Virus record (IMG/VR): IMGVR_UViG_3300025849_003344
Length of the DNA stretch: 64,000 nt
Origin: a virus
Taxonomy: Duplodnaviria > Caudoviricetes
Reading direction: 5' to 3' (one strand)
The position numbers and the translations under genes are program-made. Below are positions 1 to 64,000 of this stretch, one piece after another (position 1 is the first letter of the stretch; each line of letters opens with the position of its first letter). The notes under the pieces are model-generated. The model was not told where the DNA came from and did no database searches. It worked only from the letters and a program-made list of their open reading frames with translations.

Positions 1-487
1 TAAGCATAGCATGATAATACTGTGTCAATACATAAATGATAAGAGACTTACCAGAACCAGTAGGGCTTAACAACACACAGCGATTAATATCTAAAGCCTT
101 TGCTATAGCATCAAATTGATAGTCACGAACTTCAATAGCCTGTCCGTTATTTTGCAGGTTAAGAGACTTTATAAATTCGTTAAGATCTTTTGGTTTAATT
201 TTATCAGTATCTAGTAAAGATCCAAATTCATTTGATTCGGTTTCTATGGTGTAGTTATTACGCTTACAAAATTCAACAACAAACGGATATAGGCCAGCCG
301 GTAACTCACGTGTCTGTAGATTAAAGAGGCGGATTTTACCATCCCACACTTTAATTTTATACATCTTCATATATTTGTAACCAGGAACAAAAAATGAAAA
401 GTATTCACTTAGTTCGTGGGCAATTCCATCATCACATTTAACAAGAGCTATACTTTCGTTCTTCTTCCATAATGTAATATTAGCCAC
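1..487 (-). CDS. uvsW: UvsW SF2 DNA helicase, N-terminal part (runs off the window edge)
   Basis: Not in the ORF track. Manual translation from GTG at 487 gives MANITLWKKNES...FFVPGYKYMKMYKIKVWDGKIRLFN...RDYQFDAIAKAL...LLSPTGSGKSLIIY (Walker A). It follows uvsY, as in T4-like phages. Confidence 0.9.
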   Translation of the reverse strand, partial: MANITLWKKNESIALVKCDDGIAHELSEYFSFFVPGYKYMKMYKIKVWDGKIRLFNLQTRELPAGLYPFVVEFCKRNNYTIETESNEFGSLLDTDKIKPKDLNEFIKSLNLQNNGQAIEVRDYQFDAIAKALDINRCVLLSPTGSGKSLIIYVLTQYYHAML

Positions 488-701
488 TCACAAATTTCCC
501 TTTTGGCCTGTACCAATTTTTCTGATTGTGTATTCTTCCCATTAGATCATTTATTTCAATCATCTCAGACTTAAGTTTGTCACTAGTTTCACCTTGAGCA
601 ATTGCTAAGCCTCTACGTCCGGCCTTTGATCTCAGTGCACTTTCAATGATTTCGATGTCTCTCACATCCAACTCGAATAGTAAATTAGGTTTAATCGCCA
701 C
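480..701 (-). CDS. Hypothetical protein (73 aa) between uvsY and uvsW
   Basis: ORF overlaps both neighbours and is co-oriented with them. No family recognised. Confidence 0.7.
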   Translation of the reverse strand: MAIKPNLLFELDVRDIEIIESALRSKAGRRGLAIAQGETSDKLKSEMIEINDLMGRIHNQKNWYRPKGKFVSG

Positions 702-1134
702 TTTGAAATACTCTCCACTTAATCATATTACCTATAGTCTGATGTCTCCATTTGACATTATCTATAACCTCCTTCAGAGTATCCATTATGGTCTTCAGAT
801 ATTCTATAGCCTCAACCGTTTGTTGTATCTCAGGATCAGCATCATAATAATAGTCCATTTCACCTTTAAGAATTTTAAGCCCATTAAATGGATCAGGTTC
901 CCAACCTTTTTCAATAATTTCGGAGTGATCCATTTTCCCGTTGTAATATAGCCACTTCTCTTTTAATAAGATCTTTTGCTTTTGCTCAGCTTTTTTTAGG
1001 CGAAGTCTAGTCAGCGAATGCAGCTCAAGGTATTTTGCATGTAAAATGGGGGATTGCCTAGATGCTTCATCTAAGCTGGTCTCTTCAATTATAGAGTCGA
1101 CAGACCACATTTCGAGTATAGTTTTTAAATCCAT
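691..1134 (-). CDS. uvsY: UvsY recombination mediator
   Basis: LDEASRQSPILHAKYLE...KEKWLYYNGK and YYDADPEI motifs; typical size and position. Confidence 0.85.
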   Translation of the reverse strand: MDLKTILEMWSVDSIIEETSLDEASRQSPILHAKYLELHSLTRLRLKKAEQKQKILLKEKWLYYNGKMDHSEIIEKGWEPDPFNGLKILKGEMDYYYDADPEIQQTVEAIEYLKTIMDTLKEVIDNVKWRHQTIGNMIKWRVFQSGD

Positions 1135-1151
1135 AATATAACCTTAAAAGT

Positions 1152-1691
1152 TTAAAGTAAGTCAAAGTAAGTGAACCTAAACGAAATTGGGAATGTAATG
1201 TATTGAACATCACCTGTTCCAGCTTCAAAGTTGATATCACCTAGTAGAGTAGGTATTGCATCTCTATATATTAGCTTCTTCGCAACGTTATTTGCGCTTG
1301 TTAATATAGACACCGTAATGTCTGCTACAGATGGGCCTAAGTTACTATTGCCATCAGAAGCTTTTACATCTGGTCTATCAACAAAGCTATTAATCCAGTT
1401 GTACATTTCTGTGTATGCACTTAAGTTTTCGTCAAGCACGATCATAGCAGAGGCTTCACCAAATACCATTGTTCCACCTGTAAATGGAACAGAACCAATA
1501 CGTCTGTATGGAACCTCAACAGTATTTATAGAAGCACCAGGATGTTGAACTGACTGTGCAAAGTACTCTAGGTTTGGCATATATTTACGATTAATTGATA
1601 ACTTAAAACCTGTCGGCTGCAAGAAATTTGTATTAGTTGAAAGTGTGGATTCAAGTAATCCGGTAGAGATAGTAGCAGATTCGTTAGCCAT
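1152..1691 (-). CDS. gp3: Tail completion / tube terminator protein gp3
   Basis: NFLQPTGFKLSI...NLEYFAQSV.HPG...F.ITFRFTYF pattern. Start moved to ATG 1691, downstream of the late promoter at 1715-1722. Confidence 0.8.
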   Translation of the reverse strand: MANESATISTGLLESTLSTNTNFLQPTGFKLSINRKYMPNLEYFAQSVQHPGASINTVEVPYRRIGSVPFTGGTMVFGEASAMIVLDENLSAYTEMYNWINSFVDRPDVKASDGNSNLGPSVADITVSILTSANNVAKKLIYRDAIPTLLGDINFEAGTGDVQYITFPISFRFTYFDLL

Positions 1692-1714
1692 AGTTGTGTC
1701 CTCTAATATATGTC

Positions 1715-1722
1715 TATTTATA
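1715..1722 (-). promoter_or_regulatory. T4-type late promoter TATAAATA (gp3/uvsY/uvsW unit)
   Basis: Exact TATAAATA on the minus strand, 23 nt upstream of the gp3 ATG. Confidence 0.8.
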
Positions 1723-1744
1723 TTAAAAAAAGCGCAAATAAGTG

Positions 1745-1773
1745 TGTACAAGACTTATGAGATGTATTATTCT
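1745..1773 (+). promoter_or_regulatory. Sigma70-like early promoter (TGTACA-N17-TATTCT)
   Basis: Near-identical copy at 21002-21030; A-tract upstream; GGAG ribosome-binding site before ATG 1805. Confidence 0.7.
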
Positions 1774-1804
1774 GGTTACAGAAACACTAACATGGAGATA
1801 CACT

Positions 1805-2188
1805 ATGACAAAGTTCAACAGAAAAGACTTTAACTACCACGGCGGATACCTAATGTATACAGCCGATTACGAAGGTCGTCCTGTGTACGAAGCTGGCAAA
1901 AACGTACATCCAACAAACGTCGGCAAAGGTAAAGATCTTTTTATTGCTCGCTTTAAATATAGTGGTCCTTTCACAAAGGCAAAATTCCTTACACAGCTTA
2001 TCAATAACTTCACAGTTGAAGAGTATGTAGCAGAGAGAGCAAAAGATGGTCTTGACAGCTCACCACTACAAATTCTTAAGAACAATAATGAAGATTGGTA
2101 TTACAAAGTAATGTTTGATTTTAAAGAGAAGCAGGCTCGTAAGAGTGGCTACCACTGTGCATACGACTATGATAGGGAGGCAGCGTAA
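1805..2188 (+). CDS. Hypothetical protein (127 aa), probable early gene
   Basis: GGAG-N7-ATG at 1805, downstream of the early promoter. Confidence 0.8.
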   Translation: MTKFNRKDFNYHGGYLMYTADYEGRPVYEAGKNVHPTNVGKGKDLFIARFKYSGPFTKAKFLTQLINNFTVEEYVAERAKDGLDSSPLQILKNNNEDWYYKVMFDFKEKQARKSGYHCAYDYDREAA

Positions 2189-2301
2189 TGACTGCGTGTT
2201 CATATAAAACTTACAAGGAATATTGTGAAGCTCGCCGAGTGAAGGGGTTGCAAGTAATTCCTGAGAGTCTGTATATTGCTTTGCGTAAATCTAATCAGTA
2301 G
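2188..2301 (+). CDS. Small hypothetical protein (37 aa, MTACSYKTYKEYCEARRVKGLQVIPESLYIALRKSNQ)
   Basis: Below the ORF-track cutoff. TAATG stop/start overlap, strong AGGGAGG ribosome-binding site, and it fills the gap exactly. Confidence 0.65.
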   Translation: MTACSYKTYKEYCEARRVKGLQVIPESLYIALRKSNQ

Positions 2302-2309
2302 GAGGTCTT

Positions 2310-2552
2310 ATGACTTTACCAATTACTCAAGCTCGTATTTATAAAGCACTCGGTAAAAAGCGAGTTGCTATGATACTTGACTATGATTACTCTTGTGGTG
2401 TCTTTGACATTGTGATAAAGGATGGTTGGTTTTATGATGGGGATGGAACAATTATAGTTCTTGAACCATTTGACGATGAAAACTTCTGGGACATTGTCAA
2501 AGTTCTTAAACAAAGATTCGACGAATTTGTATGGACAGGTGTTGGAGCATAA
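2310..2552 (+). CDS. Hypothetical protein (80 aa)
   Basis: GGAGG ribosome-binding site immediately upstream; followed by a terminator. Confidence 0.75.
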   Translation: MTLPITQARIYKALGKKRVAMILDYDYSCGVFDIVIKDGWFYDGDGTIIVLEPFDDENFWDIVKVLKQRFDEFVWTGVGA

Positions 2553-2577
2553 AAAAAGCCCCACCGAAGTGGAGCTT
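2551..2577 (-). terminator. Intrinsic terminator for the gp23 transcript (cUUCGg hairpin)
   Basis: Minus strand reads GCTCCAC-TTCG-GTGGGGC followed by a T7 tract. Confidence 0.85.
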
Positions 2578-2581
2578 AGTT

Positions 2582-2610
2582 GGGAGGGGTTAAATCCCCT
2601 CCCTTTTTTT
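2582..2610 (+). terminator. Intrinsic terminator for the plus-strand early island
   Basis: GGGAGGGG-ttaaat-CCCCTCCC followed by a T7 tract. Confidence 0.85.
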
Positions 2611-2619
2611 ATGAGTAAC

Positions 2620-3948
2620 TTATGTGAGGATGTTGTCTACACGGAAGATACGGTAGTACTGGTTGGTTTTTGCAGTTGCAAGACCGTCAGCAGGAGTCGC
2701 ACCAACGAATGGGTTAGAAGCCATGCCGTAGCGTGTCTTGAAACCAATTTTAGGCTGGAACGTATCTTCACCAACCGCACGAACCATTGTGAGTGGTACG
2801 TATGGACAATAGAAGAGACCTGCATCATATGGGTTTGTACCCTTATAACCAACAGTGATATAGTCAACAGTTGCATACGGATCGATGTATACTTTTGTAC
2901 GACCATTAAGAACACCAGCAAAGGTTGAACCTGTGTCATCAACATTCAAGTTAGTTGACAAAGCAGGAGTATAATCGAGCATGCCGGAAGCAGTCAAAGC
3001 AGAAGCTACGTCTGAAGAACAGATAATAAAGTTACCTTTTCCTCTACGAGTTTCTTTTGCAATTACGTTTGCTTCACGTTCGATTTGTACAACCAGACCT
3101 TTGAACTTCTCAGCAGACCAACGACCATCAGCATCAGAAGACAAGTTAAAGATACCGTTTACAGCTGTGTTAGCTTGCAGTGCACCAGTTTTGGCTTGTG
3201 AGTTGATTGTACGAATTACTTCGCGGTTGATTTCAGCAAGAATCTCAGTTGACAAGATATTTGCCAATTCAGTTTCTGCGTCAAGACCATGAATCGCTTT
3301 CAAGTCTTGTGCAAGCTCTAAGCTGTATTCAGCTTTCAGTGCACGTGACTTGGCGGTCACAGTTGCTTTTTCAATGGTGAAACCCATTTCAGCAAACGCA
3401 GCATTGTTTGCAGAACCAAGAGCTTCAGCAGAGTCAGTACCCATTGGATTGCCAGAAAGAGCAGTTGTACGCTCATCGTCAATACCGTTTGCGGCACCAG
3501 CAGAATCGTTAAGGCCAGAACCATCAGCAGGTTGTGTGAAACCGTTAGCGGCTTGTGAACCAGAGAATTCTGTGTTAGCTTCGTTGAAGAGAGCTTCGGT
3601 TGAACCAGTTGCACCAGCACCGTAACGGGCTTTCATCGCAAAGATGAGGCCAGTTGGACCGGACATTGGCTGAACGCCAGCAACATCATAGGCCATCAGG
3701 TTTGGCATGGAACGACGTACCAAGCTAATCAGTACTGGATCCCATGTACCAATTGAGCTAGTTGCGTTACCAGGTGCAGCTTCTGTTAGGAAACCGTTTT
3801 GCGCAGCGCGATCTTCACGCATAGCAATTTCTTGGTTTTCGAGAACGGCTGCGGTTACAGAACGTTTGTGGTGATTGTCGATGGAACCGGCTGAATTTTC
3901 ATTCAGAACTGGTGCCCATTTTTCGACTAGTTTATCATAAGATTGCAT
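2620..3948 (-). CDS. gp23: Major capsid protein gp23
   Basis: WDPVLISLVRR.MPNL.AYDVAGVQPM.GPTGLIFAM, KSRALKAEYSLELAQDLKAIHGLDAE and FQPKIGFKTRYG motifs. Confidence 0.98.
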   Translation of the reverse strand: MQSYDKLVEKWAPVLNENSAGSIDNHHKRSVTAAVLENQEIAMREDRAAQNGFLTEAAPGNATSSIGTWDPVLISLVRRSMPNLMAYDVAGVQPMSGPTGLIFAMKARYGAGATGSTEALFNEANTEFSGSQAANGFTQPADGSGLNDSAGAANGIDDERTTALSGNPMGTDSAEALGSANNAAFAEMGFTIEKATVTAKSRALKAEYSLELAQDLKAIHGLDAETELANILSTEILAEINREVIRTINSQAKTGALQANTAVNGIFNLSSDADGRWSAEKFKGLVVQIEREANVIAKETRRGKGNFIICSSDVASALTASGMLDYTPALSTNLNVDDTGSTFAGVLNGRTKVYIDPYATVDYITVGYKGTNPYDAGLFYCPYVPLTMVRAVGEDTFQPKIGFKTRYGMASNPFVGATPADGLATAKTNQYYRIFRVDNILT

Positions 3949-3968
3949 TTTTAGGAACTCCTAGGTAT

Positions 3969-5009
3969 TTATGTTTTAGACGATTGTCTAATAGCGGAAA
4001 TATATTGAGACATTACGTCTGATGGTGCTTCAACGAAGTCTCCATCTGCGTCGTCAATTTCTTCATCAATTGAAGACTCAACAATTGTTTTTGTGAAGTA
4101 TGATTCTTTAATAGTCTGGACTTTCGCAGTGAAAGTAGCCACATCTACAAAATCAATATCTTCTACAAGCGATGCAAGTTTCTCAGCTTGAGTAGTTGCA
4201 AGATCAGCAGACGCTTCACTAATTACAGTGGCGCGCTTCATTACTTCCAATTCCTCAGAAACTTCTATTGCTTTTTGAGTAGATTTATTAAGGGCTTCTT
4301 CAAGCTCTTCTACTTCTTGAGCAAGTTCGTCAACCAGGTCGACTTTTGATTCTGGAACTTCGATGTAAGACTCAGTAAACAGATCTTTCAAGCTGTTCAT
4401 GAATTTTTCAGCGATTTCAGTGCGCAGGCCATTTTGTACTGCTAACTGATTTTCTTTCATCCAGTTTTCAACAACATAGTTAAGATAGCTGTCAACTTTT
4501 TCTACGAGTTCGGCTTTAGTGGAAGATACTGCTTCCGTTAGCTCTTCTTCGTAGCTAGCCTCTAAACGAGTTACTTCTTCGGCCAATTTAGATTTAATTG
4601 CGGCTTCGAAAATAACAGCTGTTTTGGCTTTAAACTCTTCGGAAAGAGTAGCTTCAGACTCGACTAATGCATTTAAATCTTCTGAAAAATCAACGTTTGA
4701 TGCTTCGGCAACAAGTGCTTCGTCATCTAGGTCAACATCTTCACCCATAAGTTGTGTTAGCGCACCGGCAAGGTCTTCTTTTTTCATACCAGCCATTTTG
4801 TTGTACGCCGCATTAATCATACCAGCTTTTGTTTTTGGCATTTTTTCTGAATTAGACTTGTCACCCTTACGAGCTTTCGCTTTAGGTCCCTTGTCTTCTG
4901 CAGATTGTACAGATGCAATAGATTGTGCCTCTGCATTTTTTGGATCGTGAGCTTCTTCGATTTCATTCTCGTCGAGCTCAACATCCTGATCTTGGATTTG
5001 GTCAGTCAT
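3969..5009 (-). CDS. gp22: Prohead core scaffold protein gp22
   Basis: Acidic coiled coil with LSEEFKAKTAVIFEAA and VDSYLNYVVENW; lies between gp21 and gp23. Confidence 0.9.
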   Translation of the reverse strand: MTDQIQDQDVELDENEIEEAHDPKNAEAQSIASVQSAEDKGPKAKARKGDKSNSEKMPKTKAGMINAAYNKMAGMKKEDLAGALTQLMGEDVDLDDEALVAEASNVDFSEDLNALVESEATLSEEFKAKTAVIFEAAIKSKLAEEVTRLEASYEEELTEAVSSTKAELVEKVDSYLNYVVENWMKENQLAVQNGLRTEIAEKFMNSLKDLFTESYIEVPESKVDLVDELAQEVEELEEALNKSTQKAIEVSEELEVMKRATVISEASADLATTQAEKLASLVEDIDFVDVATFTAKVQTIKESYFTKTIVESSIDEEIDDADGDFVEAPSDVMSQYISAIRQSSKT

Positions 5010-5024
5010 GTCTTGACTCCTATA

Positions 5025-5684
5025 TTATATTTTACTTTTCATTAACGAGAGGAAATTCTTAAACTCACGAGTCTGAGTCTCATAGAGATCAGCGCGTGGA
5101 GCTTTTTTAATTTCAGTCTCCATTCTTTCAATGTCTTGAGCTTCCAGAATACCGTTATTCCAGATCCAGTCTACACCTTCCATAATCCCATTAACAAAGG
5201 CGTTTGGTGCTGATGGATCTTGTACGATGTCAATCGTATTAAGAAGAAAGTCTTCCTTCACATACATGGCGTTGCCACGTTGCTCAATGCTACCCATACC
5301 ACGAGTCGACACTCCTAGCTGAACACCACCGTCAAGTAGACCTTTAACAATCTTACCCATCGGAGTATCTAGTATTTGTGCCTTACCTACCACATTATTT
5401 TTCTCAAATCTGAGATCTGTAATTAGGTGGGATACTTTATCTAAGTTTACAGTGGGACCATCAGGATGGTTTAACTCGCCAACTGCTCGCTTAGTTTTTA
5501 CTTGATCCGTAACGTATTTGTTTACAGCATTTTCCATAATTGCTCTTGGATAAATGCGTCCATTACGGTTCTTTGATTCTGCTTGTGCAAATACGCCTTC
5601 GATAGCGTAATTCTTGCCTCCGCCTTCTTTGGCTTCAACAATCATTTCGATATCGTGTTCTACGTATTCTGTAATTAACTTCAT
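5025..5684 (-). CDS. gp21: Prohead protease gp21
   Basis: NRNGRIYP, GELNHP, LGVSTRGMGS and DIVQDPSAPNAFV motifs. Confidence 0.95.
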   Translation of the reverse strand: MKLITEYVEHDIEMIVEAKEGGGKNYAIEGVFAQAESKNRNGRIYPRAIMENAVNKYVTDQVKTKRAVGELNHPDGPTVNLDKVSHLITDLRFEKNNVVGKAQILDTPMGKIVKGLLDGGVQLGVSTRGMGSIEQRGNAMYVKEDFLLNTIDIVQDPSAPNAFVNGIMEGVDWIWNNGILEAQDIERMETEIKKAPRADLYETQTREFKNFLSLMKSKI

Positions 5685-5690
5685 AGTGAT

Positions 5691-5921
5691 TTAGTCCAAT
5701 TCTCTTACCATCTGCATAAGCATTTTTTGCGCATGCTGTTTAGTATCATATACGTCTAATTTATCACCATCAATATAAGCAGTAAACTTATCATAATTTT
5801 GTACAATTTCAACTTTATAACCATTTAATCTACGGTTATAAACTGTGCGTCGCTTTTTAACTGCTTCGCTTAAATCATACTTTAACTCTTTATACTTCGT
5901 CTTCATCTGCTTGTTCTTCAT
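5691..5921 (-). CDS. Small basic protein at the gp68 position (start may be 5906)
   Basis: Position between the gp67-like gene and gp21. No sequence motif recognised. Confidence 0.55.
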   Translation of the reverse strand: MKNKQMKTKYKELKYDLSEAVKKRRTVYNRRLNGYKVEIVQNYDKFTAYIDGDKLDVYDTKQHAQKMLMQMVRELD

Positions 5922-6135
5922 TTTCGACAGATACTACTTCTTCAGTGTTATCATCTTCTAGATCTAACTCAAGCTGTTCAGCATCGACACCATTGTATAT
6001 ACTAGCAGATACTTTAATTCGTTCTTGTTCTAGCGCATTGTCCATCCGGTCATTCATGATCTGTGTAAAAGTTTTATTCGCAGAATTAAAATCTTTATCA
6101 AATGATTGTTGAACTAATGTTTCAATAGGGTTCAT
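5890..6135 (-). CDS. Small acidic prohead core protein, gp67-like
   Basis: Acidic tail and position directly after gp20; late promoter at 6158-6165. Confidence 0.6.
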   Translation of the reverse strand: MNPIETLVQQSFDKDFNSANKTFTQIMNDRMDNALEQERIKVSASIYNGVDAEQLELDLEDDNTEEVVSVENEEQADEDEV

Positions 6136-6157
6136 AATATTTCCTCATATTTGGTAT

Positions 6158-6165
6158 TATTTATA
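6158..6165 (-). promoter_or_regulatory. Late promoter TATAAATA
   Basis: Exact motif 22 nt upstream of ATG 6135. Confidence 0.8.
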
Positions 6166-6171
6166 CGTTTT

Positions 6172-7698
6172 CTACGTTCCAGGCTTAACTTCTGGAGTCT
6201 CTTCTTTATTGTCTGCTGGCTCTGGATCAGGTTCTTCGGCTGATTGTTTTGCCATATCTTTAATATCCTCATCACTTAGCATAAGAATCTTTTTCATAAT
6301 ATATTCTTTTGAGAAGTATTCACCAACATATTGAGAAGCCTGATCTAGGGTTGTTAAACGATCTCTTAATAGCTCAGCATCTTTAAGTTCTGTGAAATGG
6401 TTATCACGCGAATAATCGATAAAGATATCGTTTTTCCATGAATCCCAGTCTTCTTCAGTAATAAGACCTTTCATAATTAACTGAGTTTTTAGAATACCAG
6501 TGAATAGATGTGCAAACCTTTTACGTAGTCTATCAATGAATTTCTGAAATTTCAACTCATCTCGTGAGATCTCGGTTGCTCTACCTAAAGAAAATTGACC
6601 TTCTGATTCAAGCCTACCAATAGGAACATTAAGAGACTTATATAATTTCTTTTGAAAATATACGATGTCATCTATTTGTCCGAGGTTTTCGCCACCTGGT
6701 AAAGTTGAGATCTCTGTACCACGACCACCTTCGCGACGTGGCAGCCAAAAATCTTCAAGCATCGACATATGTTTGCGATCATCTTTAACTGCTCCTGTAT
6801 CAGCGTCATAGACCAACTTGTTACGATACCGGGCCATGATGTCTTTCATATATTGTTCGGACTTACCACGAGGCAAGTTACCCACATCAATATAGAATAT
6901 TCTACGCTCAGGCGCTCGTGCAAGCCGATAGATGACGAGTGAGTCTTCCATCATACGAAGTTGATTGATTGGCTTCAAAGCTTTATGCAGATGTGACACA
7001 ATTTTCTTACGGCTAGCATCTAATAGACCAGATGTAACATAGCTAACGGAATCGTTAGATAGTTTAATACCAGACGAGGTACTTCCTGGTTTTTCTTGAT
7101 ACAAGTAATACTCATCAGTCTTTTCGACGATCAATGCACCAGTCTTTGGATCTTTTTTCTTTTTAACTTGTTTAATTTTACGAACTTTAGAGGCATCAAT
7201 AGGACGAATTTCCTGGATGCCAGCTTTAAGGTTCGCTTCGTTAACAACAAGGTGGTGATATAGACGTCCATCTACATACCAACGTTTAAACATATCGTGA
7301 CCAATTTCATTGAAATTTAGCATCGACACGATGTTTTCGAATTCTTCGGTAATACCCTTTTTTATTTGATCAGATACTTCAACCTTGTCTAGTCTAATTT
7401 CAAGTGCCGATTCACCTTCTGACGCTGAAATAGATTCATTAGTAATATCTTCAATTGCAGCATCAACCTCAGGGTGTGCTGATACTCCACGATATTTCAT
7501 TATTAGCTGAGCATTATCTTTAGATTCATCACCATCTAAATTAATGAATTGGCCATAGTGCATACCAGACGCGGTAACATAACCAGCGCCATCGTCATCA
7601 GTAGCAGGAACAATAGAAGGAAGTTTTTTATCTTCTTCTTTTTGTCTCTTCCTACGGATTTCAAATCCAAATATATTTAAGCCTTGTTCTTCAGCCAT
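6172..7698 (-). CDS. gp20: Portal protein gp20
   Basis: KPINQLRMMEDSLVIYRLARAPERRIFYIDVGNLP and EDFWLPRREGGRGTEISTLPGG motifs. Confidence 0.98.
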   Translation of the reverse strand: MAEEQGLNIFGFEIRRKRQKEEDKKLPSIVPATDDDGAGYVTASGMHYGQFINLDGDESKDNAQLIMKYRGVSAHPEVDAAIEDITNESISASEGESALEIRLDKVEVSDQIKKGITEEFENIVSMLNFNEIGHDMFKRWYVDGRLYHHLVVNEANLKAGIQEIRPIDASKVRKIKQVKKKKDPKTGALIVEKTDEYYLYQEKPGSTSSGIKLSNDSVSYVTSGLLDASRKKIVSHLHKALKPINQLRMMEDSLVIYRLARAPERRIFYIDVGNLPRGKSEQYMKDIMARYRNKLVYDADTGAVKDDRKHMSMLEDFWLPRREGGRGTEISTLPGGENLGQIDDIVYFQKKLYKSLNVPIGRLESEGQFSLGRATEISRDELKFQKFIDRLRKRFAHLFTGILKTQLIMKGLITEEDWDSWKNDIFIDYSRDNHFTELKDAELLRDRLTTLDQASQYVGEYFSKEYIMKKILMLSDEDIKDMAKQSAEEPDPEPADNKEETPEVKPGT

Positions 7699-7717
7699 AA
7701 TTCCATCCTATTTTAAA

Positions 7718-7746
7718 AGGTTGGCAACCTTAAAGACTGCCAACCT
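7718..7746 (-). terminator. Hairpin between gp19 and gp20 (weak terminator or 5'-UTR structure)
   Basis: AGGTTGGCA...TGCCAACCT inverted repeat with only a short T tract. Confidence 0.45.
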
Positions 7747-7748
7747 AA

Positions 7749-7756
7749 TATTTATA
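7749..7756 (-). promoter_or_regulatory. Late promoter TATAAATA (gp20)
   Basis: Exact motif in the gp19-gp20 intergenic region. Confidence 0.75.
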
Positions 7757-7762
7757 TCACCA

Positions 7763-8290
7763 TTAAGAAGTGGTGTTAGATGTCCAGTACTGATATGCAA
7801 ACTCTACACTAAACTCTTCGATCGCATCATTGGCATCATATGCCAATTCAATCGGTGAGATCAATGTTGGGAAAGCAGCAACGAAGTTGTATGTTTTCAA
7901 TATACTTTCGTCTTTATCAAGTTGATCAACTTTAAGATCTGCTTGATAATCAGTTGGGTTAACTAGACCAGTATTAGCGCCGTGTGCGTTAATACCGTTC
8001 ATCCAACGTTCCATTGAGTCACGAACCGTGAAGTTCGTGTCATTGATAATTGTTACTGACCATGGTTCAAAGGTACGATCGCCTGCAATTTGCAATTGAC
8101 GTCCTCTAAAAGCCACCGGTACGGCCGGAACCGTTGAACCCGGAAGCTGTCCTGTTCTACACATGAATGATGTTAATTCAACATCACCGCCAGCATAACC
8201 TGGAAAACCAAGTGTAACTTTAAACAGATTGGGGCGAGCGCCACCACCTGCTAGTTTTGCTTTAAAATCGTCTACGCCTAAAATAGCCAT
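7763..8290 (-). CDS. gp19: Tail tube protein gp19
   Basis: GGARPNLF, FRGRQLQIAGDRTFEPW and IEEFSVEFAYQYW motifs. Confidence 0.95.
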   Translation of the reverse strand: MAILGVDDFKAKLAGGGARPNLFKVTLGFPGYAGGDVELTSFMCRTGQLPGSTVPAVPVAFRGRQLQIAGDRTFEPWSVTIINDTNFTVRDSMERWMNGINAHGANTGLVNPTDYQADLKVDQLDKDESILKTYNFVAAFPTLISPIELAYDANDAIEEFSVEFAYQYWTSNTTS

Positions 8291-8303
8291 TTTCTATCTC
8301 CCC

Positions 8304-10043
8304 TTATACCGCGCCAGCGACTTCTGAGAAGTCTACGCCAGTACGTACAGCAACAAAGTTAAGTGTAACAAAGTTGATGGAACGAGCAGGTTTGACTAAG
8401 ACAGTAGCGACGAATTCATTTCTATCTATAACTGCACCAGTATTGTTTGTTTCGTCACAAATAACACGGAAGTCAGTAATACCACGACGGCCTTTAATGT
8501 CGCGTAGGAATGGTTCGACTGTACCTGTAAATTCTGCTCTTGTAAATTCATCATTGAATTCGAACATAACGTTACGCGCAGCCAAAGCAATCGCTCGCTC
8601 AATAACCAGGAACAAACGACGTACGTTAATACGATCAAATGCTGATGGACGGGCCAATTTAGTTTTGTCACCAAAGAGTAATAGACCTTGACCAGGAATA
8701 TTAGCAATTGGATTAACACTGTTTCTGTATAGTACGTCACGCTCTGCTTTATTAGGAGAGTATGCAATACCTGTTACACCAAGATACTGACCACGACGTG
8801 GACCAGCTGGTGAATACCATGCAGCTGCGCTTACATCAGTCGCTGCCATAATACCAGCAGTCGAAGACGCAGCCGGAATATGGATGAACTCATCATTGTA
8901 TTTGTCATACACTTTAAGATAGTTGTTATCAACTATAAGATATGAAGATGATGTGAATGTTGCGGCAGTTGCAGTCGTATTAGTAACCGGAGTAGCAGAA
9001 CCAATAATGTCTGAACGAGCAGGTGATGTAACAACAACACAGTCTTTACGAGTGCCTTGTGCAATACTTACTAGGTCGTTAACTATTGTTGTGGTGTCTG
9101 TACGCGAAGCCATTTGAGGGGCAATCAACATATCAACTTGGATATTGTCTTTGTCTTCAAAATTGTCGTAACCAGTGATATAATCACCGACGTCCATGTT
9201 CTCTGATTCGTCACCTTGGGTCAAAGAATAATCTTTGATAATCTGTGCAGCAGAAGATTTTTGGAAATCACGAGAATCAACAGCATCTTGGCCAGCCAAA
9301 GCAACAGTATAGTCGGAATCAAAACCAGCACACCAGATATATCTAGAACTTCTGTTGATTACGTCTTTAACGAAGTTCGTTGAACCGTCAGATGTTTTTG
9401 CGTTCTTAGCAACTGATAAGAATGGAAATGTTTCAAGAACAGTTCCACGAGTGCCAGTAAATAGACCATCTTGGTCAATAACTGCTACGTGCATCTCATC
9501 GTTAGTTGCATTCAAGCCTTCAGCAAAGTTAGATGTACCAGGAGCAGCGTCAAAGCTTGCTTGATGTGTCCAACCAGTAAATACTGTAGGTGCTGTAGCA
9601 TTTGGACACACGGATACTTGAAGGCTATTGCCCAAAGATCCAGGCCAACGTGCAATAAATGTATGCTTGTCGCTGTCGAGGCCAGTTTTTGCAGTGTCGA
9701 ACTGATCTGGGTTCGTGATACGAACATTTTTACCAGTTACTGCTTCACCAGCTTCTACGCTATATGCATTAAATCCGTCAGAGTCACCTAGGACCCGTAC
9801 AACTTGTAATGCGTTTGTATACTTTAAAAAGTATGCGGCTGAATGGAAATCAACCGAGTTTATCTGTGATGGTGCACCAAAGGTAGTAACCAGACCAGAC
9901 TCATTTGAAATGAGTGTTGGAGTGTTTACTGGGCCCCATCTAAAATTACCAACAAATCCACCAGTGGAAGAAGATACTGCAGGCACTGTGCCAGACGCGT
10001 CGACTTCTCTAACGGTAATTGCCGGAGATTCTGAAAATGCCAT
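8304..10043 (-). CDS. gp18: Tail sheath protein gp18
   Basis: SPAITVREVD, FRWGP, SAFDRINVRRLF and KPARSINFVTLNFVAVRTG motifs. Confidence 0.97.
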   Translation of the reverse strand: MAFSESPAITVREVDASGTVPAVSSSTGGFVGNFRWGPVNTPTLISNESGLVTTFGAPSQINSVDFHSAAYFLKYTNALQVVRVLGDSDGFNAYSVEAGEAVTGKNVRITNPDQFDTAKTGLDSDKHTFIARWPGSLGNSLQVSVCPNATAPTVFTGWTHQASFDAAPGTSNFAEGLNATNDEMHVAVIDQDGLFTGTRGTVLETFPFLSVAKNAKTSDGSTNFVKDVINRSSRYIWCAGFDSDYTVALAGQDAVDSRDFQKSSAAQIIKDYSLTQGDESENMDVGDYITGYDNFEDKDNIQVDMLIAPQMASRTDTTTIVNDLVSIAQGTRKDCVVVTSPARSDIIGSATPVTNTTATAATFTSSSYLIVDNNYLKVYDKYNDEFIHIPAASSTAGIMAATDVSAAAWYSPAGPRRGQYLGVTGIAYSPNKAERDVLYRNSVNPIANIPGQGLLLFGDKTKLARPSAFDRINVRRLFLVIERAIALAARNVMFEFNDEFTRAEFTGTVEPFLRDIKGRRGITDFRVICDETNNTGAVIDRNEFVATVLVKPARSINFVTLNFVAVRTGVDFSEVAGAV

Positions 10044-10107
10044 TTTTCGTTCCTCTCGAAAATTTAATTATATGCGATCCATAATAAGAAGATTTTTCAC
10101 TTACAAC

Positions 10108-10115
10108 TATTTATA
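10108..10115 (-). promoter_or_regulatory. Late promoter TATAAATA (gp18/gp19)
   Basis: Exact motif in the gp17-gp18 intergenic region. Confidence 0.8.
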
Positions 10116-10120
10116 ATAAA

Positions 10121-11731
10121 TTAGAAGTGTGTAGTTGCTTCGTATTCGATTGCCCAAGGGGAATCTTCATCCTCGGCCCTTAATATATTATTATCTAATC
10201 CATCATCGATATAACCAAACCCCGGTAAATCGTTTTCAATTTCTTGCATTTTTCTTTTAAACATCATTTCTTTGATATTAATATCAGTCATATCTTGAAA
10301 ATACTGAGTAGAAATAAAGTAACCAAACATAACAAGATTCATAACCAAGTCATCATGGTTACCCGAAGAAGCCTCGTAGGATTGCCCCTTAGCAGTGAAT
10401 GTAGATATTTCCATAATAGTATTCTGGTCTACAATATGTAATTTATTGCTCTCAAGTATATCTTTGAACGCCGAACAACCAAGCCTTTTAGTTTTACGAT
10501 TCATTTCAACACCTAGCCCATCAGACCTGACCGCTGATTCTACATGCATATTTTCATATTCTAGATCTTGGTACAATCCATTACATACAACGGTACCTTG
10601 ATCATTTGATTCAATAACTACATATGCCTGATTGTAGGAAACTGCCCATTTATAAATAATATCGGGGAAGAGTAATGGAGAGATAGTATTGTTGCGATAT
10701 ACAGCCACCTGTTTAAATGGGCGTAAGCTAATGTCGATCACATTGAACGTAGAATAGTCCTGTCCTCTTCCTTTACTGACGTCACATAACATAATATATT
10801 CGTTACCTTTAATAGGCTCTTCGTATATTAAAAGATCTCCACCTTCACGGTGCAGCTTATAGTTTTCGGCTCTAAGCTTAAGTAATGTTTCGCCGTTAAT
10901 AAGTGTATCACCGGTGCCAAAAAATGTATTACCAAACTCTTGATCAAATTGAAGTTGGGATGTATTACTAATCGTTTGTTCTTGCCAAGCCTTATCTCGA
11001 CCAGGAACGTCCCACCAATCAACCCTCATAGGTTTAAATTCGCTTACGCCTTGTAGTGCTGATTCCCATATCTTATGAAACACATTACCAATACCATTAG
11101 CGGTTGATGTAATAATAACTTTAGTATTTTTACCAGCAGACACAACAGGATAGGTTGATGTATAAAACTGAGCATCATTTTCCACAAATGCAAACTCGTC
11201 AAGATATAGCAGTGAGACTGACATACCACGAATTGACGAACCGGATGTCGCTGCAGCAATTATCCGAGAATTATTTGAAAATTCGATTGAACCTTTATTC
11301 AAAGCCTTACAACCCGGTTGTAAGAAGAAAGGTAGATTTTCTAGCATAAGAGTAATACGACCTAACATCTCACGTGCGGTCGCACCCTTATTTGCCATAA
11401 CAGCAATAACCTTTTCAGAATGGAATAATGCATACCAAAGTAAATACGCAACCGAACTGATTGACTTTCCAGATTGTCTGCATGCAAGAACGATATTAAA
11501 TCTATTCTCGTTAAAGTGCTTAAACATTTTTTCTTGATAAGGATACAAGTTAAAAGGCACTAAGCCATCGTCTAGTGATATAACCTTACAATATGTGGTT
11601 GTAAAATAAGCTGGATTCTTCATGCATTTAGCATATTCTGCTACTTGCTCGTTAGTCCATTGTTGAACGACTCCGTCTCGTTTAACATTTACATTGCCAA
11701 GATATGTTTCATTCTTTGGTTGGAGATACAT
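10121..11731 (-). CDS. gp17: Terminase large subunit gp17
   Basis: RQSGKS (Walker A), LYLDEFAF (Walker B), STANG, and the nuclease motifs CDVSKGRGQDYS and HDDLVM. Confidence 0.97.
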   Translation of the reverse strand: MYLQPKNETYLGNVNVKRDGVVQQWTNEQVAEYAKCMKNPAYFTTTYCKVISLDDGLVPFNLYPYQEKMFKHFNENRFNIVLACRQSGKSISSVAYLLWYALFHSEKVIAVMANKGATAREMLGRITLMLENLPFFLQPGCKALNKGSIEFSNNSRIIAAATSGSSIRGMSVSLLYLDEFAFVENDAQFYTSTYPVVSAGKNTKVIITSTANGIGNVFHKIWESALQGVSEFKPMRVDWWDVPGRDKAWQEQTISNTSQLQFDQEFGNTFFGTGDTLINGETLLKLRAENYKLHREGGDLLIYEEPIKGNEYIMLCDVSKGRGQDYSTFNVIDISLRPFKQVAVYRNNTISPLLFPDIIYKWAVSYNQAYVVIESNDQGTVVCNGLYQDLEYENMHVESAVRSDGLGVEMNRKTKRLGCSAFKDILESNKLHIVDQNTIMEISTFTAKGQSYEASSGNHDDLVMNLVMFGYFISTQYFQDMTDINIKEMMFKRKMQEIENDLPGFGYIDDGLDNNILRAEDEDSPWAIEYEATTHF

Positions 11732-12062
11732 CTATAATTTTCTCATCATTTACATCTTGTAACATACGTTGCAGTTCAGTCGTTGATCCGACAAACACGT
11801 TGTTAGTAGTTCCACCCTCAATTGCTACAGGTGCTTTATCATTAGTATGAAATTCTTTTTTCTTCTTATGCATATCCATAAGATTACCACTAATGTCTGC
11901 CATATTTTTCATCATACCAGATAATACTTCAAAGGCTCTAGGATGTTCTGTCGCTCTCGCAACCTCCATCATATCTTCTAATGAAGATCCACCTTTTGAC
12001 AATAGATCATGATATGTTTGACGAACCATTTCGAAATCGTCATCGGCTTGATTTTTATCCAT
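11709..12062 (-). CDS. gp16: Terminase small subunit gp16
   Basis: HPRAFEVL and TTNNVFVGSTTELQ motifs; directly upstream of gp17. Confidence 0.9.
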   Translation of the reverse strand: MDKNQADDDFEMVRQTYHDLLSKGGSSLEDMMEVARATEHPRAFEVLSGMMKNMADISGNLMDMHKKKKEFHTNDKAPVAIEGGTTNNVFVGSTTELQRMLQDVNDEKIIDVSPTKE

Positions 12063-12847
12063 TATGCACTATCTATCTCTGCTATCACTTCAAGGAATCC
12101 AAAGTCGCTATCTGGCCCGACGCCAGTAGGAGTTGGGGTTACAGTAATTGATTCAAGTGGTAAATCGCTATCAAGTAAGCCTGCGGTTTGGTTGAAAATA
12201 TTAGTAATAGACTTAGTAATAATTCCACTTGTTGATGTCGGTCCATGGAATGTTATATGCATATCAAAATCTAAAGTGTAGATAATTGATCTTCGACCTT
12301 CCATGGGTCCTTCATAGTCGTCATTTAGGACTACGCCAGTTAAAACGACTGGTACGTCTTCTTTAACATCAGAAAAATCGTCAAACGGTTTAACTGATAA
12401 TGTATATTGTGGGTTAAAATACGGAATAATTTGCTCAACTAGTTGTAGTGCGTCATCCTGATTTTTTGCATATATGCTAAGTTGGAAGCTCATAATATAT
12501 GGACTGCCAGCATAAATTTTTTGTCTAGAAAGAACTGACCCGCCTGCTACAGCTTTTGCATAGTTATTTACTTTAGGCAATTGCCTTGAAGGGTCATAAG
12601 ATACGTTAGTAATTTCGAAAGACATTCTTGGTAACTTAATAGCAACCTTAGTATCGGTTTCAAGATCAGCATTTTCCCTAATACGCTCAAGAAATTTTGC
12701 TCTAGGTCCATATGATAATGGAACCTTTTGAGTACTAATTACTCCACCACCAGCATCTTTTCTTAGAACGTATAGATTGTTAAACATTGCTCCAAATGTT
12801 GCAACTGCTTTGCGCGTACGCTGATGATAAAAATATGTACCAAACAT
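12062..12847 (-). CDS. gp15: Tail sheath stabiliser / terminator gp15
   Basis: YFYHQRTRKAVATFGAMFNN, KVPLSYGP, LPRMSFE and EQIIPYFNPQY motifs. Confidence 0.93.
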   Translation of the reverse strand: MFGTYFYHQRTRKAVATFGAMFNNLYVLRKDAGGGVISTQKVPLSYGPRAKFLERIRENADLETDTKVAIKLPRMSFEITNVSYDPSRQLPKVNNYAKAVAGGSVLSRQKIYAGSPYIMSFQLSIYAKNQDDALQLVEQIIPYFNPQYTLSVKPFDDFSDVKEDVPVVLTGVVLNDDYEGPMEGRRSIIYTLDFDMHITFHGPTSTSGIITKSITNIFNQTAGLLDSDLPLESITVTPTPTGVGPDSDFGFLEVIAEIDSA

Positions 12848-13725
12848 TAGCTAGGATCTCCAAACGGATTGCTTTCACTGAAGTCTAAGAATCCAGCTCC
12901 GACAGTATCAAACGTCGTATTTTGTTCATTTTCAGATAGCTTATTGTCTTCAACAAAGGATGTAAGGGTTCCAACTGCATTAGTGTCATCTCCGGTGACC
13001 GTAAGAGTTGTAACCGGCAAATGGAACTTACCATCGTTTCCACCAAAGTGAATAATTGATAGAGCATTGGTGCTTGATACCCAACTTGATACTTCACCTG
13101 ATAATATAACTCCGCTAGCAGTCGTCTGTCGTACTCTCTCACCAACCTCAAAATCACCGGTGACTCCTGATAGAGTAAGATCAAATTCATATGCGTGATT
13201 TTGCTCAATACCATCTATTGTATTCAAACCAGTATCAAGATCTTCATCACTATATTCAAACAGTGAACATCTCATTTTAAAAGTAGGTAAATTTGCTAAT
13301 TGATAAAATGGTGATTCATGTTCAACATGTGTGATTTCAAACATTGAATTGGTCATAGGGAGATAAATCAAATCACCCTCACGTGGACGCTCACCTGTTA
13401 TCTCATTATTATTGCGTCCGACAGTGTGGTTCCATCGTTTCTTTGCAACAGTAAATGTAGCTTCGTCTCTAATCTCGACACCAAACTTACTGAATAGATC
13501 GCCTTCTCCTTCGAACCCATCGCTGTTGTCGATGTACATTTCTATTTTATAACTATTATTGAATTTTGAAGGAACATCTTCACCAAAAATTTTATTCTCG
13601 TTAACAATAGTCCGAGGCAAATAGTATAGGTCTTGCCCATACATTTTCAGAGATTCAATAATAATATCTTCGTATAGTCTCTGCTCGGATTTAACCGCGT
13701 CAGAGAAATATAAATTTCTGGCCAT
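12847..13725 (-). CDS. gp14: Neck protein gp14
   Basis: IESLKMYGQDLYYLPR, RPREGDLIY and FLDFSESNPFG motifs. Confidence 0.93.
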   Translation of the reverse strand: MARNLYFSDAVKSEQRLYEDIIIESLKMYGQDLYYLPRTIVNENKIFGEDVPSKFNNSYKIEMYIDNSDGFEGEGDLFSKFGVEIRDEATFTVAKKRWNHTVGRNNNEITGERPREGDLIYLPMTNSMFEITHVEHESPFYQLANLPTFKMRCSLFEYSDEDLDTGLNTIDGIEQNHAYEFDLTLSGVTGDFEVGERVRQTTASGVILSGEVSSWVSSTNALSIIHFGGNDGKFHLPVTTLTVTGDDTNAVGTLTSFVEDNKLSENEQNTTFDTVGAGFLDFSESNPFGDPS

Positions 13726-13728
13726 GGT

Positions 13729-14481
13729 TTAACCTACATAAAATGATGGTGGAAGTTCTTGCTCTAATCTTAAACGCTCTTTAAGCTGTTCAATATCACC
13801 TGTAGCATCTTCGTATATTTGACGGCCGTTAAGTGATACTCCGCCTGGGAGTTGCATACCTTCAAACTTAATAAGGTTTGCTCCCCATTGTTGTTTAATT
13901 AGCGCAGTCGTATAATCTTTAATAAACATATCATTGTATATTGAAGTATGTGTTTGAGGATCTATGGTCTGATAAACCTCAGCTACGATATAATCTCCGG
14001 CTTTAATATCTTTATCTTGGAAATCACCGTGAACATACAACCTGTTTTGTCTCCGAGCAAACGTGACTTGAGGCGTTCCGTTAAGCTTCATATCGAGCAT
14101 TGATAGATATTGTTGAGTTTGCTCGTAATATGCAATTCCACCAACAACCGAATTAAGATCCCACATGTCATTAAGCATTAATTGATATTTGACGTCAAAG
14201 AAGTTTCTTGATGCTGATGACGTGTGAATAGGAAAAAGTCTAGCGATATATATAATATTAGAACTAATGGGAATATATTCATTAGTCACATCGTCAGCAG
14301 TAACTAAGTGTTTAAAATATGTTTTAACTGTAGCATCTGAATGATATTCTTGATAAAGCTGGATAGCCTCATCAACTCTGTCTTCCAGTTGATCTTCGTC
14401 TACGTTAATTTCGATAACCGGATCACCTAGCTTTCGCTTACAGTATTCGATCAATGTGTCTCTACTATTAGGAGAAGCCAT
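13729..14481 (-). CDS. gp13: Neck protein gp13
   Basis: RKLGDPVIEINVDEDQ and KQQWGANLIKFEGMQLPGGVSLNG motifs. Confidence 0.95.
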   Translation of the reverse strand: MASPNSRDTLIEYCKRKLGDPVIEINVDEDQLEDRVDEAIQLYQEYHSDATVKTYFKHLVTADDVTNEYIPISSNIIYIARLFPIHTSSASRNFFDVKYQLMLNDMWDLNSVVGGIAYYEQTQQYLSMLDMKLNGTPQVTFARRQNRLYVHGDFQDKDIKAGDYIVAEVYQTIDPQTHTSIYNDMFIKDYTTALIKQQWGANLIKFEGMQLPGGVSLNGRQIYEDATGDIEQLKERLRLEQELPPSFYVG

Positions 14482-14513
14482 GTTTTATATCCTCAATTCT
14501 TCAGTGTTACATC

Positions 14514-14521
14514 TATTTATA
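14514..14521 (-). promoter_or_regulatory. Late promoter TATAAATA (gp13 operon)
   Basis: Exact motif, back-to-back with the early promoter at 14523. Confidence 0.8.
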
Positions 14522-14522
14522 C

Positions 14523-14552
14523 GTTTACAACAATGCTAAAATGTGGTATAAT
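14523..14552 (+). promoter_or_regulatory. T4-early-like sigma70 promoter (GTTTACA-N17-TATAAT, with TGTGG before the -10)
   Basis: TTTACA at 14524-14529, 17-nt spacer, TATAAT at 14547-14552. Confidence 0.8.
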
Positions 14553-14557
14553 CAACT

Positions 14558-14959
14558 ATGAAAACAGTATTTACAAACGGATGCTTTGATATTTTGCATC
14601 GAGGCCACCTAGATTATCTAGAAAGATCAAGAAATCTAGGTGATAGACTAATAGTTGGCATAAATTCTGATGAGTCTATACGAAGACTTAAAGGCAATTC
14701 AAGGCCAATTAATAATGAAGAAGATAGAAGATATATGTTACAATCATTGCGGTTTGTAGATCATGTATACATATTCTACGAAGACACGCCGTATGAACTA
14801 ATTAAACAATTAAAACCAGACGTACTTACTAAGGGTGGTGATTACCAAATTGACCAAATTGTAGGAAGAGACATAGCAAAATTAACCGTCTCACTAAAAT
14901 TACGTGATGGTTATTCTACTACTAATATTATTAAAAGGATTTGTGATGGCACGGCTTGA
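14558..14959 (+). CDS. rfaE2: Heptose-1-phosphate adenylyltransferase (HldE C-terminal domain / RfaE2)
   Basis: FTNGCFDILHRGH (HxGH), GINSDESIRRLKG.SRPIN, KGGDY and GYSTT motifs. Confidence 0.9.
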   Translation: MKTVFTNGCFDILHRGHLDYLERSRNLGDRLIVGINSDESIRRLKGNSRPINNEEDRRYMLQSLRFVDHVYIFYEDTPYELIKQLKPDVLTKGGDYQIDQIVGRDIAKLTVSLKLRDGYSTTNIIKRICDGTA

Positions 14960-15305
14960 AGGAATGGTAGAAAAAGGATGGGGCCACGAACTTATTTTTG
15001 CTACTAACGATAAGTATTGTGGTAAGCTTTTAAATTTTAATAAGGGTGCTAAATTCTCTATGCATTTTCATGCAATAAAGGATGAGACTTGGTTAGTGTT
15101 TGAAGGCATATTTGACGTTTTAACTATAAACACTATTGATGCATCTGTTAAAAAACAAAGATTAAAAGCCGGAGATTCACTTAGAATTGAGCCACTTGTT
15201 CCGCATCAGTTATTTTGTATCGAAGAAGGTACTATAATTGAAGTGTCCTCGCCAGACTCAGTTGAAGATAACTATAGAGTTGCTAAAGGCGACAGCCAAA
15301 AATGA
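14946..15305 (+). CDS. Cupin-fold protein (sugar isomerase/epimerase-like)
   Basis: EKGWGHE, SMHFHAIKDETW, PLVPHQL and EVSSPD cupin motifs. Start moved to ATG 14946. Confidence 0.7.
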   Translation: MARLEGMVEKGWGHELIFATNDKYCGKLLNFNKGAKFSMHFHAIKDETWLVFEGIFDVLTINTIDASVKKQRLKAGDSLRIEPLVPHQLFCIEEGTIIEVSSPDSVEDNYRVAKGDSQK

Positions 15306-16180
15306 TAATATGGGGTATGGTAGGAGGTTGCCATGATGCCACAATTTCAATTTTTAAAGATAGCACATGTGTTAAGACATACTATTCAACTGAAAACATA
15401 CATAGCCAAAGTTTAATAGATAAAGCTTTTAAGTATGGCAAACCAGACTTAGTTGTATGGTACGAAAAACCTTGGGCTAAGGCAATACGCCAATGGTTAG
15501 TTGGTCAGCCTAAACCATTTAAGCGTAATAATATCCGTAAGTATTTGCGGGGGCTAGGAATAACCTGTAAATATAGAACCGTATGGCATCACGAATCTCA
15601 CGCAGCTCATTACTATAAGACTGATAAAACTCCTAGCGTAATAGTTGTCATAGATGCAGTCGGTGAATTTAGTTGTACGTCTATATGGACAACTGAGAAT
15701 GGTAAGCTTACACAAAGAAAATCAGTTAAATATCCTAATAGCCTAGGTCTATTTTATTCTTCTATGACTCAAAGATGTGGATTTAAACCGTCAGTCGATG
15801 AAAGTAAATTAGAAAAGTTCGGCAAGGGATATGCCACCGATTTAGTGATAGATAGCATATATAAGGATTTAGTGTTCAAAGAATGCTCAGAGCCATTATT
15901 TAAAATTAATATGCATAGAGGCATAGGTAATTGGAAACCATCTTATGACAAAAAAGAAATTGCCGGTTCAACCCAAGTTGTATTTGAAAATTTGTGTCGT
16001 AATTTAATAGAATACGCAATAAGCAAATACGACAGACCACGATTAATTGTTACAGGTGGATGTGCATTTAATAAGGGTTTACAAAAAATATTACACGAAG
16101 AATATAATGCATATATTCCAGAAAATCCAGGAGACGCCGGATCTGCAGAAACTGCGGTATTAGCGTATTTAAATAGATGA
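15302..16180 (+). CDS. Carbamoyltransferase N-terminal (Kae1-like) domain only
   Basis: [38 protein letters not shown] and PGDAGSA motifs. The C-terminal domain is absent. Confidence 0.75.
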
Positions 16181-17382
16181 TTGATATTACTCCATTCTCT
16201 ACCACGATAAGCAAAGCTAAAGAAGAAGGAAAATACCGAGTGTTCAACGATATTATTCGTGAACGAGGTAAGTTTCCTAAAGCAATTTGGTATGGTAAAT
16301 ACGCTATTAAAGAGATAGTTAATTGGTGTAGCAATGACTATTTAGGTATGGGTCAACACAAAGTTGTAATTGATGCTATGCATACAGCCCTAGATCAAAC
16401 AGGCGCGGGCTCAGGAGGCACTAGAAATATATCTGGTACTTCGCACTATCATGTAGCCTTAGAACATGAAATAGCTAAACTACATAAAAAAGAATCTGCA
16501 TTACTGTTCTCAAGTGCGTTTGTTGCAAATGAATGGTCACTTATAGCGTTGTCTCGCATCAATAAGAATATATGTTGGGTAAGTGATAGCAAAAACCATG
16601 CAAGTCTCATTCAAGGTATGAGACATAGTAGATGTGAGATCTTTAAGTTTGAGCATAATAATTTAATGGATCTTGATATTAAATTAGAACAAGCTACACT
16701 AGCCGGCTTTACTCCATGTATTGTCTTTGAATCAATTTATAGTATGGACGGAGATATTTCAGATATTGATGCTATATGTGATTTAGCTGAAAAGTATGAA
16801 GCCATAACATATATCGATGAAGTACACGGTGTTGGTTTATACGGTGATAGTGCAGCAGGCAAGCTTGATGAGCTTGGTTTAGAAGACCGAGTTGATATTG
16901 TAAATGGCACTTTAGGTAAAGCTTATGGTGTAACCGGTGGTTATATTGCTGGTAATAGAACTGTTATCGATGCTATAAGGTTAGAAGCAAGTGGTTTTAT
17001 TTTTACTACAAGTATTTCACCAGTTATATGTGCTGGTGCATTGGCTAGTATTAAATATCTTAAAGATCATCCTGACCTCAGAGCCCAACATCAAGCCAAT
17101 GCACAATCATTGAAGCAAGAATTTATAGCAAGAGGAATAGAGGTATTAGAAAAGTCTTGCACCCATATTGTACCTGTTATGATACGTGATGCTGAACTAG
17201 CAAAGGCTATATCAGATAGATTACTAAATGAGCATGGCATTTACGTTCAGGCTATTAACTATCCAACGGTTGCTGTCGGAGAAGAGCGATTGAGATTTGC
17301 ACCAACACCACTTCATACAAATGCTATGATAGAAGAATGTGTTGATGCATTAGAAGAATCAATTAACTATTTCAGGAAATAA
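16177..17382 (+). CDS. alaS: 5-aminolevulinate synthase (Shemin/C4 pathway, PLP-dependent)
   Basis: [46 protein letters not shown] (PLP Lys), FIFTTS and [10 protein letters not shown] motifs. Confidence 0.92.
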
Positions 17383-18012
17383 ACATTCGTCAATATATTC
17401 CCGAACACGTTTAGGATCTACGCCTAAAGTCTCCATCACCCTTGGTGTATGGGGATTTTTCTTTTGGTTTTTACAGTACCAATTGTGTTGAGTTGTATAA
17501 TCTTTATCGCTTTCTTCACCAATAGCAGTCAGATAATATTCTAGATTAGTTATGGCTAATTCTAGAATGTCGTCTAATTCTTGTCCGTCTCTAACATTAC
17601 CGGCTGATACCATAGAATCGCTAAATATATTTCTTGCCCACTCAGGTAATTCTCTGCGTTTTGATGGAATAAAAGGTTTTACATTCTCTTTGAACTGTGT
17701 TAATATAGGGTTATCAAATGCTACTGGACTGAAATCATGGAAGGCACCAGTAACTTTGTTAGGACCAGCAATTATATCGAAGCCGTAAATAGGTGACGGA
17801 TCGCTAACTTTCGGATATATGCATAGATGCATCATCCATAGCTTACGATCGAGCCTTGCATCAATGATGTCTAGGTCGGCTCTACGATATACCCCTGGAT
17901 TCTTATAAGTAATTGCTGGCCAGTCAAAAGGATGTTGAGAGTTGCTAACAGAGTTATCTTCTAATATTCTCTGCATCCTTTTGCTGGCGGCAATTAACTT
18001 ATCAAAGACCAA
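17359..18012 (-). CDS. pcyX: Ferredoxin-dependent bilin reductase, PcyX/PcyA-like
   Basis: MMHLCIYP...GFDII (His62/Asp79, spaced like PcyA His88/Asp105), [17 protein letters not shown] and [11 protein letters not shown] motifs. The subfamily call is tentative. Confidence 0.8.
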
Positions 18013-18601
18013 AACGTTTTTCCAAATCTGAGAATAATCTCATAGCGTATTCGAAGCATGAAATAGCATCATCGCCCATAGACTTATCTAATAGAGTTCT
18101 AAATTCTTTTATAAGCTCCGGACGATTTTCAAATATATATGTGCTTTGATATACTTCAGGACATTCTTCCCATAGCTTTACGTCAGTTTCGGAATTAACT
18201 GCGGCTTCACAATATGGTTCTGGTAGATTCTTTCTAATAATCTGACCACCATACATATCGCCAAAGTGCCTAACGTACATATGTGCAATGACTTCAGCTT
18301 CTGATGCATATGATATATAGTCTATATAATCTAGTGTAGCAGGTTCTAAACCAATATCATGTTCATAATAAGCTAAATCTCCGCTCATCGCAAGTGTGCG
18401 TCTTATACCATAAAAAATAGGATACTTTTTGAAAAAACCTAATTCGAAAGCTCTATTTTCTAATGCAGAATAAATTTGCAATTGATTATAAAGATATTGA
18501 CCATATTGGTTTCTTGTCATATTACCAGAAACTAATAATTTAGACCACTTCATTTCTTCTGCTTCTTTATGTATTGAAGCAGTCAACAGTTTTAAAGACA
18601 T
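18002..18601 (-). CDS. hemO: Heme oxygenase
   Basis: LTASIHKEAE (proximal His), IYSALE and AHMYVRHFGDMYGGQ motifs. Start moved to ATG 18601 (GGAG ribosome-binding site). Confidence 0.88.
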   Translation of the reverse strand: MSLKLLTASIHKEAEEMKWSKLLVSGNMTRNQYGQYLYNQLQIYSALENRAFELGFFKKYPIFYGIRRTLAMSGDLAYYEHDIGLEPATLDYIDYISYASEAEVIAHMYVRHFGDMYGGQIIRKNLPEPYCEAAVNSETDVKLWEECPEVYQSTYIFENRPELIKEFRTLLDKSMGDDAISCFEYAMRLFSDLEKRFGL

Positions 18602-18633
18602 AAATAACTCCATAATGTTATATAATAGATTGG

Positions 18634-18641
18634 TATTTATA
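18634..18641 (-). promoter_or_regulatory. Late promoter TATAAATA upstream of hemO-pcyX
   Basis: Exact motif in the intergenic region, 32 nt upstream of the hemO ATG. Confidence 0.7.
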
Positions 18642-18643
18642 CT

Positions 18644-19564
18644 ATGATTCATGTGATAGGCGATCTCATCATCGATGAGTACTGGTATGGAGATACATCA
18701 CGTATCTCACCAGAAGCCCCTGTACCAATAGTAGAATTAAATAGTAAAAAGATTTCATTGGGTGGTGCTGGTAATGTATATATGAATATACGTGGCATGA
18801 CCAATCAAGTTACACTAGATGCTTATTATAGCAAAGATTTTCAGTACATATTCGATGATATTGCTGTGACTGGTAATCTATTATCAATAGAAAGCATGCC
18901 ACATAAGCTCCGCATCTTCTCTGGTTCACATTATGTATCGAGAATTGACGCAGAAAAAAGAATAGAAAATAACGATGTACAAGATAAATTCTTTGTACCA
19001 AATCAATATGACGTAGTTGTACTATCCGATTATAATAAGGGAACTGTAAAAGATCCTCAGAAAATTATTAAAAAATCGAAAAGAACTATAGTCGATCCAA
19101 AGGTTTCATTAAACAGATATAGAGGCGCTTTTATATTAAAGCCAAATCTTAAAGAATTCGAAGACTATGTAGGTAAAACATTAACTCCTAAGCAGTTAAT
19201 GTCAGAAGCACAGCGAGTAAGAAATGAACTTGATATTCATCATTTCATTGTCACTCTTGGTGCAGATGGTGTACTATATGTTGGAGATACCATTGAACAC
19301 TATGCGGCTACCGCACAAGAGGTGTTTGATGTTACAGGTGCTGGAGATACTTTTACCGCTGCGTTAGCTTTCGGTATATATAATAATCTGCCAGTTCAAG
19401 ATGCCGTGATTATAGCAAATAAAATGTCGGGGTTAGCAGTAGCCACTTCAGGAACATATGCTATACAACAAAATCATTTTAATGAAGCGATGGATGAAAT
19501 CAATGAATATATTAATAACAGGCCACAAGGGCTTTATCGGGAAGAATCTTTGGCTTTACTTTAA
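18644..19564 (+). CDS. rfaE1: Heptose-7-phosphate kinase (HldE N-terminal domain / RfaE1, PfkB family)
   Basis: VIGDLIIDEY.YG...RISPEAPVP, GGAGNV, SDYNKG, VDPK, PNLKEF and DVTGAGDTF motifs. Confidence 0.92.
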   Translation: MIHVIGDLIIDEYWYGDTSRISPEAPVPIVELNSKKISLGGAGNVYMNIRGMTNQVTLDAYYSKDFQYIFDDIAVTGNLLSIESMPHKLRIFSGSHYVSRIDAEKRIENNDVQDKFFVPNQYDVVVLSDYNKGTVKDPQKIIKKSKRTIVDPKVSLNRYRGAFILKPNLKEFEDYVGKTLTPKQLMSEAQRVRNELDIHHFIVTLGADGVLYVGDTIEHYAATAQEVFDVTGAGDTFTAALAFGIYNNLPVQDAVIIANKMSGLAVATSGTYAIQQNHFNEAMDEINEYINNRPQGLYREESLALL

Positions 19565-20330
19565 AAGTAAGGGTCATAATGTAGAAGGTTGGGAGTATGG
19601 AGATACGCCTGAACTTCTATTGCATAAAGGTATAGATTTAGTAATTCACTGCGGTGCTATTAGTAGCACTACAGAAACCAATGCTGAAAAGCTTATGGAA
19701 ATGAATTATGAATTTACTACTGATCTAATTGTTAAATGTCTTGAGATGAATATTGACATTCAATACGCATCATCAGCATCTGTATATGGCAATAGTAAAA
19801 CGTTTAAAGAGGGTGATGATTGTCATCCAATGAATGGTTATGCATGGAGCAAATATCTTGTCGATAGGTTTGTCGCAGAAACCTTAGCGATGGGTTCATT
19901 GCCAATTAACATTCAAGGTTTTAGATATTTTAATGCCTATGGTAAGTTCGAAGGTAATAAAGGAAATCAAGCGTCTCCTGTTACAAAGTTTAAGCTTCAA
20001 GCTGTTACTGATGAATCTATAATGTTATTTGAAAATTCTACTGAGTATAAGAGAGATTTTGTATGTGTTGACGATATATGCGAAGTGCACGAAAAAATGA
20101 TCGACGTAGATGTATCAGGAATATTTAATGTCGGTACTGGTAATGCGGTTAGTTTTGCTGCGGTTGGAGAAGCTATTGCTACCAAATATGGTGTAACTAT
20201 TAATCATATTGCTATGCCAGATCAACTTAGAGGCAGTTACCAAACATTCACTGAAGCAAACATTGATCAGCTGTCAAAACACATTGATATGAAATGGACT
20301 AACGTATTGGATTATATTAATGGCATTTAA
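19503..20330 (+). CDS. hldD: ADP-L-glycero-D-manno-heptose 6-epimerase
   Basis: TGHKGFIG, HCGAISSTTE, YASSASVYG, NGYAWSK, RYFNAYG, RDFVCVDD and YQTFTEA motifs. Start moved to ATG 19503. Confidence 0.85.
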   Translation: MNILITGHKGFIGKNLWLYFKSKGHNVEGWEYGDTPELLLHKGIDLVIHCGAISSTTETNAEKLMEMNYEFTTDLIVKCLEMNIDIQYASSASVYGNSKTFKEGDDCHPMNGYAWSKYLVDRFVAETLAMGSLPINIQGFRYFNAYGKFEGNKGNQASPVTKFKLQAVTDESIMLFENSTEYKRDFVCVDDICEVHEKMIDVDVSGIFNVGTGNAVSFAAVGEAIATKYGVTINHIAMPDQLRGSYQTFTEANIDQLSKHIDMKWTNVLDYINGI

Positions 20331-20964
20331 CATGTGGGGCGAAGAATCTTCGGCTGATATTCAGCAAGGTTCTCCTGATCAGCTATTAGATAGATCTCAA
20401 TTGAATAAGAAATATACTAAGCCACTTATTGCTATCGACCGTGATGGTGTTTTGATTGAATGTAAGGATGGAATTAAAACTAGAGATAGGTTTATCCCTA
20501 TCGAAGGTTCACTTGCGGCTGTCTCTATGATTAGGGCTAAAGGATATAAGCTAGCTGTCATCTTTGACCAACCAGGCATCTCTAGAGGTGAACTAACTAT
20601 TGATGAAGTAGAAGATATGAACAACTATATGATTGAGTTGTTCGGTGATGTTGGGTGTCCTAGTATAGATGGCGTGCTCTATAACATGTCTGATTCTAAA
20701 GATGATATGTATGCTAAGCCAAAAACAGCAATGTTAAAACGATTGCGCGATGAGTTTCGTGTTCCTATCAAAGGCGGATATTATGTTGGCGATAGGTTGG
20801 TTGATGCTAAGATGGCAGACAAAGCTAATCTTAAACCAATATTAGTTAAAACCGGCAAATACAGCGAAGATGAGAAAAAGTTTAATAGCTTTGCTAATAG
20901 ACCTCTTAAGAAGAAGACTAAAGTTTATAATAACCTATTAGACTTTGCAGAATCTTTATTATAA
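20320..20964 (+). CDS. gmhB: D,D-heptose-1,7-bisphosphate phosphatase (HAD family)
   Basis: IAIDRDGVL, DQPGISRG, KPKTAML and YVGDRLVD motifs. The usual Zn-binding cysteines are not seen. Confidence 0.8.
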   Translation: MAFNMWGEESSADIQQGSPDQLLDRSQLNKKYTKPLIAIDRDGVLIECKDGIKTRDRFIPIEGSLAAVSMIRAKGYKLAVIFDQPGISRGELTIDEVEDMNNYMIELFGDVGCPSIDGVLYNMSDSKDDMYAKPKTAMLKRLRDEFRVPIKGGYYVGDRLVDAKMADKANLKPILVKTGKYSEDEKKFNSFANRPLKKKTKVYNNLLDFAESLL

Positions 20965-21001
20965 AAAAAGTAAAAAAACGCATTTAATTGCAAATTAACT
21001 G

Positions 21002-21030
21002 TGTACAAGACTTCTCAAATGTATTATTCT
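21002..21030 (+). promoter_or_regulatory. Sigma70-like early promoter (TGTACA-N17-TATTCT), second copy
   Basis: Matches 1745-1773, including the spacer ends (agactt...atgtat) and a downstream AGAAACA. Confidence 0.7.
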
Positions 21031-21065
21031 AATTATAGAAACAAGATAACAAGAGAGAGATCAAA

Positions 21066-21335
21066 ATGAACAACTTTAAATCAGTATGGTGTGACATTGA
21101 ACTTCCAGCAACTCTTAAAGCTAACTCTCGTATAGCGTATACATTCATCAATGGTGAAGATGCAAATGGATATACATTTGCCGAAGTTTCTACATTCCTT
21201 ACTACAGCTGATCAAATTGGTGTTCAAACTGCGGTTGACTCTCTTATCGCTCAGTCAGGCGATGAGCATCATGTCTTTATTGAAGACTTAGAACTTAACA
21301 AAGACGGTTCTTTTGATGTTTGGTTGGGTTCTTAA
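21066..21335 (+). CDS. Acidic hypothetical protein (89 aa)
   Basis: Own promoter, purine-rich ribosome-binding region and a terminator downstream. Confidence 0.75.
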   Translation: MNNFKSVWCDIELPATLKANSRIAYTFINGEDANGYTFAEVSTFLTTADQIGVQTAVDSLIAQSGDEHHVFIEDLELNKDGSFDVWLGS

Positions 21336-21365
21336 AAAAAGCCGGACAAACTAATGTCCGGCTTT
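21334..21365 (-). terminator. Intrinsic terminator, probably bidirectional
   Basis: A7-GCCGGAC-N8-GTCCGGC-TTT between convergent genes. Confidence 0.8.
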
Positions 21366-21385
21366 AATTCTAAGAGGTGCATCTC

Positions 21386-23197
21386 TTAATTTGAAACTGT
21401 GATAAGCTTTCCATGCTCCGGTAAATAAAGATATTCGATATCTGATTTTTCCAAAGTATCGATAGCATGATCAATAGTTTCTACGAGAGGGTCTCCCCCC
21501 AAGTTAAAACTGGTATTAAACACGATAGGTACACCAGTCTTATCTTTGAATGCAGTAATCAAACGATGGTACAAAGGATTTTGTTCCTTAGTAACAGTCT
21601 GAATACGACATGTCCCGTCAATGTGGATGATAGCCGGAATCTTTTCTTCTATTCCTGGTTGACAATTAACCGCGTACATCATGTGCGGTGTCTCATCCAT
21701 TCCGCGTAAATCAAACCATTCGTGTACGTCTTCGGCTAGAATAGATCCAGCAAATGGTCTAAAGTACTCACGGTTCTTTACTAGGTTGACATAATCTTTA
21801 CCATCTTCAAGTGTAGGATCGAATAGAATAGATCTGTTTCCAAGCGCCCGTGGTCCATTCTCAGAACGACCTTGGAAGACAGTTACGATGTTCTTACTTG
21901 TAATAAGATCAACTATGTCTTTATCGTTAGCATCTTTCATTACAGCCGTATCACTCTTTGTTACGGCCAATGCAATATCATCAATAGTATAATTGTGATC
22001 TGGACCCAAATACAAAGTATTAAGATCTCTATTAGTTTCGTCGTCAGTGCGAGCATGCCAATACATTAGGGCTGCACCCATCGCGGTACCGGCATCATTA
22101 GAAATCGGTTCTACATAAATGTTAATCCCTTCATCTTTAAGCGCATCAAGATATGCATAGTTTGCCACACAATTAAGACCATAGCCACCAGAGATCACTA
22201 CATTCTTTGTGTCGCCCATCTCTACGGCTTTTCGGATCAGTTTAACCATTTGAGCTTGAGACTGAGTTTGAATAGCATATGCCATATCTCTTCGAGAATC
22301 AAGCTTAGTAACATCTCCATCTACGGCTTCATATTGTTCTGCATTTGCTTGCAAGAATTTATAGAATCCGTCATTCACAAATGCACCGTTAGGAACATTT
22401 GGAATAAAAAGATTTCTATCAAATACGCCAGGATGTGGTGAACGAGGATCAAACAAATTATCTAGGTCAGAGTTCTCATTACCATATGGAAATAATCCCA
22501 TAGTTTTGCCGGCTTCTATTGGTTGCCAACCACAGTATTGCGTAACAGCCTCATATGTTTTAGTGATACCACCACGGTCTGAAATCATAACTTCAAACTC
22601 GCCTTCTTCACCAAATTGCTCACCACTAAATGATGCGTCAGCACCAACTAATGGATCTCTGCAACCCAGGTGTTTGTACATGGTCTTAAAGTTTGCGGGG
22701 TAGGACGCCGTAATGATAGATTCATATTCCCATAGCGCAAGACCTTCCCCTGTATTTGGGTTTGAAACCGGGATCATTGAACCGGCACCATCAGCAATAA
22801 GTGCTACTGCTTCCTCAAATGGAGACCTATAGAATGCTACAGCAGCATGTAATTTATGGTGCTGCTGAGACATATCGATAACTTGTGGATGCGCCTGCGT
22901 CTGAATGTTTTGATCTATCAATCCAAGCTTTCTAGCAAGCCCGGTGTACACATCTTCGCCAGAAAAATCTACTTTACCAGCAGTTTCCTGAAGTGATTGA
23001 GTGTGTGCTACTACCAAATAATCAAGCTTATCGGTATAATCAAGAATTTTTACCATTCCTGCATATGGACCACCGTCATATTTTCTGCGAGAAAGCCGTT
23101 CTTCCTCAATAGAAAATACAATTTCACCGTTTTTTAGTAGACATACACCAGCATTATGCCCTCTAGCAATACCTGCAATCCAAATATCATTTTTCAT
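21386..23197 (-). CDS. O-carbamoyltransferase (NodU/CmcH/TobZ family), full length
   Basis: GHNAGVCL, EEERLSRRK, HHKLHAA, GKTMGL, SGGYGLNC, NDAGTAMG, GPRALGNRSI, REYFRPFA, DGTCRIQTV and NTSFN motifs. Start moved to ATG 23197. Confidence 0.92.
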   Translation of the reverse strand: MKNDIWIAGIARGHNAGVCLLKNGEIVFSIEEERLSRRKYDGGPYAGMVKILDYTDKLDYLVVAHTQSLQETAGKVDFSGEDVYTGLARKLGLIDQNIQTQAHPQVIDMSQQHHKLHAAVAFYRSPFEEAVALIADGAGSMIPVSNPNTGEGLALWEYESIITASYPANFKTMYKHLGCRDPLVGADASFSGEQFGEEGEFEVMISDRGGITKTYEAVTQYCGWQPIEAGKTMGLFPYGNENSDLDNLFDPRSPHPGVFDRNLFIPNVPNGAFVNDGFYKFLQANAEQYEAVDGDVTKLDSRRDMAYAIQTQSQAQMVKLIRKAVEMGDTKNVVISGGYGLNCVANYAYLDALKDEGINIYVEPISNDAGTAMGAALMYWHARTDDETNRDLNTLYLGPDHNYTIDDIALAVTKSDTAVMKDANDKDIVDLITSKNIVTVFQGRSENGPRALGNRSILFDPTLEDGKDYVNLVKNREYFRPFAGSILAEDVHEWFDLRGMDETPHMMYAVNCQPGIEEKIPAIIHIDGTCRIQTVTKEQNPLYHRLITAFKDKTGVPIVFNTSFNLGGDPLVETIDHAIDTLEKSDIEYLYLPEHGKLITVSN

Positions 23198-24149
23198 TTT
23201 TAGCACCCTTTGAAATAACCATATCAAGTTCTTTAGCAATCTCATTGATTGCGCCTTCAGATAGCATCATAATACCTTCATGTGCCATAGAAATTTCTTC
23301 TTCAAAAGAAATACGGATAGGATCATATTTACGGCGATCATGGCCAAGATCCAACACCTGAAAAATATCATTGTCTGGGTAACTTACATTTTCTTGATAT
23401 GTTGATCCTAATACAGTTACTGCCGGAGTTTTGGTTGAATATGCAAAGTGTTGTCCTACACTGTCACAGCCCAAGAAACCATTTGCAGCTTTAATTGCTG
23501 ATGCCCAAATACGTAATGGAGCACCTTCTGGTTGAGCAACGGGTTCAGTAATACCGTGCTGAGACCAATCACCTTGAAATTCAGAAAATAATACGACTGC
23601 ATATTTTTTCTGTAATTTTTTTATTAATTTAATCGTATCGTTTAATCCAAATGACCTACCACCACTATCAACTAGGTGTTGACCTTTACTACCCATAGGC
23701 TGCGTACTACGCCCATATGGTTGGAATACAATTACTTTTTCTTTTTTAGTTTTTTCACGAACTTCATCGATTATATCTTGACCTTGAATCAGTTCTGCAG
23801 CAGTTAAGTATAGAGTAGGATCTGGTAGATCACGCAAACCTTTATCATTAACCTGGATATCAAAGGCTGAAACTAGATTTGCCTTTTGATTATAGTATTC
23901 CCAAACACGATATGGTTCAGTAGTAACACAATTCCTATCTTTGATTTTATCTTGGAATAGATTTTTGTGCCAGTTATCATATGAACGGGCATGCAAAGTC
24001 GGGTGACCTTTATACATGTCCATACCGCCCTCACAGACAATGATAAAATCATCATCAGGATTTTCGGCTTCATATTTTTCGAATGCTGGGATTGAACAGA
24101 TATGTCGGCCTGCTCCACCGTTTACAAAGAACGCTGTCGATCTTGTCAT
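23187..24149 (-). CDS. GT9-like glycosyltransferase (ADP-heptose:acceptor heptosyltransferase family)
   Basis: N-terminal GGAGRHICSIPA resembles GT9 GIGD...TP. C-terminal LRIWASAIKAANGFLGCDSVGQHFAYSTKTPAVTVLGST resembles GT9 ALI..ADLFIGNDSG.MHLAAA.GTP.VALFGPT. Confidence 0.75.
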   Translation of the reverse strand: MTRSTAFFVNGGAGRHICSIPAFEKYEAENPDDDFIIVCEGGMDMYKGHPTLHARSYDNWHKNLFQDKIKDRNCVTTEPYRVWEYYNQKANLVSAFDIQVNDKGLRDLPDPTLYLTAAELIQGQDIIDEVREKTKKEKVIVFQPYGRSTQPMGSKGQHLVDSGGRSFGLNDTIKLIKKLQKKYAVVLFSEFQGDWSQHGITEPVAQPEGAPLRIWASAIKAANGFLGCDSVGQHFAYSTKTPAVTVLGSTYQENVSYPDNDIFQVLDLGHDRRKYDPIRISFEEEISMAHEGIMMLSEGAINEIAKELDMVISKGAKNEK

Positions 24150-24197
24150 TTTGCACCTCACAAGAATTAATTATAAATGAATAGTCATCATCATTAT

Positions 24198-24215
24198 ACG
24201 TTTATATATAAACGT
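24198..24215. repeat. Perfect 18-bp palindrome ACGTTTATATATAAACGT
   Basis: Read directly from the sequence; intergenic, upstream of the GT9-like gene. Confidence 0.8.
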
Positions 24216-24220
24216 TTTCA

Positions 24221-24240
24221 GAGAGCCCCGTAGGGCTCTC
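24221..24240 (-). other. GC-rich hairpin with cUACGg tetraloop and no U tract
   Basis: GAGAGCCC-TACG-GGGCTCTC on the minus strand, just after the stop of 24247..24936. Confidence 0.6.
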
Positions 24241-24246
24241 CGGTAG

Positions 24247-24936
24247 TTATCCTTCGTCAGAATCTAATGCTGCGGCAATTGCATCATTAATAACACCCTG
24301 ATCAGAATCTTCGGGTGTAAATCTAAATGTTACTTCATGCGGAAGAAAGCCACCCACAGAATACGCTGAAACTTTATTAATTGCTTCTGTTTGAATGCGT
24401 GTCCATGCTACTGTAAGATCAGAATCCGCAACAACCGCATCTTTTGCTAACCATTCTGTTGCATTTGCAGCAACATTGTTCGCTTGCCTACTAAGTAGAT
24501 TCCAATCAGTCCATGGCTGATGGAATGGATAAGGTTTCTGCCATAACCGCAATGCTGGTGAATAAGTCATAGCAGTTGCTTCATATGCCTTGTGAGGTGG
24601 CAGCGGCCACGGATATTTGTACTCCAATCCATCTGGGCCAGTTTTTGTTCTCAATGATAGATCCATTATATCAGAATCTCTCATTTCCCAAAAAATAGAA
24701 GCTTCTAAAGGTTGTGCCTCAGCGTTAACTAAAACAGCTCCATCTTCATCGCCTTCCGCAACCCACTCATCAAGAGTAATACTTTCTACACCCTCCATAA
24801 TGCCTGCAGGATTAATTTGCACCCTAAGATATGCCGGACCATGATACGTAAAGCTAACCGAGGAATCATTTGAAGCTTCTTGTAATGTATAGTCGTCTGG
24901 CACTTTAAAGCTAAACGTTTTTGTTATGTTTGCCAT
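24247..24936 (-). CDS. Hypothetical protein (229 aa), probably virion or fibre associated
   Basis: Last gene of the fibre operon; contains five DS motifs. Confidence 0.7.
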   Translation of the reverse strand: MANITKTFSFKVPDDYTLQEASNDSSVSFTYHGPAYLRVQINPAGIMEGVESITLDEWVAEGDEDGAVLVNAEAQPLEASIFWEMRDSDIMDLSLRTKTGPDGLEYKYPWPLPPHKAYEATAMTYSPALRLWQKPYPFHQPWTDWNLLSRQANNVAANATEWLAKDAVVADSDLTVAWTRIQTEAINKVSAYSVGGFLPHEVTFRFTPEDSDQGVINDAIAAALDSDEG

Positions 24937-24945
24937 TTTAGTTCC

Positions 24946-26004
24946 TTATGAATAGCTTATTTTTATAAGAGGTGGACCACCAGTAGTAGCACAACAACAA
25001 GTACCGCCACATGTCCAAGTTGAAAGACCGGGCACCCCAGGTATTGTTTGCATATTTTGACACTGTCTACCCATACTTTGCGCAATATGTTTTGTAAATA
25101 TTCCATGGATTTCCGGCATTATATTGCATTGTTTGTACATAGTGTGGCCACCGTTAATCGATGGTTTTTCTTGAAATCCAGAATTCCAATGGTTTAATCC
25201 ACCAGGATATGGAATAAAGTGTTTATCTCCACACCGACCTGCAGCTATATCATTAGTTCCACAGCAACTAAGTTGCATACACGACCACATACCCTTAGAT
25301 CCGAAATCGGCTCCATAGTAATTAGCTCTTCTGTACACATCATTAGCACTGTCTTCCATGGTTCTTTGTACTACATCTTTCATACAAATTGTTTTACAGC
25401 ATGCTACAGCAGCTGTAACAAGGGCGAACCATCGGGAATACCAATTACATCGCACAATTCCAGGAGCACCGCCTTCTGCACAGAAATTTGTAAGACCAGT
25501 ACCAATAATAAAAGCTTTAGGACCGCGCTCACCTCTATGCAAAGGTGCAGTATCAAGTGTGCCAGCAGCCTGGTCAAGCGTCTGTCCAGCAATATTGTCG
25601 TACTGTGAACAGCAAACTTTATCTAAGTCAGTATAACATGCACAATATACATCTCCAGCAGTGACAGAAACCGTTTTAATAGCATGGGCACCAGATCCGC
25701 CATGCAGACCTTGCATACAGCAATGACTGGCGGCACCGCCACCGCCACCGCCCCAAAGTTTAAATGTAGCTCTAGTTACACCTGCCGGAACTACCCATTT
25801 CCATGCTGTATAAGCCGCAACATTAGTAACCGCCCCGCCTGTAACATTACTACCCGCACTATTTACTGTTTCATATCCAGCGTATCTTCCACCACAGCTA
25901 TAATTCAATGGCCAAGTGATTTCGCTTTCTGGGGCCTCATGTGATTCAAGTGGCGATGGTTCGCCTAAGTATTGCCCTAAGAAAACCTGTAATTTTTTAG
26001 CCAT
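24946..26004 (-). CDS. Cys/Gly-rich paralog, type A (copy 2)
   Basis: W.VP.G...WGGGG.G...CC.QG..GGSGA, GLTNFCAEGG and TCGGTCCC motifs; about 22 Cys. Confidence 0.85.
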   Translation of the reverse strand: MAKKLQVFLGQYLGEPSPLESHEAPESEITWPLNYSCGGRYAGYETVNSAGSNVTGGAVTNVAAYTAWKWVVPAGVTRATFKLWGGGGGGAASHCCMQGLHGGSGAHAIKTVSVTAGDVYCACYTDLDKVCCSQYDNIAGQTLDQAAGTLDTAPLHRGERGPKAFIIGTGLTNFCAEGGAPGIVRCNWYSRWFALVTAAVACCKTICMKDVVQRTMEDSANDVYRRANYYGADFGSKGMWSCMQLSCCGTNDIAAGRCGDKHFIPYPGGLNHWNSGFQEKPSINGGHTMYKQCNIMPEIHGIFTKHIAQSMGRQCQNMQTIPGVPGLSTWTCGGTCCCATTGGPPLIKISYS

Positions 26005-27011
26005 TATTCTGCCTCTGCTTCATATCTAATTACAGTAATACCGGACTGTCCGGGTGACCCGCAACAACAGTTACCGCCTGTGACGTTTGCGCCCATCATT
26101 GATGATCCTGCCCACCAGTAATCTCCGAACGCATTCATAGTACCATACGTACAACCTAATGAACAACGATGCATCCATCCACCCTGCCCTGGAGCGCATT
26201 TATAAATACCAGATCTTGCGATCAAACCTTGTCTAAATGCAGAACCTTTCCAGATTGGAGTATAATGCATACGCTGTTTATACGTGTTGTTGCCGGTGGT
26301 TCTATTAACACACGATCCAACTTCATAACCTGCCGGTCCTTGGTATCTACATAAGGTAGCGTCATATCCGGCTTCTTTGCAAGCGGCTGGAGGTGTTTCA
26401 GCATCAGTCGTAAAGCAAAGAGCAGTTACACCGATGGTTGTGCCTTGGCAGCAACACCATTTAAAGTTATTGGTTTGGATATTCAATGCACCATAATTAC
26501 AACAGGCGTTGTTGTAGTCACCATTACATACTGTTGTACCACCACATGCACCAACCGCACATAAATTTTGTTTAATAACAGGACTAGCTTTAGTACCTAT
26601 TAGATGGCATATTCTCCACCCTGCCACTCCGGCCGTCTGAGCGCTTTGCGGGATGCAACATGTATTTGCTGGCCTTTGACATAATTGAATATAATCACTA
26701 TCACCATCAGACCATTGTGGAGTATATTTAAAACTAGCACCATTATAACCCATCATACCTTGCATACAGCAACAAGAACCACCGCCTTGTCCACCATTAG
26801 AAATTGTCCAAAGGTGAGTCTTATCTTTTATATACTTTTTACCTGAATGAGTAGCACACTTGTCGATGAACGTAAACTGGTTCCCATACGCTGATTCGTT
26901 ATTTGCGGTTTCCTCATTCCCCCACGCTGATGAATATATATCTGTATAATATACTAATTCGGGGTTTGCGCGTCCTGCACCAGGTTGAAATGTACTTAAA
27001 TTTTTAGCCAT
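26004..27011 (-). CDS. Cys/Gly-rich paralog, type B (copy 2)
   Basis: Begins MAKNLSTFQPGAGR; ends GGNCCCGSPG...IRY; about 26 Cys. Confidence 0.85.
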   Translation of the reverse strand: MAKNLSTFQPGAGRANPELVYYTDIYSSAWGNEETANNESAYGNQFTFIDKCATHSGKKYIKDKTHLWTISNGGQGGGSCCCMQGMMGYNGASFKYTPQWSDGDSDYIQLCQRPANTCCIPQSAQTAGVAGWRICHLIGTKASPVIKQNLCAVGACGGTTVCNGDYNNACCNYGALNIQTNNFKWCCCQGTTIGVTALCFTTDAETPPAACKEAGYDATLCRYQGPAGYEVGSCVNRTTGNNTYKQRMHYTPIWKGSAFRQGLIARSGIYKCAPGQGGWMHRCSLGCTYGTMNAFGDYWWAGSSMMGANVTGGNCCCGSPGQSGITVIRYEAEAE

Positions 27012-27016
27012 TTATC

Positions 27017-27943
27017 TTATTCCTCGAATGTGTTGCAGCAAGAAAAAGATATTCTAGCTCGGCCTTGGGTATTTGCTGCAGAACAACATGCCGTTGTAAT
27101 GGCACAATCAGTAGGACTTGGAACTCCCCAACCAGCCATTTTACCATATCCGTTTGAGTTACCAGCAGCAGTTCCGCTACCTTCGGTCGCAGACCTCAAA
27201 TGTTTCACTACCCACTCAACTGGAATAGCTTTACAAGAACACCAGGAGTTTGCTATACCGTGAAGGACATGATGTCCACCACATTTATTAATCACTCCAC
27301 CTGGATATGGAACACCTTGTCTGTAGTTAGCCCATTCATTTGGTTCTAGAGCTGAATCCATCAGCTGTATCCATCCTGCACGTCCTCGTGCACCACAATC
27401 TCCTCCAAAATATCTTGCGCCTTCGCCAGCAGAATCTTGAAATACATATTTCAAAGCTGATCCTGTTGCTGTATCACAACACATAGCGACTGCCATACAT
27501 CCTTGTTCGGCACAGAAATTCGTAAGACCAGTACCAGTAACCCAAGAATTAAAATCTGCAACCGTGCATACAGTATGTTTAACAGTATCGCTTCCGCCGG
27601 ATGGTGGTCTTCTGCAATAATGCCATCCCAAATGGACTCGGTAGCACTCACCAGGAACAGTCGTTACCATCTTTGAAACATATGCACCTGAACCAGAAGG
27701 TCCGGGCATTGAGCAATTACATGCTCCAGCGCCATTTCCGCCTGCACCCCAAAGTTCAATCCTTGCACAGGTAATACCTTCTGGAACACACCAAAAGGGT
27801 TCATGTACAAAATTACAACAAGCGTTGTCACCGGGCGGCGTAATGTTTGGCATAAAATCCCAAACACACATAGGATTTAACCCAGTGACTTGAGGTCCAT
27901 TTGCACCGATGGATTTCACAAAATTTGTTAAGTTCTTTGCCAT
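27017..27943 (-). CDS. Cys/Gly-rich paralog, type C (copy 2)
   Basis: Begins MAKNLTNFVKS; WCVPEG...WGAGG and GLTNFCAE motifs; about 23 Cys. Confidence 0.85.
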   Translation of the reverse strand: MAKNLTNFVKSIGANGPQVTGLNPMCVWDFMPNITPPGDNACCNFVHEPFWCVPEGITCARIELWGAGGNGAGACNCSMPGPSGSGAYVSKMVTTVPGECYRVHLGWHYCRRPPSGGSDTVKHTVCTVADFNSWVTGTGLTNFCAEQGCMAVAMCCDTATGSALKYVFQDSAGEGARYFGGDCGARGRAGWIQLMDSALEPNEWANYRQGVPYPGGVINKCGGHHVLHGIANSWCSCKAIPVEWVVKHLRSATEGSGTAAGNSNGYGKMAGWGVPSPTDCAITTACCSAANTQGRARISFSCCNTFEE

Positions 27944-27951
27944 GTCAAATC

Positions 27952-29091
27952 CTATTTATAAGTAATTACTGTTAAGCCAGATCCGCCATAACCGCCGCAG
28001 CAACAAGTGCCACCACAAGTAAATGCCGTCAATCCACCCCAACCAATTGGACCACCACCGTTGTCATAATTATATTTACCACCGCCTATTGGTCCAAGAG
28101 CCATTTGACGATTGGCTGTGCCATGTGGCCCAAATGTATTCCAGTCGTTATCGACGCAGTTTTGATAATGGCTGCTGAAGGTTTGGCCATACTTAACAGA
28201 GGCATCACCTTCCCACCATTTGGCACCACTAATTGCTAGCCATTTTCTATCACCGGCTTGGTTACAGGTCGATGCTTCCCAACAGCCACAGCAACCCGAT
28301 TGATAACATGCATATATGCCCTTAGCTCCGTCATCGCCGCCATAATATCTAGCTCTTCTAAAGAAACCAGCATCACTATCAGTTTCTTGACCTCTAAGAT
28401 CACACATACGAAATGTTTGATTACAACAATTTGGTACACCAAAGCCAGAGTTAAATCCACCGGTTCTTGCAATGCATCGTGTATTAACATTATACAACAT
28501 TTTATAAATGCTTAATCCACCATTACCGCCTTCTGCACAGAAATTTGTAAGACCAGGACCAACAATAGAAACATCAGGACCTCGACAACCACAAAGGCTA
28601 TCAAAGAATTCAGCGCTGGTTGGATCCCAAGTTCCGGTAGTTCCTGGTGCAGTACCAAGACCTGTGCCACCGCCGTCCGCAGCATATTGTGGAGATTGTT
28701 TTGAAGCCGCAGCGCTTGTGCAGTTTCTTGAACCGGCAGTGCCATTAGCAGTTAAACAAATGACATATCTACTTGAGCCCGCAGTAAATCCACTTTTTAA
28801 TGTTTTGGTTACCCACGCACCAGATCCACCGTCAAGGCCTTGTGTACAGCAATAACCTGGAGCACCAGATCCACCACCACCCCATGCATGGAAATTAATT
28901 TCAGTTGTACCTGCCGGAACTTTCCATATAGCTTTTTGACCACCGCCATCTGCGGTACTACCGTGCATTGATGCGTGTGTAGTATTTGGAACGTGCACAT
29001 TATTTGAAAACCACCAAACGTTATCTGATCTACCGTCTTCGGAATAATTACCAGGGGCAATAGGTATAAGGTCTTGTAAATTTTTAGCCAT
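27952..29091 (-). CDS. Cys/Gly-rich paralog, type A (copy 1)
   Basis: WKVPAG...WGGGGSG...CCTQGLDGGSGA, GLTNFCAEGG and TCGGTCCC motifs; about 21 Cys. Confidence 0.85.
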   Translation of the reverse strand: MAKNLQDLIPIAPGNYSEDGRSDNVWWFSNNVHVPNTTHASMHGSTADGGGQKAIWKVPAGTTEINFHAWGGGGSGAPGYCCTQGLDGGSGAWVTKTLKSGFTAGSSRYVICLTANGTAGSRNCTSAAASKQSPQYAADGGGTGLGTAPGTTGTWDPTSAEFFDSLCGCRGPDVSIVGPGLTNFCAEGGNGGLSIYKMLYNVNTRCIARTGGFNSGFGVPNCCNQTFRMCDLRGQETDSDAGFFRRARYYGGDDGAKGIYACYQSGCCGCWEASTCNQAGDRKWLAISGAKWWEGDASVKYGQTFSSHYQNCVDNDWNTFGPHGTANRQMALGPIGGGKYNYDNGGGPIGWGGLTAFTCGGTCCCGGYGGSGLTVITYK

Positions 29092-29115
29092 TATATTTTT
29101 CCATATCTCTTTACC

Positions 29116-30102
29116 TTATTTATACCTAATCGTAACAATAGCTGGCCCGCCCTGTGAACCGCAATAGCAGTTACCACCAGAAGCCCGACCTTGAATACCT
29201 GCATGACCACCAGCGCATATTCCACCAGACCTACCATAGCCATTGCTGCTTCTATTAAAGAGAGTCAGCATGGCGCAACTTGCGCCAGCGCCCGTAAGGT
29301 TATCAGTAAAATTGTCTGCAGCTGCTATATAATGGCTTTGTTTAGTCGCAAATTGTTGAATAGGCATTGCCTTAGTAATAGCACATGCCGAAGCAATTGC
29401 GCCCGCGTTGGTACATGGAGTAATTGAAAATCCAGGGCGTGAATGGAAATGGTTTATGTCAGAATCAAGACCGCCATCGGTTAGTGCAGTATGAGAAGTA
29501 CCAGCAAACTTCATACAGTTATAACATGTGTATCTACTAGTATTATCAATGTTCGTTTTACTAGTCCACTCTTTTGCTGTAGTATTAGGTGATGCATCGT
29601 CAAATCGCGTTTCGCCATTTGCGGTACAACATGTACTCCAATTACAGGTTGCGCAGGCACAAGATGGACCGGCCAGATAAAGATAATTACATCCGGTATC
29701 ACCATTCACAGTTTTGTTGAAGATACATAAACCACACTCTAGCGATCCACCACCTACCGCTGTACAACAAGTACCGGCCGGCATACAGAATTGCCAAACA
29801 TCTCCGGGTGTCATAGTCGGTTCTAAGATTGCTGACGCACCACTATTTCCTGGTGAACCACTCATGCAGCAACATGTGCCACCTGTATTACCACCGACAC
29901 CTCTTATATAAAATACTGCTTTAGTCACACCTTCTGGCACACACCATTGGGACTGTGTCCCACCATAATTTGGTATCCTGGGACCAGGGCCGTATTGGTG
30001 ACACCCGTTTCCGGTTACAAATGTTATTTGACACCAAGCATTTACACCTTCAGGTGAAGGTCTACCTGATCCGGGCTGAAATGTACTTAAATTTTTAGCC
30101 AT
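29116..30102 (-). CDS. Cys/Gly-rich paralog, type B (copy 1)
   Basis: Begins MAKNLSTFQPGSGR; ends GGNCYCGSQG...IRY; about 25 Cys. Confidence 0.85.
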   Translation of the reverse strand: MAKNLSTFQPGSGRPSPEGVNAWCQITFVTGNGCHQYGPGPRIPNYGGTQSQWCVPEGVTKAVFYIRGVGGNTGGTCCCMSGSPGNSGASAILEPTMTPGDVWQFCMPAGTCCTAVGGGSLECGLCIFNKTVNGDTGCNYLYLAGPSCACATCNWSTCCTANGETRFDDASPNTTAKEWTSKTNIDNTSRYTCYNCMKFAGTSHTALTDGGLDSDINHFHSRPGFSITPCTNAGAIASACAITKAMPIQQFATKQSHYIAAADNFTDNLTGAGASCAMLTLFNRSSNGYGRSGGICAGGHAGIQGRASGGNCYCGSQGGPAIVTIRYK

Positions 30103-30114
30103 TCTAGATTTTCC

Positions 30115-31029
30115 TCAACTGAATAGTATTCTTACTTTACCGCCGTTAGCGTTGTTACCACATCGGCATTCGTTACCACATATAGATAATCCCATCGCAC
30201 CCATACCAGCAGCATCCCAGTGTTGCCAACTGTTCTGATTCAGATGCGATGCATAACAATATCCCAAATCTAGATTAGTTCCCAGCCCTCGCTCTGAAGT
30301 GTCACAGCTAAAGTTATTGCTACAAGCTGGAACTAGGACGTGTCCTCCACATCTTCCCCAGCTACTACAGTTGGGAAGAGCTACATGAAACCTCATATTA
30401 CATTGGGAAGTGCCAATACCAAGACTATTTGCAGTCATATAAGATTTTCTGCCTCGTAGTCCCATATCAGCACCATAATAACAAGCACGATTTGGACCAA
30501 GTTCAGAATCACCTTGCGCATAATATGGTGTTTCACTATCAAGGAGATTTGTGGCATAGTTAGTTGTGGAGCAACATATCCAAGGAGAATTGTAGCCAGG
30601 TTCTGCACAAAAGTTTGTTAGCCCAGCACCTTGAACCGATGTTGTACCTGTTGTAGTACTCTGATTAGTGATTCCCCAAGTAGAAGGATTGCCTGCGGAT
30701 GTGTGTGGGACCCGACAGAATCTATGTCCAGTTTGTATTCTATAACATGTACCAGGAGTAACGCTTACTGTTTTTTCGGCATATGCACCAGATCCACCGG
30801 CTGGGGTAAATCCACAAGATGTTCCGCCTTCACTAAATCCACCAGCACCCCAAATTTGAAATTTTGCGGTACTAATACCTACAGGAACACACCACATAGT
30901 AATATGTGCAAAATTTTCACATGCGGTTGCGCAGACACCACCTCCTACAATATCAAAGATGTGATCGTCGTATTTTAAGCCACTGCCACCACCTAATGAT
31001 TTTACATAGTTTGTTAACTTTTTAGCCAT
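30115..31029 (-). CDS. Cys/Gly-rich paralog, type C (copy 1)
   Basis: Begins MAKKLTNYVKS; WCVPVG...WGAGG and GLTNFCAE motifs; about 19 Cys. Confidence 0.85.
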   Translation of the reverse strand: MAKKLTNYVKSLGGGSGLKYDDHIFDIVGGGVCATACENFAHITMWCVPVGISTAKFQIWGAGGFSEGGTSCGFTPAGGSGAYAEKTVSVTPGTCYRIQTGHRFCRVPHTSAGNPSTWGITNQSTTTGTTSVQGAGLTNFCAEPGYNSPWICCSTTNYATNLLDSETPYYAQGDSELGPNRACYYGADMGLRGRKSYMTANSLGIGTSQCNMRFHVALPNCSSWGRCGGHVLVPACSNNFSCDTSERGLGTNLDLGYCYASHLNQNSWQHWDAAGMGAMGLSICGNECRCGNNANGGKVRILFS

Positions 31030-31053
31030 GCTGATGTTCCTATTATTACCAAA

Positions 31054-31479
31054 TTAACCTTGAACCAGGAACTGCCAACCATAAGTGTCGCCAGACCAAA
31101 CAATTGATACAGCAATACCTTGCGTATTAACAAGAATATCACTATCTTGTCCAAGAATTTTATTTCCAGTAGCAGGCGAAATAGTAAAGTTATTAGTGTG
31201 AAATTGTTGTGCAAGATCTACAAAAGAGATTCTGCCATCACCCGCAACATTACCACCCATTGGAGGGAGCGTTGCGGTTACTGCTGCTGCAGTTGTATTT
31301 ACAAAGTGACCACCATAACTATCAGCAGTAAAATCAACAGCATCAGTCGACCATACGGTTGACTGTTCAATGCCATTTGCTGCCTTCGTGAGGTATGCTA
31401 GTTGCTCTGGTGTTGCGGACGCAATCGAAGTATTGATTTTGTCCAGGAGTGCATTACGTACAGTATCAATGCTTGCCAT
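31054..31479 (-). CDS. Small tail-fibre-associated structural protein
   Basis: VNTTAAAVTATLP...ISFVD...TNNFTI...VSIVWSG..YGW, a pattern common in phage fibre proteins. Confidence 0.65.
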   Translation of the reverse strand: MASIDTVRNALLDKINTSIASATPEQLAYLTKAANGIEQSTVWSTDAVDFTADSYGGHFVNTTAAAVTATLPPMGGNVAGDGRISFVDLAQQFHTNNFTISPATGNKILGQDSDILVNTQGIAVSIVWSGDTYGWQFLVQG

Positions 31480-31507
31480 TTTTTAATATCCTTTTCCGTG
31501 GTTATCT

Positions 31508-34500
31508 TTATTTAAGATTTATACCATCATTTTTCGTTAAGTCTTTAATGTCAAATCCTAGGAATAACTCAGTTGCTAATCCCCCGGCTTTAGCGTTTTT
31601 AGGTAGCGACTGTGAAGATGCTCCTTCAATTGCTAAATCGACATATGTTTTTACGGCCTGTTCGGTTGGAACAGCCAAGTTTGAATTACCTGACAAAGTA
31701 CCATCTGCCGAGAATTCATTAATTGCCTCACCAAGTTGAGCACCAATCGAACCAAGTCTCAGAGATGTCAGACCAGAAAGGTCAAACGCTGAAGCGTCCA
31801 ATGTCGCTCGACCTGTCGCCTGATCGATCCTGAAGTAGTTACCTACTCTAAAGTTACCAGATTGGTCGGTTGACACATAGAATACTCGGCCAGTTTCTCT
31901 TTCAATAACCTCATTGCCCTGTTTAACAGGAAGTGACGGATCTCCTGGATAGTTAGTTTCAGTCTTATTACCAAAACCAATATTCAAGAAGTCATGACCT
32001 GTTAGTCTTGCTTGTGAGTATTTATAACGAATTTTTACTTGCTGTCCGTTAGGTGCTGGACGTTGACTTGTTTTCTGCTGAGCAAAGACTAAAACCGCAT
32101 TACCAGTAGCCGAATCATAATCACCAACTGATTGAATAACATATGAACCAATAGAGTCATAACCAGAATCGCCAAGGTTACCAATAAATTCAACCGAACC
32201 ACCAGTTTTTGGTTTTGATCCTGTAAGACCGGTGAATGACATTGTAGCACCATACTGATTGTGCGCAGCATTATCATTAGTCAAGATAGCATATACACCA
32301 GCAACATTACCAGAGTCGATGATTGAATCTCCGTCGTCAAAGCCTGTTCCAATAATACCTGTAATAGTTAGCTTATTTGCACCAGGCTGATGGTCAATAA
32401 TAGTAGCTTTAGTGCCTAGAAATGTACCTGTTCCAGAGATTAATTCATCACCAGAGTCTGTCTTTCTAAGCTGTCCGCCAGAACTATATACTGAGTATGA
32501 AGTAGCGTCTACATCACTAGGATCGGCAACTGTAATTGTACCATATGTTGAAGCAGTATTACCATTTGCATAGTACAATGTGCTTGGAGCAGAACTATCG
32601 ATTGTAATAGCTAGTCTGCCACCGCCAATGGCTCTTGATCCTGTAACACCTGTTGTATATTCACCGGTGTATTGAAGAGCTCCCCAACTAGAGGCTGGAT
32701 CAGCAGTTGTTAGATAGAAGCCAGGAGTGTTTGTTGAGTCTACATCAAAGTAATAACGTGATCCTTTATAAAGTGTCAGTCCAGGTTCTACTGCCGCAGA
32801 GTGTGCAACTCCACCGGCTGTACCAGTAATTACATAGTTAGTGGCCGATGTTGAAACACCAATATAGTTATTCTCAGCTTCTTTAAGTTTAATAATAGAA
32901 GAAGTATTGTCCATTACAAGGAAGTAACGATCATTAGCTTGTGTCATACCGCCAACACCTTGGATACGAATCAAGTCGTATGAATCCAAAGAGTGTGAAG
33001 CAACCGTAACTGCCATTGGGTTTGAACGTGTAATGTCTGAGATAGATGTGTTAGTTACTACTCGTCCACCCCATGCTTCACCTGATACCGATGAACTGAG
33101 TCCTGCATTAGAATAAAGGTTGAAGGAATATGAGTCTTGTACGTCTGCATAATATTCACTAGCATTTGGCTGTGAGCCAGAATTCCAAGTAATAGGCAGC
33201 AAGTTCGAGAAGTTAACTCTATGTCCGTCTGTAACACCGTGTGGTAAGGTTGTTGTAACTCTAGCCGGATCGGTCTTAGAGATTGTATTTAGGGCTTTGG
33301 CTCTATCCTGGGCTCTAACGATTCCACCTTTTGTAAACTCACCGTTTTTAATACTTGTTTCAACATAATCAAGATTGTAACCACGAACAGATCCGTTAAG
33401 CGTAACTTCGCTTGAATCATTACCTGTCGAAATTGTACCATATTCGCCGTAAGAGTTATTACCATTAAGTGATCTAATTTGACCGCCGCCAGAAGACGCA
33501 TAACCGATATCACAGTAATAAGTAAAGCAAGATACAATCTCAGCTTTACCGTTACGTCTTACCCAAAAACCAACACCACCAGAGTGAATCTGAGTAAACG
33601 TGTGGAATACCATCGAACCAGCATTGTTTACATCATTATTCAAACCACCATCAATAAGACAGCCAATACCACCAACAGAGAATGCTGAACATTCTTTAAT
33701 GTACGGAGATTTAGTAATAACTGCTGTTGGGTCTAGTCTAAAGAATACACCGCCAATTGTTGCTTGTTCAATGTCTTCTGGGGTATTGCTATCAAGAGCA
33801 AAACCAGTAAGACCAGTAAATTTAATCTCTTTAATAAGAACGCCACTATTCACAAAGAACATGGTTTTATTTGAATCACCCGCAATTGGTGAGATTGTAG
33901 TATTACGCTGGCCATCACCAAATACTGTTGTATCTGCCGGGATTGTCATTGGCAATGCTTCTCTATACTCACCATCTTTAATAAAGACTTGAGCCGAAGA
34001 GTCAGCAGTTTTTTCTATAGCAATACGTTGCATACAATATGCAACTGAAGCGAATGGGCGTTGAAGTGATCTACCTGCATAGGAGTCATCAACTGCGCCA
34101 TCAATACCAACGTAGTATGTATTTGGAGAGTTATCTGTATAACCTAATTCGAAGCCAGATGCATCAGTTTTAACAACCAATGATTTACCAACATCAACAC
34201 CACTAATTGTTGGTAGTACGCCTGCCGCGCCCGAAGCGAATATTGACCATTTACCGTCTGATTCATCATTTGCAAAGTTACTAGTTGATGTATAATCTTG
34301 TGTTGCAATGTATGTTGATGTGCCAGATTGAATAAGGTCATCTTTAAGATATAATGTCGAGTTGGTCCAAGTACCTCTATTACGAACACCTTGAGCAAAC
34401 TCTGCCAATCTATTAGCAGCAAGATCGGCCGAAAATGTTCCGGAAGTATGAGTAAGTTCTACTGTATAAGTTGAACCACCGTGCTGAACGAGATCACCCG

Positions 34501-35479
34501 GATAATAAGCAGTCGCTGTTGTCCAAGTTCCTTGATTGGTAATACCAGAAGATACGTGTGACCATGTGGCCGCGTTAGATGAAGGTGAAATGTTTGTGCT
34601 TGAAATAATAGCTTGGTAAAGATTACCACCGTTTGTTACTAGCTCACCAGGAAAATACTTACGAGTTGTATTCCATGTACCAACATAAGAGAAACCACTT
34701 AGGAATGGATCCCAAGAAATTGTATTAAGTGGGTGCGTTCCAGTAACATCGCCTTTAGCTTTAAATAGGTTTGCACCAAAAAGTACAACGTCATCTTTAA
34801 CATAAGCATTAGCAGAATCAAATGAATCTCTTAGATTTAGACCTGCAAGGAATGTGTTCCAATTAGGAGCACCGGCAGAAGGCTTAGTTCCGGCAGAAGT
34901 GTCTTGTAACGCATTGTATGTTGTTCCGCCATAAGTGACGATATCACCTTTCTTATAGGCAGTTGCATCGCTATAAGTTCCGAGGACCGATAAACCATCA
35001 GCAAATACTGACCATTGTGCACCAGAAGAAGAAGGTATATTGCCCGTTGTATCTTGAAGGGCGACATAAGATTTGCCACCGTAAGTTACAATGTCCGCTT
35101 TTTGATAAGCCGTACCGACTGCCCATACGCCTTCAAATTGAAGACCATCAACGAATGTTGAATAGTAAGAAGCATTTGGTGGTGTTTCGCCTACAACAGT
35201 ATTTGCTGTAACGATATAAACAATACCACCATGTGAGAATGCATCACCAATGTTATATGTTGTTCCTGTGTTGAAGACGCCTTCAAAGTTGAAGCCCTCC
35301 ATCATCAGATCCCAATAGGTTGTATTGGTAGGAACGTTTCCTGCTGTGGCTAATCCGTATGTATATACATATACGTTGCCACCATATTTGATTACATCGT
35401 TTACTTCGTACGTTGTCGCACCAGAGTAAACACCTTTGTATTCAAATCTAATTTTACCTAAGTCGATAATTGTTGCCAT
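31508..35479 (-). CDS. Large modular fibre/adhesin protein (1323 aa)
   Basis: About 9 N-terminal W..GT.Y..GD.V.YGG..Y repeats (CBM5/12-like), a pectin-lyase-like central region (GDGQRNTTI...SPYIKECS) and further beta-sandwich-like modules. Confidence 0.75.
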   Translation of the reverse strand: MATIIDLGKIRFEYKGVYSGATTYEVNDVIKYGGNVYVYTYGLATAGNVPTNTTYWDLMMEGFNFEGVFNTGTTYNIGDAFSHGGIVYIVTANTVVGETPPNASYYSTFVDGLQFEGVWAVGTAYQKADIVTYGGKSYVALQDTTGNIPSSSGAQWSVFADGLSVLGTYSDATAYKKGDIVTYGGTTYNALQDTSAGTKPSAGAPNWNTFLAGLNLRDSFDSANAYVKDDVVLFGANLFKAKGDVTGTHPLNTISWDPFLSGFSYVGTWNTTRKYFPGELVTNGGNLYQAIISSTNISPSSNAATWSHVSSGITNQGTWTTATAYYPGDLVQHGGSTYTVELTHTSGTFSADLAANRLAEFAQGVRNRGTWTNSTLYLKDDLIQSGTSTYIATQDYTSTSNFANDESDGKWSIFASGAAGVLPTISGVDVGKSLVVKTDASGFELGYTDNSPNTYYVGIDGAVDDSYAGRSLQRPFASVAYCMQRIAIEKTADSSAQVFIKDGEYREALPMTIPADTTVFGDGQRNTTISPIAGDSNKTMFFVNSGVLIKEIKFTGLTGFALDSNTPEDIEQATIGGVFFRLDPTAVITKSPYIKECSAFSVGGIGCLIDGGLNNDVNNAGSMVFHTFTQIHSGGVGFWVRRNGKAEIVSCFTYYCDIGYASSGGGQIRSLNGNNSYGEYGTISTGNDSSEVTLNGSVRGYNLDYVETSIKNGEFTKGGIVRAQDRAKALNTISKTDPARVTTTLPHGVTDGHRVNFSNLLPITWNSGSQPNASEYYADVQDSYSFNLYSNAGLSSSVSGEAWGGRVVTNTSISDITRSNPMAVTVASHSLDSYDLIRIQGVGGMTQANDRYFLVMDNTSSIIKLKEAENNYIGVSTSATNYVITGTAGGVAHSAAVEPGLTLYKGSRYYFDVDSTNTPGFYLTTADPASSWGALQYTGEYTTGVTGSRAIGGGRLAITIDSSAPSTLYYANGNTASTYGTITVADPSDVDATSYSVYSSGGQLRKTDSGDELISGTGTFLGTKATIIDHQPGANKLTITGIIGTGFDDGDSIIDSGNVAGVYAILTNDNAAHNQYGATMSFTGLTGSKPKTGGSVEFIGNLGDSGYDSIGSYVIQSVGDYDSATGNAVLVFAQQKTSQRPAPNGQQVKIRYKYSQARLTGHDFLNIGFGNKTETNYPGDPSLPVKQGNEVIERETGRVFYVSTDQSGNFRVGNYFRIDQATGRATLDASAFDLSGLTSLRLGSIGAQLGEAINEFSADGTLSGNSNLAVPTEQAVKTYVDLAIEGASSQSLPKNAKAGGLATELFLGFDIKDLTKNDGINLK

Positions 35480-35500
35480 AGGACTAGTATCTCCGGTTCA

Positions 35501-35809
35501 TTAATACGCAACCATTTCTAAATGGCCTGTCGTGTTATTAAATCTAAATGTAATTGCGTCCATGGACCAAAAGTATGATCTGTAGTCATCTGGATGGGCA
35601 AAAGTTACGTTAAGTGAATCAGCCGCTGAATCAACATATGCGGCCTGTGTTGTGTATGGTAGTTTAATAGTATCGCTGTCATCTGATCGAATAATCTCAA
35701 CATTTAAATGACCAACGCTATCTAATTTAAATCCATAAAATGTCTTGTCGTGGAACTGTGTACCATTGTATATACCACCACTATTATCTCTGCTATATTC
35801 ACCGCTCAT
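35501..35809 (-). CDS. Hypothetical structural protein (102 aa)
   Basis: In the late operon between fibre genes. Confidence 0.65.
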   Translation of the reverse strand: MSGEYSRDNSGGIYNGTQFHDKTFYGFKLDSVGHLNVEIIRSDDSDTIKLPYTTQAAYVDSAADSLNVTFAHPDDYRSYFWSMDAITFRFNNTTGHLEMVAY

Positions 35810-36138
35810 GTTAATATTTCCTCGGTTACGGTAATCATCGCGCTGAATGCATTATCCAACGGAGCAGAGACTTTAATAAGGTCTCCAACCTTAAGTGAAA
35901 TTTTAGTATCCATCAAAAGGTCTATAGTATCATTTGGTAGTACTCGTCTGTTATAAGCGAGGTAGTATGTGTTACCACCCCTAACCAATTTCACAGTAAT
36001 TGGCAAGGCTGAGCCAAATATATTAGTTGCAATGAAGCCTACAACTAAATGTATTCCAGATAAACCAGATGGCGCAGTGTACAAAGTTGCCTCTGTGCTT
36101 CCAACTGTCGCAAAACCATTTTCGAATGTTGCTGCCAT
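35806..36138 (-). CDS. Hypothetical structural protein (110 aa)
   Basis: First gene after the late promoter at 36175-36182; beta-rich sequence. Confidence 0.7.
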   Translation of the reverse strand: MAATFENGFATVGSTEATLYTAPSGLSGIHLVVGFIATNIFGSALPITVKLVRGGNTYYLAYNRRVLPNDTIDLLMDTKISLKVGDLIKVSAPLDNAFSAMITVTEEILT

Positions 36139-36174
36139 GTTCTACCTGATCTACTTCTTGTTCTTATTTATGTT

Positions 36175-36182
36175 TATTTATA
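36175..36182 (-). promoter_or_regulatory. Late promoter TATAAATA
   Basis: Exact motif in an intergenic region. Confidence 0.8.
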
Positions 36183-36195
36183 TCTTTAAAACGCA

Positions 36196-39100
36196 CTACA
36201 GATTAATATAACCAAGTAATGTGCCTGATCCGCCGCCACCACCGACAACAGATCCTAATGTGTTAAGACCAATTTTTCTCAGTCTTCCGGTAGTTCCACT
36301 GTATATCATCAAGTGTTCTTGTGCAGCAACGAATGAGTCAACACCTACTTCGTCTAATCCAGTAATATGCCTTGGGTGTAATCTAAGTCCGCCCTTTGTT
36401 CCATAAGCAGAATCCCATATCATATCACCAAGGCTATCGGCATTGTCTTTGAAGTGCTGATACCATTCAGTTTCTGACGGCCCCGTGTATACAAACACGC
36501 CAGTCGAAGAATCGTAGGTCATCGATCCGTCACCGCCAGCATCAGTCAATGATAGGTGAGTTCGAGTTTCTAATGCAGAAGGTCCTGTATATGATATAAC
36601 GCCTGTTGCGGCATTATATGACATGGAACCGTCACCACCATTATCAGTAACAGAGATATGTGCCCGAACTTCGGTAGGACTAGGGCCTGTGTATGTCATC
36701 GTGCCTATAGCAGAATCATATACGAATGATCCGTCACCACCAGCATCTACGGCCTGTATTGCATTTCTAGCTCTGGCAACAGTATAATATTTATTATTAC
36801 CTTCAGATAAATCAGTTGTACTATGATTTGATATATCAGATACTTGACCAGTCACGTTGCCAGTCACGTTACCTGTTACATCACCATAAAAACTATCTGC
36901 TTGGATATTACGGTTGAATACAAATCTTTGAGTAGCATGAGCATATGTAAACGTAGGCTTGTCTACAATGTTTGTTCCGCCGATAGTTAAACCAGCACCG
37001 TTAAGAGCAGATGAATCTGCTGCACTATCAGCTAATACAATATTCTTATCATTAAGACTTATTGCAGTAGAATTAATAGTTGTTTGTACACCTTCAACCT
37101 GAAGATTACCAAGAATTCTTACCGTACCAGTTGCATCGCCGTGCGCAGCCGGATCAATAATAAAATCTGCAGGTCCTTGTAATGTGCCGGTCTGTACTAT
37201 ATTATTAAAAGTAACATTACTGGTTGAATCAAGTGCCTGATTAGTTGAAACTACGCCTGTTGTAGGATTGTAGTTTAAACTTTGTCCAGCACTGATATAT
37301 GATCTAACAGTAGCAGTAGAAGCCGCATCTCCAAGTGCCGAGTCAAACCTAGCTCTTGTGTAATATAGTTTATTGCCTTCGGCCAAGTTTGTTGTACTAA
37401 ATGGATCTAGCGTTATGGTAGAATTAAAACTGTCTGTTGCAGTCGTAATAGTTAACTGACCGGTTACAGAATCAAAAGTATTTCCGGTTACAACTGATAT
37501 AGGAGTATTAACTGCACCAGTTATAATGCCTAGAGAGTCAACAGTAAGCTGAGATACGTTTGTGGCGTTGCCATACGTGGCTGCTGTGACGCCTGAGGAG
37601 ATAATCCGATATATGCCGTTAGTATTATCGTAGGATAATCCAGGACCAGCAGAAAGGATACCTTTCATTTGCGCAGAGTCAGGAAGCTCATCTATACGTT
37701 TGTTTAACGAGTCAATTGTCTTACCAGACATATCACCCGGAATATACAAACCAGTATTTGTAGCAAAGAAATCATTAGCTACGCTATAGGCAAAATATTT
37801 TGAATTTGACCCGCCACCAATCTGAAAACCACCACCTTGGTAGTTAGCAGTATTACTATCATCAACCGCGAAAATAATTCTATTGTCTGTTGTATGAAGA
37901 AACTGAGTGTCGAGCAAGATGCGATCTGATGTACCTTTAAGAGTAATAGCATTACCAGTAATAGTAATATTACTTGAGTCCGTCAGCGCGTTTATTGTAT
38001 TGGCATTTAATTCGGCGTTAGCATTAACTATACCCGAAGTTAATTGACCTGTAACAATGCTACCAGTTACAATATTTGCAGAGCTGTCAAGTCTAAATGT
38101 GCCGGTTGCTTCGTTATAATTTACTCCAAGGCCGCCGCTAAAGTGCGCACGTGCTTCGGCAGGACTTGGACCGGTGTATGTAAACACACCACCCGATTCA
38201 AAGTATGTAAGGGAACCGTCACCGCCAGCATCGATAACGCTTATTTTGCTTCTAAGATCGAGATCGCTTGGACCACTGAATACAAATTGACCTGTCGCAG
38301 AATCATATGTTAGATCCGCTCCACCTTGTTGATCAGAAACAACGCTGAATAAAGCTCTAACACTATCATCTTCTAGCTTAAGTGTAAACTGGCCTTTGCT
38401 AGAATCAAGAGTAAGTTTACCCATTGAGAGAGGATCTGTCGTAGCCGATAATGTTCCGGCGATATCAGTATTGCTTGGTCCTGTATATGTAACTCGACCT
38501 TCATTTTCATTGTATGCAAGTGAACCTAATCCACCAGCATCAACAAAACTCATCGATCCACGAATATCAGAATCACGCGTACCGTATATTACGACGTCAC
38601 CGGTTGTTTGGTTGTACGTTACTGTTCCATATTCATTGACATTAGCAATTGAGTCTGCAGTGTGTCTAAAGCTAATGGCATGCCGTGCATCTGAGTCTTG
38701 ATAATGTGCACCTGTTGTAATACTGAATTGACCAGTACCAGAATTATATGATAGGTCGCCTGATGCAGATAACAAACTGCGAATGTCGGCATCGGTTCGT
38801 TTAGAATAACTGAATTGGCCTGTTGTCTGATTGTATGCCAAATCGCCGGCTGCAGATAAAGATCCTCTTATATCAGAGTCAGTAACCTTTGTAAATACAA
38901 ATTGTCCAGACGCGGCGTTATAAGCAAGTGACCCGTAATCACCGGCATCGTTTGTAACAGAAAATAGTGCTCGAGTAACTGCAGAATCAGTTACATCCAC
39001 CGATCCGAGATCAACAGAAAATACACCAGTACCAGTATCGTAACCAAGGTCCCCACTGACATTAAACAACCCTCGTATTTGTGCATCAGTTTTTTCAGTA

Positions 39101-40023
39101 AAACTAATGATGCCTGTGTTTTGATTATAAGCAATATCACCAGTTGCACTAATCAACCCGCGCGTATCAGAGTCGCTCGCTCCTTGGTATGATATTTGAC
39201 CTGTGTTATTGTTGTATGAAAGCGAACCTTGTCCACCGGCATCAACAACACTAATTGACTTACGCGCATTGTCAGAATCGAATGTTCCGCCTAACGAACC
39301 AGTAAATGTAATTTTACCTGTAGCAGAATCGTATGCTAAGTTCGCACCAACATTAATTCCAGATCTTATATCAGCAAGACTTGGGCCAGTATAGGTTAAT
39401 ATACCTGTCGGAGCATTATACGCAAGTGAGCCATATCCGCCTGCATCATTAACAGAAATAGATGCTCGCCCACGAGAGTCAGTATAATATAGGTTAGAAC
39501 CTTCTGGTAGATTTGTTGTAGACTTCGTGTTGAAGTTACTGTCAAACCCAGCTGATCCGCTTGGGACCGTAACAGAGAATTCACCTGTAGCAGCGTTATA
39601 TTGTAAATCATTTCCGGCACTAAATTGACTACGAATTTGATTAGGTGTAGGACCTGTTAGTCTAGTGGTTCCACCTGTCGTAATTAGTGTGCCAATAGCA
39701 CTACTGTCATAGGTAACATTAAATAGTGATCGAACGCTATCAACGCTAGGTCCAACATATGTTAGTGTTCCGCCAGTCTCCGATACTGAACCCATGCCTG
39801 ATGAAGAAACAGTAAGTCCACCACCTACAACCGCAGATAATGATATGTGATTAAATTTGGCAGAAGCCGAATCATACTGAAGAATTGTACCGTCAGCTAG
39901 ATTTATTGAGCCATTAACATCATCTAATCCGGTAAGACTACCGTTTGCTGCAGAACCAATTCTAAGTGGTGTTCCGACAGTAACTTTTTTTACGATGGTA
40001 TTCGTTCCGATAACGACCTTCAT
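36196..40023 (-). CDS. Long repetitive tail-fibre protein (1275 aa)
   Basis: Many IS..DAGG.GSL.Y...TG..TYTGPS and SA.GDL.YN..TG.FS repeats; T/S/G rich; no Cys seen. Confidence 0.8.
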   Translation of the reverse strand: MKVVIGTNTIVKKVTVGTPLRIGSAANGSLTGLDDVNGSINLADGTILQYDSASAKFNHISLSAVVGGGLTVSSSGMGSVSETGGTLTYVGPSVDSVRSLFNVTYDSSAIGTLITTGGTTRLTGPTPNQIRSQFSAGNDLQYNAATGEFSVTVPSGSAGFDSNFNTKSTTNLPEGSNLYYTDSRGRASISVNDAGGYGSLAYNAPTGILTYTGPSLADIRSGINVGANLAYDSATGKITFTGSLGGTFDSDNARKSISVVDAGGQGSLSYNNNTGQISYQGASDSDTRGLISATGDIAYNQNTGIISFTEKTDAQIRGLFNVSGDLGYDTGTGVFSVDLGSVDVTDSAVTRALFSVTNDAGDYGSLAYNAASGQFVFTKVTDSDIRGSLSAAGDLAYNQTTGQFSYSKRTDADIRSLLSASGDLSYNSGTGQFSITTGAHYQDSDARHAISFRHTADSIANVNEYGTVTYNQTTGDVVIYGTRDSDIRGSMSFVDAGGLGSLAYNENEGRVTYTGPSNTDIAGTLSATTDPLSMGKLTLDSSKGQFTLKLEDDSVRALFSVVSDQQGGADLTYDSATGQFVFSGPSDLDLRSKISVIDAGGDGSLTYFESGGVFTYTGPSPAEARAHFSGGLGVNYNEATGTFRLDSSANIVTGSIVTGQLTSGIVNANAELNANTINALTDSSNITITGNAITLKGTSDRILLDTQFLHTTDNRIIFAVDDSNTANYQGGGFQIGGGSNSKYFAYSVANDFFATNTGLYIPGDMSGKTIDSLNKRIDELPDSAQMKGILSAGPGLSYDNTNGIYRIISSGVTAATYGNATNVSQLTVDSLGIITGAVNTPISVVTGNTFDSVTGQLTITTATDSFNSTITLDPFSTTNLAEGNKLYYTRARFDSALGDAASTATVRSYISAGQSLNYNPTTGVVSTNQALDSTSNVTFNNIVQTGTLQGPADFIIDPAAHGDATGTVRILGNLQVEGVQTTINSTAISLNDKNIVLADSAADSSALNGAGLTIGGTNIVDKPTFTYAHATQRFVFNRNIQADSFYGDVTGNVTGNVTGQVSDISNHSTTDLSEGNNKYYTVARARNAIQAVDAGGDGSFVYDSAIGTMTYTGPSPTEVRAHISVTDNGGDGSMSYNAATGVISYTGPSALETRTHLSLTDAGGDGSMTYDSSTGVFVYTGPSETEWYQHFKDNADSLGDMIWDSAYGTKGGLRLHPRHITGLDEVGVDSFVAAQEHLMIYSGTTGRLRKIGLNTLGSVVGGGGGSGTLLGYINL

Positions 40024-40038
40024 GAGAATTCCTTAAAG

Positions 40039-40383
40039 TTATGTTACGGACGGCGTAACTTCAATTGTGCCTTCAAGGACTCTTTCTACAACAGTGTTTG
40101 AATCACTGTCTACAAAAGAAATCTCAACATCGTATACGTATCTACTGGCTTTTAGAGCATTTGTTTGCACATTCGTTAGGCTTAGATTTACAACACCAGC
40201 TGTTGAAGGTGCTTGGATCTCAGTCGTAAATGCTGTCGAATCTGTTGAACTGTAGGTTTTTTTAATTTTACCCGCAACAGTGTAGTTCGTAAGATTCTTC
40301 GGGTTACCACTAGTGTCTTCCAATTCCAATTGAACTGTTACATCAGTGCCTTTATCGATTTGAAGTTCTTCATATTGTGCCAT
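40039..40383 (-). CDS. BppU-N-like baseplate/fibre adaptor protein
   Basis: IDKGTD...LTNYTVAGKIKK...LSLTNVQTNAL...RYVYDVEI...RVLEG.IEVTPSVT pattern. Confidence 0.65.
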   Translation of the reverse strand: MAQYEELQIDKGTDVTVQLELEDTSGNPKNLTNYTVAGKIKKTYSSTDSTAFTTEIQAPSTAGVVNLSLTNVQTNALKASRYVYDVEISFVDSDSNTVVERVLEGTIEVTPSVT

Positions 40384-40405
40384 TGGATAAATGCTCTTTG
40401 CTAAA

Positions 40406-41296
40406 CTACTTACCCTTATTTATACCTTTTATCCACTGCATTTTTTTATTGATGAAGTGATAAAGTTTAGCCTTAGGATTCATTTGATTTGGTTGACTTA
40501 TCAACTCATCAACTAGGTAGTGCCAAAGATTATCCATGTACTGTACCTTAACATCACGCGACTTAATATAATAACTAAAAACCGTTTCATTATCATAATT
40601 AAATATACGCTGAATGTTTTTTGGATATATTGAAAACTCATCATGTTTAATATTTGTCATGAGATTAATGGTATTATCAAAATCCCTGAAGTAATCTAGT
40701 CTCTTAATTACTTCGCTTGACCCGGCCATAATTCCAGTATTAAACACATCATTTTCGCATTCTAAACCCACTTCAAAAAGCATAGCATGTGTGTTCCAAT
40801 ACTTTGAAGCCGGATTTCTAATACACAGATTATAGTTAGCAGATTTCATAGATTTACCTCTTGCAGCTAATCTATTAGAATTTGCTACAGCAAATCTATT
40901 ATCTACATCATGAGCATCAAATATAGATTCCGTTGTATTAGGTACAACGTCAAAATCCATATATGCAACGTAATCATATTCATCGGCCAAAGCCCTCATA
41001 CGACTGTGTTTATAGAAGTTTACTATATCATACTCACTGATCTCTGTAAACCTATTTTTTATGTCATCAAAAAATTCTTTGTATGTACTATCATATTGAT
41101 ATAGTATATAGTCAGCACCAATATCATTGGCGTACTGGCGCTGACGTTCTGTAACTAGATCAGCATTAGACAGCAAAGACATTTTAGTCTGGTGACTTTT
41201 ATCAGTTGTTACTAGTTTTCCATCTTCATACCATCCAGGATTATCTAATCTTTCTTCTGGTATGTCAATGAAAATACTAAATACTACTTTAGCCAT
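40406..41296 (-). CDS. Putative GT-A fold glycosyltransferase
   Basis: NFYKH...YVAYMDFDVV (DxD), FNTGIMA, DNETVFSY and YHFINK motifs. Confidence 0.6.
   Translation of the reverse strand: MAKVVFSIFIDIPEERLDNPGWYEDGKLVTTDKSHQTKMSLLSNADLVTERQRQYANDIGADYILYQYDSTYKEFFDDIKNRFTEISEYDIVNFYKHSRMRALADEYDYVAYMDFDVVPNTTESIFDAHDVDNRFAVANSNRLAARGKSMKSANYNLCIRNPASKYWNTHAMLFEVGLECENDVFNTGIMAGSSEVIKRLDYFRDFDNTINLMTNIKHDEFSIYPKNIQRIFNYDNETVFSYYIKSRDVKVQYMDNLWHYLVDELISQPNQMNPKAKLYHFINKKMQWIKGINKGK
40417..40424 (-). promoter_or_regulatory. Late promoter TATAAATA (inside the 3' end of the upstream gene)
   Basis: Exact motif 33 nt upstream of ATG 40383. Confidence 0.6.
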
Positions 41297-41700
41297 GCAA
41301 TCTTTTTACCTTGTTCAATTCGGCTGTCATATTCATTTATCGTACCAGGATAACGCCATGCCCATATTGCAACGAGCGCCATGAATCCGCCAGACCACAT
41401 AACAGCTTTAATGTTCTCGGTCGTAAACCAAAGAAACAATACGCTTGATGTCATTACAACTACCATTGCATATTTACCTTTGGTCGGAAACACTTTATAT
41501 TGTATCCAGTTTGTAAGGAATGGTCCAAAATATTTATGGTTATAAATCCAATCATGCATACGTTTACTAGACTTACTAAAACAATATGCTGCTAACACTA
41601 GAAATATACTAAATGGAATTCCAGGCAGAATGACGCCAATATATGCCATTCCTAAACTAAGAAATCCTAACACCAGCCATGCAGTTTTTTTAATATTCAT
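41284..41700 (-). CDS. ybaN: YbaN/DUF454 family inner-membrane protein
   Basis: LGFLSLGMAYIGVILPGIP...FLVLAAYCFSKSS.RMH.W...HKYFGP matches the YbaN signature. Confidence 0.85.
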   Translation of the reverse strand: MNIKKTAWLVLGFLSLGMAYIGVILPGIPFSIFLVLAAYCFSKSSKRMHDWIYNHKYFGPFLTNWIQYKVFPTKGKYAMVVVMTSSVLFLWFTTENIKAVMWSGGFMALVAIWAWRYPGTINEYDSRIEQGKKIAWLK

Positions 41701-42317
41701 TTTCCAATAACCATGAACCGATCAAAGTCCCCTAAGTTTAAAGTTTCAACATGTGCAACCCATTCAAGATCTAAGCTATCAGCAAACATCTCGGCAGTAG
41801 GGTGACAGTTAATATGCGAGTCTAATTCAGTATAATTGTTAGATTGAAATGCAACCCAGCAATCAGGATCTTTAGCTTCAATTAAATTAATTAAATCTTT
41901 TTGCTCCATATGCTCACAAGAGGTGTTTACAAGTGCAGTAAACTGTGGTATAATTAAAGAGTCAGTTATGTTGAGGGTAGAGAATGCTATGTCATAATCA
42001 TGAAATAGTTTATGTCCATACGCCTCACACATTGGATCCATGTCTGTAGATTCAATGTTCATCTGTGATTGAGGCCACATCTGCCTTAGCTGATAAGCCA
42101 TCATACCATACCAACCTCCGACAACCAAAATTTTACCGGCATCATGGTCATATAATTCATAGAGTTTTTCTGCTAACCACTTTTTACCATTCCAATGATT
42201 TTCATCTATCGCATGTGATAAGTCTTTAATTCGATATAGATCTTCAACGCCATACATTGATTCATCATATATCTCTTCACAAAGCTTGAGCGTCCGATAT
42301 AAGATCTTCGAATTCAA
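41697..42317 (-). CDS. Class I SAM-dependent methyltransferase
   Basis: ILVVGGWYG (motif I), STDMDP and VNTSCEHM motifs. Confidence 0.75.
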   Translation of the reverse strand: MNSKILYRTLKLCEEIYDESMYGVEDLYRIKDLSHAIDENHWNGKKWLAEKLYELYDHDAGKILVVGGWYGMMAYQLRQMWPQSQMNIESTDMDPMCEAYGHKLFHDYDIAFSTLNITDSLIIPQFTALVNTSCEHMEQKDLINLIEAKDPDCWVAFQSNNYTELDSHINCHPTAEMFADSLDLEWVAHVETLNLGDFDRFMVIGK

Positions 42318-42948
42318 TGTCTAATCCTTCATATGTTATAATAGCTGCAGAACTTGGCCTAATTTCGTTTTTAGCAAACCGTGAGCGTGACGCCGAATAT
42401 CCGGGTATTATATAAGCCAACTCAAAATCTTCGTGTGCTAAAAACCTATCCATACCCGGATACTTCCGCATATAATAATCACGTAAGCCAGTGTTAAAAT
42501 GTTTCCATACATTATGTATATCAGGGTTACTGGCATCCCATGTCATAACAGAACTGTTGATATGAACATCATAGTTAGATAATCGGCCATACAGCTTCTT
42601 AACTTTATGTAATTCATTGATAACAGTCAACTTTGACCAATCATGCCCACCATTCAAACGATTTATAATATCATCATTAATTAATGTATCGAGATCTAGG
42701 AATATCGTTTTTCCTTGCATAGGCATAGCTTCATCAAATAGCCTAAGCTTATTCCATACACCTTTAAGTGTAGGGGAACTAAAATTATTAATGATTGTAA
42801 TATTAGGATCTATATCTGTAGGATCGTCAGTATAGCAATAGAACTCAAAGGCATCTGTGCATTTAAGCTTTATATCATTATATAATTTGTTCACAAAATT
42901 AGAAGAATACTTTGTGCCAAATTTAACTGTTACTATGTTGTATTTCAT
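42277..42948 (-). CDS. Putative GT-A fold glycosyltransferase
   Basis: VKFGTKYS..FVNKL, FYCYTDD, WNKLRLF, IFLDLD (DxD) and INSSVMTW motifs. Start moved to ATG 42948. Confidence 0.72.
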   Translation of the reverse strand: MKYNIVTVKFGTKYSSNFVNKLYNDIKLKCTDAFEFYCYTDDPTDIDPNITIINNFSSPTLKGVWNKLRLFDEAMPMQGKTIFLDLDTLINDDIINRLNGGHDWSKLTVINELHKVKKLYGRLSNYDVHINSSVMTWDASNPDIHNVWKHFNTGLRDYYMRKYPGMDRFLAHEDFELAYIIPGYSASRSRFAKNEIRPSSAAIITYEGLDIEFEDLISDAQAL

Positions 42949-44086
42949 TATACGCTGCAAATAATTGTGGTATCGATTTTGCCTTTCGTACCTTCATTTT
43001 CATTTCACGGCTCGGACTATTTTTTACTTCGGGCAAATCGAAAATAGCTAGCTTAGTTTTAAAAACAGTATCTTCATCTTCGAAATTATTTATAATAAAA
43101 TCTGCAACGTTTTTTGGTGTAACCGGATTGACTGTAGGTACTGACATATTAAATTTCTTATACATTTCAGCTTTTACTTGAGTAATCTGGCTATCGCGAT
43201 ATTGATCTGCCTCATCATATCTAGCAACAACCTGCTGATCAATTTCACTTTGAAGAACTTTTAATTGTTCTATTTTATACTGATCTGCTTCTTCATATCT
43301 AACTTTAACCTGTTCATCTATCTCAGCCTGAAGAATCTTTATTTGCTCTTCCTTATATTCATCGACTTCACCAAAACGAGATTCTACTTGTAACGAGATT
43401 TCATCTTCAAGTATTTTAAGCTGTTGCTCTTTATACAAAGCAACTTCATCGTAGCGAGATTCTATCTGTGCATCAACTTCAGCCTGAAGAATCCTAGTCT
43501 GCTCTGCCTTGTACTCATCGACTTTAATATATCCTTCAGCTACACGGCGTTCTACTTGTTCATCAAGTTCAGTTTGAAGATTTTTAGTCTGCTCTAGTTT
43601 GTACTCATCGACTTCAGCAAAACGAGATTCAACCTGTGCATCGACTTCAGTTTGGAGAATTCTAGTCTGTTTTATTTTGTACTCATCAACTTCGGCAAAC
43701 CGTTTTTCTATCTCATCAGACATTTCGCTCTGAAGTAAAGCCATTTGCTGTGATTTATATTCATCAGCTTCTTCAAACCGACGAGTTACTTGTTCGTCAA
43801 TTTCTTTCTGAATATCAACGAGCCACACAGCAAGCATATCTTTTGCAGCTTGTTCGATGGCTTTATGTTTAGCTTGGGATTGAGATTCAAAATATAATCT
43901 TGTGTAGTCTTGAACATCTTCAAGAGTGATCTCATCCATAAGATCTAAGAAGTCTTGATTAGTATAATCTATAGGTACAAAAAATACCATAAGATTATCG
44001 GTTCCCTCTTCATAAAGAACTTCAATAGTTTTCTCAGATGTATCTACAAATTTAGTAGATTTGATTTTACCTGAAAACTTTGCCAT
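42923..44086 (-). CDS. Coiled-coil protein with eight 26-aa repeats
   Basis: Repeat consensus E(I/V)D.QVE.RF.EVDEYK.EQ.KILQ. spans about residues 95-306. Confidence 0.8.
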   Translation of the reverse strand: MAKFSGKIKSTKFVDTSEKTIEVLYEEGTDNLMVFFVPIDYTNQDFLDLMDEITLEDVQDYTRLYFESQSQAKHKAIEQAAKDMLAVWLVDIQKEIDEQVTRRFEEADEYKSQQMALLQSEMSDEIEKRFAEVDEYKIKQTRILQTEVDAQVESRFAEVDEYKLEQTKNLQTELDEQVERRVAEGYIKVDEYKAEQTRILQAEVDAQIESRYDEVALYKEQQLKILEDEISLQVESRFGEVDEYKEEQIKILQAEIDEQVKVRYEEADQYKIEQLKVLQSEIDQQVVARYDEADQYRDSQITQVKAEMYKKFNMSVPTVNPVTPKNVADFIINNFEDEDTVFKTKLAIFDLPEVKNSPSREMKMKVRKAKSIPQLFAAYNEIQHSNS

Positions 44087-44104
44087 AATAAACCTCTCAT
44101 TATA

Positions 44105-45091
44105 TTAGCTGGCTCCAATACGCAGAAAGTGCGTACTTTGCACAGTCGGAGAACCCGTTGGCACGTTTTGTGCATAGTAAGTTGTAGCATCTGGTTGTTC
44201 AAACTTTGTCACATAAAGTGCAACATATGAGTTAGTTATACCTGATCCACGGGCTACGCCATAAGTTGTATATGTCGATGGGTATATCTGATATCGAATG
44301 CGTGAACCGGTATGATTAATCGCGGCCCATTGTACCCAATCCTGTAACATTTCACCAAGCGCTGTAGCCGGCGTATCTTGCACGTCATTGGTATTAATCT
44401 TAAGACATGCTGGCGTAACATAATCCACAGAAGGCGCGGGATCAACTCTATGTAAATAGAAACTAGTGGCAATAAATGACTGATCCTGTACCTCGGGTAA
44501 AGATCCAAGATTAAACGCATTTACATCAGCTACACTGTCTTGAAATACTGGAGCAGCATTTACAAGTGTCGCTCCGGCTTCAGATGTTGAGGTTGATATA
44601 AAATACGTGCCAGCCTGCCTTTCAGTTGTTCCTGATTCAATAAGTTTTGTTATAGCTGGTTCAATAAATGTATCTAAAAAGTCAGTAGCGTTCATAGCCT
44701 GAATATTTCCAGATGCAGTCATATAAACTGGAAATGAATAATTTGCGTATATTGTAGGAGCACGTTTAGGATTAGTACCACCAAAATTATTATTTAGATA
44801 ATCAGTATAATCACCGGCGCTTTGATCTCTAACATTATCGTAGTTAACAGATTGGTAAGTTGCGGCATCAGCGGTTGGTTCTGGGCCAGACGACGTCGCT
44901 AATGGACCCGCTATCATATAATAATCAACTAAAGTAGTTAAAGTGCCATTACCCTGATCTATATTTAATACGACGGACGGACTATTACCATACTGCCTAA
45001 TAGTTTCATCAACTATTAAAGCAATTTCAGCAGCATTCATAGACTTCAGGTCACCGTTAGGTAACCTTTTGAGCGGTTTGCGCAAGGCCAT
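44105..45091 (-). CDS. Hypothetical virion structural protein (328 aa)
   Basis: In the late operon; T/S/A-rich composition. Confidence 0.65.
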   Translation of the reverse strand: MALRKPLKRLPNGDLKSMNAAEIALIVDETIRQYGNSPSVVLNIDQGNGTLTTLVDYYMIAGPLATSSGPEPTADAATYQSVNYDNVRDQSAGDYTDYLNNNFGGTNPKRAPTIYANYSFPVYMTASGNIQAMNATDFLDTFIEPAITKLIESGTTERQAGTYFISTSTSEAGATLVNAAPVFQDSVADVNAFNLGSLPEVQDQSFIATSFYLHRVDPAPSVDYVTPACLKINTNDVQDTPATALGEMLQDWVQWAAINHTGSRIRYQIYPSTYTTYGVARGSGITNSYVALYVTKFEQPDATTYYAQNVPTGSPTVQSTHFLRIGAS

Positions 45092-45093
45092 TA

Positions 45094-45456
45094 TTAAGCA
45101 CCTGCGCCAATAATCGTTTTAACTGTCGTTCCGTTTGAGTCAATTATATTTAAAGTTGTGGCTGATGTTAACTTGGCTCCACCCACAGTACCATTAATAA
45201 GTGTATTACCATTAATGGTAGCAATGCTTGTATCAATCATTTGTTGAACAGCCGCAGAATCTGTACCGTCTTGTCGATTATCAAATGCAGTTTGTAAAGT
45301 ATTGTGGTTAGCTTCTAATTCATTAATGGCGACAACAACATTTCCGTTTGCTGTAGTAGTAAGAGTTGCGATGTCACCTAGATGTGTACTAATTGTATTA
45401 GTCTTGGTCCGCCAAATACTAACTAAGTCGTTTAGGTCAATTGTAGTTACTGCCAT
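45094..45456 (-). CDS. Hypothetical structural protein (120 aa)
   Basis: N-terminus resembles fibre coiled-coil starts (WRTKTN...GDIATLTT..NGNVV.AINE). Confidence 0.65.
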   Translation of the reverse strand: MAVTTIDLNDLVSIWRTKTNTISTHLGDIATLTTTANGNVVVAINELEANHNTLQTAFDNRQDGTDSAAVQQMIDTSIATINGNTLINGTVGGAKLTSATTLNIIDSNGTTVKTIIGAGA

Positions 45457-45687
45457 TTACTTGTCCACCAGTTGTTTTAGCAAAGTCTTGATATCTGCCA
45501 TGTCTTTTTTCATGTGACTTACGTCATCTTTAAGATTATTAATCTCTTGTTCTTCTTCAAGCCTTTTGCGCTTTGCCGCACGTGCTCTTTCTATATCAGC
45601 TCTACTTGTATTTATGACAGCACCAGTATTTCGGTCCTTGACCATATTAGCGGAGCCTTCTATTTTTATATATCTATTATTCATCAC
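45457..45687 (-). CDS. Hypothetical protein (76 aa, coiled coil)
   Basis: Abuts both neighbouring genes; contains KDRNTGAVINT. Confidence 0.7.
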   Translation of the reverse strand: MMNNRYIKIEGSANMVKDRNTGAVINTSRADIERARAAKRKRLEEEQEINNLKDDVSHMKKDMADIKTLLKQLVDK

Positions 45688-48600
45688 ACTGCCAAGGCGA
45701 TAATTCGTAGATCTTTGAATGTCGGAACCTTAGCATTATTAGAAGAAGTCATAACAATTTTTACTTGGAACTTAGTGAATGGTGCTGATAGTCCGGCATT
45801 ACCACCAACCAAATATTCATAGTCACGGTAGATCAAAGGATTTTCATCTGTAGGTAGATTATTGATCTTAGTTGTTTCTGTCCACGGCGTCTCAGTAAAC
45901 AATGCATCATCTGAAATTGCTTTGTAATAGACTCGAAAATCTGAAACAGAAGGTCTGTTAGCTGCTAACAAGATTTTAAGTCCAACAGCATCTTCGGCCA
46001 AAGTGATAGGTCGAGTAATATGCTTAGCAACCGAACTACCACCTGTCGCAGTAGTTTCTGGAGTGAACACATTAGGCACGTTTGTTAATGTTGTATCAGC
46101 ACCGGCAGAGTCAACCTGGTTATCAATAATGTTATGAATAGCCCAAAGCGATGTTCTTTGCATATCAATAACCGGAGAAACAAAAGTTGTTGCTGTATTC
46201 ATATCAATTTTAACTTCAACAGACTTAGTACCAGTCGCAAGATTTGATATCTCATTTGTTTCAGTAGCAACAAGCCTAGGAGAGTTAAAGAAGTTATTTT
46301 GTCTTAGTGCAAGTGCCGAGTAATTTAGATCCTTCGAGTACGGAGTTTCTTCACCGGCAGTAGATTTGCCTGTCATGAATTTACCGGTCACATTTATACT
46401 TGTAGAGGCTGGAATAATATTTTCAATTTGTGGGATAAGAGTTTCAAACGGTATTTGAGATTTAGCAGTAATAGCTGTACCGCCAACTGCTGCATCGTTA
46501 TTACCATTCGAGTCCATAGCAAACGTATAAGTGTTTTCGTCGTATGCAGTAATAGTTCTTGGACCCATGATACCAGTACCAAGAATACCACCATACTTAA
46601 GAGCGGAATCAAATCCAAACAGCTCTGCAACATCACCTACCTGGAAACCATGTCCTGGGTGTGTAATAGTTGCTTTATTATTAGTTGAGTTAACTTGTAC
46701 AGGAAATTCCGGTAATGCATTTCTTACAGTACCAGTATTTTCAAGTACAGCATAACCACCTGCAGTACTAAATGTTGCCTTATGAATTTTAAACATAAGA
46801 TCCATAGTTTGATCTGGTTCCCATGTTGATGCATTCTGAGATTTAAAGAACGAACCAAGATATGGTTGAGATGTAATACGCTTCTCAGTAGAGTTAAGTA
46901 TAAACTCACCTGTTTTTGCGATGTACATATTGTAGTTAATAGATTCTGCAAGGAACACTACAGCATATTCAGTATAAGGATTTAAGAATATTGGTTCTTC
47001 AAATGTAAAGGTTGTTGCAGAAGTAGCATCGTCAGAAATATTAACATTAGACGGTGACACAAACACAACCGATCCAGGTATAACTGTATCAGATGATGGG
47101 CTACCGTTAACCATTGGACGCAATTGCATTTGAACTGGAATGCTAGTATCTTTTGTTTTAAAGTATGCATCAATCTTTGTTACAAATACACCATCTGTTT
47201 CTGTTACTAAGAATGATTCGGCTACTGGATCTGACCAGCGAACTCGCACAGGTGGGGCTGACCAACTACTTGTAACAACTCTATTAGATGTTACAGTTGA
47301 TCTTTCAGAAGATACACCAAGAATTCGAGTTGAAAGAACATCTCTTTGGAACGTTTCGATAACACCTTGAGCAACAAATAATGCAATACCTACAGAAGAC
47401 GCATCTTCTTCGTTAGGCGCTGTAATATCAAGAAGTTTAAGCTCTCTTGAACCAGCCCTGAACTTAATAGCATCTGTGTTAGGAATAAAGAATGTGCCAG
47501 TCATTTTACCTTCACCATCAGTGAATAGGCTCGATGCACCATCTGGGTGAGCAACCGCTGTATTGTATCTTGTACCATAGTCTATGTTGGTATCAGACAC
47601 GCGTGTGAATACTCCGCCTTCGTCTCTTACCCAATCGGAAACATCAATATCGTCAAAGAAAGCAAACATGCGACTGTTAGGCTTAAGACCTTCGGCTTTA
47701 AACGCAACCTTTTGTGAACGCATGAATGGAATTAATGCAACGTCAACTACACGATCACCAACGATTTCTCTAATAGTCTCGTTAAGCACAACTCTATTAA
47801 CTGTAGTGACTGTGTTTGTTTGTGTGCCTGACTGACCGCCTGTTCCCCAGTTTTGAGAAAAACTTACTCGGGATGAATTAGTACTTGTGTTTACAACGCG
47901 ACCAACGCTCAGGTTGTTAATATCGGTTCCGCCCCAGTTCCATTCCCAATTATTCCACAGATTTGCTTGTCTTGTATTTAACCTTTGACCACCGTCAATA
48001 ATTCTATCTGCAGCACGTATAGTTTCTTTCCAATTATCTGAAGCTGGAGAAAGTGTTACCGCACCAAGGTTTGTAATAGCAGAGAACGGGTTAATGTTAA
48101 TTGTACCAGATGCTTGATCCTGTACAATGTATTCGCCTTCTCCGTATTTCAGGTAAATGTTATCACCCTTCTTAATAACACCAGATGATTTATCTGAGTC
48201 ATACTTAAGAAGAATATTGTTTTCAATAAATGACGGACGTAAAATTTTATCACGTGGATCTATTGATGCACGGTATTCAACGTTGTATGTGTCTGTTGCT
48301 AATTGATCTGAGAAGTTATCTACTAGGAAACCGGCTTTTGTTCTGTCAACACCAGAGCCATCAAAAACAAGAAGATTTTTAAGGTCAAGTTCTAGTAATG
48401 ATAGTGTAGCAATCTCTTCTACTTGGTTAATTCTTGATTCAAGCTTACCAATGTCTTTCATTGTATAACGCTTATTCTCAATTGGTGTAGTAACCATATC
48501 GGTTGTAGATATTGTATAAGGATTTAGATCAGATCGCCAAATCTCAAGAGAGTTATTTGGAGTTTCTGGGTATTTCGGAGTAAGAGACGATTGACCTTCA

Positions 48601-50828
48601 ATAACAGTAATGTCGCCTTCTTGTGTAGCAACAATCTTGTCTTGACGTGGTAGATAATATTGAGTGTCAAATTGAATCAAATCAGTGTTATCTGGTAGTT
48701 CGTTAATACGAGCAGTAGCAGATGTAAAGTCAGAATCTTTGTCAGTTTTACGTGGTCTAAAGTCAAGTACATTACGTAACTGAACAACAGAGCCATCATT
48801 TAATGTATGAGAAGGAATATTTTCATAGTTAACTTGGCCCTGATAAGAGTTAACCGCAAAAAAGTCTCCAGACGCGCCGTGTGTAAAATATTTAAATCGT
48901 ACAAACACATTGCCTGTTGGAGATGTTACGCCGCCCTTAAGAATTAATTTTGCTGGTGCATACCAGTTATCACGTTGACCGTTGTCAATAATAAAACGAT
49001 TAGCTAAGCTTGAACCATTTGAGTCTGAGTCAGTTAATCTAACAACTTCATATAGATCAGGCTTATCAAGAGAAACAAATTTGTTACCAGTTCCGTCAGA
49101 TTCAATCGCAGCACTAAGTGTAGTTTCAACAAGCGTCTTGGCCCGAACAGCACCAGCAGACTTATTAACCTTGGCCATAACTTCGATGTTAGAACTTGTA
49201 GGTCCGCCACTAATCGCAGCAGATTGTGTCCCTGCTCCTGATATTGATGTACTAATAATAGCACCATCAGAATCAACCGATACAATCCAATCGTTAGTAT
49301 TAGAAAATGTTTCGCCAGCCGCAGTCAAAGTAAGCGATGCGTTTCCTGAAGGATCGAGTGTGGCGTTAAACTTACGTTGTACTTCAAGAGAAATATCTGA
49401 TATAATCTTAGGTCGAGCAGTAGGTAGAGCAAACAACAAACTGTTGTCAGATACTTCTTTAATAACTGCAACATTATTTTCAAGAAGAATATCTGCATAG
49501 TCAAGTATCGAACCACCGACTGATTTTACATTTCTAAATGATTGACCACTATTCATCTTGATATCAAATAGATACAATCTATAGTTAGCACCATCTTCTT
49601 CGACAGCACGGACACGACAAGTACCAATAGTAGAACCACCGTGGGTAACCGCTGATCTTAGGTTTCTTTGTTGAAACACGTTGATGTTAGGAACGCCAAC
49701 CATGTTGTCTGAGATAACATAATTACCGTATGTTGCCGCAACAACATCGTTATTAATTGAAATTGTTTCTCGGGCTTTATTTACATCAAATGATTTTGGT
49801 GTAGGAACATCTACCCTAAAGCCATTTACATATGCAATACCAGGTGATATAGTAAGCTTAAGTTTAGTGTCATCAGTCTCATGCTCGACATACTTAATCT
49901 TAAATTGTTTAGCAGTAAAGTCACCATTGGTTTCACTTGTTCTTTTTGCCAAGCGATCTTCAAGAATATTATAGCTATTATTTCCAGATACCGTTTCGAC
50001 AACAAGACCATTCACAACTCGACAGAAGAACAAGAAGTTCTCATCAGAGTCTACTAAATCTTTTGTAGTAAGTTGTAATCTAATACGATAACGATCTGCA
50101 CCTGGTGCGGAACGGTTAGCCGTTGCCCCTTGGTTATCAAATAATGCTTCAAAGTCGCCTGAACCAACAATGTCTTGTGATACAATAAATCCTACAACTG
50201 CACTTGGAGATGTTCCGTACTTAGAAAGAATAAGCTCTTGCTTTGTAGCAAACACGAAGTGGCCTTGTGTAAAGTAATCACCACCACGTACAGAGATTTT
50301 AGAACCTTGGCCGATAGCAGGGTTTGCAACGGTGTTAGTAGTCTGTGCCGTAACAGTAACACCTGAACTCGCCCCAACAAGATCTTCGGATGGATCAATT
50401 CGAATAGGAGTTGTGCCAGCAGTACCACCAAGAGTGTCAGTATAATTTACATATAGCGTTGCAGGATCTGATGCTGTAGCATTAACAACCTGAAGAACTT
50501 TAAACTTAACAGTAGAATTCTGTCCTGTAAATTCGTCGCCAAGCATAGTTGACGTGTCGGTAGGCAATGAATTAGAAGTCGTATCAAGTTTTATAAACTC
50601 ATAACGAGTATTAATGGTTAAGCCACCTGGATTAACGGATGCGCCTTCTTTAAAAACATTACGACCAAATCTTTCGATTTCTCGTTGAATAATTGTCTGC
50701 GACTGCGTTAATTCTCTTGCCTGTAGAGCACGACCAGAATTAAAAAGAATTCTATGATAGTGATCACTATCCTTAAAATCATCTTTGTATGTTGTCGCGA
50801 AAAGCGTATCTGTATATTTTATTGACAT
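45684..50828 (-). CDS. DUF4815/VrlC-like large virion structural protein (1714 aa)
   Basis: YKDDF..SDHYHRILF.SGRALQARELTQ.Q, GADRY, KRYTMKDIGKLE.RI, GFLVDNF and DP.AESF motifs; follows gp8. Confidence 0.75.
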   Translation of the reverse strand: MSIKYTDTLFATTYKDDFKDSDHYHRILFNSGRALQARELTQSQTIIQREIERFGRNVFKEGASVNPGGLTINTRYEFIKLDTTSNSLPTDTSTMLGDEFTGQNSTVKFKVLQVVNATASDPATLYVNYTDTLGGTAGTTPIRIDPSEDLVGASSGVTVTAQTTNTVANPAIGQGSKISVRGGDYFTQGHFVFATKQELILSKYGTSPSAVVGFIVSQDIVGSGDFEALFDNQGATANRSAPGADRYRIRLQLTTKDLVDSDENFLFFCRVVNGLVVETVSGNNSYNILEDRLAKRTSETNGDFTAKQFKIKYVEHETDDTKLKLTISPGIAYVNGFRVDVPTPKSFDVNKARETISINNDVVAATYGNYVISDNMVGVPNINVFQQRNLRSAVTHGGSTIGTCRVRAVEEDGANYRLYLFDIKMNSGQSFRNVKSVGGSILDYADILLENNVAVIKEVSDNSLLFALPTARPKIISDISLEVQRKFNATLDPSGNASLTLTAAGETFSNTNDWIVSVDSDGAIISTSISGAGTQSAAISGGPTSSNIEVMAKVNKSAGAVRAKTLVETTLSAAIESDGTGNKFVSLDKPDLYEVVRLTDSDSNGSSLANRFIIDNGQRDNWYAPAKLILKGGVTSPTGNVFVRFKYFTHGASGDFFAVNSYQGQVNYENIPSHTLNDGSVVQLRNVLDFRPRKTDKDSDFTSATARINELPDNTDLIQFDTQYYLPRQDKIVATQEGDITVIEGQSSLTPKYPETPNNSLEIWRSDLNPYTISTTDMVTTPIENKRYTMKDIGKLESRINQVEEIATLSLLELDLKNLLVFDGSGVDRTKAGFLVDNFSDQLATDTYNVEYRASIDPRDKILRPSFIENNILLKYDSDKSSGVIKKGDNIYLKYGEGEYIVQDQASGTININPFSAITNLGAVTLSPASDNWKETIRAADRIIDGGQRLNTRQANLWNNWEWNWGGTDINNLSVGRVVNTSTNSSRVSFSQNWGTGGQSGTQTNTVTTVNRVVLNETIREIVGDRVVDVALIPFMRSQKVAFKAEGLKPNSRMFAFFDDIDVSDWVRDEGGVFTRVSDTNIDYGTRYNTAVAHPDGASSLFTDGEGKMTGTFFIPNTDAIKFRAGSRELKLLDITAPNEEDASSVGIALFVAQGVIETFQRDVLSTRILGVSSERSTVTSNRVVTSSWSAPPVRVRWSDPVAESFLVTETDGVFVTKIDAYFKTKDTSIPVQMQLRPMVNGSPSSDTVIPGSVVFVSPSNVNISDDATSATTFTFEEPIFLNPYTEYAVVFLAESINYNMYIAKTGEFILNSTEKRITSQPYLGSFFKSQNASTWEPDQTMDLMFKIHKATFSTAGGYAVLENTGTVRNALPEFPVQVNSTNNKATITHPGHGFQVGDVAELFGFDSALKYGGILGTGIMGPRTITAYDENTYTFAMDSNGNNDAAVGGTAITAKSQIPFETLIPQIENIIPASTSINVTGKFMTGKSTAGEETPYSKDLNYSALALRQNNFFNSPRLVATETNEISNLATGTKSVEVKIDMNTATTFVSPVIDMQRTSLWAIHNIIDNQVDSAGADTTLTNVPNVFTPETTATGGSSVAKHITRPITLAEDAVGLKILLAANRPSVSDFRVYYKAISDDALFTETPWTETTKINNLPTDENPLIYRDYEYLVGGNAGLSAPFTKFQVKIVMTSSNNAKVPTFKDLRIIALAV

Positions 50829-50842
50829 TTAGTTTTCTACTC

Positions 50843-52219
50843 TCAGAGTTGAATAATAATTTTTACGTCTTCGGTCTGGTCATCGGACCGCTCAATAGCC
50901 GCTCTATTATCTATGTATAGAAGAGTGCCAGACATGTTATTAACCGTCGGTAGTGTCTCTGCATTAGCATCGCCATCGATGCCTACGGCATCTAAAATGC
51001 CTTCACCGTTACCATCTGTTTCTGTGATTGTCTCGCCCTCGATAAATGGGGTAAAGCCAGTTAATTCTGTCTGGTGGTACCAAACGTAGTTTGAATCTGA
51101 TTTGTCAACAACGGCTGATGCAGCAGAGGTTGAACCAAGAATTGCTTTATCTTCAGTAAAGTTTGCACTGATAGAACCGAAATGCAATCTATTTAGTACA
51201 TTTGCAGATGATTGTTCCCAGTCAGAATCTGTTGAAAGAGGTCCGACCTTAGGATCTCTAATAAGACCAATTTGCCTAAAATCATTACCAGTTATAATAG
51301 AGTTAGTCTCGTTACCAATCATCTGAGTATTGAACATAAGACCGGTTGATCTAAGATCATCACGTGGATCTCCACCCATACCAAGAGCAGGTGCCATTAC
51401 GACACGAGCAATCGCTCCGGTTCCACCGCCACCAGTTAGTTTAGCACTAGCTTGTGTATAGCCTCGACCAAAGGCTTTACCTGAACCTGAATCATCCATC
51501 TCAATTTTAACAACAGTACCACCACTTACTGTCGCAGTAGCTTTTGGTATTTTAGTTCCGTTGCCAGTAAAGGTTATTGTGGGAGCCGATGTGTAACCAT
51601 TTCCGCCTGAAATAAGTTTAACCGCAGTAATCTCTCCAGGTACAGCACCAGTTTGAATTGATTTTTGTTCAATCTCAAGTGCAGATGAGTTTGAATCTGT
51701 CGTGCCAATAAGCTCAACCGGCACAAAGTTTGATGAAGTAAACTTTGTAGCCCTGAGAGCACCAATAGTGTACAGATATTTCCATACATAACCGTCACCA
51801 GTCGTAAGAGGCAAGATGCTTGTTCCTGTTGGTTTAACTGTTGAAGTAACAATTGCGCCGTTAGCATCTCTACCTTGCTGTAGACATGTATAAATGGCAT
51901 TCTCATCGGTAAGTACATAGTACGCATTTGAAGGATAGCCTTGAACAGCATCGTCATAGCTAGAATAAATTGTACCTGAAGACCAGTTATGTCGAGGAAT
52001 AACAAATGAAACATCTTCGCCGGACTTCATAGCCTGCATAGAGTTTCTAAAATCTCGTACATCTTTCAGAGTATTCAATGGAATAGTTGGCGTATCCGAA
52101 CTATCCCAATCCTCTGAACGACCAATAGCGATATAGTATGATGCCGCCGAGTCTTTGACACTTGTATAGAGGTTATCTAGTACTTGTCTTTTAAATGCGT
52201 CTGTAATAATTGCAACCAT
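50843..52219 (-). CDS. gp8: Baseplate wedge protein gp8
   Basis: YYIAIGRSEDW, VIPRHNWSSG..Y, YTCL and DGYVWKYLY motifs. Confidence 0.85.
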   Translation of the reverse strand: MVAIITDAFKRQVLDNLYTSVKDSAASYYIAIGRSEDWDSSDTPTIPLNTLKDVRDFRNSMQAMKSGEDVSFVIPRHNWSSGTIYSSYDDAVQGYPSNAYYVLTDENAIYTCLQQGRDANGAIVTSTVKPTGTSILPLTTGDGYVWKYLYTIGALRATKFTSSNFVPVELIGTTDSNSSALEIEQKSIQTGAVPGEITAVKLISGGNGYTSAPTITFTGNGTKIPKATATVSGGTVVKIEMDDSGSGKAFGRGYTQASAKLTGGGGTGAIARVVMAPALGMGGDPRDDLRSTGLMFNTQMIGNETNSIITGNDFRQIGLIRDPKVGPLSTDSDWEQSSANVLNRLHFGSISANFTEDKAILGSTSAASAVVDKSDSNYVWYHQTELTGFTPFIEGETITETDGNGEGILDAVGIDGDANAETLPTVNNMSGTLLYIDNRAAIERSDDQTEDVKIIIQL

Positions 52220-52231
52220 TGTCTGTTCCTA

Positions 52232-53239
52232 TTAAGCTACTGTCGCGCCATGTTGGGCAAGCAGATTCCAGTTAGCTCCGTCCCATATGAGGGTTGTTGT
52301 GTCATGTTGATCAAGTGCGATCGATGTACCTTGTGCAAAGTTCGTAGGAGTAATCGTAGTAATACCTGCGCCCTTGTTTGTAAATATTTTATACTCTCCA
52401 CCCACAGTACCGTTAGATAAAGTTATAGCAAGAGTAGTACCGCTGTTAGCTATTATATATGTAGCTAACAGACTAGCAGTACCAGAAGTTGTCTGAGTAT
52501 TTGTGCCATAAGCACCTTTCGCAACTACGACTGATCCATTACCCTTTGCATTTACTAGAAGGTTGATGTTAGTATCATCACCTGCAACACTAAGTCGCGC
52601 ACCTGATCCAGCTACAGAATTTTTAATTTTTATATGGTTAACCGCAGAAGCGGTTGCTTCGACTTCAAGAATTTCTGCACCATTAACATCATCAACTCTA
52701 TTAGTTAATTTTGGTGTAACAAGTGTTGCTGATGTCAAAGTTTTATTTGTGAGCGTTTGGTTAGTGGCCGCAAATATAAACGAATCACTATCAGTAAGTA
52801 CAGGCAATCGTATATTATAATCAGCCGCAAGCTCAGGTGTTATAAGATTATATTTGTGGTTATTTGAGTAATCATTAATTTGTAATGTTGGGTTTCCAAA
52901 ACCAATGTTATTCAATACTGCGTTGGTCAAAGTTTTGTTAGTTACAGTCTGCAAAGCAGTTGATAACACAATTTCGCCAGAAGCATCAGGTAATGTAATA
53001 GCACGATCACCAGTAGGATTTACTGCTGTTAGATTAGTTTCAAAATCATCAACTGCTGAACCTTCAAACTGTAGTCCTTCCGAGGTTACAGCAATTCTAC
53101 CAGAAAGAACATCACTATCTCCGCCAAGCTTATTATATAGCTCAACGAAGTTTGCATTAATCTTTGTGCCTGTCTGTCTTAGTGTATCACCACTACCATC
53201 GTTGGCCGTAGTACCGACACCAATATTCTGACGAGTCAT
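52232..53239 (-). CDS. Baseplate wedge / fibre connector, gp9/gp10-like N-terminus
   Basis: RQNIGVGTTANDGSGDTLR.TG.KINANFVELY is the gp9/gp10 N-terminal signature. Confidence 0.75.
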   Translation of the reverse strand: MTRQNIGVGTTANDGSGDTLRQTGTKINANFVELYNKLGGDSDVLSGRIAVTSEGLQFEGSAVDDFETNLTAVNPTGDRAITLPDASGEIVLSTALQTVTNKTLTNAVLNNIGFGNPTLQINDYSNNHKYNLITPELAADYNIRLPVLTDSDSFIFAATNQTLTNKTLTSATLVTPKLTNRVDDVNGAEILEVEATASAVNHIKIKNSVAGSGARLSVAGDDTNINLLVNAKGNGSVVVAKGAYGTNTQTTSGTASLLATYIIANSGTTLAITLSNGTVGGEYKIFTNKGAGITTITPTNFAQGTSIALDQHDTTTLIWDGANWNLLAQHGATVA

Positions 53240-53266
53240 TCAAATGTCCTCTTTTCTTATTAACTG

Positions 53267-53274
53267 TATTTATA
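53267..53274 (-). promoter_or_regulatory. Late promoter TATAAATA
   Basis: Exact motif 27 nt upstream of ATG 53239. Confidence 0.8.
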
Positions 53275-53281
53275 TACTTTT

Positions 53282-54259
53282 TTATGATGAATCAGCGGCA
53301 TGCGTGTAAGTATTCTGATCCATTGTTTCAACATTATTGCTTAGTCTTATTCCGTACAAATAAGCATTTTCAGTCATACTTTGACCGGCAAAGGAATCAA
53401 GATATGTACTATCTGACATTAATGGCGAGTTTACATGCATAGCACCATGTAGACGATTATAGTTTAGGATAAAGCTAGATACCGGCATATCTGCAAACTT
53501 TGCTGCAGTTGCTGATAGACTGATATATTCAATGCGTGTATCTGCATCTTCATCATCTGGTAATTTACCGATAATCTCTGAAAATGTAATTGGAGTACCA
53601 AGCCCTGCAGTACCAACAACAGTGATTGGAGGTGGCGGTGCCGGAATATTGTCGGGCATAGTAAGAATATTTGAGTTTGTGGACGGAAGTTCAAGAACAA
53701 CCGAACCGCCAAGATAGAATCCGGCCGGATGTACAAACTTCTTATACAACGTACGCCACTGAGCAATAGGAATAGCAGACTTAATTAACACACTGAAGAT
53801 CTGATATAGTGCACCATTTTGAATATAGCGCAATGATTCAGTACCAATTTGTGATTCGCTCACAATAAACAAATTATCTTTTGGATGATCTATTTCAATG
53901 TCTGATGAAAAGAACGCTCTAAAGAAACCTTCGGCAGCATATGTCGTACCTTTAACACGGTAGAAGTTAGCAAAGTTACGAAGCACTTCACGAGGATCAC
54001 TAAAGTATTCGGCATTTGCGCCATCAGCAATCATGTTAAAGATTTTTTCAAGGTTAGCCAGCGAAGTCCGTTCGATATCAAATACCGAATATAGATCACG
54101 AATAGTGGATATCACTTCATCTTCATCAGCATTCTCATAATAACCTTCAAGAAAGGCAACTAACATAGGATAGTCGTCAGTAAAGTGCTGTGGTAATACC
54201 GACTTAACCTGATATTTTCTAAGGTTAGCTTCAACCCTATCGTAATTTATTAACGACAT
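53282..54259 (-). CDS. Short gp7-like baseplate wedge initiator
   Basis: FYRVKGT, YQIFSVLIKS..PI.QWR...KKFVHPAGF motifs; follows gp6. Confidence 0.65.
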   Translation of the reverse strand: MSLINYDRVEANLRKYQVKSVLPQHFTDDYPMLVAFLEGYYENADEDEVISTIRDLYSVFDIERTSLANLEKIFNMIADGANAEYFSDPREVLRNFANFYRVKGTTYAAEGFFRAFFSSDIEIDHPKDNLFIVSESQIGTESLRYIQNGALYQIFSVLIKSAIPIAQWRTLYKKFVHPAGFYLGGSVVLELPSTNSNILTMPDNIPAPPPPITVVGTAGLGTPITFSEIIGKLPDDEDADTRIEYISLSATAAKFADMPVSSFILNYNRLHGAMHVNSPLMSDSTYLDSFAGQSMTENAYLYGIRLSNNVETMDQNTYTHAADSS

Positions 54260-56136
54260 TAATAAGAACCTAATGTTGAGATTACACCCACACCATCACC
54301 AAGTGCAATATCAGTTTGCTGTCTATCTACGACACCAGTAGCAAATGTTGGGCCCGCATCTAGATCTAGAATATATGATCTGAGCGGTCGTACAGTAGAT
54401 TGATTTGACGGAACTGCAGATACTTTAAGATATGTAACGCCTGATGTAATTTCTGTAGGCGCAAAACCTGTGATAATAATCTTGCCTTGTAGGTTATCAA
54501 ATGATCCGATGTTGTCGACCTCAACTTCACCAACCGAGTTAATAACTTGAAGCTTCGTATCATTTAGCTTATTCTTAATAGAACAAACTTTACCATTGAA
54601 TCTAAATGTCGACGTCGTGACCGTATAATCTACAGCACTAGGAGCCGCTAATTCATTTGGAAAGTATATATCGTATGACGTTTTAACATTAAGCGTAGGC
54701 GTAAAACGTTGTTGAAGCTTAACCGATACTCTTGAGTTAAGAATCGCAGCACTGATATCATCTATCTCTGCAAGTAATTCTGAACGTCTAAACACACCAC
54801 TAAATTTCTTAAGATTACTAGAAACATATCCATTAATCACGCCTAGCACATTAGCTTCTGTTGATTTAATTGTTGCACCAGTAAGGTTAGGATCAAAGTT
54901 AAACGAAGCAACTAGTTCTAGGTATGTTGTGGTAGGATCAGTAAACTTGGTATCAATAGATATAATTGATAGGTTGTTTGTAATTTGCTGTACAATTTGG
55001 TCTTTAATAGAAGCAATGGCTGCAGCAGATGTATTGTCCTCAAATACTAATGAAACGAACACAGATCCAAACTCTGCCGGAGTATTGTCTTCCCCGCCCC
55101 ACGCAATAGCATCTGTCACTGTACTAAAGTTACTTTGAATAATAGCACGATAATCATCTGCAGTAACGAGTCTTTGTTGTGCCGCAAATGCAATAGGGGC
55201 ATTCTGCCTGACTGATTCAATCGATTGCTTAGGTGCACCAGTAACAGAATTTGTTATTGTAGTAACCGATAAGTTATATCCATTGCCGAGTACTGATACT
55301 TGGGAAGTAGGCGTAAATGTAGATCCGCCGTTTGCTTCTGCACCAAGGCATGATAGATACGATACAACAATCTTATTGCCAGCAACAGGTGCTTTACCAA
55401 ACGAAATACCATCACCAAAGTTTAGTTCATAATAACCGTTAGGGGCTTCGTTAATAGAATAGTAACGAGAAGTTGATGTAACTGATACCGCAGTATTAAT
55501 AGATGTATATGCACTGAATGATGCACCGTTCGTGGTATCAAATACGTTTACCGCAGCAGTAGAGGTATCAATCGTATCATCCGGAATAACATATAGCTGA
55601 CGCTCACCTACTTCACCAACATAGAATGTCTTAGTTTTCAGTGTACCTTCAAATAAAGGAATAGTCAGTGATCCGGCAGTGTTTAAGAACTGGTACAAAC
55701 CAGATCCGTTATCTGTCGCAACATAGTCTTCGATAGTCTGATACGTATATGTAATATCACCTACAGAAGATGTGAACGAAGTACCTGCACCAATTATTAC
55801 TGACGAAGGTCTATTTGCAACACCGTTTAGATTGATGCTTAGTTGCACTTCTGCACGTGACGCAGTCCTACTTCGAGGAGCATAACCAAGAGTCGCAGCA
55901 TGTGATACAACAGAGGAGCGCAACTGCGCAGTCGAGAGGAACGACTCATTTAATGCAAAGTTGGCAGTCAATGCATTAAAGTGTGTATTGTATGCTAGTA
56001 CGTCCAGGATATTAGAAAGGCCTGATGCTTCAAAATTATAATCTGAAAATTGAGTATCCTGAGCAAGATAAGTTTTAAGCTTATTCTTGATCTCAGTGAA
56101 GTCAAGCTGTGTAGATGTTACTGTTACGTCTGCCAT
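54259..56136 (-). CDS. gp6: Baseplate wedge protein gp6
   Basis: LDFTEIK..LK.YL, DYNFEASGL..ILDVLAYNTH, ESFLSTAQLRSSVV and QQRLVTADDY motifs. Confidence 0.93.
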   Translation of the reverse strand: MADVTVTSTQLDFTEIKNKLKTYLAQDTQFSDYNFEASGLSNILDVLAYNTHFNALTANFALNESFLSTAQLRSSVVSHAATLGYAPRSRTASRAEVQLSINLNGVANRPSSVIIGAGTSFTSSVGDITYTYQTIEDYVATDNGSGLYQFLNTAGSLTIPLFEGTLKTKTFYVGEVGERQLYVIPDDTIDTSTAAVNVFDTTNGASFSAYTSINTAVSVTSTSRYYSINEAPNGYYELNFGDGISFGKAPVAGNKIVVSYLSCLGAEANGGSTFTPTSQVSVLGNGYNLSVTTITNSVTGAPKQSIESVRQNAPIAFAAQQRLVTADDYRAIIQSNFSTVTDAIAWGGEDNTPAEFGSVFVSLVFEDNTSAAAIASIKDQIVQQITNNLSIISIDTKFTDPTTTYLELVASFNFDPNLTGATIKSTEANVLGVINGYVSSNLKKFSGVFRRSELLAEIDDISAAILNSRVSVKLQQRFTPTLNVKTSYDIYFPNELAAPSAVDYTVTTSTFRFNGKVCSIKNKLNDTKLQVINSVGEVEVDNIGSFDNLQGKIIITGFAPTEITSGVTYLKVSAVPSNQSTVRPLRSYILDLDAGPTFATGVVDRQQTDIALGDGVGVISTLGSY

Positions 56137-56137
56137 A

Positions 56138-56584
56138 TTATCTTAGCCTTGATAGAGAAGTTTCGAGTGTCACAACTTCTGATGTATTTATTACCCCAAA
56201 TTTAAGACGTATATCAAGAGCATTACCATCAGGTCTTGCCTGCACATTGATATCAGCAACGACTGCTCTTGGTTCAAACGTCTTAATGGCTGCTCTAATA
56301 TTAATCTCTGCATTAAATGCAGTTAGATCATCCATAGGTTCAAATAAAATGTTACCCATACCTCCACCAAAAGATGGATTAAATGGTTTTTCTTGGAATC
56401 CAGTGAGTACAAGATTTTTTACTGATTGCTTTACTGCAGCAGCATCGTTCTTTCGATAGACGTCACCGTCAGGTCTGGCCACAAAAGAAAGATCGATATC
56501 CTTGTAATCTTTACTTCGTGCAGTAATGAGCGAGACGGTGCCAAGCTGGCCATCTTCTGCTGCAAATGCTCTGTTTGTTGCCAT
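56138..56584 (-). CDS. gp25: Baseplate wedge protein gp25
   Basis: YKDIDLSF, AVKQSVKNLVLT...EKPFNP.FG and FEPR motifs. Confidence 0.9.
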   Translation of the reverse strand: MATNRAFAAEDGQLGTVSLITARSKDYKDIDLSFVARPDGDVYRKNDAAAVKQSVKNLVLTGFQEKPFNPSFGGGMGNILFEPMDDLTAFNAEINIRAAIKTFEPRAVVADINVQARPDGNALDIRLKFGVINTSEVVTLETSLSRLR

Positions 56585-56611
56585 GTGATCAATACTCTAG
56601 ATTGTTTAAAC

Positions 56612-56619
56612 TATTTATA
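56612..56619 (-). promoter_or_regulatory. Late promoter TATAAATA
   Basis: Exact motif 27 nt upstream of the gp25 ATG. Confidence 0.8.
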
Positions 56620-56625
56620 CAATAT

Positions 56626-57270
56626 CTAAGCGAGTATTTCTACTAACTCTCCAGAAGTTTGGAGATTGCCATTGTACCGGGTTTCTAATTGTTTTTTGAA
56701 CTTAGCCGTAAATGTACTTGATACAACAGGCATCTGTAATATGATATGACACTCAAGACTTCCGTCCGGGTTAAACGAATCGTAGTCGAGTATTAGTTTA
56801 TCATACAACAAAGAATCCTTCCAGTACACAGCTAAATCAAACATAGTTGCATGATCTGGAATGCCATTTTGGTTAATGAGCTGATAGACTACGACTTGAC
56901 CTTTTGTCGCAAGATCATTCAATCCACCACTCACAAGTGTTTCACTTTCGCCCTTACGATATAAGCCTTCAATTACGATAAGCCTATGGTTCCTAAACGC
57001 CCCAAAATTTTGAGATACAAGATTGATTGCTTCTGCCTGCAGATATAGTTGTCTTGCGATCTGTAGTTTGTCAGCTTCATTTGTGATATGATTCAAGTTA
57101 GTCGATTCACCTGCACCACCAAGAAATCTTGCTATAGTAACACCGCGTGCTAATTTAGTAGCAGCCGTAATCGCAGGTGCGTTGTTTGGATTAAATGTAG
57201 GATCAGGTATAACAGTCTTTAGACTTGGATTAGGGGTAAACTGTTGATACGATTCAGGTCTCTGTGTCAT
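56626..57270 (-). CDS. Baseplate-associated protein with a degenerate peptidase M15A-like pattern
   Basis: LIVIEGLYR / KGQVVVYQL / LYDKLILDY / CHIIL line up with M15A ITSGYR / SQH.KGQA.D / FDQLILE / WIH.S, with metal ligands altered. Confidence 0.45.
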   Translation of the reverse strand: MTQRPESYQQFTPNPSLKTVIPDPTFNPNNAPAITAATKLARGVTIARFLGGAGESTNLNHITNEADKLQIARQLYLQAEAINLVSQNFGAFRNHRLIVIEGLYRKGESETLVSGGLNDLATKGQVVVYQLINQNGIPDHATMFDLAVYWKDSLLYDKLILDYDSFNPDGSLECHIILQMPVVSSTFTAKFKKQLETRYNGNLQTSGELVEILA

Positions 57271-58820
57271 CAGTGCGGTCCTATTGTCGTTTCATTATTT
57301 TGTGGCACAGGTTTCGGGCCAGCAGTTCTACCTATTTCTTTGGGCTGTGGCTTTGTATATTCAGGATTGATCTTACCTTCGGCCACTTGTACTGCCATGA
57401 AGTCTGTATTATTAAGTGTGCCATTATCTCGCATTTTAGATCTGGCCTCTGCAGTAGTTAGCTGTCTTGGTGTAATTCCACCGGTTGATCCTGTTCTATC
57501 AATAGATGATAGCAAGTCACCATTTGGGTCCACCTTCACACTCTGGACGCCATATGAGGACTTCTGGTATGTTGTAGCCATTCCTGCATTGGGTAACGCA
57601 GTAGCCTTAATATCATCAGCCAGAACATCGGTGTTAATTGCATTATTTGTAATTGGAGCTCCTGGCGCACCTACATTACCACCAGAACCAGGTCCTGTAT
57701 CCGGATCAGAATACAGTTGGTGTCTGGACTGTCGAGCTTCTTCTGCAACACCGTCAAGATCACCATGAAACGTAGGTGCAGTCATACTATTACTTGCTAC
57801 AATGTCGCCTTCTACTTCAATACGCACAGCACGAATCGTATCTACGTTAATCGTACCAGCGCCACCTTCACCATCGCCTAACCATAATGTATTACCAAGA
57901 TGATGATTATATGAATATAGTATAATGTTCTCACCACCAAATGTACCTGTATCACCAAAGACCGATAGCTTTGATGCATGAATATTTGTATCCGGAGATG
58001 TTATATTCTGTTGTACCTCAGACGTGACTCGCATAGCTCCACTCGAAAATAATCCGGCAGTACCGTCAACCGCTGTTTCCCATGCACCTTTGACAGCAGC
58101 CGTAAATCCTCCAAGATATGTATCGACCACACCTTTGGCCACAGTAGTGAACTTGCCACCTTTGACAATCAGTCCATCGTTCTTTGCAATATTATATCTT
58201 CGAGCACCATCAATCTCGGCACGTTCGTCACCTGCAATAAACTTATTATAGTTACCCGCAATGTTCAGATTATAATCACCTGTTACATCAACATTCACAT
58301 TACCTTGATATGTCATATGTGCATTGCCTTCAACAACAACATGTGCATCATCTGCAGCAGACACAATAAGACTATTACCAGATGCAAGATAAATAGAACC
58401 ATCAGGTTTAATTTCAATACCCGAACCGCTCTTATGTCTAATCAATATTCTTTCGTTACCAAGCGTATCATCCATTTCAATGATATGACCACCCGGCGTT
58501 TCGGTAACCTGGTTGTTCGGATAGCTTGATGCCGCCTTGTTTGTATCAATCTTGGCCTGATTTGCAATCTCAGGAATCTCTGACTGCAAATCGTAGTTTA
58601 CTTTTTTTGCAGTCTGCAAAGAGGGAATACCGCCATTTGTCGTAAGATCATTACGATTCGTGCCGAGTGATGTTTTATTAAGTGAAGACTGATGCCAATA
58701 GTCTTGACGAGGATACACACCAGCAGGATCTTGAAAACCGTTCGGAAATACTCCGATCTTCTGTGCCGACTGCCCGCCTTCTAATATGCGGTCTTCTAGT
58801 TCATCATTTGTTGTTGTCAT
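57270..58820 (-). CDS. gp5: gp5 C-terminal part (beta-helix needle)
   Basis: YPNNQVTETPGGHIIEMDDTLGNERI..RH.SGS..EI followed by V.G(N/D) beta-helix repeats. Confidence 0.8.
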   Translation of the reverse strand: MTTTNDELEDRILEGGQSAQKIGVFPNGFQDPAGVYPRQDYWHQSSLNKTSLGTNRNDLTTNGGIPSLQTAKKVNYDLQSEIPEIANQAKIDTNKAASSYPNNQVTETPGGHIIEMDDTLGNERILIRHKSGSGIEIKPDGSIYLASGNSLIVSAADDAHVVVEGNAHMTYQGNVNVDVTGDYNLNIAGNYNKFIAGDERAEIDGARRYNIAKNDGLIVKGGKFTTVAKGVVDTYLGGFTAAVKGAWETAVDGTAGLFSSGAMRVTSEVQQNITSPDTNIHASKLSVFGDTGTFGGENIILYSYNHHLGNTLWLGDGEGGAGTINVDTIRAVRIEVEGDIVASNSMTAPTFHGDLDGVAEEARQSRHQLYSDPDTGPGSGGNVGAPGAPITNNAINTDVLADDIKATALPNAGMATTYQKSSYGVQSVKVDPNGDLLSSIDRTGSTGGITPRQLTTAEARSKMRDNGTLNNTDFMAVQVAEGKINPEYTKPQPKEIGRTAGPKPVPQNNETTIGPH

Positions 58821-60466
58821 ACTGTAGCTGTGCTCCGTGCTGTTGATATTTGTGCTACCGTGAGAGGTGCACTCGTACCAGTCGTAATATTATTCTTATT
58901 AAATACCGATGTAACATAACTAGGAACACTGAAACCAGGATCAATTTTATTACCTGGATCGGTATCACTGTGCCCAAATGCCTGTCCACCCGGGAATACT
59001 TTATAGAACGTAGCCAAAAATTCATTCATCGCCTTGTTCTGTGCTGTAGTGAATGATTCTTTACCTACTAAATTCTGATAGCCCGAAGTACCGGACACAC
59101 AAGTATATCCACCCACTAGTGATATACCAATCGATTTATTATTATGACCATTTGCTTTTGCATGTGCACCAGTCTTACCTATAGGTCTACCACGCTGAAG
59201 TCTTCCGTCTCTTCGAATAATATAATGGTATCCGCAGCCGCTGAATCCTCTAGCCAGGTGCCACTGATGTACCTCTTCACTACCAATATCTTGATCCATA
59301 AACGTAGCAGTCCAATGGATAACAACTTCGGTTATCTCACGTGAAGATGATCTCATCTCGGCTTCAAGCTCTTCGGCACCTGCAATGTATGTGAAGTTAT
59401 AAGGCTCTGAATTACTGGACCCGCCACCACTAGTAGTAGCGGCGGGGGCACTAGTAGTAGCGGCGGGGGCACTAGTAGTGGCGCCACCAGTAATACTACC
59501 GCTACTACTGCCAAGTGCTGCGTTATAATTAGAATTAGGTGTATTTGTACGAACGCCATCCCAACCTTGTGCATTTGATCCAATATCAAAGTTAGGCAGA
59601 GTAAGTACAGCATTTCCATACGTAACACGATCAGACAGTTTAGTACTCAGCCCATTAATACCAGATTCAATTTCTCCGATAGGTAATGTTGATACTCCGG
59701 CGACAGCCGCAATAGCTCCGGTGTAATTACCATTTTCAATAAGACGAGCAATTGAATTGAGTTGTGCAGTTTTTAGTTTACCTTGTGTAAGCCCTGATAT
59801 AATCTGTACGACCGGAGTATCAAGCGCATCGACAATGTTTTGTAGAGTCGAGCCAAGCGCAGTGCCAATAGTAAGATTTGCCCGAACATTAAATTCTGAA
59901 ATAACAGGTCCAAGTGTCGCACCCAACGCTTGCTTCATAGCATTTTGAATAAACTTTGCAGACCCTGCAGCCTGCACCGTAGATACTGCTGAAAGCAATT
60001 GGCTTATAGGTTTACCTGTTGCAGTACCTAATAACCTTTGAATAGACTCTCCACCACTTCCAGCAAAATAACTTTGCAAATATCCTGAAGCCGGACCACC
60101 CTGAGTTACTGCAGCCAATGCCGCAGCAGTGTTTAATACGTCCGTAAATGTTGAATGCCCACCAGAACCACCAGAAAATAAACTTGCAATGTCAGTTACA
60201 AGCGATGATGCAAACCCGTCTACAGCATCAGTAAGTTTTATTGTTGCTGTACCAAATATATTGTCACCAAACTGTCCTGGATAATCTGCGACAGAAGTCA
60301 GGGCTTGAATTCCGTTTAGTATTTCTCCTTGAGACCCACCAAGCTTTGATGTGAGCTGAGCATTATACTCTCCTACAACCTGGTTGCCTGCAGCAAGCAA
60401 ACCATCACGCGGAAGTCTTTGGTCAAATGTAGATAAAACACTATTAACTTTGTTAAACGAAACCAT
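58817..60466 (-). CDS. Virion-associated N-acetylmuramoyl-L-alanine amidase (Amidase_2, T7-lysozyme-like) with a long N-terminal region
   Basis: VVIHWTA, WHLARGFSGCGYHYIIRRDG..QRGRP...GAHA.GHN..SIGISLVGG, FGHSD and KIDPGF motifs. Confidence 0.85.
   Translation of the reverse strand: MVSFNKVNSVLSTFDQRLPRDGLLAAGNQVVGEYNAQLTSKLGGSQGEILNGIQALTSVADYPGQFGDNIFGTATIKLTDAVDGFASSLVTDIASLFSGGSGGHSTFTDVLNTAAALAAVTQGGPASGYLQSYFAGSGGESIQRLLGTATGKPISQLLSAVSTVQAAGSAKFIQNAMKQALGATLGPVISEFNVRANLTIGTALGSTLQNIVDALDTPVVQIISGLTQGKLKTAQLNSIARLIENGNYTGAIAAVAGVSTLPIGEIESGINGLSTKLSDRVTYGNAVLTLPNFDIGSNAQGWDGVRTNTPNSNYNAALGSSSGSITGGATTSAPAATTSAPAATTSGGGSSNSEPYNFTYIAGAEELEAEMRSSSREITEVVIHWTATFMDQDIGSEEVHQWHLARGFSGCGYHYIIRRDGRLQRGRPIGKTGAHAKANGHNNKSIGISLVGGYTCVSGTSGYQNLVGKESFTTAQNKAMNEFLATFYKVFPGGQAFGHSDTDPGNKIDPGFSVPSYVTSVFNKNNITTGTSAPLTVAQISTARSTATV
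59428..59479. repeat. Exact 21-bp tandem repeat (about 2.5 copies) encoding a SAPAATT linker
   Basis: CACTAGTAGTAGCGGCGGGGG repeated without mismatch. Confidence 0.9.
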
Positions 60467-61299
60467 TAGGTTCTAATTCCTTCCCACACTGCAATCCCGG
60501 CAGGCTTGCGGCCATACCATGGACCCCATCCACCACGTTTTGCCTGGGCCAATGCAAATTCTACTTGTTTAGTAACACCGGCTTTCGTATTGTCAGTCGC
60601 AAGATCTCTTCCGGTAGCGCGCTCATAATCATTACCCATACCTCCACCAACATACAACTGAAAAGGACCGTACGATGCTTCGCGACCATTCCTTTTTAAT
60701 TGATTGCCTGTAGTAACACCTGACTGATACTGACCTCCGCCTTCGGCTTTCCATAATCTAACCGCAACATTTGGATCAATACTTACTTTGTTTGCTTCAC
60801 TTCTGATCGTCTGTTCTATCCATGCGAGAGATATATCGGGCGGATATACCGGAATACCTGTAGTAGATGTCGTTGATGCGCTTGAACCCATACTGTTGTT
60901 TACTGTACCCACAGCCCGTGCAAGAGCAGGATCGACTTGTCCAACACCATAACCAATTTCGACTGATTGCGCCTTGACAAGCTGTTGTTCAGACGGCACT
61001 TCAAGATGTGGAACTACGCCTATGATAAGTGGAAGCTGTGATCCTTCGCCGTCCATAAAGAACCCAACAACCTGTGCACCCGGTAAAAGCATAGGCATCG
61101 CACCGATACCTGAAGTACCGCCGCTTGTTGTTGGTTGCATCACTGTAGCCCAAGGCAGTTTGGCATTAGGAATTGCATCTAGCGCCGAGTTATGGATACC
61201 AAAAATGCGAACTTGTGTTCTTCCGAGCATAAGCGGATCTAGGTTATTAACTACTACGCCCATGAACCAGCGAAAGTTATCACCATAATGACTCATCAT
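60466..61299 (-). CDS. gp5: gp5 N-terminal OB-fold fused to a lysozyme-like domain
   Basis: WFMGVV.N..DPL.LGR.QVRIFG.H, LPWA and VVGFFMDGE..Q.P.IIG motifs. The C-terminal AEGG...GPFQL...GGWGPW resembles a lysozyme/transglycosylase fold. Confidence 0.8.
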   Translation of the reverse strand: MMSHYGDNFRWFMGVVVNNLDPLMLGRTQVRIFGIHNSALDAIPNAKLPWATVMQPTTSGGTSGIGAMPMLLPGAQVVGFFMDGEGSQLPLIIGVVPHLEVPSEQQLVKAQSVEIGYGVGQVDPALARAVGTVNNSMGSSASTTSTTGIPVYPPDISLAWIEQTIRSEANKVSIDPNVAVRLWKAEGGGQYQSGVTTGNQLKRNGREASYGPFQLYVGGGMGNDYERATGRDLATDNTKAGVTKQVEFALAQAKRGGWGPWYGRKPAGIAVWEGIRT

Positions 61300-62687
61300 A
61301 GCTTTGTATTACCTTTATAGTTTGTTATCTTAACAAGCGATAACTTTACTGAATACTCAGTCTTACCAAATATGTGATTACAACCATATATCAAATAGTC
61401 ACCAGATCTTTTCTGATCAATTTCTACCTCTTCATTCGAACCTTTAGGTTGTTGATTGGCCATAGTAAGAATAGAAACAATTTGACCAATAGTCCGATGG
61501 TCGCCTTGTGGAAAGAATTGTCTACCTGCAACATGTATTTCTACAGATGATTTACCTAACATATTACGCAGTGATATACTTATTGCCTTTGAGAAATGTC
61601 TTGACGTCGTGCCTTCTTCATATATATTAGACATTCCGGGTTCAAATGTTGATGTCGTAGCAATACGACTCACTCGCTTTGTCCTATATTCGTTAGCCGA
61701 TTTATTATTAAATTGTGTCATAATATCAAATACAGGATTAGCTCCGGACGGCAAGACATGCTTAAATACCTTACCCACATCATATGCAAAAGAATGTTCT
61801 AGTGCAGTAGTGGTATCAAGGTATTCGTACTGTGCACCTACATCGCCATTCATAATAAGAGCCAAGGCATTCTCATTGTTCTTCATATCAAAGGACATGA
61901 TATTAAGTGACACTGCATCACCAGCACCAGGATTCTGTTGTGCATATACAGTAGAATATAAAAATGGATTCTCGGCATTCATCGATGGTTCTGTCAAGAG
62001 TGTATATAGATCAAAGAATCTCAGATCATTATCGTTAAGACTTGAGTAACAAAAATAAGGAGCACCTTGCAGACCGCTAGCCCGCATCTTCATTTTTTCA
62101 ATAATCTCAAGCGGTGTCATATTAGGCACTAGATATCGCATAGTGTTCTGCATTTCTGCTGAAGAACTACTTGCAGCAGCAACTATCTCAGGAAGATCTG
62201 ATCCTGCATCACTTGCACTTGAACTGCCTTGCTTATATAATCTTTTGGTTGAACCAAAGTTATCAAGTAGCACATGCTCTATAATTTCAGATGGCTTACC
62301 CTCGTACATCTTATTAACATTAATCATCGATGAGATGTATGAGTCTTTGTCTATAAGCTTAAGTGTCACAACATCTGAGGTATCTGATGCAGGATGTATT
62401 GAACTTATTTCGCGCACCGCAAATTCTTTTTTAATCTTGTAGTCTGTTTGATATAGGCCAGCAATAATAGTAATAGTCTCTGTACCATTAAAGTCCACAG
62501 CCTCAACAATTCTTGCGTCATCATAGAATACAAGTGAGCCTGTAAGATACGCACGGTTTAGATTTTCAAATACCTCGATCTCTACGACAGACGCAGTAAT
62601 ATCGAATTCATGTTCATTCCTGCCGTGTGTAATCGTAACCTTCTCAAGCTTATACTCGAGTGGGCTTTTTGGGGTATACTCTGACAT
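61296..62687 (-). CDS. Baseplate hub protein (gp27-like)
   Basis: DIT..VVEIEVFENL...YLTGSL...D pattern; size and position between gp53 and gp5. Confidence 0.55.
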   Translation of the reverse strand: MSEYTPKSPLEYKLEKVTITHGRNEHEFDITASVVEIEVFENLNRAYLTGSLVFYDDARIVEAVDFNGTETITIIAGLYQTDYKIKKEFAVREISSIHPASDTSDVVTLKLIDKDSYISSMINVNKMYEGKPSEIIEHVLLDNFGSTKRLYKQGSSSASDAGSDLPEIVAAASSSSAEMQNTMRYLVPNMTPLEIIEKMKMRASGLQGAPYFCYSSLNDNDLRFFDLYTLLTEPSMNAENPFLYSTVYAQQNPGAGDAVSLNIMSFDMKNNENALALIMNGDVGAQYEYLDTTTALEHSFAYDVGKVFKHVLPSGANPVFDIMTQFNNKSANEYRTKRVSRIATTSTFEPGMSNIYEEGTTSRHFSKAISISLRNMLGKSSVEIHVAGRQFFPQGDHRTIGQIVSILTMANQQPKGSNEEVEIDQKRSGDYLIYGCNHIFGKTEYSVKLSLVKITNYKGNTKL

Positions 62688-63421
62688 TATCTAAACTCTT
62701 CGCGGAACGCTTTTGCAATCTGGGTAATAGATCCAGGCTTTATAACCTTTATCTCTTTGAGGCCGTCGTTCTGTTCTCTATAATATTCAAGATTAGTTAT
62801 AGGTGTAAGTTCGGACGAAATAACACCTGAGTGAGGATTAATATCACTTAGCTGTTTATCTCCATTTACATAATGCTTAATCGCATTAACCTGATCAATA
62901 GAGTTTGTGAGTGTGACCGATTGAATAGAATCACCAACCTGTGATGTAATAATTTCGGTCTTTCTAAAGGTACCAACAATCGTAGTCCTATCAATAATGA
63001 TCTGACCTAGATCTAGATTACGTCCAATGATTTTACCTGTAGCACCAGAGGTTGAACCGGATATCATTGCTCCGACTTTAAATATGCCTGTTAAAATTGC
63101 ATTGGTAGTTAATACTTGGTGTGGAAAGTCTGTTGTAGCCCTCTCTTTGAGTTGCTGTTCTGACAGTGGCCAACCTTGTTCACGTATATTATCATTCATC
63201 ATAAAGAATGTATAATAGTAATCAGGTGTGTCATACAGTTGCATAGAGACCTGATCAGGACGATCACCTTCTTGGATGTAGAACTTACGATAAAAAGCTA
63301 TAGTATCCTTTACTACATCAATTACTTCTACATATGCAGATATATTAGGAAAGCCTACGTTCGCAAGGTTATTACCAAATGAATATGGTGTAATCGGAAA
63401 GTTTTTAAAGTATGTTGACAT
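62687..63421 (-). CDS. gp53: Baseplate wedge protein gp53
   Basis: YFKNFP...Y, I.EGDRPDQVS..LYD.PDYY.TFFMMND...GWPLS motifs. Confidence 0.9.
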   Translation of the reverse strand: MSTYFKNFPITPYSFGNNLANVGFPNISAYVEVIDVVKDTIAFYRKFYIQEGDRPDQVSMQLYDTPDYYYTFFMMNDNIREQGWPLSEQQLKERATTDFPHQVLTTNAILTGIFKVGAMISGSTSGATGKIIGRNLDLGQIIIDRTTIVGTFRKTEIITSQVGDSIQSVTLTNSIDQVNAIKHYVNGDKQLSDINPHSGVISSELTPITNLEYYREQNDGLKEIKVIKPGSITQIAKAFREEFR

Positions 63422-64000
63422 TATTGGACTCCACTCTGCGCATTAGCATTAGGCAGGTGGCTGGTTTCAGCTATCTGTGTATCTAAAAATGTCTGCCACC
63501 ATTCTTTATAGTTACCGCCAATTGGATCAAGATCGTATGTAATATCATCGCGAGACATTGTAACGTGTTCAATAAAGTTGAGACTCAAATCAATCTCACT
63601 AAATTTGCCATCCTTATAGAAACTCTGGGATGTACCATTGTAAGTTGTTGATACTGATCTAAGGAATGCGGGTAGCAATCGCTGTCCAATCTGCTTACCG
63701 TTATATAGCATCTGAATAGCAAACTTGTTAGGAAATTTATAACCTACCGAAATATCACCAACTTGAATAGACTCAGGATACAATTCGGTTCGAAAAAACT
63801 TAACGATGTTTTCAATTTCACGTCCTTCTTCCACATTACGTGGTAGGAATTTAAATTGGAATGAATGTTCTCTATGGTTAACAGTCTTGAATGTAGCTCT
63901 TGTGTTAGGATTTACCGCAGTCTGAGTTGCGTTAGAAGCGATTGCACCGGCCCTATCACCCGCTAGTCCGCTTAGTTTACTCATAACAACACCACCAACA
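63421..64000 (-). CDS. gp48: Baseplate tail-tube cap gp48 (5' end outside the window)
   Basis: NPN...TFK.VN.REHSFQFKFLPRN..E...I..IVK.FR..LYP and LSLNFIE motifs. The frame stays open to the window edge. Confidence 0.85.
   Translation of the reverse strand, partial: VGGVVMSKLSGLAGDRAGAIASNATQTAVNPNTRATFKTVNHREHSFQFKFLPRNVEEGREIENIVKFFRTELYPESIQVGDISVGYKFPNKFAIQMLYNGKQIGQRLLPAFLRSVSTTYNGTSQSFYKDGKFSEIDLSLNFIEHVTMSRDDITYDLDPIGGNYKEWWQTFLDTQIAETSHLPNANAQSGVQ

Follow-up and report, generated by a model that had tools for sequence, protein, structure and literature searches.

Related gene cassettes in phages and bacteria

The closest described counterparts of the locus are the "LPS genes" of cyanomyoviruses, T4-GC 302-308, represented by PSSM2_307-313 in P-SSM2 and SXBG_00216-00222 in S-CAM1 (Sullivan et al. 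2010, PMC3037559) and also present in S-CAM3, S-SSM7, and P-SSM5. T4-GCs 304, 305, 307, and 308 co-occur, with their function unknown (Sullivan et al. 2010, PMC3037559). The gene set has been annotated in ocean phages since 2005-2010; in the published records, the GT9-like protein is a hypothetical protein and the cupin is named "cysteine dioxygenase." The cellular precedent for carbamoyl-heptose is the Pseudomonas LPS core, whose 7-O-carbamoyl-L-glycero-D-manno-heptose is the sole known natural example, with WapO (PA5005) as the putative carbamoyltransferase (PMC8005017). By description, this system is like the window analyzed here (the whole 64,000-nt stretch of DNA) in having GT9 heptosyltransferases and a NodU-family carbamoyltransferase in one cluster, but it is cellular and its acceptor is HepII of the lipid A-core.

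The window comes from an uncultured ocean T4-like phage, and its sugar genes adjoin the end of the tail-fibre genes. Like the T4-GC cassette, it holds fibre paralogues, a phrog_9740 protein, an adenylyltransferase, a kinase, a cupin, and an epimerase between the fibres and gp13/gp14, and the cassette homologues of its GT9-like protein and carbamoyltransferase show 41-53% and 47-49% identity, respectively. Unlike in the cassette, however, the sugar genes of the window are inverted to the other strand and split by an insert, a second, Kae1-only carbamoyltransferase paralogue is present, and a full-length GmhB takes the place of a HAD-like protein of 107-114 aa, which is annotated as "phosphoheptose isomerase" in GenBank and has weak HAD matches only. 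We propose, with a probability of roughly 50%, that the window carries a glycan-tailoring module linked to the tail fibres of the phage, which would decorate a fibre-associated virion protein with carbamoyl-heptose.

Organization of the locus

As the initial annotation had indicated, the kinase, GmhB, adenylyltransferase, and HldD epimerase genes lie on the plus strand, and profile searches and motifs revealed that all four are intact (Table 1). They fall into two blocks separated by an insert (16177-18652) that encodes ALA synthase, bilin reductase, and heme oxygenase; the first block also includes the cupin and the Kae1-only paralogue. The 89-aa ORF had no family match in profile and PHROG searches and, among the loci compared, is present only in the closest one (L004). 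A terminator-like hairpin lies where the sugar genes of the plus strand meet the transferase genes of the minus strand tail to tail. The transferase pair follows six Cys/Gly-rich paralogues plus one 229-aa ORF, in agreement with its proposed position downstream of the fibre genes. Five of these six paralogues match phrog_4205, and the one at 26004-27011 has no PHROG match; the 229-aa acidic protein is a possible chaperone or acceptor.

Table 1. Coordinates of the features of the sugar-gene locus and its fibre-gene border
Feature	Position	Strand	Basis or remark
Sigma-70-like promoter, TTTACA-17-TATAAT, TG extended	14524..14552	+	Directly 5' of adenylyltransferase gene
hldC-type D-glycero-beta-D-manno-heptose-1-phosphate adenylyltransferase, 133 aa	14558..14959	+	PF01467, 78 bits
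Small metal-binding cupin, type II phosphomannose-isomerase (PMI)-like, 119 aa, stand-alone	14946..15305	+	Fold and metal ligands
Carbamoyltransferase paralogue, 292 aa, Kae1-like N-domain only, HHESH metal motif	15302..16180	+	phrog_1601
hldA-type D-glycero-beta-D-manno-heptose-7-phosphate kinase, PfkB family, 306 aa	18644..19564	+	PF00294, 88 bits
hldD-type ADP-glyceromanno-heptose 6-epimerase, ~275 aa	19503..20330	+	PF01370, 105 bits
gmhB-type HAD-IIIA heptose-1,7-bisphosphate 7-phosphatase, 214 aa	20320..20964	+	NF006506, 105 bits
89-aa ORF, function unassigned	21066..21335	+	End of plus-strand block
Bidirectional terminator-like hairpin, GCCGGAC-8 nt-GTCCGGC, flanked by A run and T run	21334..21369	.	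Read from sequence
Full-length NodU/TobZ-family O-carbamoyltransferase, 603 aa from Met17	21386..23197	-	Kae1-like and YrdC-like domains
GT9-fold phage-specific heptosyltransferase-like protein, 320 aa, phrog_8954	23187..24149	-	Arg at catalytic Asp position
8-bp hairpin, UACG loop	24221..24240	-	Just past stop of upstream ORF
229-aa acidic protein, pI 4.3, no Cys, phrog_9740	24247..24936	-	Between Cys-rich genes and GT9-like gene
Six Cys/Gly-rich paralogues, 304-379 aa, 19-26 Cys each	24946..31029	-	Candidate fibre-tip proteins and candidate acceptors

The promoter-like sequence ahead of the adenylyltransferase gene, a consensus match only, agrees at 11 of 12 positions and is the best match in the region, where the total count of sigma-70-like sites was not above shuffled expectation. 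Ahead of the GT9-like gene, the UACG hairpin is followed by an AT-rich promoter-like CTGAAA-17-TATAAT. Since a hairpin and a sigma-70-like promoter precede this gene, co-transcription with the late fibre genes is not required; the two enzyme genes may be expressed either by read-through from the fibre genes or from their own promoter.

A putative complete ADP-heptose pathway

All four heptose-gene products score below the NCBIfam equivalog cut-offs, yet each assignment is the top match by a wide margin. Specifically, the adenylyltransferase reaches 176.5 bits with TIGR02199 rfaE_dom_II (cut-off, 181.5), has the HxGH motif as HRGH, and is 43% identical to its S-CAM1 homologue, and the kinase reaches 231 bits with TIGR02198 rfaE_dom_I (cut-off, 345) and has a DVTGAGD motif. 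HldD scores 232.8 bits with TIGR02197 (cut-off, 274.6) and shows GxxGxxG as GHKGFIG and YxxxK as YAWSK; its ORF spans 19458-20330, with the likely start at Met16 (MNILITGHKGFIG). GmhB matches TIGR01662 with 68 bits and has a DRDGV motif.

The pathway, initially described as near-complete, is probably complete, as the PMI-like cupin accompanies hldC in 45 of 48 loci, with a GmhA-like (SIS-type) ORF found in none of 83 loci. Four residues (His, His, Glu, and His) are invariant at the metal-ligand motif positions of the cupin alignment, and the structure model (pLDDT 92) had as its top 17 Swiss-Prot fold matches the C-terminal isomerase domain of XanB, ManC, and AlgA (TM 0.79-0.84). The match to this type II PMI-GMP isomerase domain covers the full length of the cupin, which falls below the PF01050 threshold (E 0.0014). 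In the type II enzymes, the PMI domain catalyzes the homologous ketose-to-manno-aldose phosphate isomerization. The cupin, a candidate sedoheptulose-7-phosphate isomerase, probably replaces the "missing" GmhA; it would occupy the same pathway slot but is not homologous to GmhA, which has the SIS fold, and its activity on sedoheptulose-7-phosphate is a prediction. Based on families and intact motifs, the plus-strand genes would convert sedoheptulose-7-phosphate to ADP-L-glycero-beta-D-manno-heptose, with the cupin acting for GmhA in the ketose-to-manno-aldose step, followed by the PfkB kinase, GmhB, the adenylyltransferase, and HldD.

The GT9-like protein and the carbamoyltransferases

The GT9-like protein gave nothing significant against Pfam, NCBIfam, or PDB sequences (PF01075, E 0.25), and the basis for its assignment is a predicted structure and one short motif. 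Compared with WaaC/WaaF (CAZy GT9) and the Veillonella GT9 protein 3TOV, it falls below the PF01075 threshold, has Arg at the catalytic Asp13, and has an N-terminal acceptor domain that is ~45 residues shorter and not basic (~115 aa, net charge ~-1.5, versus 160 aa, +8 in WaaC). Its family, in addition, is essentially limited to viral (phage) contigs, a search of 185,579 species genomes giving only 10 matches, each in a metagenome-assembled genome (MAG). R19 aligns with the WaaC catalytic base D13 in every homologue examined, and the position, preceded by a glycine-rich loop (NGGAGR), holds R or K in nearly all representatives of the family. The catalytic base has been reported to be strictly conserved in heptosyltransferases, and with R19 in its place the protein might work differently or be no transferase. 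On the other hand, R169, D233, S234, and H238 are invariant in the family, the heptose- and phosphate-contacting residues are kept, and a DSxGxH-type motif (a loose pattern) occurs in 125 of the 150 top representatives. The protein earlier designated a GT9-like heptosyltransferase is not a standard GT9 enzyme.

In the proposed profile and structure comparison with GT9 and Aah/TibC, the predicted fold agrees with GT9, PF01075 is not significant, and the N-terminal extension of TibC/Aah, the bacterial autotransporter heptosyltransferases that act with the adhesins TibA and AIDA-I, is absent, TibC residues 1-87 having no counterpart. No four-Cys iron-finger motif was seen in the family alignment. 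The window further differs from TibC/Aah in the Arg at the catalytic Asp and in the extra carbamoyltransferase, and protein heptosylation here is predicted. Given the fold of the GT9-like protein, its conserved contacts to the donor, and the linkage of its gene, it would bind ADP-heptose and move the heptose to an acceptor other than Kdo2-lipid A.

The O-carbamoyltransferase proved to be full-length as first described, with matches to both Carbam_trans_C (PF16861, 195 bits) and Carbam_trans_N (PF02543, 97.8 bits) as well as to the NodU model (137 bits), and it is 49% identical to the S-CAM1 "Nol-like carbamoyltransferase." Its ORF extends over 21386-23245; the reported 11-nt overlap with the GT9-like gene holds given a start at ATG 23197, where homologue alignments begin. 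The paralogue matches Carbam_trans_N (62 bits, profile positions 131-344), lacks a YrdC-like domain in the profile search, and is retained by the six closest loci. Judging by its family, the full-length enzyme would O-carbamoylate the sugar, for which the 7-O-carbamoyl-heptose in the LPS core of Pseudomonas is a parallel. With the donor pathway, a transferase of GT9 fold, and a complete O-carbamoyltransferase for sugars all encoded, the locus is consistent with the original idea that the phage supplies donor, transferase, and tailoring enzyme.

Conservation across viral loci

Among the best-scoring 80 of 587 loci, a set biased towards relatives of the window, the GT9-like gene is followed within 2.5 kb by a carbamoyltransferase gene of the same orientation in 65 of 65 loci. 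A homologue of the Cys-rich paralogues precedes it by no more than 5 kb, again in the same orientation, in 48 of 59 loci, and 33 of the 56 loci with long flanks have at least two heptose genes nearby. In 33 of 59 loci, the gene immediately 5' of the GT9-like gene encodes a homologue of the 229-aa protein. These counts show that the GT9-like transferase and the carbamoyltransferase are obligate partners associated with fibre genes. In the other 23 of 56 loci, at most one heptose gene is nearby, so ADP-heptose may not be the donor for all members; two of five large contigs without adjacent heptose genes have an HldE-like gene just beyond the flank. Distant homologues in Aeromonas phage HJ05 and Vibrio phage D505 (23-27% identity, GxGR motif shared) sit inside tail modules, with no carbamoyltransferase or heptose genes nearby.

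Acceptor and proposed role

Genomic context speaks for a virion or fibre-associated protein as the acceptor rather than for the LPS inner core. The LPS of cyanobacteria is without Kdo and heptose (PMC4390846), and the cyanophages S-CAM1 and P-SSM2 nevertheless carry the same cassette, which counts against an LPS-core acceptor. A tentative alternative is that carbamoyl-heptose is put on the LPS outer core or O-chain, capsule, or exopolysaccharide of the host during infection, which would mask receptors and block superinfection or progeny re-adsorption. Such a function is assumed in the literature for LPS-type genes of cyanophages and pelagiphages in the same hypervariable region (PMC3037559; PMC7029224), GT9 enzymes of known function act mostly on LPS, and carbamoyl-heptose is known from the LPS core alone (PMC8005017). 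The sigma-70-like promoter ahead of the GT9-like gene and the early-type promoter ahead of the sugar genes also fit, and fibre-gene adjacency is itself compatible with a host-surface role because the hypervariable "host recognition cluster" gathers many accessory genes (PMC7029224). However, the acceptor domain is neither as large nor as positively charged as the domain by which WaaC binds Kdo2-lipid A, the catalytic Asp is missing, and a Kdo or heptose core is absent from the cyanobacteria that cassette-bearing relatives infect. Furthermore, the tight, lineage-independent link to tail-fibre genes, Aeromonas and Vibrio phages included, would be unexpected for a host-surface enzyme, and the family occurs almost exclusively in viral contigs.

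It is rather improbable that the GT9-like protein is non-catalytic, as are Burkholderia BimC and PnsB1, a subunit of plant NDH, and serves as a fibre assembly or targeting factor or an ADP-heptose sensor while the carbamoyltransferase and heptose genes serve a different acceptor. The invariant Arg and the tail-module homologues with no sugar genes nearby would suit this role, but the invariant donor-site residues, the DSxGxH-type motif, the obligate carbamoyltransferase linkage, and the frequent ADP-heptose gene linkage argue against it, and the Aeromonas and Vibrio phages infect hosts with ADP-heptose synthesis of their own. Least probable is an anionic (phosphate or carboxylate) acceptor, such as a polyprenyl-phosphate-linked intermediate, a nucleotide, or a small metabolite, in which case the product would be a carbamoyl-heptoside, either soluble or linked to a lipid, and not a protein modified directly: the R or K at the base position, the likeness of the NGGAGR loop to the G-rich phosphate-binding loops of other GT-B enzymes (e.g., MurG), and the presence of MurG among the weaker fold matches point that way, but the case has a single-residue basis, the N-domain is overall not basic, and the module showed no gene for a flippase, a polyprenyl-phosphate transferase, or an oligosaccharyltransferase.

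For carbamoyl-heptose decoration of a virion protein, the weakest step is the last, which is drawn from genomic context: the acceptor may be a neighbouring protein, either a Cys-rich fibre-tip paralogue or the acidic 229-aa protein. Progeny would then exit the cell with carbamoyl-heptose on their host-recognition apparatus.

Organization of the heptose and carbamoyltransferase genes

The window represents part of an uncultured marine T4-like myovirus, with phage C48C1 (69%), Methylophilales phage Melnitz (63%) and cyanophages/pelagiphages (~60%) as its nearest relatives by gp23, the major capsid protein. Megablast of the whole 9.6-kb region found no match among 50,697 phage records. Two convergent gene units lie between gp13 and the fibre genes, and gene calls and intact catalytic motifs confirmed that the heptose kinase, GmhB, adenylyltransferase and HldD are on the plus strand, as proposed in the initial annotation. 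Upstream of the Cys-rich genes, a 1,323-aa fibre protein (31508-35479) carries three CBM_5_12 carbohydrate-binding modules (75 bits). Farther along, within 40406-42960, Pfam at E 0.001 assigned DUF454 (YbaN-like) to 41284-41700 only, and three neighbouring ORFs gave no match.

Features of the window and of related viral loci (L-numbers)
Feature	Position	Strand	Remark
gp23, scaffold, prohead protease, gp20, gp19, gp18, terminase, gp15, neck protein	2.6-14.5 kb	-	
gp13	13729-14481		
Adenylyltransferase (HldC)	14558-14959	+	HRGH motif
Cupin	14946-15305	+	
Carbamoyltransferase paralogue, 292 aa	15302-16180	+	Kae1-like domain only
5-Aminolevulinate synthase	16177-17382	+	
Bilin reductase and heme oxygenase	17359-18652	-	
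PfkB heptose kinase (HldA)	18644-19564	+	DVTGAGD motif
HldD epimerase	19503-20330	+	GxxGxxG and YxxxK motifs
GmhB phosphatase	20320-20964	+	DRDGV motif
89-aa ORF	after GmhB in plus-strand unit	+	
Bidirectional terminator-like hairpin	21334-21369		Minus-strand unit converges here
Carbamoyltransferase, 603 aa	23197-21386	-	11-nt overlap with GT9-like gene
GT9-like gene, 320 aa	24149-23187	-	
Acidic ORF, 229 aa	24936-24247	-	
Six Cys/Gly-rich paralogues	31029-24946	-	
Inserted viral-only genes	L074:10999-12819, L052:10938-12736, L071:11002-11829, L018:10993-11910, L030:10955-11878		

The full-length O-carbamoyltransferase that had been described as overlapping the GT9-like gene by 11 nt also stood. 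Specifically, the 603-aa protein possesses a Kae1-like N-domain (PF02543, 98 bits), a YrdC-like C-domain (PF16861, 195 bits), the type of domain that makes carbamoyl-adenylate, and an HxxxH metal motif reading HHKLH; it has the defining features of NodU/CmcH/TobZ enzymes and is 47-62% identical to cyanophage "Nol-like carbamoyltransferases". Complex prediction for this enzyme and the GT9-like protein gave discordant scores, 0.69 in one run and 0.00 in two, and carries no weight for or against an association. The second, shorter paralogue has kept the Kae1-like domain, with an HHESH metal motif, and lacks the YrdC-like domain. Conservation in the six closest loci shows that this paralogue is not a decaying fragment; it may rely on the full-length protein for an activated carbamoyl group or transfer something else.

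A tetrapyrrole cassette (16177-18652) is inserted amid the heptose genes. Its 5-aminolevulinate (ALA) synthase (401 aa; TIGR01821, 538 bits, far exceeding its cut-off of 338) was found among related loci in the closest relative (L004) only, while the heme oxygenase and ferredoxin-dependent bilin reductase, encoded on the strand opposite to ALA synthase, are shared by seven related loci.

T4-type late motifs (TATAAATA) are over-represented (18 versus 7.9 expected), 16 of them being minus-strand. Such motifs stand ahead of gp13 and of two Cys-rich genes, and none lies directly before the GT9-like gene. One, at 18634-18641, falls barely within the heme oxygenase ORF as annotated, and the true start of this gene is therefore probably further downstream. 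Pattern matching also located a near-consensus sigma-70-type promoter ahead of the adenylyltransferase gene. The gap that separates the GT9-like gene from the 229-aa ORF contains a UACG hairpin of 8 bp together with a sigma-70-like site (10/12). As pattern matches only, these signals would fit early synthesis of the sugar nucleotide and are compatible with either early or late expression of the GT9-like and carbamoyltransferase genes.

The ADP-heptose pathway and the cupin

Each of HldA, GmhB, HldC and HldD has a heptose-specific NCBIfam model as its best match, yet scores below the equivalog cut-off; the catalytic motifs of the kinase, phosphatase, adenylyltransferase and epimerase are all intact. 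No SIS-fold GmhA was detected by blastp with E. coli GmhA (E 1e-4) in the window and 82 related loci, and no SIS match occurred among the scanned window ORFs. A 119-aa cupin, labelled "cysteine dioxygenase" in GenBank, accompanies the adenylyltransferase gene in 45 of 48 loci; neither its metal ligands (His, His, Glu and His) nor its N-terminal KGWGxE motif varies. Its structure model (pLDDT 92) has as its 17 best Swiss-Prot fold matches the C-terminal domain (target residues ~355-470) of bifunctional type II phosphomannose isomerase (PMI)/GDP-mannose pyrophosphorylases (XanB, ManC, RfbM and AlgA), with TM scores of 0.79-0.84 and an rmsd of 1.4-2.7 Å over the whole cupin. The PMI domain was singled out by the Swiss-Prot model library and not by the PDB, where fold matches were generic (quercetinase, oxalate decarboxylase, KdgF and lyxose isomerase), and the match to PF01050 is sub-threshold (19.2 bits; cut-off, 23.6). 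Type II PMI domains convert fructose-6-phosphate to mannose-6-phosphate; the counterpart of this reaction for a sugar with one more carbon is the isomerization of sedoheptulose-7-phosphate to D-glycero-D-manno-heptose-7-phosphate. Given this fold and this reaction, the modelled cupin is a candidate non-orthologous isomerase, and the pathway, previously described as near-complete, is probably complete.

Annotation of this step in cultured relatives also deserves comment. The GenBank "phosphoheptose isomerase" proteins of cyanophages S-CAM1 (L001:15922-16245) and P-SSM2 (L002:16021-16365) are 107-114 aa long, with weak HAD-phosphatase-like matches only and no SIS signature; the label looks wrong, and the proteins may be minimal GmhB substitutes. 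In a subgroup of five loci (L056, L057, L059, L060 and L073), the adenylyltransferase match lies inside an ORF of ~383 aa (L056:13953-15119) and a separate kinase was not found, which points to an HldE-like fusion whose kinase half has diverged. The same subgroup has a longer sugar cassette with several further ORFs without assignment.

Family and active site of the GT9-like protein

By sequence alone, the 320-aa protein is barely recognizable as GT9-like. No Pfam or NCBIfam match was found at E 0.01, its alignment to PF01075 (11.1 bits, E 0.25; cut-off, 22) covers the DSxGxH motif region, and searches against PDB chains, with the single sequence or a 30-sequence profile, returned nothing meaningful. 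Homologues in S-CAM1 and Vibrio phage D505 reach 22.0 and 24.5 bits against PF01075, in the DSxGxH motif only, and hhalign against single sequences gave probabilities of 15% for WaaC and 3% for WaaF, the alignments being motif-consistent. The predicted structure has a GT-B two-Rossmann fold, for which the nearest solved structures are GT9 enzymes. The protein belongs to PHROG 8954 (E 3e-132; no function annotated), and the family comprises more than 2,300 proteins in 90% clusters (613 clusters at 50% identity); in cellular genomes, it was found on ten MAG contigs only, of 185,579 species genomes.

When the protein was compared with the E. coli LPS-core heptosyltransferases WaaC and WaaF, hhalign and MAFFT agreed on two anchors. 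In the C-domain, WaaC K192, D261 and H266, which contact the heptose and phosphate of ADP-heptose (bioRxiv 10.1101/2021.06.16.448588), align with R169, D233 and H238 of the phage protein, all invariant in 30 homologues. At the start of helix 1, WaaC D13 is the catalytic base, an Asp described as strictly conserved in the same study; hhalign and MAFFT align WaaC G12-D13 with G18-R19. Among the top 150 cluster representatives, a strict N-terminal pattern found GxGR in 87 and GxGK in 2; among those it missed, inspection by eye added eight more full-length proteins with G.GR and two with other residues, and Asp occupied the base position in none of the N-termini examined. Since Arg is also found there in S-CAM1, P-SSM2 and the distant Aeromonas and Vibrio phage homologues, the alignments mark Arg for Asp as a family signature.

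The N-domain differs as well. It spans ~115 aa in the family (median net charge, -1.5; pI 6.1), compared with 160 aa, +8 and pI 10.0 for the WaaC N-domain, which binds the anionic Kdo2-lipid A. It is ~45 residues shorter than that of WaaC, most of WaaC 45-110 being gapped in the alignment, and a basic Kdo2-lipid A-binding domain of the WaaC type is absent from the phage protein. Unlike TibC, to which the model aligns over residues 88-396 only, the protein has no counterpart of the N-terminal extension of ~90 residues; and whereas a Cys-coordinated iron finger supports the dodecamer of the autotransporter heptosyltransferases TibC and Aah, its conserved C23, C43 and C232 form no four-Cys cluster. 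The GT9-like call in the initial annotation was therefore borne out in fold and heptose-contact residues, but not at the catalytic Asp or the PF01075 cut-off, and the search it suggested of 23187-24149 against GT9 and TibC placed the fold nearest GT9 with neither a PF01075 match nor a TibC-type extension. We consider that the protein probably binds ADP-heptose, as its aligned residues indicate. It belongs neither with the canonical LPS-core heptosyltransferases nor with the TibC/Aah type, and whatever chemistry it may perform must depart from theirs on the side of the acceptor.

It is conceivable, although we regard it as a long shot, that the Asp-to-Arg change defines a new mechanistic class of the GT9 fold, acting on a nucleophile that needs no deprotonation and supplied with donor through a hitherto undescribed cupin-type sedoheptulose-7-phosphate isomerase. 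Candidates for such a nucleophile are a Cys thiolate in the adjoining, extremely Cys-rich fibre-tip proteins (S-heptosylation), a carboxylate and a phosphate. If true, no virus-encoded system for protein heptosylation would precede this one, and the glycosyltransferase chemistry, acting on a receptor-binding protein, would be new.

Conservation of the cassette and link to tail genes

In 80 IMG/VR loci, which are the best-scoring of 587 and hence biased towards relatives of the window, a carbamoyltransferase lay at most 2.5 kb downstream of the GT9-like gene on the same strand in all 65 loci with enough flank. Upstream, a Cys-rich paralogue with the same orientation was present at a distance of at most 5 kb in 48 of 59 loci, a phrog_9740 protein directly upstream in 33 of 59, and at least two heptose genes in 33 of 56. 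Two of five large contigs without adjacent heptose genes carried an HldE-like gene (156 bits) just past the flank. Some relatives have one or two viral-only genes (276-308 aa) between the GT9-like gene and the carbamoyltransferase; these had no Pfam match, were not detectable as GT9-like paralogues, and gave a weak lead in the Atlas to DUF6071/GDSL-lipase-like (SGNH) proteins.

The cultured cyanomyoviruses S-CAM1 and P-SSM2 carry the same cassette in the same genome place, and S-CAM3, S-SSM7 and P-SSM5 have the GT9-like gene as well. The window adds a new, rearranged member to a cassette that published genomes already contain in annotated form. Distant homologues in Aeromonas phage HJ05 and Vibrio phage D505 (23-27% identity, with GxGR and DSxGxH shared) have no carbamoyltransferase or heptose genes nearby. 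The former is flanked by baseplate and fibre-like genes on one side and the tail sheath gene on the other, and the latter lies immediately upstream of a 1,756-aa tail protein gene; therefore, three unrelated phage lineages show the link of the family to tail genes. The heptose genes may be an accessory that a phage needs where its host makes no ADP-heptose; Kdo and heptose are absent from cyanobacterial LPS (PMC4390846).

Proposed function and acceptor

Beyond gene content, fold and linkage, we infer all steps of the mechanism. The cupin, kinase, phosphatase, adenylyltransferase and epimerase would act in this order, the GT9-fold protein would transfer the heptose, and the NodU/TobZ enzyme would O-carbamoylate it. 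We know of no natural carbamoyl-heptose other than that of the Pseudomonas LPS core. The latter has been attributed to the putative WapO (PMC8005017).

We regard a fibre-associated virion protein encoded next door as the most likely acceptor, with a probability of about one half. Modification of a host-envelope glycan is a clearly less probable reading: T4-GCs 304, 305, 307 and 308 have been described as co-occurring "LPS genes" in several phages, with the remark that their functionality is not known (Sullivan et al. 2010, PMC3037559), and modification of the host O-chain was proposed for this hypervariable "host recognition cluster" of pelagimyophages and cyanomyophages (Zaragoza-Solas et al. 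2020, PMC7029224), to be weighed against the non-basic N-domain and the tail linkage. It is unlikely that the GT9-like protein is non-catalytic, with the base Asp missing on one side and the donor-contact residues invariant on the other. An acceptor of another class appears slightly less likely again. DNA glycosylation was considered and set aside because the family resides in tail modules of three unrelated lineages and no DNA-modification genes were seen nearby.

The open-access literature searched contained no relevant paper on phage heptosyltransferases or virion heptosylation. Nor did it contain an interpretation of these genes as a heptose-carbamoyl module linked to the fibres, a description of a GT9-like clade with Arg for Asp, or a role for the cupin as the first pathway enzyme. 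The cassette genes belong to one of the ocean's most abundant phage groups and, over the ~20 years that databases have listed them, have gone under the labels "LPS genes", "hypothetical protein", "cysteine dioxygenase" or "phosphoheptose isomerase", with no function given. They raise two testable questions of enzymology, namely, a cupin that perhaps replaces GmhA and a GT9-fold family that works, if at all, without the canonical catalytic Asp. If the host-recognition proteins of these phages carry carbamoyl-heptose, phages of Gram-negative hosts would have a novel type of virion glycosylation, protein heptosylation would extend past autotransporter adhesins, and there would be consequences for how marine phages adjust adsorption, host range or resistance to proteases and grazers.
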